Made by a program: the position numbers and the translations under genes
Part shown: piece by piece, positions 1 to 64,000 of the stretch
Numbering within the stretch: the first letter of the stretch is position 1
Layout: every line of letters begins with the position of its first letter
The notes under the pieces: model-generated
Databases searched by the model: none
What the model was told of the DNA's origin: nothing
The model's input: only the letters and a program-made list of their open reading frames with translations
NCBI RefSeq assembly: GCF_006345805.1
Contig: NW_021832602.1
Location: 230,243-294,242 of the forward strand
DNA length: 64,000 nucleotides
From: Octopus sinensis
Lineage: Eukaryota
Direction of reading: 5' to 3'

Positions 1-1968
1 AATCATAATCTTCTCCTGGAATCGTCTACCAGTCACACTCACTCAATACATGTGGTTGACAATTTGTAGCAATATTCCAAACAACATGTGGAACACTGCA
101 ATCACGATCGACAACTTCATTTTGTAGGAATTGGAAAATGTCATCGAGTTGGACGAGAGTGACCAAATAGGGTCAATTCCGTAAAAGTAGGGATGCCCTG
201 AAAAGTCGGAAGTGTAGTTGGATTGAGGCAGTTGCCGCCGAGGCTCCAACCACGTGAGTTTGGAGTAATTGGCATAGTTTTGAGGAAGGATGTTATGACC
301 CGAGGCAGACCACGAACTTTGGAAAATATTGAAGGACTTGGAGAAGGCATCATTATACACCAGTCCAGCGTGGATAGAAAAGAGTCCCATCAGCAGAATG
401 ACATATCTCCCCCCAAATAGCATTGTCCATATCCAAATAAGACCATCAGCAAACCTCATCCTTTATTTTACTCTTGGCAAGTTTCTTCTCATTAAGCACA
501 AGTATTGCAGCAAATATAAACATGATTAGTCCGTGGCCAAAATCCCCGAACATGACCCCGAAAAGGAAAGGGAATGTGACCACCGTGAAGAGTGCTGGAC
601 TCATCAACACGGAATACCCGGGTTTACTTCCAGGTAGGTCGAGATCCCATAGGCGTCGACTATGCTTTGGAATGCCGATGTGTATTTATTGGTGGGATTC
701 CACGTAGGCGCTTTCAGGTTGGTTTCCACACGGGTCAGAATTGAGGGGGCAGAACTCCCCGAACGCAACTACAACTCAGCTAGGAGGACAACTGAGGCTT
801 CCACAAGAATACTCTCCACTTTGGGAATGTCCTCCACTGCACACCAACACTCCCCCACGAGGAATCCTTTGCTCACATTGTCACTCAGGTGGTTGAGAAT
901 GTAGTACACGGCCTTCACTCTCCGCACGTGTGTCAACCACTCGTCCAATCGTCCACAGGCCAATTGCAGTAATTGAATTCGGTGGTTTTCTCCCTCTTTA
1001 ATTATCTTTTTTAAATAATTAGTTAATTCGGTAATAAAATTAATTAATAATATACTATATTTAATTCGAGTAGTCTTGTGGTGATACTTTTGAGTTGGGA
1101 AACATGTTCTTGTGGGTCAGATGGCATAGAATACACCGTAGCCCTCATTCTAGGCCATCAAACAAATGTAATACGCCTCACAAATAGCCTTTATTCGCTC
1201 CTGCAGATGCTCTCCTCTGTAAATTACTATAAAAACTAATTTCGGAATCGAATCCCCCTACAAATAAAGAGAAAGCACCCACAGTGACTGGATCAATCAA
1301 TTTCTCAGTAATTTCCCGCGTCTTGAGGATGACATTACCACGGAAAGCCCTCCACAGCAGTCGATGAAGCACGGACACCCGATCTCTACCCACAACCCCG
1401 GAAAGTGTGGATATCATGTCTCCATACCCCTCTCCCTCGTCCACATTCCACATTAAATAATCAATAAACTTCCAAATAAAATTCCCGCGTTTTTATAAGG
1501 ACTTGATTGATTTCCGTCAATTCGACCATGTTTTTTTTGAGGGTTTCCGTGCTGGTGTTGACTCGTTTTAATTCTGTGTAGAGTCTTTGTGCCTCGGCCT
1601 GGAATGACACGTGACTGTCACCTCCATCTCCACCAAACAGTCAGCGTCGAGGACCGAACTCAAATCGTCCTGAGTCTCGAGGATTTCAATCCCTGCAGCC
1701 TGTGCGTTCTTCTCAATATATTCTGATGGTGTAGTGAATAATATTACTTAGTTTTTGTTCTATTTCGTCTGCTCTTTTTAGTTCTCCTACGTATTTCTTG
1801 TCGAGGACATTCCTGTCTACTTGCATCTGGAAATAGATCACATGAGAGTACATCTCTTATCTCCACGATACCCTCCTGTCCTAGTTTGGACACGATTCGG
1901 TAGGCTGCCTCTGTTTGTAGGAATAACTGGCATAATGCCATTTCCTTGCTTCTCAGCATTTCCACCAT
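1..1968 (-). CDS. ATP6V0A: V-type H+-ATPase V0 subunit a, 5' two-thirds (continues past position 1), about 10 mini-introns
   Basis: Spliced translation gives [107 protein letters not shown] and [10 protein letters not shown]. Introns are mostly 22-25 nt, with one of 50 nt. Confidence 0.97.
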
Positions 1969-2727
1969 CTGGTAACCACAAAATACTTTTTTTTATTTAT
2001 TTTTAATTAATTTAAATTAAGTTTTAATCAGTATTAAGTTAAAATTTTTTTCAATTATAATTTATATAAATTATAATCACTTTTCCTCATTTTCCACAGC
2101 GCTTAACCGAGGAAAATGGAGGAGACTCGTTACTAACATTGTTTTGGGTGTTGCACAGGTGAGACTATTTCGGAAGAATTAGAAACGACCCCTGTGAGCT
2201 CAATCGGCTCTTTGAACTTGTCTCAATAGCCGTTCTTAAACGAATAACCAAAAAGTCCGCCCTCTTCTTTATATCAATCAATAATGCCACGTTTGGGTGC
2301 ATTTAACCTTGTTTGACTGTTTGCTTAAAAATATAAACTGTTTATTGGTCAGGTCGGTCATGAACAGTGGAACTGACTTGATCGACTCAGTTTTTACATT
2401 TATCTTGAACAGTTGGAAAAGATAATTTTCACGTATCTCTAGAATCGCTAAATAAATTTTATTTAATTTTCGACTTAATTTTATAAAAAATGTAAGAAGT
2501 AAAAGAAAACCGGCGAGAAAATATCCAATTATTGTTTTTAATTACACTCTGGTGTTTAAAAATAATACTGAAATCATAATCACTAAAATCGTGAAATATG
2601 TGTCAGCAACATATATTTCAAAAAAAACAAACTATTGATAACTACGCTTTGAAAAAAGATAAATAAAATCAAAAATGCCAAAAAATAAATGTTAAACTAA
2701 TTTTAAAGAGTCCCGGATAGTGAACGT

Positions 2728-4133
2728 TTACTCCCGTGTGGTTGTTGTATTCCCGGAATCATTAAGATGGTTTTTGTACGGATAGCTTTTATGTCCATCA
2801 TCTATAATGAAACTTGTCCTGGCTAATGTGGGTACCTTAAAAAAGGGATGGATAATGATGTCACCGATTCCGTTTTGCGAACTACCAAGACGCTTTTTCG
2901 GATTTTTGACAAACAACTAGAATATAAAATTGACATCACTTTTTTCAGAATATCTATTGTTTCACAATTCATTATTTCGGAAAAGTGAAGTTCGAGTAAA
3001 AAATAATCAGGTTCTTTATTAAGTATTGCTTTTATAACAGCATTGTAGTTTTGACCAAAAAATGGAAACTACAAAATAAAAGGTAAAATTAAAAACTCTT
3101 TTAAATAACATTCGGAACAGACAGACCCCAAACATCCAATGATCAATTGTTCTGGTATATTCTTCTTGTCTAGCAACTTCTGGAGCGAAATAGTCCACAA
3201 TTCCCACAATTTCTTTAATTTTTGAATTCATTTTCATGTTTGTTTTGACATTTTCAAAGTTAGCAATTTTAGCGTACCCGTCTGATCCCACAGAAATGTT
3301 TTCCAGTGTTAAGTCTCTGCTAAATTATAAAAACTGACATGCCTGTGCATAATATTATGCTCGTGGAGAAACTCGAGACCCAGCAAAATACAAACAGCGT
3401 AGAATTTTGACAATTGGAATGTCACTGTGGATATCATAGATTCTAAGTTTCCAAATTCAAGATATTCAACGATAATGACCGAAAAATTCTGAAGTTTTTT
3501 AATATATTGGAACCTTTGAGTAAAAATGTGAATGAAGATGGGACAAAAACTTGTTTTGTGACTTTTTTGCTAGAGAAAAAACATAAATTTCGTTTCTTCT
3601 AGCCTCATTCATTGTAATTTTGTGTTTTTCCCGCTCTTCTTCCTTGATGGCATATAATTTCCCATCTTTTTTGTGTTTATGCAAAGATACCTAAATAAAT
3701 TATTATTGTATGTATTTCATACATCTCCGAAGTTTCCCCGTTCCAGCAATCTGATGTATTTAAAGTTATTAATATACATATTTCTAAAAGTAGTGAATAT
3801 TTTATGCTATACTCTTTGAAATAATTTCTACTGATACTGAAATTCGTTTTTGACCAACGTCTTTCAAAAAAAGTTGATTTTTTTCTGTTTAAGAATATAA
3901 AACTGTCTCCCGAATCATAAGATGAATTCAAACAATTATTTGAGCAATTTCCTTTCCCGCAAATGTTACCCTGTAATTATTAAAATAAGTTTTTAACCAT
4001 TCGAATATTCCAATTATCTCGGATCGTCCTATTTATAACAAATCTTCAATGTTATCTGACTAATTATTTTGACAAAAATTATTAATAAATATATTCTATT
4101 ACAATCAGTACACAATTGCTCCTCTACCATTAT
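2728..4133 (-). CDS. PKN/PKC-like AGC kinase with degenerate catalytic motifs (probable pseudokinase); start and end approximate
   Basis: Spliced motifs are [65 protein letters not shown] and KRLGS...HPFF. Introns are 23-32 nt. Confidence 0.8.
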
Positions 4134-5191
4134 GCTAGTAAATTAATTTTGAAAACAATAAAATAAATTAAACTTAGAAAGTTAATATATTACAAAAAAT
4201 GTGAAATTCGGGTTTCTCATGGCGTGATACACTCATTTACTCTTTTTAATCTTCACAAAATACTAGGCGTCCCAGCTTTGAGCAAAACGGCAAATAAAAT
4301 ACACGCAAACCTCTCTAATTTACCATTTCTATGATTTGCTCTCTCCCTTTTATCGAAAAAATGAAATTCTGTTTTTTTCTTATGTTTTTCTATTTTTAAC
4401 ATTTTTCTATTTCTTACTACTTTTTTTCAGGCTTATTTTAATTTTTTATTAATGTTTATTAATTAATTTAATTAATTGCTTAATTAATTTATTAAAAATT
4501 GGACGCAGGTATAATCAAGTGCTTCAAATAGTATTTAAATACATTTTTTGTTATAATCGAACTTTTTTCAAATGATTGCTTAGTTATTTTTTTAATAAGA
4601 TTTTCTTTAGAAAAATCAAACACTGGGATTTTTTCAGAATGTCTAAAACATATGACCGGTACTGTACTATCGAAAACATCAAACAAGGAATTGAGAAAAA
4701 AACATTATTAATTTATTTAACTGTCTTTCCTAAGAATGTTCTCAAATAAAACTTGCTCATCTCAAGAAACTTTGGCGCCTGTGCACCTACCGCTCTAGAG
4801 ATCCGAGGGAATTTATATTCCTTATTCAGAGGATCTCGCTGGCTGTTTTACGCGGGAATTGTCTTTCAATCCTGCGAGCCAGTTCATAATAGCTAGATTT
4901 TTTTTGACGATTTCACATTAACAATTAAATGGTTGTTTTATTTAAATAATTAACAATTACAATAAAAACTTATTTTCTTTATTTTGACTAATAAACCCGT
5001 TGGAAACAAAAAATAGCAAACTAATTAAAAAAACATGACAGTCAAGCTTTAAATCTCGTTTTTTTACCACCTCCTCTTTTTGCCACTATTTTGGTCGGTC
5101 CCCTTGTTGGCAATAAATAGAAAGTTGACTGTAACATTAAACAGCATAAGAGCACACTTGAGACAATCTAAGATCTTATTAGTGTTTAAAC

Positions 5192-5330
5192 CAGTGGTTC
5201 TCAAGTGCGGCCCCGACTTCCAAACTTTCAACTTAATTTAAATATTTTGATGAATTTTATTTTATTTTTTGAGAATGATAAATTTACAATGTTGAATTTA
5301 AAGCAAGTATATGTCAGACAAATAATCATT
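5192..5330 (+). mobile_element. Solitary left end of a Buster-type hAT
   Basis: cagtggttctcaagtgcggccc preceded by gtttaaac. Same TIR family as 16570 and 28392; no right end found. Confidence 0.5.
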
Positions 5331-5599
5331 ATTGTTGCGAAGGCATGAGAATTTTTTAACTAATTAATTTCAAACTAAATCCAGAGCCTTCGAAATGAAC
5401 AGAGAATGGAATTCCACTCACTACGTTACTTTCTTTCTTTTCTTCTCTGGCTTTGTAGACCTCCGAGAAGGTGCAGTCCACCGCCTTTCAAAACAATAAC
5501 AGCAATGAAAAAATTTTTAATTTGTTTCCTGAACCTTTGAAAGATTATTATAATTTCAGAAAAATATTAGGAATGCAAAAGAAAAAATCCGAAACCGGA

Positions 5600-6050
5600 G
5601 GGAAATTAAGTGATTATTTTCGTATCCTTAAAAGAGTGATCATCCGGGTAGAAGATTCGTCAAGGAATTTTGTCCATCAATTTCTGACGATTGATCAAGT
5701 CAAAAGCTCTTGAAATATCGATTTCAAGAATGTTTGTCACATTTTTGAACCTTTGAATAGTGGAACATCACCATCTATAGCTTCAAACAATATCAGAAGT
5801 CCATTTTCATGCACGAAAACCGCTATGGAAAGCAGATATAAATTGTTCCATACAATGATTTATTCTTTGTAGAGTAATACAATTGCCAGCACTTTCCGTA
5901 TGCTATTTATAAGAATTACTGGCCTGAGTTTCTCTAATTTTCCTTTAGCTTTTTTCGGTTTTTAGACAGTGACCAGTATTTTTTGTCTCAGAGACAAATG
6001 GTCGTTTTTTTAAACATTCCATTGAAGAGGTCGGCAATGAGTACATGTAG
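5600..6050 (-). mobile_element. Degraded RTE-like LINE reverse transcriptase fragment
   Basis: Reads KLRPVILINSIRKVLA...SGFR...ILEIDISRAFDLINRQKLM with stops, and parallels the RT at 12646-13104. Confidence 0.7.
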
Positions 6051-6515
6051 ATTTTCATAATTAATAGTTCTGGTCCTAACCTATCTGACACTAGACTATT
6101 ATTGTTTGTGAGCTTAGTGAATGATATTTAAACTTATTTAGGAGTTATTTCCAACTCCGATTTTCTGGGATAGCCAATAAATGCTGCAATTACGTTGATC
6201 TTTAATTTAAACAATTTCTTAGTTTCTTTAATGAATTAAAATAAAGTATCCAACTACTAATGTTTAATGATTAGTTTCTTTAATAAATTCTGATAAATAT
6301 TCCAAATAAGGAAGAAAAGTTAAGACAGTTATTGTAAAGGCGCTTTAAAAATAAGGTCTCCAGTCAGTAGGTTATAATGAGTAACAAATCTTAATTTTTA
6401 CATGTAAACAAAAGAATAGATTTCAAATAATTTGATTAAATTAAATTTAATCTAAATTGAAATTATAAATGCATTATAAATTATTTAAAATAGAACGTGG
6501 TGCTTTGTTGACTTG

Positions 6516-8113
6516 ATGGGCAAGCTAAATCAAACACTAAACAAATATGAACGAAACAAAATTGCAGGTAAAGCCCAAGCTAATAATAAGCTCCTGGTAA
6601 GAAACGTCCCATGAGAGACCCCTCCACTGCCAAACGTCTATTAATGTACACAAAATCGAAACCAATAAGGTAAACCACTAAAAAACAATCTTCAGGGACG
6701 CCAAAGGAAAAATAATCAAGGCAGCCCCCTACCAACAGAAAACGCCAACAGGCACAGTCGCTCGAACCCAGCCCTCTAGAAGCTGGTTCGGTAAGCTTAG
6801 AGAATATATATTGGCAGGCAATACTCGTTATGTCACTCAGGAGGCCCTCCAGACCTTCCAATCTGAGATGGGGACTGCAATGTCTGACCCCTACAAGGTG
6901 GTGTTGAAACAGACTCGACTTCCCATATCTCTCCTCAGGGAGATGGGATCACAAAAGAGAAGTCACATTCTGGACAGAGAAAGCTATTCGGCCACATTTG
7001 GACCAAATTCTCAGAGGAAAAGACCAACCTTGGCAGTGGGGTCCGTGGAGGAATTGTGTGAGTCAGCCAAGAGGAGGGCTGAGACCATCGAGGACACTGT
7101 TGATAGAGAAGAGGACAAGGACGAGTCAGTTCAGGCTGTGACTAAGAAAGGACAGTCTAGGAGGATTTGGAATGAGTTATTCAAGGTCGGCAATACTTAT
7201 AATTTCAGGTGGTTGATTCCTCTGATGTAATTTTGCAAATATTGGATGCCAGGGACCCCCTTGGCACTCGTTCGAGTTATATTGAAAAGTATTTAAAGAA
7301 GGAAAAGCCGTTCAAACATCTCGTTTTTGTCTTAAACAAGTGTGATTTGGTACCCACGTGGGTCACAGTTAGAGTTGTGTGTAGTACTGTTAGAAACGAT
7401 GGGTTACTCATTTGTCTTCCCAGTACCCCACACTGGCCTTTCGAGCCAACATAACCAAGTGTTTTGGCAAGTCGGCTCTCATGCAGTTGTTGCGACAGTT
7501 CGCTAAGGTGGGTGGGATATTAACATGGTAGTTACACAAAAACCGCAAGCAGATTTCTGTCGGGTTGGTGGGATACCCGAATTGCGGAAAGTCTTCGATA
7601 ATCAATGCCTTGTTGGGAAAGAAGGTGTGCAAAGCTGCTCCCATCGCAGGGGAGACTAAGGTCTGGCAGTACGTATCGCTCATGAAGAGAATTTATTTGA
7701 TTGATTCCCCGGGGGTGGTCTATCCATCGGGGGAGTCGGAGACGGATATTATCCTGAAAGGAGTGGTCGTGTGTGTCTGACTCAGGTGTAGGTGAGGGTG
7801 GAGACTCTTGACAATCCCGATTTTTATGCCGAGGAGGTCATTCGGCGAGTGGAGAGAAAGCACCTGGAAAATGCCTATGGGGTACTCGACTGGGATTCCG
7901 AAAGCGACTTTATTGAGAAATTGGCCAATAAGACTGGAAAGTTGATTAAGGTTTGTAATCGGGAATATTCAGAAAGGGGAGCCCGACATTAATTGTGTGG
8001 CCAAGATGATATTAAATGATTGGATTAGGGGTAAATTACCTTACTTTGCACATCCTCCAAATCGTGAAGTTGTTTCCCCCACTCCGGTCGTACAAGAAGT
8101 GATTGAAAATTAA
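6516..8113 (+). CDS. GNL2: Nucleolar GTP-binding protein 2 (NOG2), 8 mini-introns of 22-27 nt
   Basis: Motifs [65 protein letters not shown] (G1), LIDSPG (G3) and [11 protein letters not shown]; ends in TAA at 8111-8113. Confidence 0.97.
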
Positions 8114-8409
8114 TGTTTTTTTATTTTTATTAAACATTCTATGAAACCTGATTTCTTGATACCTATATACTAACACAATATATGGTTGGGTTTTAAAATC
8201 TGCCTTTTATATAACGTCTTGATAGGGAAACCTCGACCGAGAGCTATAGACACGTTGTAGATATAAACAAACTTTCATAATTTCGTATTGAGAGTTTCTG
8301 TCCACTTTTAGGACAAATTTGTGTTAGTTAGATGGGTTCTTTTAATCCTTTTATTCTTTATTGTCCTTGAAGTCTATTTCTGTTGTTTTAATTTTTTTTG
8401 TTTATTAAA

Positions 8410-8625
8410 ATCCTATAAACAATGGATTCGTCGTCCATATTGCGAACGACAACAAGGAGTTGAATTCTTTTTGTAATATCTGAGCTTTCATCCACATGAA
8501 GCGCAAAAAATTCAATTTTTTTATTTGCCGAACCAAACTGCTTTCGACCTCATCAGACATATACATGATCCGTCTGCTGACCGAAGTATTTGAAATAGGT
8601 AATAAATTGAAGAGTGTCTATCTAT
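8410..8625 (-). mobile_element. Buster-type hAT transposase remnant
   Basis: LPISNTSVSRRIMYMSDEVE...FFALHVDESSDITKRIQLLVVVR. Confidence 0.65.
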
Positions 8626-8894
8626 TCCAGGTATTTACGAAAAGGTATCATGTTCTCGGACAGCTGATAGTGAGTATATGAACATTAATGGAAATGTTCA
8701 TAAAGAAACAACCACTTATTAGCCCTAGTTATCATCATTAAAATGATCACCTAAATGCAGTATCAAACATTGATCGCATTCATCCTAAGTAGAAGAAGAA
8801 ACTCGATTCTGCAAACAGAGAAATAAAAAAAATTACAAGCACACGCATAAGTAGGTAACATCTATAAAGTCATACAGTCGGAATTCGTTATGAG

Positions 8895-10128
8895 TAGGGC
8901 AACATAAGTCAATAAAGTCAACTTCAATCCAGAGTTAGACTTAAGTCTAAAAATAATGATTAAATTAAAATAAAGTCAAAAAAATGTTTATATAAAAAGT
9001 TCTTTAGGTCAATTTGGTCAGCTTTTTAGATTTTCAGGTCAATTTTTTTAATTAGGTCAATTTTTAAATAAAAATTTGAATACTATTATTTAAATCATCA
9101 AAATAAATTTAAAATAGTCGCAGTGACATTTGTCTCTTATTGTAACAAATTTTAAACTAAATTATAGTGTACTTATGCCTAAAAATAAACCTTCGGATTT
9201 TAAAAAAGCTAAAAATATTTGTGAAAAATATCCTAAAGAGTTTACAATTACACCAAATGGAATGCTTTTTTGTAAATTATGTGAGTTACATGTGACATGC
9301 AAGAAACAATTTTTTGTGAACAAACACAGGGAAATACAGAAACACTCTTCCCGAACAAATAATATATCCACAAATAAAAAACAATTGAATATTGTTCCTC
9401 CAAATTATGTCTTCAGAAATTTTGCAACAGACGTAACAGAAGCATTTGTATCCGCAAACATTCCGCTCTATAAATTGAGAAATTAAAGCTGTTTCTTACT
9501 ATGCTACAAACCTGCCAAATGTTATTCAAGTATGCACTTCCTTAGAAGGAAATTTTTTGCTCATTAAAAGAGCGAAAGAATGTTTATTTAATGAACAACT
9601 TCATGAAGATCTAACAACGATAATATCACAATATTCACCTTTATTACATTTGCTTGATGATTTAGAATCGACCATTTTACTATAAAAAAAGCATTCAATT
9701 ATTTGAAAACATTGGATTTTAAGAGACGTGTGTGGAATAAAAAATTATATTATCAAAAGGATGAATTCCAATGATATCACAAAAATTATGAATTTCGATG
9801 ATCATTCCATTTCACCTTTAGATTATTCTTTGTTGATGAATGTCAGGCAACATATTGCGCAGTAGAACGATCATCTTCGATTCTTAACAAAATCTTAACC
9901 AAGGATAGGAATTTTAAAGTGGATAATGTAAAATATTACTTAATTGTAAATAACTCGATAAACGATGAATAAAATTACTTTAAATTTTCATAAACGTAGT
10001 TTATATATGAAAATAAAGTAGTATTTTTACGGTCAATTATTTGGTCAATTTTTAAAATTTTAAGGTCAATTAAATTGACTTTTTAAGGGCAATTTTTATT
10101 TTTTTAAGTCAATAAAAATGTTGCTCTA
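8895..10128 (+). mobile_element. CGGBP-like hAT element, internally deleted
   Basis: TIRs tagggcaacat/atgttgctcta and 8-bp TSD gttatgag (8887-8894, 10129-10136). BED-like LFCKLC...KH and EAFVSANIPLYKL; C-terminal CAVERSFS remnant. Confidence 0.85.
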
Positions 10129-10209
10129 GTTATGAGCCATACTTCGAAGATGTTATGAGCCACCTAAAAATTGCTAAAAACTAAATAGTTTTCAATATAT
10201 TTGATTTAT

Positions 10210-11400
10210 GCATTCTCCCCCCTCCCCCCAACTCGAGGTCGGTGTCCGAAATGGCTGCTCATTCGATTCGTTAATGAATGGAATCGTCCGAGGAGTTTAT
10301 CATAATTAAACTCGACGTTTCGAACACAGCCGGAGTGCTGTCGCGAACTGGTTTCCTTCCTACATCTTTTCGTGGATCTCTCATATGCTTCCCAAGCATC
10401 CTTATGTTCAACGATTTTCCTATCTCTTCGTCCATCTGGGTCCACCAGGGTGATCCCCTGAGCCCCCTACTTTTTGCTTTGGGCGTTAATCGTATCGCCC
10501 ACTCTGTCGGATCCCCTATTAACATTTGGTACCCGGATGTCGCAACCATTTGTGGTTCTCCCAATGTTGTTTTCACGACCTCCGCTCTATTTTCCCTTCC
10601 CTCTCGGACATCGGCCTATCTATAAATGCAGACAAATCCAAAATTGTGAACATTCATCCCAATCCAAGTATGTCATCGCCGCAATTTCCATATACCAATT
10701 GTTCTTTCAGACGTCCAAATTACATTGTCTGGAAAAATCTTAAACTTATCCAAAATGATCGAGAAGCTTAGAGACATCGAACCCCATGTGGCTCTTTTTC
10801 TCTTTCGAAACCACTTTTCCGTTCCCAAGATCCTTTACACGTTAAGATGTGCACCATGTTTTCACAGAGATCACCTTCTTTCCTACTCTGACAATATCAT
10901 CAGGCTCGGCACGCGCTCATTTTGAAATCTGGCCTTTTACGATCCCGGCTGGACTCAGGCATTTTTACCTGTGGGCTGGGGCGACCTTGGCATGAGATCC
11001 TATTCCTATCTGGCCCTTTCAGCGTTCCTATCCGTTCACCCTGCTTCTTGTTCTCTCTCAGACATCGTTCTCAGGAACCTTCCCGAACGGAAATTGTCTA
11101 AAGATTACTCGGCTGCTTGTGGTCGGTTGGAACCTTGGTTTGGTTCGAGGCTGCTCAATTCTCCATTCATCCAACGGCAGTGGGACGAGATCGTTTGTCA
11201 GCCGACTTTCGAAGACCTGGCTTCTGTTTCTAATCAACACTGACTCGTTTGCTTCCATGCAGGTTGCTGTCAAAGCAGCGGTATTTGGCTAAAGACTCTC
11301 CCTCTCCTCTCCATCGGATTAGTCCTTTCAACATTTCGTGTAGTAGTCATCGATTGAATTCGAATGGGATTGTTTCTTACCGACTTTGACATTTTCAACT
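10210..11400 (+). mobile_element. Degraded CRE-like (RLE-type) non-LTR retrotransposon RT region
   Basis: QGDPLSPLLFALG...NIWYPD, LRCAPC and GWTQAFLPVGWGDLGMR, with frameshifts. Confidence 0.75.
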
Positions 11401-11519
11401 TTAACTGCTTGTTTTTTTATCGCTTTGTTTGATAAATAGCTTCCGCGCAATGCAGGACTGTCCCTTGAAATTTTCAATCAAAAATTTTACCAAACATTTT
11501 GATCCATCTAAAAGTTGGA

Positions 11520-11687
11520 AGTCAATAGACATCATCATTCAAGCTTTAATCCCCTTTTTTTCTATTATCCTTCTCGGGTATTTGGCTGGCAGCTTCAAAA
11601 TTTTGGCAATGGTCAAAGTGATTGTTTAACCTGCCATTGCTTTCCTTTTATTATTATTAGCACTGTCATAGGAACATAATGTAATTT
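11520..11687 (+). pseudogene. AEC/PIN-like (auxin efflux carrier family) transporter, N-terminal remnant
   Basis: IIIQALIPFFSIILLGYLAG matches the AEC first-helix pattern (LLPxFxIIxLGYxAG). A possible C-terminal remnant lies at 14692-14870. Confidence 0.5.
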
Positions 11688-14682
11688 AAACTAATTAAGT
11701 TCCCACATGTGCCACATATGAGACTATCTTTTCGGTCATAATTTTCCATGATGTGCGGTTGTATGCTATACTCCTGAGAGTATCTAGGTCGTCTCCATTT
11801 TTCAGTTGTCTTTTAACGCGTTGTAGTTCTTTTGAGATTACAATAGGTAATGTATTTCGTGGGCGTCCTCGGGACGCAGATCTTTCGTCCTTTGCGTAAT
11901 ATGATTCCATTGCCCAGTTAGCATAAACATCCTGGTCGAGTCTTAGAATGTGGCCCAATAGGCGCCAACGTGCTTCGGTAATGTCCACACTGACGGGTCT
12001 GCTGTTGCAGATATTGTATAGGGTGGAGTTCTTGATTTTCTTTGGCCAGTTGATGCCAATAAGAATTCTTAACTGTCTTCTATGGAATGCATCAAGAGAT
12101 TTTGATTCAGACTCAGATATTCCCCATGTTCCTCCGTTGTACAAAAGTATGGGTTTAATAAAAGCATTGTATAATTTGGCACGTAAGGCCGTTCCAACCT
12201 CGCGGTTTCGTAGCCAAGTGGTCCGCAGTTTGTTAAGTGCAACAGTCGATAGCATCTTTCTCCTCATAATGTCTTCACTATCTCCTAAAAGAGTTCCAAC
12301 TTTTTTCGAGTTTCGCCATTTCGTCTGTTCTATTTGCCTCCCGGTTGATTGTTACATATTCGGTTTTTTCTATGTTCACTTTTAAGAACCATTTTTCCAG
12401 TGCCTGAGGAGCAATGTTCAGCAGTTCTTCGAGAGTCGACTTATCATGAGACAAAAAGTCTACATCGTCGGCATATATCACTTCAGTTATTGAAGTAGAC
12501 TTCACTAGTTTTCTCAGATCTCTTAGTGCCGCTTCAAGATAGACAATGAATAGTACAGGTGATATTGAATCACCTTGGGGCGTTCCAATGCTTGTTTTGA
12601 AAGATCTTGATTGTACGGGTCCGATCTTCACCGTTAACTCGGTGTCTATAAGTAGTGCTCGAACCATTCTGATCGAGTCATTGTCAAGATAGTTTTGAGG
12701 ATCTCCATTAGCTTGTCTCTGCGGATTGTATCAAATGCCCTGCTCATATCAATGCCCAATATTGTGGTCGCCATTTTAAATTTCTGAGATATGGCACAGA
12801 TCCATCTATGTCCCCATACTACATCTGCAGTTGATCGCCCAGGCCTGAATCCACTTTGGCTAGCCGACAGATATTCATTAACAGGGTCCTTAATACGTTC
12901 CAGTGTTACGAGCGAGAAGATTTTCCTTATTGTGTTCAAGAGTATGATTGGGCGAATGTTGTTAAGAGGACCTTGCGGCTTGTTGGGTTTTTGGAGAGGA
13001 ATTAGCGTTCCTTTCCCAATAGGCGGTATGGTATTTCCATGGAACATCTCGTTCAGGAGATTTGTGATTATAGTTGAGATCTCCATTGGGGAGTACTTTA
13101 TCAATTCACCGTTGATGTTGTCTGGACCCGCCGCACGGTTGTTTTTTAATTTTTTATAGCCTTCAAAACTTCAAGGTGTGTTATTTTGTTGTTTAGATAA
13201 CGTTCTTCACCCTCATCGAGAGCATCGGCCCTGCCATTGAATAGTATTTCGAAGTGGTCGGCGATTGTATTTACCATTTCGATTGGGTTTCCAATTGTTT
13301 TCCCATGTTCATCGTGCACAACCAGTTTTGTTTTCTGTTGTCGTCGGCGTAGTAGTCTGATGGCTGCGTACATTTGCGCACCATCCTTTAAGTCTTCAAC
13401 TTCTGATATTCGAGAGTTTAATAAAGCTTTCACGTATTTAAGATTTTCCTTCTTGATTGTTCTCGATATTTTCCTACGTTCTCTTTTGAGTTTTTCCTTT
13501 GCCTCCTTGTCGTTGGTGTTTTCAATTTTCAGTTGGATGGCTTTTTGTTTTGTTGCCATTTCGGCAACATTTGGATTCAATGGGTTTGAGTGGTTTCTGA
13601 ATGCAGTCGTTCCAATGGTTTCCGTTGCAGCTTTGTGAATAAGTTTTTCTAATATATCCCAGCTTTTGTTTGGGTCTTTTACCGTTTCTGTTACTTTTAG
13701 GTTTTCGATGATTGCCTGGGAGTATTTTTCCTTGGTAACATCTGATGTAATCAGTTTTTCCACTGAGTATCTAATTCGGTTTGATTCATTTTCTTTTGAA
13801 AGAGGCGATCCAAAAATTCTTTTCAGTCTCAATCGTGCCACAATGACTTTGTGATCGCTCAGTGTAAGTGCCCCGCATATGACCTGGCATCCAGCAATCG
13901 ATGTTTTTCTTCTTGTCTACAGATGATATAATCGATTTGATTATAGATGTTGACGTACTCCCCATTTTTGTTTCTTCTAGTCCCGGTCCACGTGGTTTTA
14001 TGACGTGCCGCATGAGGAAAGACCGTATTGCATAGCAGTAGCTTGAATATGCTGCAGAAGTTCACAAGCATTTCACCTGGTGCATTTCTTATCCCCCGTC
14101 CGTGTCTGCCCATGAACACTTCTTCACCACGGCCTTTGCCTGCCTTAGCATTCCAATCACCGGCAATTAGTATAAGGAAGGATGTTTTTATACTCGTGTA
14201 GGTCTTTGATAGCATGTGATAGAAAGAGTCTAGTTCATCCACGTTCTTCTTCAGTCTTCCACTTTGTGGGGCGTAGACATTTATAATGCTGATTATTCGA
14301 TCCGTGTTGGTCAAAGTTTTTTGTCTCAGTTGTAGTACACATATGCGGTCGTTCACACGGTAGTATTTGTGAATTGAATTCCAAAAGGTCTTATGAATGC
14401 CAAACCCCTGCCCATAATGACGTGATTCTGATGGAAGGAGAATGATTCGATACTCGTTGTGTATCTCATCTAGCCCGCCTTTGACCTTCGTTTCTTGAAA
14501 GCATCCGATAGTTGCACCATATGCATTCAGATCCCGGCATAGGATTTTTCGCTTGGATAGGTCAGATAGTCCTCTGACATTGAATGATAGCAAAGTAAAA
14601 TCTCTTTGTAGCCTCATATGTGATTAAGACTTTGTGCAATAGAGTTGCGTCACTAACTCAACCAGAGTGCTTTCCTTTTCTT
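11688..14682 (-). mobile_element. Near full-length RTE-like LINE (APE endonuclease plus RT), frameshifted
   Basis: EN motifs SFNVRGL, QET, AGDWNAK, NQIDYI and SDH; RT motifs GIDMSRAFD, PQGDSISP and YADD. Flanked by atgtaattt at 11679-11687 and 14683-14691. Confidence 0.93.
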
Positions 14683-14691
14683 ATGTAATTT

Positions 14692-14870
14692 CAATGTTGA
14701 CCAAACATGTGAATCGGAGAATTTTTGCTGAGTGCATTGCAAACGACTGTGATCTTGCTGTGCTTATTGACTACTACCAAACCTATTTGCAAAAAGCTTT
14801 TTTCAATTCTAATCATTACAGTTACAACATTGCTCATTGTAATTAAACTGGGTTTGAGGCTTTGAGGATC
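14692..14870 (+). pseudogene. Possible C-terminal remnant of the AEC-family transporter
   Basis: FLLSALQTTVIL...SILIITVTTLLIVI, a hydrophobic end resembling the AEC LxAxPTA...xxTLLSI pattern; needs frameshifts. Confidence 0.3.
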
Positions 14871-14897
14871 AATTCATTCTTGACAAGAAACATCAAT

Positions 14898-15220
14898 TCA
14901 TTCTTCAATTTTTGCTGCTAAAATAAAATCGCTTTCACTCAGATCGTTAATTTTATAATTCCAAACACGCAATTTGATCATTTCCCATGCTAAGAAAATA
15001 TTCGGATGATGCTTTTCTTTTTTCCAACTTTTCTTATCACATTGATAAAAACTAACCCATCCTTAAAGTTTTTAAACTTATACTATCTTTCCAAATAATG
15101 TTCTTCAATAATTTTCAATCCAGAGTCCAATTGCATATAAAGAGGTTTAAGTACCTCTGCCTGTAATGTTATATCCTCCGAAACACAGGGTACACATTTT
15201 TTCTCTGTTAAATTATTAAT
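14898..15220 (-). pseudogene. phhB: Bacterial-type 4a-hydroxytetrahydrobiopterin (pterin-4a-carbinolamine) dehydratase
   Basis: NNLTEKKCVPC...EEHYLER*YKFKNFKDGL...EKEKHHPNIFLAWEMIKLRVWNYKINDLSESDFILAAKIEE*. Shows the HHP motif, the CxPC N-terminus and the LSESDFILAAKI terminus; one stop, frameshifts, no introns. Confidence 0.85.
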
Positions 15221-15765
15221 TGGACCGTTTGTGAAAAAACTTCTGTTTCGTCCCAAGGAAAAACGACAGGAAATCGCTTGATCAGCTTGAAACCTTCGCC
15301 TTTATCATATAAATTGAAGGATAACTGATACTTAAAATTATTATTTCAATTGGAAATGGTTTGTTTGAGTGACCTTAAAATCTCTTCATCTTCTAAAAAG
15401 GTTCCATAAATAAAAATAACTCTTGAATCTGGCCATTTAGTTTTGAAAATATCTGTGCATTTAAAAGAAACGTTCTTGATATGATGCCCCTTAGCTACAT
15501 GCTCTGGTAATTTTACAAACTGACAAATCCGTTTAATTCCAGTAAATGGCAGCTGAAAAAATGTCCTAAGATACTCCACGCCCTCTATCTAAACCCAGTT
15601 CAAGAGTTTTGATACTTGTCTCTATTGCCATCTCTTCAAAAGTCAAAAGAGGGGGTTTTCTATAGGTATACAGTTCTTGAGCTTTTTGTTGCCTTAAAAA
15701 AGTTTGCTGATCCGGTAAGGACTACGCATGATATATTTTTTAATAGGGAATAGTCAATCCCACCG
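15217..15765 (-). pseudogene. Bacterial-type class I SAM-dependent methyltransferase
   Basis: RSPYRISK...LYTYRKTPLLTFEE...LELGLDRGRG (degenerate motif I)...DIFKTKWPDSRVIFIYGT...ISYP...FKLIKRFPVVFPWDETEVFSQ; frameshifted, intronless. Confidence 0.7.
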
Positions 15766-15769
15766 TATC

Positions 15770-15990
15770 CGTATCCCCAACAAAGTAAAGCCTCTTATTT
15801 TCACGTCTATATCACTTAAATTGACGACATAACCAGCCCAAAGCGTTTTATTCTTGTCAAAAAGACTTATTCCAGAAAAGTGTTGATTAGGATCAGCTGT
15901 CATCTCCAGAGTTAAAGAGGGCTCGTCTTCAACATCAAGAGAGACAATTTCCCACCAAGCAAGCTCGGAATAATCCAGAACAAGCTGTGA
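15770..15990 (-). pseudogene. MBL-fold metallo-hydrolase fragment (NAPE-PLD/RomA-like)
   Basis: SELAWWE...PNQHFSGISLFDKNKTLWAGYVV...RLYFVGDT; the last motif requires a frameshift. Confidence 0.8.
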
Positions 15991-16569
15991 ATAAGATTTT
16001 ATAGAAACAAAGAATAAAGTTCGAAGACAATGTAATTAAAGTTGATTTAGGTGTTCAGTCAATCGATTTTGATACTTACTTTTCATTCGCGTGAGTTTGC
16101 CGAAAAAAGCTTTACATGCATAAGATAGTTAAAATATGTAAAAAAAATTTCACCATGAAAAGTTTACTGTACGAAACAAACAGAAAAAAAGTACAGAGGC
16201 TCTTAATTCTGTTATTTTTATTTATTTTTCAAAAGAAAATTTATTCGCCTTTCATAAAAACATGAAACCTTGAAAAAGAAAATTATTCAGTCAATTTAAA
16301 AGTGATACAGTGGAACTTCATATTGGGGCGACCTCGGATTTTGGCATCCTCAGGTTTTAAGGCACTTTGAATTTCTACTGGAAGTTTCTTTCTATCAAGA
16401 ATAAATTCTTTATAAGATAAATCCCGTTATGAGGCATTTAACCTTATATATAGTTTTTAGTACAATTTTTTAAATTTTATTGTATAATAAATAATTATTA
16501 TATGTTTTTGTTGATATGCCAAAGAGAATTTCTGTCAAAGACAAATTAGAGATTGCGAAGGGTTTAGAA

Positions 16570-19015
16570 CAGCGGTTCTCAACCGCGGCCCGCCACAATT
16601 TTGGTGCAACCCGATTAAAATTATAAAAATATATTAAATATTTTGCACATTAATGTTTAAATAATATTGTTTGTGATGTCTGATAAACGTGTTAAACGAA
16701 GTAGAAAAATTATTCATGAAAATCGTGCATTTAACCCCGAATGAGAGGAAAAATTTTTTGTTTTTGAAGAAAATGGTAACGCACATTGCCTAATTTGTCA
16801 TTCTGTCATACGATGTCTTAAGACATATAATGTCGAGAGACATTATTCGAAACATTCTTCTGAATATGATTCACTTCAAGGTGAATCAAGAAAAATAAAA
16901 TTTCAAATCGCAAACTACAAACGAATTTGTTAAAACAGCCCCACTTATCAAGATCCGTAACATTAGCTTCATACAAAATAAGTATCTACTTGCAAAAAAT
17001 ATGAAGCCATATTCAGATGGAGAATTCATTAAGCAAGCTATTCATATATTTACAGAAGAATGTTGCTCTTCAGAAATTAAAAAAATTGGTCGAAACTTAC
17101 AGCTTGGCAATGATACAGTTTCTCGGAGAATTGAGAGCATATCTGACGATCTTCATTACCAGCTACTCACTTAATCCAAGTTTTTCGTACACTATTCTAT
17201 TTCTCTTGACATCACTAAAGATATCAGTAATACAGAACAAATGGCCGTGTTTATTCGGGGTGTCATGCCTGACTTCAAAATTTACGAATAATTTCTCTCG
17301 TTACCTAGTTTTCATGGTTCTACTAAAGGAGTTTATATATTTCGCGAATTTCGCGATTGTCTTGAAATGGCACATTTGAATCCTTCAAAAATGTTTTCAA
17401 TTGGTACAGATGGATGTCCTTATGGTTGAATGGAAAACTGGATTTCAAGGTCTCGTAGCTGGATGGCGAGTAGATGATGAGTTGAGTCCTGTGATTTGGC
17501 ATCACTGCATCCTGCATCAAGAAAATTTAGCCGCGAAATCTATGAAAATGGACCATGTTACAAAAACGGTCATTTCGATCGTAAATTTTATTCGATCCCG
17601 TGCTTTAAATCACCGGAATTTCAAGATATTTCTCGAGGATGTTGACGCCGAGTATGGAAATTTGCTTATGCATACAACTGTACGATGGTTGAGTCGGGCA
17701 GCATGTCTAAAAAGGTTATATAAATTTAAACTAAATCGCATTTAGATTTTATGACCTTCTCCCGGAGATTATGCATTTTATTGACAATAAGATATTTTAT
17801 CCTCAGCTTACTGATAAGGAGTGGATTACAGATTTAGCATTTATGGTAGATATTTCTACGCACCTTTCAATTTTGAATACTTCTCTGCAGGGTAGGGGCA
17901 AACTATGTCATGAATTGTACGGAATGGTTTCTTCATTTATCGAAAAACTACACACCTTTGGAATAACAAATTGAAAGTAGAGTTTTACCATTCATTTCCC
18001 AATACTTTCAAATCACAGGGAAGATGGATTCTATGAAAAATATATCTGCGTTATTAGTGACTTAATCGATGAATTCGAAACACGTTTTAATGATTTTAAA
18101 GAAGCTCTACCTATTATGAAAATATTTTCGTCACCTATGGAAACAGATGCTGCACCGCTCCATACATACACTGGAACTAATTGAAATGCAGGCAGATTTA
18201 CAACTTACCGCGCATTTAAGTCAAGTGAACTATTGGATTTTTGGGGTCGAATTCCACAGTGGAAATATCCGAACTTGGTCGATATGCTCAAAAAAATGCA
18301 TCAGTCTTCGGACCAACGTATACATGTGAAGCTCTTTTCAGCAAACTTACGCAAATAAAAACAAAGTATCGAAATCGATTGACTGATGGACACCTAATCA
18401 ACTTTTACGCACATCGTGTTCGACGTTTATTCCCTGTTTCGACAAAATAATAGACGCCAAACAGAATCAAGTCTCTGCATTGATTTTTATTACTTAATAA
18501 AGCCTTCTTTTCATTAATAACATAAAATATTTTTTGTGCGGCCCGCAAAGATATTCTTAATTATCGATTTGGACCATGAGCTAAAAAGGTTGAGAACCCC
18601 TGGTGCAAATCGACGAGTGTAAATTTTTTCACAGAAAGTACCATCAAGGTCATTGGCGATCAGGCCATTGGGTGGAATAGACAGGGAAACTAGAAAGTGC
18701 TTTTTTGAAGAAGTTGCTGGTTCTTTTTTCCATTTATCCTTTAGACAGAACAGCGGAAACACTTAATGAAGTTATCGTTCGACGCGTACTTCCCGGCACC
18801 CATATCATTACTGATGGTTGGGCAGCCTATAGTGGGATTTTTACTCCCTGTTTCGACAAAATAATAGACGCCAAACAGAATCAAGTCTCGCATTGATTTT
18901 TATTACTTAATAAAGCCTTCTTTTCATTAATAACATAAAATATTTTTTGTGCGGCCCGCAAAGATATTCTTAATTATCGATTTGGCCCATGAGCTAAAAA
19001 GGTTGAGAACCCCTG
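16570..19015 (+). mobile_element. Buster/SPIN-like hAT transposon with a duplicated right end
   Basis: TIRs cagcggttctcaac/gttgagaacccctg; TSD gtttagaa/ctttagaa (7 of 8). Transposase remnants HCILHQENL, HTTVRWLSR and TYTCEALFS. Confidence 0.9.
18603..18844 (+). mobile_element. Merlin/IS1595-family (ISXO2-like) transposase fragment
   Basis: RKYHQG...GGIDRET and DRTAETLNEVIVRRVLPGTHIITDGWAAY. Confidence 0.75.
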
Positions 19016-19389
19016 CTTTAGAAACTAAAAACCCTGTATACTCGTCATCTTTGGAACTACGGAAGATTTAATAGGCAAGAAATTAATGCCGGCCATTCAT
19101 AACTTAAAAAGAGAAGGCCAGCTCCCAACAATTTTTGTTTGTTGTGGCTTTGCAAGAAAAGAAAAGACGCACAATGTTTTTCGAGGAGAAATGAAAGACG
19201 ATGTCAATAAACACTTTCATGTAAAGCCAATTGATGAAATAGTTTGGAGGAACTTCCAAAACCAGGTTTTTTATGACCAATCTGTATTCGATAACGAAGA
19301 AGGTTCCATGACCACTTGTGCGAGAAACTTGCAACGATAATATATGGAAAATATGTACCGGATAAGTGGTTCTACACCGAAATCACACA

Positions 19390-20340
19390 TCTTATTCCCA
19401 AAAAAGCAGAGAGATAAAAATGGCTCCATAGAGCGTTGCATAAACTTACAAATCATACGGGAGGGCCAGGATAGAAAGAGCTGCTGGTACTAGAGAACGT
19501 GGGACAAAAAAAGAGCAAAATATTACTGTTTTCCATTGGAATTGACTTCCTAAAAAGCTAACAAATACCCCAATAAAGCAACTCACAAGCAGAGAAATTG
19601 CCGAATATAAAATAATCTCTACAGTCAGTGAATGTGCTATAAATCCCAAAATCTGACAACAAAAAAGAATGATAAATAAGAAAAAAGGTAACCAGATTTG
19701 CCTTCTTTCAAAATCAAATAGCCCATTGCATTAAAAGCGATCCATTTCTCGAAGCGTTAAAGCAAGAGATATGACACCCATATAACCATTCAATAAATCG
19801 TTTCACAGAAGTACAAAATGGCAAAAGGTACAACAATAAGACTGCTGACTAGAAAAGAACGATACGCAAGATCAATTTTAAGAGTGATGTGTACGAGGTA
19901 AAGAACAGATAGAATATATGATAGGTCTACCAAACACGTAAAGAGGCAGCTATTGCTCATAAAAGCTGCGCCAAAAACTAAATGGGTGAGATATTCCGAG
20001 ACAGACCCAAGAATTAAATCAATGAGAAAGCATACGATAGAGCCACTTTGAAGAACTTGAAAATAAAAATAGATCGAATTAGCGTTGCTGATGTTTCAAG
20101 GTTTGGAATTTGTAAAATACGTGGTGGGATTCTCTTAGTTTCAATTGGGATAGGACTCGAATTTTTAACAACTTGATCGTTAAAATTTTTAATTTCTAGG
20201 ATCCCATCAATTAAAAGAAAGAGAATGAGTGGGACTTTGTTAAAAGATTGGATGGCATTGAGAGGAGTGATTTGATGTAAATAACCAAGCGCAATCCCAA
20301 AAATAAGAATTTTTTTATTATCCATGCAAATTACGAGATT
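19390..20340 (-). pseudogene. NhaP/CPA1-like cation:proton antiporter remnant, bacterial-looking
   Basis: RIPPRILQIPNLETS, YFCET..LNGYMGVISL and VFVSFLGSQFQWKTVIFCSFFVPRSLVPAAL...LPYDL*VYATLYGAIFISLLF. Resembles the CPA1 WFGPRG motif region; stops and frameshifts, no mini-introns needed. Confidence 0.55.
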
Positions 20341-20894
20341 GTGATTTCCATTAGAATCTGTTAGGTAGATCTTGTCGTTAATCTGTATGCAGGCATCTTT
20401 TTTGATAAATTGCTATTATACGTCACACCATAAAATAGACAAATGCTTTAATAACAACGCGTGTATTTGAATCCATACTTGTATTGAGATAGATTGTAGA
20501 ACATTAAAAGTGTTTTAATCATTCAATTAAATGCTCTTTGAATCTCGAATTTTTAACAACTTTATCGCTAAAATTTTTAATTTTTAGTACTTTTTAAAGA
20601 AAGGATGTCAAACATGCGGCCCGCAACAAAAGTACCGTGAAGTCCGATTTTATGTTTATAGAATACAAAAATCATTTGTATTTTTTAAAATATAAAATAT
20701 TTTTAATAATTAGTATATTGTAATTTTTGTTTGAGAATTTCACATGTTTCTTCTGGAACTAAAAAACGGTGTTTGAACTCGGAAAATGTTCCAACAATAG
20801 TGACAGCATCTCCGTAAGGATGCTAAAACCTTTGCAGACGTAGTGAGGAATTAGTTCCATAGTCCTTCTGAATACGAACCTTTTAAGTAATTAT

Positions 20895-21746
20895 TAGGGC
20901 AACCAAAAAATTGCACTTTTTAATAAAAAAAATTGCAAAAATGAATTTTAAAAATTGTAAAAAATTGCAAAAATAATTTTTTTTAATTGTAAACATTACA
21001 TTATGCAAAAAATTAACGATCCCCACTATTGAATAACTTAAAAAAAACAACAGTAAATGAGTCTGAATGGTATTAATTTTATATTTTGATATTTCTTTAA
21101 CATTTAACCTGCAAGATGATTCAGATGGCAAAGGATATGTTTCCTGCTCAAAAAGCCGTATGAGGGAAGGATGTCTGATTTTATAAATTGGTATGTTTGC
21201 CTCCAAAAACGCTTGTGTTACTTTGATCCCCCAATCCTTTCGAGTATCCGTTATCGCCGAAAGAAATGTTTGTGAACTCTGAGATTAATTTGTCCATTCT
21301 ATAAATTTAAATTCAAAGAAATACTGTGTGCTTTTAAATGTTTTTTTGAAGAACGGTGCGCATCAACAAAAAATTTTGTGTCACACCGTACAACAGTTGA
21401 GCAATTGGAGCAAAATAATTCCCTTCACTGTCAATAACAAACTCGGGGAATTTCTTTGCATAAAATGAAATTTTCTGTGACACTGTCCTTTTACCCATTA
21501 CAACAAACAACTAAAACACGTTTTAATAATCTTTTACTTATAATTATATTATTTTTTAATAAAAAATTTTTTTTTAATTTAAAAAAATTGCAAAAAATTG
21601 TAAAATGATTACAAAAAATTGCAAAAAATTGCAAATTTAAATCGAATAAAAATATAATTAAAATTAATGTCTATTCATTACTTTATTATTTATCGAATTT
21701 TAATTAAATTATATTTAATTGCAAAAAATTGCAATTGGTTGCCCTA
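20895..21746 (-). mobile_element. CGGBP-like hAT, non-autonomous
   Basis: TIRs tagggcaacc/ggttgcccta; TSD gtaattat (20887-20894, 21747-21754); EANIPIYKIRH remnant. Confidence 0.85.
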
Positions 21747-21849
21747 GTAATTATAAATTAGACACATCATCTCCAGTGTTAAATTCATATTTCTATCTAG
21801 GCACTCCCATTTTTATTCATCCTTTTTTAATAAGTAGAAATCAGGTCAG

Positions 21850-22150
21850 CGACAATATGCCTCGAATCGTCATACTGTTTCAGTGGCACGGCAAACTTGC
21901 ATATTTTCTTACGACTTGATGAATGATGTTTCGCTTGATTACAAAAAATGTCCTTCTGCAAAGCACATCCAGAGCATTATACCCACAATGGTTTGTTTCG
22001 TGGATTTCTGGAGAAATGATTTTCATTTCTTCTGTGCTTGTTAAGGCTATAACAAGCTTGTAAAGTATAGCTTTCCGTCAATAAGAATGAAATTTTTGTA
22101 TTGGAAAAAAATGCCATTTATCCAAAAGTAGTTCTAACAAAATATCCTTT
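21850..22150 (-). mobile_element. Integrase HHCC zinc-finger remnant (Ginger2/KRBA2-like)
   Basis: KFILIDGKLY...HETNHCGYNALDVLCRRTFF...C(Q)VC after a frameshift. Confidence 0.45.
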
Positions 22151-22559
22151 TTAAGCTGATAAATAACTTTTTATATTTTGTTGCAGATTGTTAAAATGAA
22201 TAAATATTATTTTAATCCTTTAAAAAGTTAAGAATAAACAATTTGTCTTTTCAGTCTTCATCCTGCAAAGTTGTTTCACTAGTCTGTCCGTACTATGTAC
22301 ATGTTCGTTATTTTGAGATCAATCGCTTTCCAGACAAGTAAAAATGCTTTCATAATTACAACTTTGTTTAAATGTTTGTAAAATAATTTTACATTAACAA
22401 TTTTTCAGATAATTCCAAGAAAGGGTTTTTATGCGGTTGTGACTTTTCTTATCACTTCGATTACAAATCCTAAGAGTTTTCTTACAGAAAATATTATTAT
22501 TACACATTCTGTAGGAACATAGACAAATTCCGCTCTCAAAGGTCCCGGAATCCGTGGTA

Positions 22560-23600
22560 TGTAAACGATTAAGGTGGCCCGGGGCATGAGAAAGGGTCCT
22601 CTAGATGCACGGAATGAAGTGGTCTATGAGGAGAGAATGGTGGCATGCGCAGATTCTTGATAACTGTACACAAATTGTCCAGCTTAGCAATGATTCGGAT
22701 TTATCGATAAAGGAAGATGCGAAGTCTAGTCTAGTATTTTATTGTGTTTGAGTGATCTAATGGCCTGAGTGGAAATGTGGTTGTTTATTTGTTTTAAAAT
22801 AGTTGATCCGTTTGTTGGGAGAGGTATTTTTAAGAATAGTCTCAATTGGTCCGAAAAAGTAACGATGGTATGTCTTTTGTTCCTTGACAGAGGAACACGA
22901 TGTTGTTGAGGAGTTGGGCTATCCAAGATCTCATTGAGAAATCCACGCATTTCTAAGTGATGCCTGACGCGAAAGATCTTGGAGTCTTAGTGGAGATAGT
23001 CAATGGGCGTTAATGGGAGACACCAATGACTGTACTGAGACTAGCGTTCTGGAGGCGTTAGAGTTTTTGTAGATTCGTGAGGAATAAATTTTGAGATTAG
23101 CATGGGCTAACATAATTCAGAGATTTTCGAACAACTTTTTATATACAATTAGTAGGCTTTCTTTTGTTTGACCGAACAATTGGCCCGATATGGCTTTTAG
23201 CTTGTGTTAATATTTATTAGGTGGTGCCATGACTTTTTAACCCTACCGTATATAGATCAGGAGCTGACATTAAACTGTCGTCTGTCAGGGGGGTGAATAA
23301 GGTCACTTGAATGTGTGTTTGATAAATCTCTTGAGAATTTTTGAGATTATCGAGAGAAAAGAAATCGGTCGGAACCATATAGAATCACATCGATCCTTGT
23401 TTAGTTTAAGAATTGGGATGACGATTAATTTTTCCATGTCATTGGTATTATACTCAAATTTAATAAAGTCAAAATGTTTAATAGGTTTGTCGATGTGGGT
23501 CCCCTCCTCCTGGCGACATTCGGATGCTATCCTACGCTTAAGCCTCCATAAAAGTGCTTTCTTCTATTTTTTGACCAAATTAATTTCTTATGCAGAGAAA
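22560..23600 (-). mobile_element. Highly degraded LINE RT, with a Tc1-like TIR fragment near 23250
   Basis: LIVIPILKLNKD...FRPISFLSIISKILKR; aaaaagtcatggcaccac is shared with 61790 and 63780. Confidence 0.5.
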
Positions 23601-23704
23601 CATATATTAGTCCTACTTACATTGCTGGTATTGTTCTGAAACTGTAAAAATAATTAAAATATTGTATTTAACACAAATCAAATTAATAGTATAAATAATT
23701 TCAA

Positions 23705-26204
23705 TCAAATTTGACCCAAATGATTTTCTGAGGATGGAACACGCATTTCACATTCAGCTAAAAACAAAAGAAGGTCGTCATGTTCATTCTTCAAATGTTC
23801 ATAACACAACCTCAACTGAACAGCCTCCTCCTGCTTTCTATCACTTTCACACTGAACAGCATAATAAGCAGAATTCCATTTCTATCACTTTCACACAAAC
23901 ATACTACCGACAACTCGCATTGTAGTGAACGCAGCTGATCCTCAAGATAGCTAATGTGACTGGCCATCCTCTCCATTTCGGGAATCTTCCCCAACTCGGT
24001 TTCCTGTCTCTGAGACTTTTTTAAAGCATCGATCTCCGTGTCCTGCAATGATCAACAGAATTACCTTTTCTGCAATGATTAAAGAATAATATTCTGTCAG
24101 CGTCTGTTCCTGAACGGAAATAACAGTTCTGGGAATAGACGTGTCAATCGATTCAAAATCCCCTAAAGTAATAAACAACGATAAAACCTCTTGATCGAGC
24201 CACAAATCTTAAAAATTGAGGATCGAGTGAAAATGACTCGGGGACGAGACTTATGTTCGATGCCGAACAAGACAAAAACAAATCCGAACAACAAAACAAG
24301 TCCACTCGATCCAAAAAACATTGAAATGAACCGCATCCACGCACAAGAAAATGTATTATACTCTCTTTGGTAAATTCGGGTACCGTATCTTGGTTATACA
24401 CCAACAAATAAGCCAGGAGAATCGAAAATAATCCTGTCATTGGAGAATCAGCCTCCCCACTGCAAACATGGCCAATCAACTAAAATAATAATTTAAAGTT
24501 TACAAAATTCATAAAATTTTGCATTTGAAGTACACAGTGAGTAGTCTTGGCAGACTGAGCAGTCCACGTGGATAACAACATGATCATTCCGCCGGATACG
24601 AGAAGGGACAAATCCTACAATAAAGATACCTTTCAACCTTCATTAAAATCTCAGCACAATGGTACAAAAGTAGTGTTGGAGGAAAATGGGCACTCGGGGA
24701 GACCTGAACTCTCAGCAGATCGTCCTTCTGGGATTCCTCCCCCAAACAGCTCATAATCACAACAGAAGATAGAAACACGGACAAATAATCATTACTGAGT
24801 AGTCCCCCACATAAAACACGCCCAATCGAGCCACCACCACTTTTTATAGTCGACGTGGGCAGGAAAGTTTTTATTACGGACTCTCTCCTTTTCTGGTTGC
24901 TATCAAAATATGCTCGCAGACAATTAAGAATCCCAACTCTGACTTGGCTACTCCGACTGGTTTCCATCATCCACGTGGTTAAAGTGATGACCAATGGTCT
25001 ACTTAAAAAGAAGAATAATACTTGCCAGAAAGAGGCATAAACGAACTTTCCAATACTTCTTGACAAAATGCATTTCCTCGAACTACATCTGTCACTACTC
25101 CTAAACACTACGACTAAATATGAAGCCAAATACATCCAGAAACAGATCCCCAGGTAAATCAGGTCGGAATGTCAATTCTACGAGACTCTTCAACAACCCA
25201 GACTTTCCGATATATTCCTGAAAGCGAATAATCGAATGAGAAGTGTTCCTTCTATTCACAAGAGTTCCTACAACCTGGAAATAAGACTTTAAACAACTTT
25301 GAGCAAAAGAAGCAGACAGACCGCATTGGTTTCGTTGATATCACTCAACGAAGAGAGGAAGGACGTAAAATCCTTAAGCGAAGGCCCCTCACAGAATGCC
25401 AGTTTGTTAGAAGAGTGGTTGATTAACAAATTTAGAACAAGCAAAAGAGCTTCCTCAATGACAGTTCCTTAGGAATAACACATTTATATCACCTCCAGTG
25501 ACAAATCCCTCTAATTTGATGATATTTACTGCACGCAGGAATCCGTTGTTGAAAACAACAAGTCTTTTGACGTCTCTGTCTTCGATTGTGAGCTTAGTTA
25601 GGAGTGAGAGGGCAGCACATCTGAGAAAGTCCCACTTATCATCCAATAGATCGGTCAAAACAGAAAAAATTGTGGTTGAATCGGCCAACATGAGTTCAGT
25701 CAATTGAGGACAGAAATCCACAGCTAGAGAATGAAGAATCTGAAGGCTATATCGAAGAACGTTTTTCTCCGGACTCTAAGCAGTCAGTGATTAGTTTTAC
25801 TGTGAAGAAATCCATCAAAAAACTGAGTGTTTGAGGAGAATAGAGGACTCTTTTTTTGCTGACCATTTCCTCATTATGCTCAGACATGGTTTCGTAAAGT
25901 AGTTTTAAAGAAAGAGACAATACTTCGTTGTCCTCTCTAAATGTAGAGTTAGTGAAGTACCTGTGTTGTTTGAATAAGTCTATGATTATGTCAATGTGCT
26001 CAGGTGTAATTAAAGATGAGTATTTATTGGTGAGAGTAGCTAAAGACTTGAGGGAGTCTCGTATATCTTGGAGAAGGGTTGAGGTTTTAACTCTGTTGAA
26101 AAGGTTGTTGATCTTAAAATGGTGAGAAGGGGTTATACCACTTCCTTGGGTTCATCTTGCTGCTCGTGGGGAGTTTTACTCCATAGATTTGCCATCCACG
26201 ACAT
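23705..26204 (-). CDS. USO1: General vesicular transport factor p115, about 12 mini-introns
   Basis: Spliced motifs are STLLQDIRDSLKSL, LTDLLDDKWDFLR, LVVFNNGF, GGTVIEEALLLVLNLL, DVVRGNAFCQ and the C-terminal NEHDDLLLFLAE; TGA at 23705-23707. Confidence 0.92.
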
Positions 26205-26309
26205 CTGAATATTTTCCACCACGTCAAAAAGATTACGTGTTATAAATATTTAAAAATTTTATATTAGAAAAAAAAGTCCGTAAAGAATTAAATAAAGAAT
26301 AAAGTCAAT

Positions 26310-27559
26310 TTAAAGGATATCGTCTTCAAAAGGAACCTCATCAGGAACCTCATCAGGAACCTGTTCAGGACCAACCCTGCGAATCTTATAGTTCTTGTAA
26401 AGACCACTGACTAAGTCAGTCACACATAGATCGGTGGAATTATTAGAAATCATTTTCAAAGCAAAAACCCCATCTTTCATTAAAACATTTTCCACAAATT
26501 CTCTGAGAATAGAATATAAATCTCCTTCATCAAAAAGATCATCTCGAATGTGTTTTCTTATGTATTGAACACTGCTATTTGTAGACACCAAGTACCAACA
26601 CCACTTGACAAGACTGTAAGCGTTGAAGCAGACTATCATGACCAGCCAGAACCAGTAGAAGCAAAAAATAGCCTCAGAGAATAAATTTATAGGAAGCACA
26701 CATTGCACTGTGTAACGATGTCCTTTGATTTCATATCCAACTTCCCGTACACGCAAATCACAATAAGTGACTCTTGGAAAATAGTAAGAATCAGCATTTG
26801 GTTTCCCAGAATTAAATTTGTGGAGTAATTGAATTCCATAGAAACTAATTTCCCCACTCGATAGCAGCATGTCTGTAAGAACGCACTGAACAACTGTGTT
26901 GACAAAGTACATAATTTTTGTAAAAATATACAACCGACAGAGGTAACGGTCATATTTTTTACCGCCACAAAATATAATTGCCATAATTTCTTTTATAATA
27001 TCTAGCTTGTTTGATTTATCCCACCGCCTTCTCATGTCAAAATATCGGTTAAAATACTCCGTCATTAATTTAATGATCTCCTCTTTGTCCTCAGTGTTAC
27101 CTGCGTCGATATACTTGTTTGCCGCTCTGATCATGCTGTTAAGGTTAAGTCCGCTTTTCTCATTATTTGCTCTCCAAAATAGGCATGGGATTTGATAGAA
27201 AAGAGCCAATCCAAGCAGAATGAAAGGCATCCATTGATAATAGCGAAGTTGAGGTTTAAAATTTAAATCGTCGGTTTCAGGAATATGTTGGTCCATGGGA
27301 ATATTATATGTGTTTTTTACCCAGCAAAACTTTTCAGTATAAATAACATAATCATCTTAATTAAAGAATTTATTTGGTACTAACATATAAATTGTGCTGG
27401 AGACCAGCATTGGATTGTAGTTCCGACATATTCATAGGTCGTAACTACAACTGCAAATAAAATCAGAAGCCAGGATGAATAAGTATGATTAAGACGATCA
27501 GTTCTGTCGTCGTCTGTTCGAGCATTTACAACGTTTTTGACTATTTCATACAAGTCCAT
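26310..27559 (-). CDS. inx: Innexin A (2 exons, 29-nt intron)
   Basis: DDRTDRLNH, IQCWSPAQF, FCW, YYQWMPF, FPRVTYCD, CVLPINLFSEAIFCFYWFW and DGVF. Confidence 0.96.
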
Positions 27560-28391
27560 CTGATAGCCAATCTACATTTGCCGCAAAATCTCATATATAT
27601 TTGATAATAAAATTTTAATCTTAAAATACATACGACAAATACTAATATATGTGTTGCAAAAATAAATTTAGATTAAAAAACATTTTTATGAAAATGAATT
27701 AAAAGTTATCTCGAAATTTTTATTTATCTGGATTTAGATCATTTTACCTTAAACAATTAGATAATCAAATTTTTCCAAAATCATATTTTTTTCAAGATTG
27801 TAATAATTAGAATACACTTATCGGGGAATCACTCTCGTTGTTGTTCCTACATGCAATTTAAAAGTAATATTAAGTCGAAAATGCTTTTTGAGAGATTATT
27901 TACAATACTTTCTTTTAAAAATTTATTTGTGGTTTTATATCTTATCTAAAAATAAAAATATATATTTTTATGTCAACAAAAATATGATGTTGATAGTTTC
28001 TAGATGACAAAATTAATTAAAGAAAAAAAACTGTTTATACTAAGAGCATCACTTGAGAACAGCAAGTACTTGCTCTATGTTTATGAAGTTTTGCAAGACT
28101 GATCATCGGGAACACAAGATGAGCAGCCCTCATAAAAACAATCTGCATCCAACTTAACTATTATTTGCAGTATTTTGTAATCACTCCAGCTTTTTTTGTC
28201 ACGCAAATAATTTGATTATTATTAAAAGCACTTTCACAGGACCAAAGAATGTAAATTAACTAAAATCCCTTTTCGAAATTCTATTCACCTGATTTCTTTA
28301 TCGGTATTTGTTCCTTGCTTCTGCTCTTAGTTCTTCTAGGTTTTTCGCACATTTAAGTTTTCTTCCAAATCATTAAGATCATTGTTTAAAG

Positions 28392-29353
28392 CAGCGGTTC
28401 TCAAATGCGGCCCTCAGGATTTTTTTGCGGCCCCTCTAGAGTAACTAACTTTTTTAATCTTTTATAATGTTAAAATTTAATTATTTATTCTTAAGGTTAA
28501 AATAAACTTTAAATAAACTATTTTAGCGTGGCATTTTTTATTCTTCCTATGTCTCGTTGTATTAAGAAAAATTTTTATGGTCCATTGTAAGGAAAGGCAC
28601 AGTGCCTTATTTGTTATGCGGTGCTGTTCAAAAATGCGTCCATTGTTAATCTTTACGAATTAATTCCTCAAGACAAATTCAAAAATATAACACACAATGC
28701 ATATATGAATATATCAATGTTTGGATCTACTTATTTATGCGAATCAATATTTAGTAAAATGATTCGAATAAAAAATAAATATCTTAACAAACTCAAGGAT
28801 AATCACTTGAGTCAGCTTTTACGAACTTCTTCGACTTTACTTATCCCGGATTTCAAAAACTTAATAAACAAATAATACTTTCTTTTTAGTTACAACGCCT
28901 TTTGTAGATTTTTTAGCTTGTATTTCTTTATAAAGGAAATGGAAATTAAAAAAAGAAAAAGAGTCCAAAAACTCATTACGCATCAGCAGTGGCTTCACTT
29001 CGGATTGGGGATTGGTACCGTTTTGTTCCTGTGGCAGTCGAGACTTCGGGTGTCACAGGAACTGTAACTGAGTCATTCCTTAAAGAAATCGGACGAAAAA
29101 TTGCTCATGTAAAAAACGACTGAAGGGAACCAACATGGCTTCGACAAAGAATAGGTTTGGCCGTTGTTCGCGGCAATGCCTATTCGATTATGTCGTCAAC
29201 CGCGGAAAACTAGCCTGTCTTATAATTAACTCGTTTCTGAAATAAATTTATCCTAATTAAAAAAAAATATATAAATATATAAAATATTTTTTGTGCGGCC
29301 CGCGAAGCTAATCTGATTAATCGATTTGGCCCTCGAGCTAAAAAGGTTGAGAA
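28392..29353 (+). mobile_element. Non-autonomous Buster-type hAT with truncated right TIR and an internal CRE 3' fragment (about 28975-29260)
   Basis: Left TIR follows gtttaaag; STYLCESIFS motif; insert reads FVPVAVETSG...QRIGLAVVRGNA; right TIR stops at gttgagaa. Confidence 0.8.
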
Positions 29354-30061
29354 TATTTGTGAAAAATATCCTAAAGAGTTTACAATTACACCAAATGGAA
29401 TGCTTTTTTATAAATTATGTGAGTTACATGTGACATGCAAGAAACAATTTTTTGTGAACAAACACAGGGAAACACAGAAACACTTTGCTCATTAAAAGAG
29501 CGAAAGAATGTTTATTTAATGAACAACTTCATGAAGATCTAACGACGATAATATCACAATATTAACCTTTATTACATTTGCTTGATGATTTAGAATCGAC
29601 CAATTTTACTATAAAAAAAAGCATTCAATTATTTGAAAACATTGGATTTTAAAGAAGACGTGTGTGGAATAAAAAATTATATTATCAAAAGGATGAATTC
29701 CAATGATATCACAAAAATTATGAATTTCGATGATCATTCCATTTCACCTTTAGATTATTCTTTGTTGATTGAATGTCAGGCAACATCGTGCGCAGTAGAA
29801 CGATCATTTTCGATTCTTAACAAAATCTTAACTAAGGATAGGAATTTTAAAGTGGATAATGTAAAATATTACTTAATTGTAAATAACTCGATAAACGATG
29901 AATAAAATTACTTTAAATTTTCATAAACGTAGTCTATATATAAAAATAAAGTAGTATTTTTACGGTCAATTATTTGGTCAATTTTTAAAATTTTAAGGTC
30001 AATTACATTGACTTTTTAAGGGCAATTTTTATTTTTTTAAGTCAATAAAAATGTTGCTCTA
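29352..30061 (+). mobile_element. 5'-truncated copy of the CGGBP-like hAT at 8895-10128
   Basis: Near-identical to about 9215-10128, including the right TIR atgttgctcta. Confidence 0.88.
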
Positions 30062-30069
30062 ATAATGAC

Positions 30070-32079
30070 TAGTGCAATTTAAGTGCTAAAATGCTATTTT
30101 TTACTTTTTATATTTTTTTAATATAAAATTGAATTTGGAATAATTATTTTTTAATTTTGTTAAAACAACATACATTATAAATGCTATAAATGCTATTTTT
30201 AATTTTAAATGCTAATTTAAATTGCATTTAAAATTTTTTTAATGCCACCCATAAAATGATAATAAATTAATTTAAATAAAATAATTTAGAACGCTATATA
30301 GTATTTTGAGTGATGCCAAAACCCAATTGTTCGTTGCTTAAGAAATCCAAGCGTATAGTCTCAGAATTCAAAGATGAGTTCTGTATTGCTTACGATGGCC
30401 TTCTATTTTGTTCTCTTTGTTTATCCAAAGTCAACTGTGCAAAAAAATTTTCAGTCGAATCTCATCGTTCTTCTTTAAAACATCAGAACAATATGCGTAT
30501 AAATGTAATACAATTGTAGGTCATTCATGTGATTCAGTTCAAACAACATTAACTGAATCAATCAAAGTAGATTCGGTTAAAGAAACGATCACGGAAGCTT
30601 TTGTACAAGCAAACATCCCGCTATACAAATTAAAAAATGATTCGATCAAAAAAATGTTTAAAACATTTAACATTAACACTCCGGCCGAATTTTCATGCAG
30701 AACTACGGTTAAATTTCTTGCACAAAAAAAGATAAATGAGTTGACATAATTATTAACGTATTAAAGTTTATTTTTTAACTTTTAGAAACGAAAAGATTTT
30801 TATAATAATTGATGAAACAGATATCCGAAGGAAAAGTTTTGTAGTGATTCTAATTGGAAGCATTCGCTTTCCAACAAAATCCTATTTGGTTGAATGCAAA
30901 CCACTGGAAAATCATGCCAATGCTGCTATCATCTGCCAAATAATAGATGACGTCATTAGAGAAATGAAGATTATTCGTGACAATTTTTATCTGTTAATCT
31001 CAGATGCCGCTCCTTGTATGATTTCTGGTGATATAAAAATATCTAAATAAATAGGCGGTAAAACTTTAATGGTCATGTATAACAACATGCATCATGTGAC
31101 TTGTGTTTCTCATTTGTTACACAATACGGTTCTACGTATAAAGTCTGCATATCCGAAAATAGATGGCTTAATTGCTAGCATTAAAGCTGCCACAGTAAAA
31201 AACCGAAGACGTCGTAATTTGTTTAAGGATGTTGGATACCCACCTGATGTCGTAATTACTAGGTATTCTTTTTCTTAATTTATGCAGATGGGGAAGTTGG
31301 TTTAAAGCAGCGAAATATTATTTCACGAATTTTGAAAAAATTTGTGAAATTGTTAACGCATTTTAGTCAGATGGAGTTTTAGTATCAAATGCTAAACATC
31401 ATGTAAATAATCCCGATATTAAGTTGAAATTAACGGAGATCATATGCAATTATTCACAAATAATAGATATTCTCAAAGTTTCGGAATGTTGCGACTATTC
31501 AATCAATCGGGCATATTATGACATAGAAGGACTACATTTTTATGATGATAAGGCAAATATTAAAAATTATATGCATAAAAGAATGGAGGAAAACGGATTT
31601 AAACCTATTATTGAGATGAATGAACCGAAAATTAGCCAACAGGATTATTTTTTACTTTCACGCTGTCAGGCATCCTCTGCATCCGTTGAAAGAGCTATTA
31701 AAATGCTGAAAAATATTTTAAAAAAGATAGAAACTTCTATCCAGACAATATCAAGCATTACTTCTTATTATATTACAATAAATAAAATTTAAATGTTATT
31801 TTTATTATTTTGGCGCCTGGAGATCATATCGAACACAGAGAGAGGATGCGTAGTCTGATTGGGAATGTCGGGATCACCTAATTAATCTTGTTTTCTGGCC
31901 TGACGGTGCTCTTGGTTTTTAAATAAAATAATTTTTTATTATTTTAAGTTATAGATTTTACAATTTTAAATGCTAGATTTGATCATTTTAAGTGCTAATT
32001 TTTTTAATTATAAATGGTAGATTTTGTGATTTTTTAGCGCTAAAAATTTTTTTTTAAGTGCTAGAAACAATTTGCCCTA
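30070..32079 (+). mobile_element. CGGBP-like hAT with a decayed, intron-containing transposase
   Basis: TIRs tagtgcaatt/aatttgcccta; TSD ataatgac (30062-30069, 32080-32087). Motifs LFCSLC, IIDETD, LISDAAP, HVTCVSHLLHN, TR|WGSW and SASVER. Confidence 0.88.
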
Positions 32080-32378
32080 ATAATGACAATACGAATGTCA
32101 TGTTCATGATTATGGCGATTTTTTTATTTAGTTTTAATTACCAAAAGAGAGCTGAATCCTGACTCACATAGGTATGTCGTTGCAAATGGAATAATATACT
32201 TTGAACAGGATGGACAACCTGCATCGGAGAGGCAGAAGTCCGATGGACAGAACATCATTCTTGTCATTGCAGAAGATACTGAGTGCATGATCCGGGAAGA
32301 CTAGGTTAAATCTGTTTTTTCCCAAAAGCAGAAATGGGAGGCCTACCTTGCTTCATTGTTTCAGTCAACGCTTTAGCT

Positions 32379-34006
32379 CAGGGGTGCGCAAGTGCGGCCG
32401 TGAATCGATGAATGTGCGGCCGTGGGCACAATTAGGTCATCGAGCAACTAATCTTAAATATAATGCTCATAGTGTTAATTTATCAAGAAAAACCCTAAAT
32501 AATAATTAAAAGTATTCATATTAAATAAAATTCTATTTTTATATAATGGTTAACTTTATTATCATAAACGGCTTAATTTATTTATGTTAAAAGACGACGT
32601 TCTTTGAATGAAGAAAAAAGAAAATTTAATATCAACTGGGAAAGTGAATACTTCGTAGTCGAAACAGACAACAATAGCATGCAATGCTTATTGTGCCATG
32701 AGATTGTGAAAACTATAAAACGGGACAATGCTAAACAACATTTTCAAAGACATTTAGACCACCTAGTTGTCAAGTCCAAGTGTTAAAGAGAGGATCCCGT
32801 CGAAAATTTGAAAACAAATTAAAACAAAAAAAAATGTTTAAAAACTTTTTTAAATGTGGCAAATGCAAGAGTTGAAGCATCCTTTCGAGTTGCTCATATC
32901 CTTGGATCTGCTGGAAAACCTTTTTCAGACGGCGAACTTGTGAAAAGAAACTTTTACTCATCAAAGCAAAAAGAGTGTCCTTTGGATAAAAAAATTTCTT
33001 AATTGACTTAGCATTTCTAATTGATGTACTCACATATATCAATAATTTGAATATATCTTTGTAAGGTAAAGACCAAACAATTTGTCGAATGTATAAAAAA
33101 ATTAACGATTTTATGGATACATGCCGCCTACTGAAGATTCACATAGAAAAAAATGAATTATTTCATTTTCAAAAAGTCAAAAATCTCATTGATGACAAAA
33201 TAATTAATTATGACAATCTTACACCAAATACATTTAATACTATATTCGATTATATTTTGAAACAATTTGAAGAGTATTGGTTGGTTTTAATTAACTTGTA
33301 GTTATTGGTTGGTTTTCATTAAGAAAAAAAAAAAAAAAATTTGAAGAGCGATCTAACGAATTTAAAAAAATTGAATTCAAACTTCAATTAACTGCAGCAC
33401 CACATACTGTTTCGATTGAGAATGCGCCATTGGAATTTCAAATTGAATTATTGAAATTAAAAAATGATCTAATTTTGATAAATAAATTTAATGAAAGCGA
33501 AGATTTGTTGAATGTATGGAAATCATCGACAGATTATCAAAATTTACGTGAAATGGAGGAAATATTCTCGTTTTATTCGGAAGCACATATTTATGTGAGT
33601 CTGCATTTTCCAAAATGAAATATTTAAAAAGTCAATATAGATCTCGGATAACGAATGCAAACTTAGAGTCATGTTTGCGCATGATGATATCTACCCTACC
33701 AGTGGATTTCAATAAGCTCGCAGAAAATACCAAAGATCGTGTTTTAATTAATTTTCCTTCTTTCTTATCTTTTATTCATGAAATAATTATTTATTTTAAT
33801 AATATGATGTCCCTGATGAACGAGAGCATTTCCTGTCCAAGAACTCATTCGGTCTCGATGACAATGGGCAACTTATGCGGTAACTTTTAATAATTAAAAA
33901 AATTACTATATTAATATCGAAAAAATAATGCAGAAAATGTGCGGCCGTGAGAGAGAAGGAAAAAAATGCAATGCGGCCGCAAACCCAAAAAGCTTGCGCA
34001 CCCCTG
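32379..34006 (+). mobile_element. Buster/SPIN-like hAT, decayed
   Basis: TIRs caggggtgcgcaag/cttgcgcacccctg; TSD ctttagct; RKFNINWESEYF...CLLC BED motif. Confidence 0.9.
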
Positions 34007-34008
34007 CT

Positions 34009-34394
34009 TTAGCTCGTCTTATCGTTGAATGCACTGAAGAAGCTGGTCAAGACCATTTCCTCATTATGCTCAGACATGGTTTCGTAAAATAGTTTTAAAG
34101 AAAGGGACAATACTTCGTTGTCCTCTCTAAATGTAGAGTTAGTGAAGTACCTGTGTTGTTTGAATAAGTCTATGATTATGTCAATGTGCTCAGGTGTAAT
34201 TAAAGATGAGTATTTTTTGGTGAGACTAGCTAAAGACTTGAGGGAGTCTCGTATATCTTGGAGAAGGGTTGAAGTTTTGACTCTGTTGAAAAGGTTGTTG
34301 ATCTTAAAATGGTGAGAAGGGGTCATACCACTTCCTTGGGTTCATCTTGCTGCTCGTGGGGAGTTTTACTCCATAGATTTGTCATCCACGACAT
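34009..34394 (-). pseudogene. USO1: Truncated duplicate of the USO1 5' end fused to unrelated sequence
   Basis: Matches 25861-26204, then runs on as VLTSFFSAFNDKTS* to a stop next to the hAT. Confidence 0.85.
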
Positions 34395-34495
34395 CTGAAT
34401 ATTTTCCACCACGTCAAAAAGATTACGTGTTATAAATATTTAAAAATTTTATATTAGAAACAAAAAGTCCGTAAAGAATTAAATAAAGAATAAAG

Positions 34496-35751
34496 TCAAT
34501 TTAAAGGGATATCGTCTTCAAAAAGAACCTCATCAGGAACCTCATCAGGAACCTGTTCAGGACCAACCCTGCGAATCTTATAGTTCTTGTAAAGACCACT
34601 GACTAAGTCAGTCACACATAGACCCGTGGAATTATTAGAAATCATTTTCAAAGCAAAAACCCTATCTTTCATTAAAACATTTTCCACAAATTCTCTGAGT
34701 GTAGAATATAAATCTCCTTCATCAACAAGTTCATCTCGAATGTGTTTTCTTATGTATTGAACACTGCTATTTGTAGACACCAAGTACCAACACCACTTGA
34801 CAAGACTGTAAGCGTTGAAGCAGACTATCATGACCAGCCAGAACCAGTAGAAGCAAAAAATAGCCTCAGAGAATAAATTTATAGGAAGCACACATTGCAC
34901 TGTGTAACGATGTCCTTTGATTTCATATCCAACTTCCCGTACACGCAAATCACAATAAGTGACTCTTGGAAAATAGTAAGAATCAGCATTTGGTTTCCCA
35001 GAATTAAATTTGTGGAGTAATTGAATTCCATAGAAACTAATTTCCCCACTCGATAGCAGCATGTCTGTAAGAACGCACTGAACAACTGTGTTGACAAAGT
35101 ACATAATTTTTGTAAAAATATACAACCGACAGAGGTAACGGTCATATTTTTTACCGCCACAAAATATAATTGCCATAATTTCTTTTATAATATCTAGCTT
35201 GTTTGATTTATCCCACCGCCTTCTCATGTCAAAATATCGGTTAAAATACTCAGTCATTAATTTAATGATCTCCTCTTTGTCCTCAGTGTTACCTGCGTCA
35301 ATATACTTGTTTGCCGCTCTGATCATGCTGTTAAGGTTAAGTCCGCTTTTCTCATTATTTGCTCTCCAAAATAGGCATGGGATTTGATAGAAAAGAGCCA
35401 ATCCAAGCAGAATGAAAGGCATCCATTGATAATAGCGAAGTTGAGGTTTAAAATTTAAATTGTCGGTTTCAGGAATTTTTTGGTCCATGGGAATATGATA
35501 TGTGTTTTTTACCCAGCAAAACTTTTCAGTATAAGTAACATAATCATCTTAATTAAAGAAATTATTTGGTACTAACATATAAATTGTGCTGGACACCAGC
35601 ATTTGATTGGAGTTCTGACATATTCATAAGACGTAACTACGACTGCAAATACAATCAGAAGCCAGGATGAATAAGTATGATTAAAACGATCAGTTCTGTC
35701 GTCGTCTGTTCGAGCATTTGCAATGTTTCTGACTATGCCATACAACTCCAT
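34496..35751 (-). CDS. inx: Innexin B (2 exons)
   Basis: Same motifs as innexin A with an intact frame; ends in IPLN*. Confidence 0.95.
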
Positions 35752-37699
35752 CTGATAGCCAATCTACATTTGCCGCAAAATCTCATATATATTTGATAAT
35801 AAATTTTTAATCTTAAAATAGATACGACAAATACTAGTATATGTGTTGCAAAAATAAATTTAGAACAAAATTGATTTTTTTTAAATTGAATATTAACATT
35901 AAAAAACATTTTTATGAATATGAATTAAAAGTTATCTCGAAATTTTTATTTATCTGGATTTAGATCATTTTACCTTAAACAATTAGATAATCAAATTTTT
36001 CAAAAATCATATTTTTCAAAATGGTAATAATTAGAATACACTTATCGGGGAATCACTCTCGTAGTTGTTCCTACATGCAATTTAAAAGTAATATTAAGTC
36101 GAAAATGCTTTTTGAGAGATTATTTACAATAGTTTATTTTAAAAATTTATTTGTGGTTTCATATCTAATCTAAAAATAAAAAAATTATATATTTTCATGT
36201 AAACAAAAATATGATATTGATAGTTTCTAGATGACAAAATTAATTAACGAAAAAAACTGTTTCATACTAAGAGCATCACTTGAGAACAGCAAGTACTTGC
36301 TCAATGTTTATGAAGTTTTGCAAGACTGATAATCGGGAACTCAAGATGAGCAGCCCTCATAAAACAATCTGCATCCAACTTGACTATTATTTGCAATATT
36401 TTGTAATCACTCCAGCTTTTTTTGTCACGCAAATAATTTGATTATTATTAAAAGCACTTTCACAGGACCAAAGAATGTAAATTAACTAAAATCCCTTTTC
36501 GAAATTCTATTCATCTGATTTCTTTATCGGTATTTGTTCCTTGTTTTTGCTCTTAGTCCTAGGTTTTTCGCACATTTAAGTTTTCTTCCAAATCATTAAG
36601 ATCCTTGTTTAGAGCAACGGGAATGGCGACTCTAGGTCTTTCTCTGAACAATGTTTTGTTTTCTATTTAAATATTTTGATGTTCACTATTAAAGAAGAGT
36701 GAATCAGTAGTTTGTTAATCAAAAAATGAAAATTTAACAATAAACACAATAAAGTTTAAATTAACAAAGTATACAGTAACACAAAAACGAGAACAAAAGT
36801 AAAGAACTAATGTCTTCTTTGATCTTATTTATTTTTAATGATTTTGTCAAATTTTAGCATTTTGTTGATAACGACAATACGAATGTCATGTTCATGATTA
36901 TGGCGATTTTTTTATTTAGTTTTAATTACCAAAAGAGAGCTGAATCCTGACTCACATAGGTATGTCGTTGCAAATGGAATAATATACTTTGAACAGGATG
37001 GACAACCTGCATCGGAGAGGCAGACGTCCGATGGACAGAACATCATTCTTGTCATTGCAAAAGATACTGAGTGCATGATCCGGAAAGACTAGGTTAAATC
37101 TGTTTTTTCCCAAGAGCAGAAATGGGGGGCCTACCTTGCTTCAGTGCTTCAGTCAACGATTTAGTTCGAACTTATCGTTGAATGCACTGAAGAAGCTGGT
37201 CAAGATCTCCCTTCCTGGCTCGTGGGGGAGAACTGGCGCTGCGGTTACGCCGACAGGATTCCACTCGTGTTCTGAACAAGAGCATCAAAGTAGCGATAAC
37301 TCACTACTCTTGCAGGTTAATGAGATATTTGGTAGGCATATCTCTACGAATCGTGTTGTCCTCCTTGTGGACCGCAAAGTGACCCAAAAGATATCTCGGT
37401 GGCAACTCAGGATTTTTGGACCGCAGAAACATTTTTCGTAATTTATGTTAGTCTAATTATATATAATTTTTAAAATTAGTGTCCTGAGGTCTTGGGTCTA
37501 CTTTACTTAAGCCGAGCAATTTATCCAAAAATATTTCATCGTGCTTGAAAACCTTTTATCAAATCAGTACGAAAAATTCTTTTGCAAAGAAATCCATAGG
37601 ATGGAGAGTAATACCTTGTCGTACAGATATCATTTCTAACATGCTCGGAAGTTCTCAACTTCACATTCTGAAACATATCTCACATAAAATGATACTGTT

Positions 37700-38600
37700 A
37701 GTAGACAAATAAATCATTTCGCTGAGAATATTTTGTCAATTTTAATTGACAAGATTAAGTCGAGGAAAAATCCCCAAATGTTATTGGCATACATTTCTTG
37801 TTTTCCCGTCGTGCATTGATGAAGAAAACAATGCCTAATGATTCGAAAAATGTTATGAATTTCATGATAAAAACGATAAGTTATATTAAACGAAACACCC
37901 AATTCGCCTATTTGCTGAATTATGCAAAGAAAATGCAAAGACTGAATTATGCAAAGACTCTTTTATTGCTTTCAAAAGTTATTAAAGAGAGCATTTATAT
38001 TACGAAAAGAAATACAAGAATTTCTTAAAGACGTCAAACTAACTGTTTAACAAGAAAGGAATTCGAGAGAAACAGTTGGTAATAAAGCGGAGAAAATGTT
38101 TCTCCAATTTTATGGTGATTTGAAACATGAAACAAACTACTGACTGCAAGAGCAGGAATTCTGCAGGTTATTAATTTAAAGAAAACACATATGGCTACTA
38201 TTGCAGAATTCTTATCTCTAAAAATTCAATACTGGAAATGTAAATGAATTGACAATAAAGAATCGGATAAATATCCAACGTGAATATTTACGGAAAAAAG
38301 AAGCCCTTTCACTCTATTTTGTGCAATGTCTGAAGAATACTGAAGTTGATGTAATGAATCTTGTGAATGGCTAATCCATGCAAACATTTACCTTTAGACT
38401 GAAGAAAGCCTGTGCCTGCTGCAAGACGGAAACTTGTTTTTTAATATCAAAGAAAATAAATGTAGCCACTACAACTCATCCAAAAAGATCGTTAATCACC
38501 TTGCTACCAGGTGTGTGGGAATGCTTTACGACCTCCTAAATAGAGAGACCTTTCAATATAATTTCCGATGGCTGCAGTTTATTTTGAGTGATTTTGTGTC
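37700..38600 (+). mobile_element. Degraded Buster-type hAT transposase
   Basis: RALMKKTMP...RLFAELCKE...LLKRAFILRKEIQEFLKD. Confidence 0.55.
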
Positions 38601-38827
38601 CATTTATCCCAAATGAAAACTTTGAGTTTAGGTCCTTTTAAAAAGAAAGGGCATATCCCTTTTTTAGAGAATTTAAACTGCATGTATTCTTTAACAGATT
38701 TTTCCATTTAATAAAACACAAATTTTCATCAAAGAATCTACACTAAAAATAGCCCGGGATAAATATTTGATTTAAAAGTCCACAAAGAATAAAGTCAATT
38801 TAAAGAAATAAAAGTTTTATCATGAAC

Positions 38828-40016
38828 TTATTCAGAGGGAAGCCTGCGAATCTTATAGTTCTCGAAGATAGAACTGACTAGGTCAGTCACCAAAGGATCC
38901 GTGGAGTTATTAGAAATTATTCTAATGGCAAAAACCCCATCTTGCATTAAAAAATCCTTCACAAAGTCCCTCAAATTTCCTTGATCAACAAGATCATCTC
39001 GAATGTGTTTTCTTATGTATTGAACACTGCTATTCGTAGACACAAAGTACCAACACCACTTGACTAGACTGTACGCATTGGAACAGACCATCATGACTAG
39101 CCAGAACCAGTAGAAGCCAAAAATGGCCTCAGAGAACAAATTTATAGGAAGCACACACTGCACTGTGTAACGATGTCCTTTGATTTGGTATCCCAGTTCC
39201 CGTATATGAACGTCACAATAAGTGCTTTTGGGAAAATAGTTAGAAACTTCATAAGATTTCCCGTATTTAAAGTTGTGGAGTAAACGAATTCCGTAAAAAC
39301 TAATTGCCCCATTCGATAGCAAAATGTCTGTGAGTATGCACTGAGCGACCGTGTTGACAAAGTACATACATTTTGTTAAGATGTACAACCAACTGAGGTA
39401 GCGGCCATATTTTTTACCTCCACAACAAAATGTAATGGCCATAAGTTCTTTTATAATATCTACTGTTTTTTCTTCATTCCTCCGCTTTCTCATTTCAAAA
39501 TATTGTTGAAAATGCATCGTAGATAATTTAACAAACCTATCTCTGTCCCCAGTGTTACCTGCTTCAATATACTTGTTTGCCACTCTGATCATGCTGTCAA
39601 GGCTCATTCCACTTTTCTCATTATTAGCCCTCCAAAATAGGCATGGAATTTGATAGAGAAAGGCCAATCCAAGCAGGATAAAAGGCATCCATTGATAGTA
39701 GTTAAGTTGAGGCTTGGAATCAAGGTCTTCGGTTTCAGGAATATATTGGTCCATAGGGATATAATATGTGTTTTTCACCCAGCATATATCATTAGTATAT
39801 GCAACATAATTAACTTAATTAAAGAATTAATTGGTACAAACATGTAAATTGTGCTGGACACCAACACTTGATTGGGGTTCCGATATATTGATAAGTCGAT
39901 ACTACGACTGTGAATAAAATCAGAAGCATTGACGAATAAGTATGATTGAGACGATCAGTCCTGTCGTCGTCTGCTCGAACATTTACACTGTAGTAGACTA
40001 TGTCATACAAATCCAT
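38828..40016 (-). CDS. inx: Innexin C (2 exons, 28-nt intron), older paralogue
   Basis: YIGTPIKCWCPAQF, ICW, YYQWMPF, FPKSTYCD, CVLPINL and DGVF; shares upstream non-coding sequence with A and B. Confidence 0.95.
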
Positions 40017-41299
40017 CTGATAGGCAATCTACATTGCGGCAAAATCTTATATATATTTGATAATAAACTTTTAATCTTAAAATAGATACGACAAATACTA
40101 GTATATGTGTTGCAAAAATAAATTTTAAGCAGATTTGAATTATTTGAAATCCAATAAAAACATTAAAAAACATTTTTATAAAAATGAATAAAAAAGATAT
40201 CTCAAAAATTATCTGAATTTAGATCATTTTTACCCTCAAAGGATTAAATGATAGACTTTTCCCAGATTCATATTTAATTTAAAGATTCTAATAATTAGAA
40301 TACACTTATTGGGGAATCATTTCCCTAAGTTGTTTCTACCTACAATTAAAAAGTAATATAAGGTCAACAAATGCTTTTTAAAAAATTATTTACACTATTT
40401 ATTTGCCTTTAAAAATTTATTTGTGGTTTTATATCTAATCTAAAATTAAAAAAATGTATTTTCATATAAACAAAAATGTAAAACTGCTAGTTTTTACATT
40501 ACCAATTTAATCAACGACAAAATGACTGTTTCATATTAAGAGCATCACCTGGGTACAGCGAGTACTTGCTCTATATTTATGGAGTTCTTCAAAACTGATC
40601 ATCGCGAACTCAAGGTGAGCAGCCTTCTTAAAAATTTGACTGCATCGAATTTATCTATCAGTTGCTGTATTTGGTGAGCACTTCGATTTGTTTATTGCAA
40701 AAAGAATTGCATAGACTTTATGAAATTTCCTCCACCTGTTTGTCTGAAAACCTTAATTATAAATGGATTTCGATAATAGACCGGATAAAACCAGTTTATG
40801 AACCAATTTAAAGACTCTTTTTTCTTTAAATAAAATTTTCCTATTATATGGCTTTGTGATTTCTCAGTTTTCACTCATTTATATTTCCCATTGTGACCTG
40901 GAGTTTCAAATATCAAAAAAGATGGTCACAGTAGATATGGATGGTAACTCTGACCCACGGAGATCTATCTCTAGCAAATATTTCAACTCACGTGAGACTG
41001 TCCGTTGACGTGCAGTTAACGTCGCGATCTTTAATCACTAAATTTGCCAGGAATGTTTAGGGATACTTACACTAGAAGACTTGCTTAAACAATGACAAAT
41101 AATAGATTTTAAGTGAGAGACAAGCATACTTTTCCTGTAAATGAATAGCCATCCATGAAGCCTGCTTTCATCCTACTGTAAAAAGCTACGGGACATGAGA
41201 GCGATTAGGATCTAAAGAATGAATGCGACCCTCAGTGGTAGCGAGGCATTAAAAGAAAAGGCTAACAGGTTGAATACAAGCCGTTAAACGATTCGTCAA

Positions 41300-42400
41300 T
41301 AATTTGTAATGAAAAAATCAAAAAGTGATTCTGATTCATCAATTTCCGGGGAAGGTTCTTTAGTATTTTGTTAAGTGATAATCTCCAGATGGCCCTTGTG
41401 AAGATTAGGTCGTATATTAATGCTGATCTTTTTTTCTGTTGCCCAAGAAAATTTTCAACAGAGTTTTTTCCAGATCTGCACAGGTAGCACGTATTTTCTT
41501 TTTGTCGACGGTTTTACAAAGATTATGAGCCGGGTGGTAAACAGTCCAGGATTCATCTAAAAGTAGAGCCCACGCATTTAAGATGGTCAGCAATAGGCAG
41601 GATTTTTGTTTCATAATGGAGGTTCTCAATAAGGGAAGATTTTAAACATCCGGTTATCTTTCTAAGCCAAGCATTGTAAATTCTCAAGAGAGGAGGCATA
41701 GTTCATTGTAATTTGGATAAATTGTTTGTATATCAGTTTTAAACTTTCTTTGGTTTATCAAAAAAATAATCAGAGACTGTAAGTAGTGGATGCAGCTTGC
41801 GCCTGGCTTTAGTAAATATCGTATTCATGTGAGTAGAGAAACTTCGAGATTGATTATAAGTGAAACCCAAAAATTTTGGGATTTTTTTGTGAGTAAACGA
41901 TTTCCAAATATAAAGAGTGATGGTTTATGGTTGAGTTCACGTTTGTTGGTCGTGAAGAGTGTTGCGGTTGATTTAAATAATGAGATGGTTAATTGTTGTT
42001 TGGATGAATTGTTTGTATATCAGTTTAGATAGTTGTTGTTTATATAAATTGCAAGTAGTTGGTGGCCTTTTATAGATTGCTATTTCTTGATGCAATGATT
42101 ATATTGTCTGCGTATAAGAACAGTAATGTATTCTTGGTGACTGGTGCGTCACTTAAATTGAGGTTGAAAAGAGCTGGCAATAGCACTGAGCTTTGCATGA
42201 CTCCATTCGGTAAGTATCGGCAGCAGAACTTGTATTTTCTGAACCGATAAAAAAAGTTGTTAGCCAACATTTAGGGTTGTTGAAATCAGTCATAACAAAT
42301 TTATTACTCAGAACATGTCTTGAAGTACCATCGCCCTAGTGATAACATCAAAATTCGGTAAACAAAAAATCAATAATCATTTTCCAAAAATTGATTTGAA
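41300..42400 (-). mobile_element. Degraded Jockey-like LINE RT
   Basis: GVMQSSVLLPALFNL...LFLYADNIII. Confidence 0.65.
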
Positions 42401-43799
42401 TCCTAAAACTTGATTTTTTAAAAGTTATTTGGCTCATATTTCTAAACATAATTATTCATATTATGTCAAATCTGATTTTAAGATTACACCAATATAAATA
42501 AACACAATTTATTATTTACCACGACCAAATAACACGCAGTTGTTTCAAAAAAACTAATCTGTTTTTGTCTTATTCATATTCTCAAAAGCAATTGTATGAT
42601 TTAAAAACATTAAAGTAAACTTGAAAGTCGATTTATGTTCTCAATGAAAATAGTTGACCTCAGCTTTTTTATCTTGTAAGAGGCCAGGTGTTATGAATAC
42701 AGGAACACAAGTAAATTACTAGAAAGTATAAAGTAATGCAATTACTTTACCGTTTACTTATAGTAATAATAGATTAGTTTTAATTTTACATGTTTAAAGA
42801 AAAAAACCATTTAAAAATTACAGTAACATCATATGAAACCCGAACCAGGCTCGAGATAAAACATGGCTGGCTTATACATTCCCATGTGACGTTGAGAAAA
42901 ATTACTAAAGTATTATCATTTAGTTTATTACGTAGTAATTTGACTAGGAATTGAGTCGACTTTATTCACTTGTTGATCTATTAAGGGACGTTTTGGTAGG
43001 GGATAATTCTATTTTAAATGATATTAAAACTAACTGAGTCGGGAATTTGATTTGGTGTAAATCTTTTAACAGATTTTGTCATTTTATAACACACAAATGT
43101 TAATTAAAGAAACCCACACTAAATAAATTGCGCGCGGTAAATATTTTATTCAATTAATAAAACTATAATATAAATAAAACATACTTCCAATATAGTGATC
43201 CGCTCTAATGGAGACACCAGATATACTACAATCCCTCACTTTTAAAAGTTCTCCGTAAAAAGACAAACTTCTCTTGTTTTTGAGCATGTTTTTATATCCT
43301 TTTTTTCATAACTAAATTAGTCTCGATGTCTGAAGAGACCAACTTAATATTGTACAGGAGGGAGTGATGCTAGATAACAGACATTTTGTTAAAGAAGGCA
43401 GAAAACATTTAATGTAAGGTCATATTTTATGATCCATAGTAGGAAAAAAATTTGCACTACAGCATATCAAACCATATGGAACTGGTTTGTATATCCTTTT
43501 AATGTCGGGAAAAAGTAATTGGATATCTAATTACTAATTGGATGTGGTAGGCGTACTTTTCGTCGGGTATCTAACCAAAAGAATATCTATGGCCATAGTC
43601 AGAGGCAATATTCTAGCTATCTGCCAGTGACCAGTTTTCTTTAGTCCTTCTTATAAATTAGTTATTCAATTTGAATCGTTAAATTATAATCAACTAAATT
43701 ATTTTCATTAGAAATCTAGTTTGTCAGTAATTTCCTTTTTTTGTCTGAAAAAAGAGTTTTGCACAAGCTTTCTTTCATTTTCCATTCACACATAAAAGT

Positions 43800-45150
43800 T
43801 TTTGCGAACAGAGAGTTTCAAAAGAGTGAATCACTCAAGCAACCTTCCTGCATCAAGATCTAACTTTGATTGAAAAAGGATTTAAATCAGCAGACGATCT
43901 CGAGCACCTGAACAGAGGGACTTGGAAGCGATTAACAAAACGCATCCAGGAGAGGGTGGCACAAGCAAGGAAATGATTTTTACTTTTGCCTCATAGAACA
44001 CCAGTTCGTTTGCAAAGTCAAAAATTTTATGGAAGTAAATGAAAATTCAATTCTTGTTGGGGACGTAAATGCGAGGCATACTGCATATTGGTACGTGAAG
44101 TCAAATCATGGTGGAAATTGTTTATTTAAGATTAAAAATTCTTCAAATTTTTAAATTTTAACGTCCAAAGAGCTTAGCCGCTTTCAACTTCTAAGTGGTA
44201 ATCGATTAGAATTGTTTATTGTTGAGAATGGCTTAAGTAGTTTGTGTGACCGGCCTTATGTTGAAAATGATGTGGGGAGAGACCATCTTCTACAAATGAT
44301 GAAATTATGAACGGGAACAGTTCTCAATGAGGATGTATTTCTTGGTTATAATATCAGCAACATTGACCTAAATTATTTCAATTTTTATGTCTATGAAATT
44401 GGCAAATACTCAAGAATTTAAATACTAAATCTTGATTAGATCAATTATTTGGATGAAAGAATGAGAAATAATATTCTAGGTTATCTTGAGGACTATGGAA
44501 AAAAGGTTTTTCTTTTCATACAAAAATCGATTTTATAGTGGTGAATTTGCACATTTTAATTCCATAGACTTTAGGCGTAAGATATATTCTTGGTATATTG
44601 GAATATGTAACTAATATTATACTATCAACCCATTATTGAGTGTATACTGTCCCTAACTCTTTTATTATATATTCCAATTGATGCGCTATTGCACAATTGC
44701 ATTGAACCTGTGTAAAGTGCGATAAATAGCACGCTTGGGTTAAATTGTATTGCTAACAAATAATATGAAGCGGTGAATATCAAAAATTTTGATGTTATGA
44801 CTATCCATAATAAAAAGTTTCGGAACTAAAACCACAAGTAGACTAAGCTTATTAAAAGTTAAGAAGTCAAAAATGAACTTGGAAAGTGAATTACTACGGA
44901 TTGAAAACCAATTGTCGATAGGAATTTTTCTTAAGAGAGGAGTTCCACAGGGATCTGTCCACTTTTATTTAACTGTTTGATGTACGACATTTTTCAAATA
45001 GATCATCCTAACATGGAGATGATCATTTACGCAGATGATATTTTAATTATAAATTTTTTTATGAGCAATGGAAATTACCAGATTGTTGGTTTGCATAAAT
45101 TTTGTTAAAAATAATAACTAATGAATCAGGAATACGTATAGAATTTAATT
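43800..45150 (+). mobile_element. Degraded LINE (EN plus RT)
   Basis: NSILVGDVNARH, RGVPQGSV and IIYADDIL, separated by many stops. Confidence 0.6.
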
Positions 45151-45710
45151 TTCATGTTTAATTAGAAAATTGCTGATAGACTTATATAATCTGATGTCTA
45201 AACTTAATTTTAATTTGTTAATTTACTGTGGTTACATAACCTGCTGGTAGAAAATAGCGATTAAAATCACATACTGTGTTCAAATAATAATTATTGTTGC
45301 ATCAATTAAATAAGGAAATATATAATTTTTGTTGTCTATTTTCTTTTTTTAGCAGATTAGAAAAAATATTGACTTTTAATCCGATAAATAATTTTAATTA
45401 ATCAAATTTGATACAAGTAAATATGGAAAAGCGAAACTTTCAATTTCACTATAATGTATTTACCGCGTGATAATTTTGTTATAAATAGTTTTCGCTAAAA
45501 AAACAAAAAATATAAAAATGGATGAGTGGGAAAAGGCTGAACAAAAAACTATTGGAGAATTCATGAGTGAAGTTAGGTCGGCTTTAGAAAAAGCAATAGA
45601 ACGATCAGGGGACTTCTTACGTTGCCCGGTAATATCATAGAGCCAATTTTTAGAGTCCTGACGATGACGATTTTTGGGAAAAAAAGTTCTCACTTTTTTT
45701 TAATTTAGAC

Positions 45711-47078
45711 CAGGGGTCACCAAACTTTTTGCACTCGCGAACGGATTGACCCCACAACAATGAACGCGGGCCGGAGCACGTGCATAGGATTATAATTTTA
45801 TTAGATATTCATAAGTGTATTTTTACAATAAAAACTAATTTAAACAAAAATAAAGTAAACAAAAATTTTAATGAGAGTTATAGAACTGTGATCTTTTTTT
45901 GATAACTTCATCAATATTTGGTTTTAAATTGCTGCATCCTATCATGAGAATTGATTTTAAGTATCCGTCAATCTTGCACGATGGGCAGACTTAACATATT
46001 TCATCCTCGAAAACGTTTGCTCACATTGGTAAGTTGTGCCAAATATAGAAATCATCTTTATCGCAAAATTCTTTAGTCTCGGAAACTCATCATCCTTGAG
46101 ATATTCGTAGAACTCAGCGAGTTTGGTCCGTCTGTGACAATCTTTGAGCTGTTCATTTGATTGTAAGTCAATCACTTCTAATTGTAATTCATGTTGAACA
46201 TTTTCAACATTACAAGAAAATGGATTTTCGAACAAAATTATATCGCTTTCAATTTTGTCAAGTTCAGAAAACTTATGTAAAAAATGATGTTTTAATTCTT
46301 TGATAATTCCAAAAAAGAAGTTGCGATGTTCCCGAAATGTCAACTGACTCATCCAATGCAAGAGAATACCACAACATATTACTTGTCTTTTCACAAATTT
46401 GTAAATATATATTTTTTCCAAGCTCTTCAGTTCTCCGTGATACAGAACTCGCCGACAAACTTATTCCATCAAATAAGGAAGAATTTAGTGGGCACAAACA
46501 ATTAACTGCTTCAATAATGCAATTTTTGATATACATCCCATCACTAAAGGGTTTCCCGTGTTGTGAAATAATTTTCGTTATCTCGTATCCAGCTCTTGTT
46601 ACATTTTCATTATTTTCAAAATTTTTTTTTATAAGGCCTTGTTGAATTTGTAAAGTGCGTTTCAGTGATTCAACTTTATCCTCACGTAGCTTTCCAGTGT
46701 ACTTGGAATATATCGGAGCATGATTCGTTTCATAATGACGTCGAATGTTATACTCCTTCATAACAGAGAGATGTTCGTGGCATATTAAACAATAAGCTTT
46801 CTGCTTTAATTCATCTTTCGCAAAAAAATACTTCAATTCCCATAATTTATTGAATACACGGCATTCGCGGTCAACCTTTCTTTTCATATTAGACATAGCA
46901 ACAAAGAAAAATTTAACGTTAATGCTGATAAGTTTTTTTTCGAATTAAATCTTGCAAAATAGTTTTATTTAAGTTAATTATTAAGGTATTAATTGAATAT
47001 CTCGAAATAGTGCGCGGGCCGGATAAAATGTTGTCGCGGGCCGGATCCGGCCCGCGGGCCGTAGTTTGGTGACGTCTG
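45711..47078 (-). mobile_element. SPIN/GTF2IRD2-like hAT, internally deleted
   Basis: TIRs caggggtcaccaaac/gtttggtgacgtctg; TSD atttagac. Motifs KRKVDRECRVFNKLW, CLIC, SLALDES and FGTTYQCEQTFS. Confidence 0.93.
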
Positions 47079-48336
47079 ATTTAGACGATAAACAATCGGT
47101 TATTCATATTAATCATTACTAATAACTTAACATTTAATCTAACACAATGAAAATCATTTTTAAAATTGATACTGATGGCTTTGTTTTAAGAATTACGTTT
47201 TAGAAATAAGCTAGATATTTTTTGTATAAATTGTGGCTAGAGCTTTTTATAAATTGTGGTTTTTTATAAATTGTGGCTAGACTAGATTCGAACTGGACTA
47301 AATTAAAAATAGAATATGACTAAATTCGGTCCATTCTCTCTATTTTGAATTTAAAAATTTTTAATTTATTTATGGTGTCAATAAATTTTTTCAAAATGAA
47401 TTTAATTTTGTGTCGTTACTCTAAAAAATTAAGAGCCAATTAACTTCCCAATTAGGTAAGCATTCAAAAAGATTTTATAAAACATTTCCTATCAGTCAAT
47501 CTTTAAAAATATAGAAATTCAAAATCATAAAAATTCATGAAATACTAAAATTTATCTTACAGGCCTCGCCTCTATACCGGACAATTCTGTGGATCAACAT
47601 TAATTTTGACATAAAAATTAGACATTTAAAAAAAGAAAGAAAATTCAAAAGTGTGTCGCATTAGTTTCTGTGTCAATTTTGTAAAGAACGATGATAATTT
47701 GTCGATGATAATTTGTCCAGACAAACAAAAGTTGTTAGAATGTGCTATCTAGAACAGTGGTTCTCAACGGTGGGCGATTCGCCCCCTAGGGGCGATTTTT
47801 TCTGCCAGGGGGGCGATGGCTGATTGCTAATATTTGAAAAATTAAAATCTTATGTTAGAAGTCGATAATCTTTGAAAAAATAAAGATATATAATCCAGTC
47901 TAATAATATTTATTAATAATATGATATTTTTATTATATTTTATTAAAATTTCTAAGCGTGATTTCTAGTTATCTTTATGGGTCGTGTTCAAAAAAAAGTC
48001 AGAATGTATAAAGATGAATATATTTCTCTTGGATTTATTAAAGATCCTCAAGATCCTAATAAACCACTTTGTCTTCAATGTGGTACAATTTTTTCGAATG
48101 AGGCAATGAAACCGTCTCGTTTGATTGAACATTTAAAGCGAAAACATCATAATTCAATTGGAAAAAAGCCAGACTTTTTTCTAGAATTAAAAAAGAATTT
48201 TGAAAATAAAAACACCTTACCGTCAATCTTTAATAAAAATATATCTCAAAATGTCTCTGGATTATCTTATTATTCATATAAAGTTGCAGAGATAATCGCA
48301 AAAACTGGTTGCATTATTATTTTAATTTATAGGTAA

Positions 48337-48763
48337 GAAAAAAGTAAGCAATTGGGTGGCTAAGGGAATTGTCGAGGGCCTGAGGGTCAGCTCAGCGATG
48401 CCGCGCTGCGTATTGAGTGGCAGTTTCCGCGGAGCACAGCAACCGAGATTCGCTGGAACAGCCAGCTCGTCTCCCTTCGGTCGTTTGTTTTTGTGGAGAT
48501 TTTTCTACCAATGGCGGTGAGGAGTTGAGTCGCAGCCTTTCCGACGATTCCAGAGGTTTCGAAGGCGAGGGGGGCAAACTCAAAAGCGTCCGAAATACAC
48601 CGGTATTTCGTCATCTTTGTCTCTTCAACCAGCGCACTGGCGGAACCCGGGTTTGCGACAGTCCTGGGAAGCATTGTCGCCGAAAAAGAGTCGACACACG
48701 TGGCATCCCAAACCAGGGACTTGCCTTCCCTAAAAGGAAAGGTCGTCATCCCGTCGGGACGCA
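48337..48763 (-). mobile_element. 5'-truncated CRE-like retrotransposon (RLE domain)
   Basis: RPDGMT...SLVWDATCVDS...PLAFETSG...WLFQRISVAVLRGN; 13-bp TSD aatttataggtaa. Confidence 0.88.
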
Positions 48764-48918
48764 AATTTATAGGTAATGCCCATTCGATTGCAGAAAATGT
48801 CATCCGTCCTTGTTTAAATCTTAATAATAAAATGGTATGGTGTGTGTCTGTCTGTCTGTGTGTCTGTCTGTGTGTCTGTCTGTCTGTCTGTGTGTGCACA
48901 CCAACTTCAAATTGGCAA

Positions 48919-50000
48919 TACGATGTCCTCGACTTACATGATGAGGTCCTTAAAACCTTCCCCCCAAAAAAATAAAAAAAAAATTTTCTGCATTTTGGTT
49001 AAAATGAACAACTACAATGTCCTCGACTTACATGATGAAGTCCTTAAAACCTTCCCCCCCAAAAAAATTAAAAAAAATTTTCTGCATTTTGGTTAAAATG
49101 AACAACTACAATGTCCTCGACTTACATGATGAAGTCCTTAAAACCTTCCCCCCCAAAAAAATAAAAAAAAATTTTCTGCATTTTGGTTAAAATGAACAAC
49201 TACAATGTCCTCGACTTACATGATGAAGTCCTTAAAACCTTCCCCCCAAAAAAAATTAAAAAAAATTTTCTGCATTTTGGTTAAAATGAACAACTACAAT
49301 GTCCTCGACTTACATGATGAAGTCCTTAAAACCTTCCCCCCCAAAAAAAATTAAAAAAAAATTTTCTGCATTTTGGTTAAAATGAACAACTACAATGTCC
49401 TCGACTTACATGATGAAGTCCTTAAAACTTCCCCCCCAAAAAAATTAAAAAAAATTTTCTGCATTTTGGTTAAAATGAACAACTACAATGTCCTCGACTT
49501 ACATGATGAAGTCCTTAAAACCTTCCCCCCCAAAAAAAATTAAAAAAAAATTTTCTGCATTTTGGTTAAAATGAACAACTACAATGTCCTCGACTTACAT
49601 GATGAAGTCCTTAAAACCTTCCCCCCAAAAAAAATTAAAAAAAAATTTTCTGCATTTTGGTTAAAATGAACAACTACAATGTCCTCGACTTACATGATGA
49701 AGTCCTTAAAACCTTCCCCCCAAAAAAATTAAAAAAAAATTTTCTGCATTTTGGTTAAAATGAACAACTACAATGTCCTCGACTTACATGATGAAGTCCT
49801 TAAAACCTTCCCTCCCAAAAAAAATTAAAAAAAAATTTTCTGCATTTTGGTTAAAATGAACAACTACAATGTCCTCGACTTACATGATGAAGTCCTTAAA
49901 ACCTTCCCCCCAAAAAATCAAAAAATTATTTTCTGCATTTTGATTAAAATGAACAACGCGAATGTCCTCGACATTCATGATGAGGTCCATTAAAACCTTC
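48919..50000 (+). repeat. Tandem array of 11 units of 93-96 bp plus a diverged partial unit
   Basis: Units tacaatgtcctcgacttacatgatg...aaaatgaacaac start at 48919, 49013, 49107, 49201, 49295, 49391, 49484, 49580, 49675, 49769 and 49865. Confidence 0.97.
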
Positions 50001-50210
50001 AAGGCAAAAATCTCACGTATTAAGAATATCCTTGATGAAAACGACAGCGAGAATATTAACAATGATGAACTCCCAATTATTCGCGATAAAGAAATTCAAT
50101 TCATCCTATGTTTTTCTCTTTAAAATTAAATGCATATATCATTATCGACCATGAATCAAAATTAAAGCTATTATCATATTTGACTTTGACAGAATGTGCA
50201 ATCACAGATT

Positions 50211-50414
50211 GCACGACTTTGAATAGAGTGTGCAATTAACAGATTTTGAAAAACACTTTGATAGTTGAAACCACATTAGCACAATCATTAACACAATTTA
50301 CCACCAATTGACGCACGACCTTGAATAGAGTGTGCAATTAACAGATTTTGAAAAACACTTTGATAGTTGAAACCACATTAGCACAACCATTAACACAATT
50401 TACCACCAATTGAC
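50211..50414 (+). repeat. Two-copy 102-bp tandem duplication inside the Helitron
   Basis: gcacgac...ccaccaattgac occurs at 50211 and 50313. Confidence 0.9.
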
Positions 50415-52599
50415 AGCGCAATCAGAAGAATTTGCGTAAAAATATTAACTATTTACTTGAGTTTTTCGTAAAGATAGAATTTATTTTCGGTATGCCTCTT
50501 TTCCTAAACTTTTTTATTATTCAAAAATAATTTTTTAAATAGATAACCGAAGGAGGAAAAACGAAGCTGAAGAAAAAACGGTCAGCTTAATAAGGTAATT
50601 AATTAAATCTTTTTTGTGTGTCGCTTTCTTGCCTGCCGCATCTCCCCCTGCCCCATTTCCGCCAGTAAAAAACAAAAAAATAAAAAAAGAAAAAAAAGGA
50701 AATTACAAAGGAAAAATGAAAAAATTAAATATAAAAAAAATAGACCACAAAAAATGAAAAAAAAAGTTTGCAATGACAATAAACAAGGCCCAGGGACAGT
50801 CATTAAAGGTAGTTGGGTTATTTTTAGAGAGTGAGTGCTTTTCACATGGACAGCTGTATGTGGGATGCTCGAGGGTAGGCAGAAGAGAAAATTTATTCAT
50901 ATATGCCAAGGAAGGACGGACGACAAACATCGTTTATCAACAGGCGATAGAATAGGGTTACATTAAACCAGGTAGTTTTATACATCTACATAAACTTATA
51001 GTTGTTTGATGAAACAGGCCCTCCGCAGGAGCTAGGTCGCGGTGAGCGAAGCGAGCTGCCGAGCTAGTAAAATTTAAAAATGAAAACCTGACACAATTCA
51101 GGGGAGAAAAATCTATAAAAATGAAATTCCCGAAATTATGTGAAAAAATGATGCCAATAATATTATGTTTTCCTACGTCATACTGCGTAGAGAGAGGATT
51201 CAGCACTCTGAATAGTATGATCGGAAAAAAAAGAAACAAACTAAATATAGAAGAAAGAGGCGACATTAGAATTACACTTACGAAAAGAAGTACAAATTTT
51301 GAAAAACTTGTCAATCTTCATCAACCACAAGGATCTCATTAAAACTCTTATTTTTTAAATAAAAATTTTTACTACTGAAATAAGGGGGCGATATAAAAAT
51401 TGGAGGGGCGAAAAAAATTCCAAGGGGGCGATACAAAAATAAAGGTTGAGAACCACTTATCTAGAACCACTCCAAAGTGATTTTTAGCAGAATTTGCGTA
51501 GTTATTGAATAGTCCTTAATAAATATCTACTTTTTAAATATGTCTGATACAATGCTGCATCCAACTCAATACTTAATGAAAAATTTTTGTGTAAGCTTAA
51601 ATGTTTGGTTCAATTCATTCATTTATTCGCAGCGTAATCGTTTCCTTCTGTAGTTTTTGTTTTTCAGTCTAGTTGTTCGCAATATATATTCTTTCGTTGT
51701 TTGCAAAAAACAATCAATATGATTAGATCAAATATTGATGTTAGAAGGCAGGTTCATGACCACTGAAAATTCAAGTTGGGACCAAAGGTGTTCTGAATAG
51801 CGGAAATCCGGTATTTGAAGGATAAAATAGCAGTGATGGCCTATGAGGTGAATAGGTACCATATCATTGTGGCAGAAGTATAAACCGATTTTTAGGGAAT
51901 TCTGGTATACTGAGTACTCGGTTTAGAGGAGTTTGACTGTATTTCGATACAAGTCAAAAAAAATCAAAAAAATATACAGAATAAACATGTACCTCTGGCA
52001 AGTAGCGAGAACATTTTCGTGTATGAGGATTCGAAAGATCCAGTCTTTCTGCAACTTTTGAAAAACAAACCTGATCGAGAAATGGCGCAATTAAACCTCA
52101 CAAATTTAAACCAGTTTTAGATAGGCTTTACTAAAAAGACTAAAAACATGATTAATATTGTTTATCTGATGTATGCGCATCATATGAAAGACTCATCATA
52201 AAAACAGTCGGGGAAAAAAGTAATCATTTGCGCATAATTCATAAAAAACTGATTAGAAAATGTACAAAGCATATGACAACATAAAAATCAAGTTATGCCT
52301 CTTAGTGCTTCTTATTATGTTGCAGCCAATACAACTAACGAAACTGCGAATAACACATGTGCAAAATTTATTTGATTAGTTGTATAAAAAACTATGTAAA
52401 AATAATTTAGTGTTAAATTATGCTTTGCTTATTACTCATACATTTAAATTTCCTTTATTATTTCATTATCTTCTAAATAAATATTTACATTTTTTATCTG
52501 TGCTAAACAACGATAAATAACTAAGATTTAAATTTTGAAGGTTTTTCGGTATTTTTAAATAAAATATCCATTTAAAATTCCGATGTACCGAAAATGCAG

Positions 52600-55500
52600 C
52601 TGCTTTCAAGGCAGAGTTCTCGAAAGCCAAAATGTTTTTCGAAGGCCGCCATAAATTTGCCTCAGTAACTATGAAAGCCTCTGTCTTGATCCTAAAGAAA
52701 ATCTTTCACTGGATCTCGAACAACGACCTCAACCTTAAATTCTCGAATCAGATATCAAGTTCGAAAGGTACTCTCGTAATCGAGCCGACATTCCGTTCGG
52801 AAAATTTTCGCTGGACTCCAGAACCGAGGCCAATATTCTCATCCGCTTTGGAATCACTGCGGGTTTAAGCCATATCCGTTGTGAATGGCACAACACTGCC
52901 CAAAATCGAAGCCAACCCCCAACGTCGCAGCTGCAAAAACATTAATTGCAACAACATTGGGCACCTGGCGTGCTACGGTTGATGCCCGTCTGCCAAAGCA
53001 GCAACAGCAGCCTAATTTAGGTATAGAAACGGAAACCCCCGGGATGCCGGTCACTGGACATAAAATGGGGCAGTTCCTTCACACCAGGAACCGGTTCATG
53101 CATGTTCTATCTTGAAAAACTCAGGTCCGCAACCTTACTATTATCGAGGACAAGTTATGTTAATTCCATTGTCTCGGAGTGAAAACCGATTCCTTTTGGC
53201 TAAAAGTCGAATGCTTATATTCCAAAAACTCCTCCTCCTGCACCAGTTTGATCAATCACTTCTTCTTAAGTACAGCTCACTGTCTTCTCGTTGGAGACCT
53301 AAACTCGAAGCACAGGGCATTTGACTGTCGGACGACCAACCAGGATGGTCGTACACTGAATAAAGTCACTGACAAGCTCAGTGTATTTGTCAGGACCTCA
53401 GAAGTCCCGAACCACCACTCGCCCAACGGCTCAGACAACTTTTGCTTAAGTATCTGCACGTACACTGTCGCCAACCTTATGAAAGAGCTCACAGTCCCTG
53501 ATGATATTGGGACCCACCACCTACCAATGGAGGTAAAATTCACGCCTGAATTGAAAGGCAAGAACGCGAATTTACTTGGTTCTCTCTTTTGAAGATCAGC
53601 TGGCCGCAGAAGCTTCTTTCTACGCGACAACAGTATCAGGGTCCGCTACAACTCAGCCCTCGATATTGACTCTGCGAGTAATGCAATAATCAAATTTATT
53701 CACCACTATCACACCAACTACGCAACCAAACTACGTGCTGGGCAGGCGGTGAAAACCAATCTGTGCGCGAAAGTGACTTGGAGAGAAAGCGCCTGAGAAA
53801 CAAACTTAGACGCTGTGTGGACCCCTTTGATCGGACCACGCTCAAGGACATGGTCTCTAAAATCAGTGGAAAAATAAATTTCAGGACAAAGGTGGACGCC
53901 GCCAGGAAATGGCAGAAGGCTTGTAAAAATTTTAACCACAAAAACCCAAACTTCTGGGACTGTTTTCACAAAGTGTCAAACCTCGCAGGAAAGTCCTCCC
54001 CGCCGAGGCTGCACAACCAATCCGGAATGCCTACCTCGCTGGAGGAGATTCCGAACATTTTCGCAGAATATTTGGCTGTAACCCAAAAGGCTTCTTAAGG
54101 GACGATGCAATTCTCAATGTCGAAGCCACTGTCGTGCCCATTGCCATCGGAACACTACCCAATCACCACAAGAGAGGTGACCTGGGATATCCGTTCGTCT
54201 AAAGACAACGCACCGGGCCACGACAAGCTCCCTATGCCAGGAGTGTCAAACTCATTTCTTCCGCGGGCCGGATTAAAAAAATTTTAGGCTCCGCGGGCCA
54301 GACTATTTATTTTTGATTTAACAAAATTCATACTATGATTTTTAATTTATAATTTAAAATCATTTAACAACACATTTATTAATTTTTATAATTAAAATAT
54401 GTTCCAAAAACTTGACATCTTTTTTTCTTCATAATAGCGTCAATATCTGGAGTGAAATCCTGAGTTACCGTCAATCTTGGAATCTCACTTAGATGAGTGT
54501 GGGTGAGTCTTGATCGAAATTTTGTTTTGTTTATGTTCATTAAAGAGAAAAGTTGTTCACATAGATATGTACTTCCAAACATTGACAAAATTTTTGCAGC
54601 TAAGGCTGTTAAGTTGGGATACTTCGGCAAGAGATATTTATAAAAGGTGTCTAAGCCCACCATAGTAAATTTATTCTTCAGATCTGAGTCACATTTCAAA
54701 TCAATAATTTCCAATTGTAAGTTAGCTGCAAGATGTGTAATATTTGCTGTGAATGGTGATCGAAAAACAGTAAATTCTTTTTCAAGTTCACGAAAAATTT
54801 CAAAACGTGTCTCAAACTGTTGAAGTAATCCTGTTATTTTCACTTTTTCACTTTCTTGTATTTTTATTTGGTGTTAAATAATAATTTTAGATTTTAAATA
54901 CACTTTTAAACTTTTACCGCGGGCCATTTGAGATCGTCCGCGGGCCAGCTCTGGCCCGGGGGCCGTATCTTTGACACCCCCGCCCTATGCGCTTGTTTAA
55001 TGAGGGATCCGAGGAATTACACAAGTTCCTGGCGCGACTGTTGTCGGCGAGTTTGAAATGGGGTCATGTCCCAAAAGCATCGAAAGTTTCTGAGGTCCGG
55101 ATGATCAAGAAACCTGGGAAGCCGATGAATCGAGCTAGTAGCTACTGTCCAATAAGTCTTATTCCAACCATATCAAGGCTAATGGAAAAAAATTATGGCA
55201 AAGCACGTCGATTTCCTGGCCGAAGAGAAAAACGTTCTGCTTACGCAGCAATGGGGTTTCCGCTCGGGACGGAGCTGCAGTGACTGTTTCATGACGGTGC
55301 AGTCCTCAGTCTTGAGAGCAATGGAATTCAAAGAAATTCTATCTCTCGTATGCTTAGACATCTCAAAGGCTTTCGACAGCGTTTGGCACCAAGACCTTTG
55401 GAAAGGATCCAACTCTGTAAACCAATGGAAGAGGTCTTCCTCTGGCTACAGTGCTTCCTCTCAAACCGTTACTTTTTTGTTCCCGAATGGGGCTATCGCT

Positions 55501-56312
55501 CCAGGAACATCACACTCCTCAGGGGGGTCCCACAAGGGTCCTACGTCAGTCCAGCGTTCTTCAATTTGGTAATGAGCAGTTTCCCTTTGCCCTCCGACCC
55601 CCGGAAAACTCTGATTTTAAATGCAGATGACGTCCTCTTCTTTGACACCTCAAAGGACGCAAAGAGCCTTTCCACCTACATTGAGGTGATAAAGGAGTGG
55701 TGCGCCAGCAAGCGGCTCTTGCTAGCAATGGACAAATTCGCTTACCTTGAAATAAACAAGAAAAAGTCACCAGATCAGAGTCCCGGGCCTCTAGCTGAAA
55801 TTGACCGCCCCAGCTGCATACGTTACCTGGTGCTTACAATTGACGCTAACCCGGGCTACTGTCTCCATGTCAAGAAAAAGAAAGCAAAAGCCATCGCAGC
55901 TTTCCGGCTCTTAAGAAACATGCATTTGAACCCAAGGACTTTCCTCTTTGTGTTCCACGCAATTACCCTAACCAGCGTGGTTCTACTCGAAAGATTTTGA
56001 GAAAATTAACAGGAAATACGAAAAAATTTGGTGCTATGTGCTGAAGCTAGCTTACAGGTTTGACCCACGAGGCCAGGTCCTAAGCTGGGGGGAGACTAAG
56101 TCCCCGGAGATACGGCAGGTCATCTAGTCTTTCCGGAAACGATCTCAAGTGACCGACCTATTTATCAGGACCGGTAACCGCCTCTCTTGCTCGAGACAGC
56201 AATTAAATGTTTCCTCAGAAGAGTTCGACTGCCTAGAGCAGTCATCTCGTTGTATCGGAAGTCAAAAATTTCTGTGACTGTCTTTGTTTTTACAATAAAA
56301 TTCTGTCTGTCA
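52600..56312 (+). mobile_element. Jockey/I-like LINE (ORF1 zinc-knuckle remnants, EN, RT), decayed and split by a hAT
   Basis: LLVGDLNSKH, IGTHHLP, CLDISKAFDSVWH, GVPQGSYVSP, NADD and IRYLVLTID. Confidence 0.88.
54238..54982 (-). mobile_element. Non-autonomous SPIN-like hAT inside the LINE
   Basis: TIRs caggagtgtcaaa/tttgacacccccg; TSD ccctatgc; MFGSTYLCEQLFS. Confidence 0.92.
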
Positions 56313-56536
56313 GGTTTTTGGTAACAATACTAAGAATCCCTCAATTACTTCTAAATGTCAAAAGTTGTATTGGTTAAAAGAAAATCGTTGGAATTAAAAA
56401 GAAGACTCGAATTTACTATTTATTTCGGTTTTTATTCATACCGAATACTTTTTTCATTAATATAAAGAAAATTAAGAAATTTTTAAACAAATTAATTAAA
56501 TTATTTCACTCAAGTTTTAATAAATTTTATTAGGCC

Positions 56537-58975
56537 ATGCTTTTTATACGTGTAATACGCCGTTCACTATTTTTACAAAGATTTACATCAAAAAGTAAAT
56601 ATAATTTAAATATCTAAATTATAGCACTACTACCTTCTACTTTCCAGCTTCCAATTATCTGCAAGAAGCTACAACACGATGCCACTACGCCTCCACAAAT
56701 AATCGGTAACATAACTACATTTTAACATGCAGGGGAGACGATAAAGGAGCCTTTTAAAACGGAGACTACAAAACTATTAAACCTCATTGCAAATTCTCTT
56801 TATTCTGACAAAGAAGTTATTCTTAATGCAAAAAATCCAGATTTTTTTGAGGGAGTTGATTTCCAATGCAAGTGACGCCCTCGAAAAGCTCCGTTATTTG
56901 TCGGCTGCAGGACACGAGATTTCCGATCCAGAAGTTCCATTAGAAATTAGAATTCACTGTGATCCTAAAACGAAAACTTTGATAATTCAAGTACGAAACA
57001 ATTTCCGATTTCTAAACTAACTTCTTTTTTACTTTAAAAGGACAGTGGTGTTGGAATGACACGAGAAGAGTTGGGATCCAATTTGGGGGTCATCGCAAAG
57101 TCAGGTTCCACGCAATTTCTGGAAAAAATGAAGTCGAATGAAACACTGATTGGTCAGTTTGGAGTCGGTTTTTATTCCTCGTTTATAACGGGCGAAAATG
57201 TTTATGTTTTTTCACGTTCTTATCAACCAAATTCGCCAGCGTGTTGTTGGCAGTCTGACGGGTTTTTTTATTCTAAAATTGCCAGAACTGGGGAGTTTTT
57301 CTTGTCAGAGGCCCAAGGAGTGGGTCGTGGGACAGTTATAAGAATCCATCTCAGAGAATCTGCCTCTGAATTTGCCGATGTGTCAAAAGTGACTGGTTTG
57401 CTGTGGATTTTTGATTTTTTAGAAATTGTAAAAAAGTATTGCAATTTTTTTACATTTCCAATTTATGTGAATGATAAGAAACTTGATTTGGTTGATGTAT
57501 GATTTATTGTATTACGTTTTCAGCCAATTTGGTTACAAGATCCCAAAATCTTGACTAAAGAAGATTATTCCAAGTTTTATCAATTTCTTTCTGGCCGAGG
57601 AGGTGGTTGGTCAAAAGATTTCAGATTCAATTTCCATTTTAAAGCAGAAGCGCCTACTTCTATGAGCGCAGTACTTTACGTTCCAAAAAACAAGCCAAGT
57701 TAGCGGTAGATAGTATATGAACATAGCTTTGTTCGAAATGGCACGAGAAGGGTCAGTTGGTGTCAGCCTGTATTGCAGAAAAGTGATGATTATGGACAAG
57801 GCAGATGACATTCTCCCACGATGGTTGAGGTTCTTGAAGGGTGATTGATGGGTTTTCTTTATTTTTAATAGGTGTTGTGAACTGTGAGGACATTCCGCTT
57901 AATATCAGTCGAGAAATGCTCCAGGATCACGCTCTCATTTCGTAAAGATTGTTAAATTGTATTTAAAGAAAGATAAAATCAACTGTGTCAATGAAAATTA
58001 TCAAATTTTTGCAAAAAATGGCAAATCAGGACCAGGAGCAATACTTGGAATTTTTTTCTGATTTTGGACTTTTTGTTCGCGAGGGTGTAGTCATGTCATC
58101 AGATCAGAGAGAACGCGTATGTGGAAATTTGACTTATTTTCAGGAAGAGATTGCTAAATTGTTGAGATTTGAATCTTCAAATATTACTTCCGGAGTGAAA
58201 ACAAGCCTCGAAGAGTACAGAAAGCGAATGCCCCCAGGAGAGAAAACTATTTACTATTTTTTGTCCCCAAAGTATTTGATTAGTCTTATCAAAGTCGGAG
58301 CATTGCAGAAAGTTCGCCATATATGGAAGGAATGTCCAAACGGAATGTAGAAGTTCTGTTTTGCACTGAACAACACGACGAACTGGTTTTGATGAATTTG
58401 GGGGAGTTCGATTCATGCACTTTAAAGTCAATCGAAAACGTCGGAGCGGGAAATGAAACGGGACCAGTACGACATGTCGAAACGATGGGTTGTGGATTGT
58501 TTTGTTCTTGCTTCAGATTCAAATCGACTCACGAACGAGGAGTCGAGTTCTTTGGTTTCGTGGATAAAAGAAGAATTGAAGGGAAAGGTCACGGATGTTC
58601 GAGTAATGACTTGTTCTGATGATTATCGGTAGACAACGGATGTTCTTGAAAGCCACCCCGTCGTTTTGACTGTAAAAGATTTGGGGGCAATTAGACATTT
58701 TTTGAGGACAACTATGACGGAGAAGGATGATGCGACTAAGCGTCAATTAATGCAGGGAATTTTAGAAATCAATCCAAAGTATGACGAGTTTTATTATTGA
58801 AAGGCATCCGATTGTCGTCAGACTACATGCGGTAAAGGATAGTGACAAGGAATTGGCAGTCATGTTGGTTAATCAGTTATACGAAAATGCACTAGCTAAT
58901 GCTGGTTTGTGCGAAGATCCAAAATTGTTGGTTCAAAAAATTAATCTTTTGGTTGCTAAATTATTGGAAAAATAA
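56537..58975 (+). CDS. TRAP1: Mitochondrial HSP90 (TRAP1/HSP75), about 14 mini-introns
   Basis: Presequence-like N-terminus; SLYSDKE|IFLRELISNASDALEKLR, DSGVGMT, IGQFGVGFYSSF, GRGT, EDIPLNISREMLQ, LEINP and LYENALANAG. Confidence 0.96.
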
Positions 58976-59099
58976 TAATTTTGACTCGTTAATAATCGTT
59001 GATTTCATGTTTTGTTGTTCGAAAAGATAGAATAAAAAATGAAACTTTCCATAATTTTAGTTTTGTTTATGGAATCGGTATTCGGTAGAATTCTTTGAA

Positions 59100-59750
59100 A
59101 AATTATTTAAGATAATGCCAGAAGTGATTGTTTGATTCGCTGCTAGGTGATATCCATCTCTTTATGGATTGGTTAAATGATTGAAATTAAATACTTCCTA
59201 AGTACCTTTCGACTTTACCTTATACCGAAGGACCTCGTGTCCGATCAAAAAATACTTGATTTTGAATAGTTCACACACTTCATTTAAATATGAGTTTTTA
59301 AACTCTGTTCCATTGTTAGTGTGCTATATAATTGCCGCCACAATTAAAAAGAAAATCTTCTTCAAGATATTGGAAATTTCAATTGCGGATTTTAATTTGA
59401 CAGTTTCAACCACACCAAATTTAGAGAAAGAGTCAATAAGTAAGACAATCTTCTATAAATATACACGAAGCCAGACCCATGAGAACGAATTGTTTATTTC
59501 CGAGTATGTTCGTATATCCACGAGATGGATATTATATCTGACCTGCTGCACATAAGCAATTAATGTCTGTGTGTTTGAGAGGTTTAGATGGCGTTAACCG
59601 TTTAGAATGCGAATTAAATTACTTAATTTACCTGAAAAAACGCACTGTCCGATAACTTTACAAATTTCTAGTCTTTCTACTCCATATATTTTAGATGATA
59701 ATAAAGTAAGAAGCATATCTGTACGAAAATGGTTAGAATTGTACTCATGC
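59100..59750 (-). mobile_element. Degraded Ginger2/KRBA2-like integrase core
   Basis: IHLVDIRTYS...LLIDSFSKF...LKSAIEISNILKKIF...HTNNGTEFKN. Confidence 0.65.
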
Positions 59751-60995
59751 TTAAAATTCTAACCAATACGTTTACCTCAATAGTTTTCATCTTTAATTCA
59801 GCTTCATCAGTAGCAAAGAATCTCAAAAGTTTCCCTTTTTTGAAAATAAAAAATTGAAATATCTTTAAAAAACTTTTGATGCAAACAGCTCTTTTCGCGA
59901 AAGATATGACTAATCTAAAACGAAATCTAAAAAATGGTGATGATTTGGATTCAAAGAACCGTGAATTTAGATAAAAATAGCGAAATTCATTTTTTATCAG
60001 TTCGAGTTAATTCATGGCGCATGGTCGTTGTCACCGTCTTCTCGTGAAATGAATCTGCATTTATTTTCCGCAAGCCTCATACACATCAACTTCAGTAGTA
60101 ATAAATGACCTTAGCCTCTACTCTTGGCCTCAAACATGCTCTCAATTTTGGCCATTGAAACTCTCACATCAGAGGCCATCTCAAACTGGCATCCTTCTAA
60201 ATATGGTTTTGGCCACATTCACTATTTCTCAACTCAATGAGACTTTTCACAGTTAGGGTCATAAGAATTGTATTATTAAATTCATTTAAAACCAGCATGA
60301 TTCTTCCACGCACATTTAAAAACTCAAATTATATATTTATTTATATTATGGAGTTTAGCCTATTAAATGGTAAACCTAAAACTATATAAATTCACATTGC
60401 TTAATTAACTGCGTCAACGAGTCGCATGTGTTTTTATTGCAAATATTAATTTTTTAGTTATAATTATTTCAATTCAAGGACTTTATGCATATTAATATTT
60501 GCTCAGAACCTTCTATGAATTAAACAATTGTTGGTTATGAGTTTTTTTCCCAATATTGTGATATGTATTATTTCTTTGTTTAATGAATTCTTTTTAATGA
60601 CCTAATTTTAAATCCTAATTCTCAAATTTAGTAATTTATTTTTAATGTTTTTTGAGTGCTATTACTCTAACAACATTTCTTAATGATTATTAAAGTCTTT
60701 TATACTTTTATTGTATGCCGAATTCTCATTTTATTAAATATAACAATTTCTATTATTTGATTTCCCCTTATTTATTTTTTGGTTGGCTTATCAGTGCTAA
60801 GTACAAATAGAGTGATATCGCAGGATAACGCAAGATAAGGCACGATTGTTGTAACTCATATCGTCTTTCCCGTATTATCAACGAACTATCTTTTGATTTA
60901 AATCCATTGTAAGAAAACTAACTCTCCATATGCTTCCTCGGTGATTAATGTTGCCAGTAGAGTTTTATCTTTATTTATTTTTACACGTTTCTCAA

Positions 60996-61364
60996 GAGAG
61001 AAAATTCGAAACCCAGCAAAATACAAACAGCGTAGAATTTTGACAATCGGAATGTTACTGTGGATATCATAGATTCTAAGTTTCCAAATTCAAGATATTC
61101 AAAGACTATGAACAAAAAATTCTGATTTTTTTAATATATTGGAACCATTGAGTAAAATGTGAATGAAGATGCGACAAAAATTTGTTATGTGACTTTTTCG
61201 CTATGGAAAAAATGTAAATCTCGTTTTTTAGCTTTATTCATTGTAATTCGGTGTTTTTCCCGCTCTTCTCTCTTGATGGCATATAATTTCTCATCTTTTT
61301 TGTATAAAGATACCTAAATAAATTATTATTGTATGTATTTCATACATTTCCGAAGTTTCTCTGC
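60996..61364 (-). pseudogene. Partial frameshifted duplicate of the PKN-like kinase (corresponds to about 3365-3740)
   Basis: Close nucleotide match including mini-introns; indels at AIK(E)EER; interrupted by a MITE. Confidence 0.85.
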
Positions 61365-61372
61365 ATTTAATC

Positions 61373-61773
61373 CAGCGGTTCTCAACCGTGGTCCCCAGAA
61401 AATTTTTAGTGGTCCCCAGGAATTTTCGAAAAATAAAAATATATTAAAGTTAAAACTAATTGTACAATTAAGTATAAATCAAAAACATTGAAATTAATCA
61501 AGCGGTTCTCAATCGTGGTCCCCAGAAAATTTTTAGTGGTCCCCAGGAATTTTCGAAAAATAAAAATATATTAAAGTTAAAACTAATTGTACAATTAAGT
61601 ATAAATCAAAAACATTGAAATTAATCAAGCGGTTCTCAATCGTGGTCCCCAGAAAATTTTTAGTGGTCCCAGGGAATTTTCGAAAAATAACAATATATTA
61701 AAATTAAAACTAATTGTACAAAATGTTATAGTGCAAAAGTGGTCCCCAGTCTAAAAAAGGTTGAGAACCGCTG
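61373..61773 (+). mobile_element. hAT MITE with its 5' 127 bp triplicated
   Basis: TIRs cagcggttctcaac/gttgagaaccgctg; TSD atttaatc; units at about 61373, 61500 and 61627. Confidence 0.9.
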
Positions 61774-61904
61774 ATTTAATCTAACATACAGTGGGCCCAA
61801 AAAGTCATGGCACCACTTAATAAATTTTAGTATTTTACGTTTTTACCCATAAAATATGAAGTATTTTGACTTTTAATTATTTTTTTTGTTTGGGATCGTT
61901 GTCG

Positions 61905-62045
61905 TGTCGAATCGAGATGGTTTTTCGAGCGGATATCCCTTGCGATAGTACGCTCTAATTCTTTCTCGATCGCGTCGGCTTCCCGCACTTGAAGCTTTTA
62001 ATTAATTAACTTGTAGTTATTGGTTGGTTTTCATTAAAAAAAAAG
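61905..62045 (+). mobile_element. CRE-like 3' end with poly(A)
   Basis: WFFERISLAIVRSNS followed by a 3' UTR and an A-run. Confidence 0.7.
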
Positions 62046-62439
62046 ATTGTACAATTAAGTATAAATCAAAAACATTGAAATTAATCTGATTTGATTAGCG
62101 TGGTTTATCATTCTAGTTATGGTTAACAAGAATCGTCGTCTTTGGTCGGATTCTTACGTACAATTTGGATTCACTAAATTCATTGCCCCAAATAATGAAA
62201 TAAAGGCAAAATGCATGATTTGCCATAAAATTTTGGGAAACAATTCACTGAAACCTCAGAAATCTCACTAAATTACTATTAAATTTTCTGTTATTTTTAT
62301 AATGTTCATGTTATTTTTATAATATGTCGCGAGCGCAGCGAGCGACCGAGCGCAGCGAGCGACCACTCAATTTCTAGATCCGATCAATCAAAAAATCTAT
62401 AAATTGACAACTACCCAGGAATGGAATGGAAAGTTTTAT

Positions 62440-63085
62440 TGTAAGTAAAACAGAGACTAAGTAAAAAGGTTGGACGAGGTTAAACGAGACGACTGCGAAG
62501 ACAGTCGAGCTCTGCCGAGATTCGTCCTAAGGGAATATATGAGCCGGGTTTTTGAAGAGTCACTCTCTGATTGAATTTCAGACGCGATCCACGAAAAGAT
62601 CGGTCACCTGAGACCGCCGACGAAAAGTTCGGATGGAATCAAGGATGACTTTCTCGATTAGTGGAGATTTCTCCTCTGCCCAGTTGGGTAGCGGGGCGCG
62701 TAGATCCAATCTGTACGCTAGCTTTAACGCATAGCGACGGATCTTCTCACATTTTTTCAATATTTTTCCGAATTGGTTTGAATAGTGCCACGCCTACATC
62801 CCATACAAGAGACTTGGGAGAATCGTCGCGCGAAAGACAAACAGAAAAGTGTCGGGGGCCAAATGCATACCCCTCAGGAAGCGAAGGGCCGCAACGGCCT
62901 TTTTCCTTTTTTGGGTGATGTGCAGTAAGTACTCCGAGTTAGAGTCTACCGTCAAGCCCAGATAGCGAATGTGGCTCGGGCGGGGAAGTCTTCTGAGAAT
63001 CTCAAGCTCTTGCCTCGATTTGCGCCGTGAGTTAATTTCAAGGTACGCCGACTTGTCCATAGCAATGGCAAAATGCAAAATACAA
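62440..63085 (-). mobile_element. 3' fragment of the same LINE family as 52600-56312
   Basis: AMDKSAYLEIN...IRYLGLTVDSN aligns with the ORF at 55350-56000. Confidence 0.85.
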
Positions 63086-63699
63086 CTACCCAGGCTTGTA
63101 TTTGGGATTATATATATTCGATAACAAAAATTAAAATCGATGCCAAAGCAGAATGAGCTTTAAAACCGATTTCATAAATAAAAATAATATTTTAAAATTC
63201 ATAATTGATATTTTAGAATAATGAGAAAAAATCTAAATGCTTCATAATTTATTAAAATGTCAAAACAAGAATCTTCTGAAGGAGCAAGCCTGTCTGCACA
63301 GTTCATTTTTGATTAGAAGACCTAATTTTAGAGATTAAAACGAAAAAATAGCAATGAGATCTGTCAAATTATTACCCCCCTCACAACCTAAACCAAATTA
63401 GCGTTCAGTATTCATTGATTTTACTTTTTCTATTAAGGTCTACTTATAAATTATTTTATGGGATTCAATGGAAAACTTAAGTTATTTCAATTTTAATTTT
63501 AAATCATGTTAAAATTTTAAATAATTTAATAAATATATTTGTTGATGATAGGCTTGTTAGCTGTCAAAGTCGCGTCTAGCGCTCGGTCGCGCGCTGCGCT
63601 CGCGACATAATAAATATTCGAACATGTCTAAACCTGGCCCTGATGAGGCCAAAAATTGTGCGCTAATACCAAAAAATGTTTATTTTATTTAAGGTGGTC

Positions 63700-63893
63700 C
63701 CCACAAAATTTTATAGTGCAAAAGTGGTCCCCAGTCTAAAAAAGGTTGAGAACCGCTGATTTAATCTAACATACAGTGGGCCCAAAAAGTCATGGCACCA
63801 CTTAATAAATTTTAGTATTTTACGTTTTTACCCATAAAATATGAAGTATTTTGACTTTTAATTATTTTTTTTGTTTGGGATCGTTGTCGTGTT
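63700..63893 (+). repeat. Duplicate of 61722-61905 (MITE right end plus Tc1-like TIR)
   Basis: Near-identical sequence, including the flanking atttaatctaacatacagtgggccc. Confidence 0.9.
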
Positions 63894-64000
63894 GAAACGT
63901 CCAATTGCTTCTTAGCTTTAATTTATTGATGGACGGAACTAAACAATTTTCCAAAATTTCGACGTACATCTTGGCATTCAATATTCCATCTATGAAAAAT

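Follow-up and report, generated by a model that had tools for sequence, protein, structure and literature searches.

The question raised by this locus is whether a cluster of broken, bacterial-looking genes between animal genes is genuine nuclear DNA and, if so, which bacterium it came from and which animal received it. The window (the whole stretch of 64,000 nucleotides analysed here, taken from an Octopus sinensis assembly) had been read in the original prediction as carrying a fossil bacterial chromosome fragment of five genes from position 11520. Our analyses indicate that positions 8608-20308 are very probably non-functional, neutrally decaying chromosomal DNA of Simkaniaceae (Chlamydiota), inserted in an animal nuclear genome. 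The five listed remnants (AEC transporter, phhB, methyltransferase, MBL hydrolase, and NhaP-like antiporter) were all present, with Pfam, tblastn, and blastn matches far beyond chance, but the list was incomplete: the block starts at 8608, and nine bacterial genes have left remnants in it, namely def, ispG/gcpE, the AEC transporter, phhB, a methyltransferase (MT), an MBL hydrolase, zwf, a MIP scrap, and a CPA1 Na+/H+ exchanger. Thus def, gcpE/ispG, zwf/G6PD, and the 83-bp MIP scrap had been missed. The nine remnants sum to about 3.1 kb and lie between the intron-bearing animal genes GNL2 and USO1, arranged as follows.

6682-8110, plus strand: GNL2, left flanking host gene (NGP1NT and GTPase domains; Pfam NGP1NT 3.7e-39)
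8608-8874, plus strand: def (peptide deformylase), C-terminal half and 23 bp past the stop; 2 stops, 1 frameshift (frameshift-aware alignment)
11321-11446, minus strand: gcpE/ispG N-terminus, codons about 5-47; 2 frameshifts; tblastn E=5e-8
11447-11524: preserved bacterial intergenic spacer separating gcpE from the divergently oriented AEC, inside a continuous blastn match to L146
11525-11649, plus strand: AEC (Mem_trans) 5′ part, codons 1-29, a 609-bp internal deletion at 11606/11607, codons about 236-250
11638-11649: left copy of the LINE target site duplication (TSD), TGCTTTCCTTTT; identical 12-mers flank the LINE
11650-14667, minus strand: LINE (APE and RT) inside the AEC remnant; Pfam Exo_endo_phos and RVT_1
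14668-14679: right copy of the LINE TSD, TGCTTTCCTTTT
14668-14877, plus strand: AEC 3′ part, codons about 249-315; 2 stops, 3 frameshifts; tblastn match, 70% identity in the alignment
14904-15220, minus strand: phhB (pterin-4a-carbinolamine dehydratase, PCD), nearly full length; 1 in-frame stop, 1 frameshift
15220-15763, minus strand: SAM-methyltransferase (MT), codons about 33-221; 7 frameshifts; member of the conserved chlamydial MBL-MT-PCD cluster
15769-15990, minus strand: MBL-fold hydrolase, codons about 161-234; tblastn 64%, alignment 79%, blastn 87.8%
15996-19022: host repeat nest, replacing about 12.1 kb of donor sequence
19032-19373, plus strand: zwf (glucose-6-phosphate dehydrogenase, G6PD) N-terminus, codons about 20-114 of the donor-like gene
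19402-20308, minus strand: CPA1 Na+/H+ exchanger in three pieces; 3 stops, at least 2 frameshifts, internal deletion
19918-20000, minus strand: MIP/glpF-like scrap of 83 bp inside the exchanger remnant; L148 9498-9580, 90.4%, E=3.5e-26 (blastn)
24587-26151, minus strand: USO1/p115-like, right flanking host gene; Pfam Uso1_p115_head 6.2e-9

The def remnant scored 31.1 bits for Pfam Pep_deformylase (cut-off 22.8), with 58-72% identity to def of Simkania sp. by blastx and 85.0% DNA identity to the metagenome contig Ga0180433_10000305 over 273 bp. For gcpE, the frameshift-aware alignment gave 80% identity, and a blastn block covering gcpE, the spacer, and the AEC start (11327-11606) corresponded to L146 18179-18464 at 85.4%. 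The 5′ part of AEC reached 79% by tblastn, its sequence beyond the deletion (11607-11654) matching L146 19074-19121 by blastn, while a block from the 3′ part of AEC through the methyltransferase (14668-15763) was 84.5% identical to the donor-like contig. phhB scored 39.7 bits for Pfam Pterin_4a (cut-off 26), with 76% protein identity to the donor-like L002 protein. In a search of 5.8 billion proteins, the MT remnant (E=1.4e-48) matched two proteins only, at 58% and 49%; in the frameshift-aware alignment it was 72% identical. A 408-bp deletion took the 3′ end of MBL together with the 5′ end of MT. zwf was recognized by Pfam G6PD_N (57.7 bits, 3.3e-15), with 69-71% identity to Simkania sp. and 86.7% by blastn to L145 13793-14076. 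The exchanger matched the Simkaniaceae contig L148 at 87.7-90.0% DNA identity (blastn), its intact homologue being a Pfam Na_H_Exchanger protein (8e-25), and the source gene of the MIP scrap on L148 is a Pfam MIP gene next to the exchanger.

A Chlamydiae-like donor had been suspected from the motifs of the methyltransferase. Database comparison sharpened this suspicion, as the best matches were bacterial and syntenic: on sequence identity and gene order the donor is assigned to the Simkaniaceae (Chlamydiota), a placement that we regard as settled. At the DNA level the remnants were 84-90% identical to contigs from two sister metagenome samples, and six genes, gcpE-AEC-phhB-MT-MBL…zwf, kept the order and orientation that they have on a Simkaniaceae metagenome contig (L002/L145). 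The contigs encoding both MT-matching proteins carry MBL-MT-PCD-AEC-gcpE in the order and orientation of the window, and the zwf remnant is collinear and in the same orientation on the same donor-like contig. This environmental lineage is represented by Ga0180434_10000379 and Ga0180434_10000199 (JGI 3300017991), k141_2192059 (ENA ERZ27256773), and Ga0180433_10000305. The donor lineage thus still exists in environmental metagenomes; its genes are intact and under purifying selection, whereas the copies in the window are broken. Among genomes, the best match was "MAG: Simkania sp." (NZ_OZ244056.1), and the exchanger homologue was named Simkania negevensis; both belong to Chlamydiota, Simkaniaceae. 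The MAG shares the conserved MBL-MT-PCD-gcpE cluster and has zwf at a distance of 16.5 kb, on the matching side and strand, but lacks AEC between phhB and gcpE, where the window and the environmental lineage have it. In a maximum likelihood tree the window was sister to the donor-like contig with 100% support, on a branch of 0.34 vs. about 0 for the donor. Concatenated protein identity of the window was 76% to the donor-like contig, only 63-64% to the more distant Simkania group (Simkania sp. and S. negevensis; L004, L012/G001, L013/G175), and 39-51% to ten further genomes from the same order. It is by the nearest named genomes and this concatenated identity that the metagenome lineage was placed in the Simkaniaceae.

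Whether the block entered at once is less firmly answered. The remnants derive from no fewer than three stretches of donor chromosome (def; gcpE to zwf; MIP-exchanger). A screen for more fragments had been proposed; two further remnants lie on the small contigs C9061 and C8697, and both belong to the very 12 kb of donor sequence that is absent from the window. In the Simkania sp. genome, homologues of all remnants fall within 142 kb of the 2.43-Mb chromosome. There, neither def nor the exchanger is collinear with the gcpE-zwf block, and def is inverted; therefore we only infer a single insertion event. The reading that several Simkaniaceae insertions occurred independently over time, instead of one large fragment that was scrambled later, is a real possibility, if the less probable one. 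It would explain this disorder, and also why the C9061 and C8697 remnants overlap each other in donor coordinates; yet such overlapping copies could be haplotigs or orthologous loci of two co-occurring dicyemid species. All remnants are equally diverged from the donor-like lineage (84-90%), the two dispersed ones are precisely what the window lacks, and for four loci to fall within 142 kb of 2.43 Mb by chance we estimate a probability of about 8e-4 (4f^3). We therefore continue to prefer a single large fragment.

The original prediction placed the fragment in an animal genome, which stands; the animal, as judged from sequence features, is probably not the octopus itself but a dicyemid mesozoan, its scaffolds having been assembled together with those of its octopus host. 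This call is based on the size of introns, a duplicated and diverged gene, and the distribution of repeats. Mini-introns in the host genes of the window, reported before, were confirmed for GNL2, USO1, V-ATPase a, three innexins, and an HSP90-like gene; those of GNL2, given as 22-26 bp, measured 23, 24, about 23-29, and 22 bp, with GT-AG borders. Introns of Dicyema genes are likewise ultra-short and uniform, with a mean of 26.2 +/- 1.9 nt (PMC2222250). Dicyema japonicum was taken from Octopus sinensis, and its genome holds 49% repeats at 36.7% GC (PMC6736024); like the recipient, it is described as having ultra-short introns of about 26 nt, repeats including LINEs in about half of the genome, GC in the mid-30s, highly divergent proteins, and Octopus sinensis as host (PMC6736024, PMC2222250). 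Even the phylum of the recipient, let alone its species, is inferred, and the likeness to D. japonicum is one by published description. A second GNL2 lies on the chromosome-size contig C19; it is 51-53% identical, and its exons are 2.3 kb apart, i.e., separated by kb-scale introns. Among the best 40 candidates per search, the LINE and hAT families occurred on small contigs only. The closest named innexin was a RefSeq protein of O. sinensis encoded on a contig of 246 kb (59%), all others reaching at most 38%; no dicyemid sequence was found in the collections searched, and innexins outside the assembly were at most 38% identical.

It is unlikely that the insertion, while real, sits in the octopus nuclear genome, with C9073 being an unplaced octopus scaffold rich in compact, fast-evolving paralogues. 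The chromosome-size contigs of the same assembly do carry octopus-like genes, and the nearest innexins with a name carry the annotation Octopus sinensis; these "octopus" innexin relatives, however, likewise lie on small contigs. We know of no introns of 22-26 bp in cephalopods, and such lengths match Dicyema. Moreover, the single-copy gene GNL2 is present again on C19 with kb-scale introns and about 52% identity, and no chromosome-size contig carries any of the near-identical LINE copies (at least 47) or of the scored hAT copies. The evidence thus favors a dicyemid recipient.

As judged from the assembly alone, the remnants appear to be physically continuous with host nuclear DNA. The clearest sign is the LINE within AEC, for which a TSD had been claimed and was confirmed: its ends, set by sibling copies, are bordered by a perfect 12-bp duplication made of AEC sequence, and with the flanks rejoined the AEC reading ...VKVIV*PAIAFLFLCNFNVDQT... 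is restored. There are at least 47 copies of this element, 97-100% identical, sharing the 3′ end but truncated to varying extents at the 5′ end, and all on small contigs; the label RTE is that of the original prediction, the domains scored here being generic Pfam ones only. The LINE is young and the latest transposable element insertion in the block. Host elements had been taken as signs of both integration and ageing; as the LINE is very young, it shows the former and not great age. Host repeats adjoin the MBL and zwf remnants, and the nest between these combines pieces resembling hAT elements, a Merlin-like scrap, a fragment of 130 bp in inverted orientation, and a tandem duplication of 414 bp, every part having copies of 80-99% identity on other small contigs. 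The earlier hAT and Merlin calls correspond to weak, sub-threshold Pfam matches (zf-C2H2_12, 25.6 bits vs. 27.3; DDE_Tnp_IS1595, 22.6 bits vs. 27), and a hAT TSD, searched for in the nest, was not found. The inverted repeat of 130 bp stems from a fragment of a second copy, not from a pair of terminal inverted repeats. When these calls were checked, no pogo remnant was found.

Each remnant is truncated and carries stops or frameshifts, amounting to about 19 frameshifts and about 10 stops. Differences between the window and the donor-like sequence were spread evenly over the three codon positions (13.8/12.0/13.8%, chi-square p=0.66), whereas two living relatives used as a control differed by 16.2/6.7/54.2% (p=2e-42). 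At codon positions 1 and 2, 88 changes fell on the window branch vs. 8 on the bacterial branch, and changes from GC to AT outnumbered the reverse (118 vs. 45). About 0.15 substitutions per site have accumulated since the transfer, regardless of codon position, accompanied by numerous small indels, three deletions of larger size (609 bp, 408 bp, and about 12 kb), a short templated insertion, and the insertion of host transposable elements. Because the changes are codon-even, biased from GC to AT, and nearly all on the branch of the window, they indicate neutral decay after transfer.

This decay, together with a LINE bounded by a perfect duplication of bacterial gene sequence, argues for real integration, and with the synteny it supports the original view of a bacterial chromosome piece truly integrated and then broken by host elements. 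Contamination or an assembly chimera, i.e., a bacterial contig with long-read indel errors joined to eukaryotic sequence, is highly improbable. The assembly evidently holds at least one non-target organism, and the frameshifts do resemble long-read errors; yet they are not assembly noise, since the host open reading frames (about 350 aa) and the 3-kb LINE (99-100% identical to its siblings) are intact and attest to a low error rate on the contig. Nor would a chimera account for a eukaryotic LINE with a perfect TSD inside a bacterial gene, for in-frame stops that arose by substitution, for codon-uniform substitutions biased from GC to AT, for deletions of 408-609 bp, or for an assembly with no intact gcpE anywhere. 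That one or more transferred genes were domesticated and function in the animal has a negligible probability: the zwf piece forms an open frame of 103 codons, but it represents about 95 of 513 codons, all remnants are truncated with stops or frameshifts, and substitutions are blind to codon position.

We conclude that the window holds a further case of transfer from a bacterium to an animal nucleus, comparable to the Wolbachia nuclear transfers ("nuwts") of arthropods and filarial nematodes (PMC5541319, PMC3849323, PMC5429809). As in the window, nuwts are nuclear DNA of invertebrates that came from an obligate intracellular bacterium; they are multi-gene fragments in bacterial order and mostly neutral fossils, broken by indels, deletions, and host transposable elements and sometimes duplicated or dispersed (PMC5541319, PMC3849323, PMC5429809). 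In contrast to nuwts, the donor here belongs to the Simkaniaceae, a chlamydial family, instead of the alphaproteobacteria, a dicyemid is the probable recipient, and no living symbiont was seen alongside. Numts and nupts have the same history of insertion by end joining, scrambling, neutral decay, and a shift in base composition towards that of the nucleus; these, however, derive from a resident organelle, whereas DNA from a bacterium can arrive only through an infection or symbiosis, which may have ended. A present endosymbiont, which had also been envisaged, found no support in the assembly: a gcpE probe of the whole assembly recovered this remnant only and no intact copy. Assemblies are usually decontaminated. 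In the literature searched, we found no report of a bacterial symbiont of dicyemids or of a bacterial transfer to them.

A plausible history would begin with intracellular bacteria that lysed and whose DNA reached a germ-line nucleus, where end-joining repair may have inserted it, as in transfers from Wolbachia to its hosts. The DNA could have arrived as one large piece or as several in a burst, and deletion, scrambling, and partial dispersal would have followed. If the recipient is indeed a dicyemid, this would imply a past association of a Simkania-like bacterium with dicyemid germ cells, in which it would once have lived. For a wider reading we hold the balance to be even: that dicyemids carried, and may still carry, a heritable Simkania-like symbiont of their germ cells; that at least 140 kb of its DNA entered the nucleus and now persists as scattered fossils on several scaffolds; and that this would be the first transfer of chlamydial DNA to an animal germ line, recent enough for the donor lineage to be recognized, almost unchanged, in environmental metagenomes.

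Contig C9073 of the Octopus sinensis assembly is 294,242 bp long (the assembly comprises 2.72 Gb in 13,516 contigs) and the window represents its final 64 kb. The following animal genes were placed within it:

46-1116, minus strand, V-ATPase subunit a
6682 to about 8110, plus strand, GNL2
24587-26151, minus strand, USO1
26313-27356, minus strand, innexin
34499-35548, minus strand, innexin
38831-39814, minus strand, innexin
56784-58616, plus strand, HSP90/TRAP1-like gene

A USO1-like piece together with an innexin forms a duplicated block (25750-27356 and 34012-35548, about 8.2 kb apart), and the innexin at 38831-39814 is a third copy, diverged further than the two in these blocks. ORFs of one repeat family, with a common motif (...EAF[VL].ANIPLYK[LI][RK]...) and no Pfam match, are located at 9127-9483 (+), 20886-21284 (-) and 30378-30746 (+); two of the three bracket the bacterial block in opposite orientations.

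Between GNL2 and USO1 we observed unique stretches with matches to bacterial genes. Pfam alone recognized phhB (Pterin_4a, 39.7 bits), encoding the pterin dehydratase PCD, and the G6PD N-terminus encoded by zwf (57.7 bits). The exchanger pieces and the AEC transporter N-terminus by themselves gave no Pfam or NCBIfam match; they were identified through intact homologues. When the methyltransferase (MT) remnant, with X at stops, was compared with 5.8 billion proteins, just two matches were obtained (58% and 49% identity). Both are encoded on Simkaniaceae metagenome contigs in the order MBL(+), MT(+), PCD(+), AEC(-), gcpE(+), of which the window order gcpE(-), AEC(+), PCD(-), MT(-), MBL(-) is the mirror image. 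The proteins of one such donor-like contig placed all of the pieces in a tblastn search of the window and added the gcpE N-terminus at 11321-11446. For a whole-window blastx, the chromosome of the more distant Simkania sp. was joined from 20-kb pieces and all its ORFs were used as the target. This search recovered all the remnants and revealed a peptide deformylase (def) remnant at 8609-8831; no further bacterial pieces were found in the window under either strict or lax settings. Weak blastx matches at 3.1-3.4, 7.5-7.7, and 56.8-58.3 kb proved to be kinase-like, GNL2 GTPase and HSP90-like host genes. The five remnants of the original prediction (AEC, phhB, MT, MBL hydrolase and an NhaP-like antiporter) were all recovered by tblastn and blastx, but its list was short, lacking the G6PD N-terminus, gcpE, def and a scrap of a MIP gene. 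The PCD-MT-MBL stretch occurs once in the assembly, and no gcpE was found in the assembly beyond the window remnant.

The proposal of a Chlamydiae-like donor was borne out by several lines of comparison. Among species-representative genomes scanned for the methyltransferase, a match came from 'MAG: Simkania sp.' NZ_OZ244056.1, where MBL-MT-PCD-gcpE is present without AEC and zwf lies 16.5 kb off on the MBL side, its strand agreeing with the window. The remnant described as NhaP-like matches a 384-aa Na_H_Exchanger protein of the same genome, a homologue of which carries the name Simkania negevensis in the public record. On the extended metagenome contigs zwf is situated 12 kb past MBL, where it is collinear with, and oriented as in, the window. 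The MBL hydrolase-SAM methyltransferase-pterin dehydratase cluster is conserved across the chlamydial order, in at least 10 genomes (L002/L145, L005, L012-L021), often adjoining gcpE; its methyltransferase gives weak DOT1/PCMT-like matches.

The relationship to the donor-like contigs extends to the DNA level. Identity is 85.4% for 11327-11606 (gcpE start, intergenic spacer and AEC start), 84.5% for 14668-15763, 87.8% for 15769-15988, and 86.7% for 19032-19317, and a separate match covers 11607-11654. The exchanger remnant is 88-90% identical to a different contig from this metagenome. The def remnant, which scores above the Pfam cut-off, shares 85% identity with a sister-sample contig, and the match extends 23 bp beyond the stop. 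In a concatenated MBL+MT+PCD tree the window and the metagenome contig form a pair with 100% support, with terminal branch lengths of nearly zero on the bacterial side and 0.34 for the window. The donor lineage persists in public metagenomes at near-ancestral sequence, and therefore the symbiont or its host can be sought directly and the donor is potentially recoverable.

Frameshift-aware alignments to the donor-like proteins gave identities of 80% for gcpE, 70-79% for AEC, 76% for PCD, 72% for MT, and 79% for MBL; values against the more distant Simkania sp. proteins were 63% (zwf), 59% (def), and 50% (exchanger). Together these alignments contain about 19 frameshifts and some 10 stops. In a comparison of 499 aligned codons, differences between the window and donor-like DNA amount to 13.8, 12.0, and 13.8% at codon positions 1, 2, and 3, whereas two living relatives compared over the same codons differ by 16.2, 6.7, and 54.2%. 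Of the 96 changes at positions 1 and 2 that were polarized with Simkania as the outgroup, 88 belong to the window branch. The absence of a third-position excess suggests that the living lineage has hardly changed since the transfer, from which we infer that, in bacterial terms, the transfer was recent. The raw difference is 13.2%, equivalent to about 0.146 substitutions per site. GC-to-AT changes outnumber AT-to-GC changes (118 vs. 45), and the GC content of the remnants is 34.9%, as compared to 34.6% for the window and 40-42% for the donor-like contigs. The uniform 0.15 substitutions per site offer a rare direct readout of the neutral mutation spectrum of the recipient animal, which is strongly GC-to-AT. 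Larger lesions include the loss of 609 bp within AEC and of 408 bp across the MBL end and the MT start. Within the exchanger remnant lies an 83-bp piece of the adjoining MIP/glpF-like gene (19918-20000, same orientation), which in the donor is found about 1 kb upstream; the scrap resembles a templated insertion of the kind left by error-prone break repair.

True integration, as originally argued, is supported in the assembly by a host LINE (11650-14667, with APE and RT domains) inside the AEC remnant. Its ends, set by sibling copies, have the 12-mer TGCTTTCCTTTT on both sides, a perfect target site duplication (TSD), and joining the flanks without the LINE restores the AEC reading; the bacterial DNA was hence already chromosomal when the retrotransposon inserted. 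An imperfect similarity of about 40 bp flanking the LINE was considered as an old, diverged TSD and rejected, as the sibling-defined ends give the perfect 12-mer. The family counts at least 47 members, 97-100% identical, all 3′-anchored and with differing 5′ truncation points, and is very young and probably active. Being young, the LINE does not serve as the evidence of ageing for which it had been taken. It has a short (TAA)n-like repeat as its 3′ tail.

The 3 kb between MBL and zwf, which stand in place of 12.1 kb of donor sequence, consist entirely of repeats having copies elsewhere. The hAT and Merlin fragments reported previously persist as weak matches, and the pogo remnant was not located in the window. 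A 135-bp inverted repeat (15996-16129 / 18312-18448) was considered as the terminal inverted repeats of one hAT element and rejected, its left arm being an inverted fragment of another copy, and no 8-bp hAT TSD was found. A tandem repeat with a 414-bp unit occupies 18426-19015 (about 1.4 copies, 98-99% identity); it holds a Merlin-like (DDE_Tnp_IS1595) scrap and stops 5 bp short of the zwf remnant.

A screen of the assembly for further fragments, with 19.9 kb of a donor-like contig as the DNA probe, recovered the window pieces and two more Simkaniaceae-like remnants:

C9061:137884-138523, 87% identity to the donor-like contig
C8697:567479-567942, 84% identity to the donor-like contig

Both cover the pyrG 3′ / ruvX / nadA 5′ region, within the 12 kb absent from the window, and they overlap one another in donor coordinates. 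In Simkania sp. homologues of all the window remnants lie inside 142 kb. The origin of the two extra remnants in the missing 12 kb, together with this clustering, favors, short of proof, one large or clustered transfer that would later have been fragmented.

As to the recipient, several observations argue that C9073 is other than cephalopod DNA. The GNL2 introns are GT-AG and only 22-26 bp long, and a second GNL2, on contig C19 at 42.6 Mb, is 51-53% identical, with exons 2.3 kb apart. HSP90-like relatives are divided between small contigs and chromosome-size ones, and every scored copy of the LINE and hAT-like repeats is on small contigs. Introns of Dicyema measure 26.2 ± 1.9 nt (PMC2222250), and for Dicyema japonicum, taken from Octopus sinensis, the genome size is 67.5 Mb, the repeat share 49%, with LINEs present, and the GC content 36.7% (PMC6736024). 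Because of the short introns, the divergent second GNL2, the HSP90-like split and the small-contig placement of the repeats, taken with this literature, we infer that C9073 is probably a scaffold of a dicyemid, assembled together with its octopus host. Many small contigs of the assembly seem to derive from a second, probably dicyemid, animal whose introns measure 22-26 bp. HSP90-like stretches at C8299:1005-1412, C9300:507362-507769, and C12469:6702-7109 have equal scores and 44% identity to the window gene, which suggests redundancy among the small scaffolds, in the form of haplotigs or of more than one parasite species. Among named proteins, two RefSeq entries labelled 'Octopus sinensis' are most similar to the innexin, with 59% and 48% identity; they lie on contigs of 246 and 428 kb, and all other relatives show at most 38%. 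XP_029657666.1 'innexin unc-9-like [Octopus sinensis]', on the 245,893-bp contig, may belong to the parasite. As the public octopus assembly appears to hold many parasite scaffolds, some of the RefSeq proteins listed under 'Octopus' may come from dicyemids, a point of relevance to comparative cephalopod work.

To our knowledge, almost all documented cases of symbiont DNA in animal germ lines involve Wolbachia or one of a few insect symbionts. Wolbachia-to-host nuclear transfers, most pieces of which are neutral fossils (PMC5541319), are the closest known phenomenon to the bacterial block. The literature searched contained no account of chlamydial DNA in any animal genome or of a bacterial partner of dicyemids, and no prior report of dicyemid-chlamydia, dicyemid gene transfer or Simkaniaceae-cephalopod links. 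A chlamydial donor and a dicyemid recipient, if true, would widen the range of both. Since the germ cells of dicyemids develop within another cell, an intracellular bacterium would have an obvious way into the germ line. The remnants would then be the first molecular sign of a bacterium partnered with dicyemids, which are among the simplest animals.
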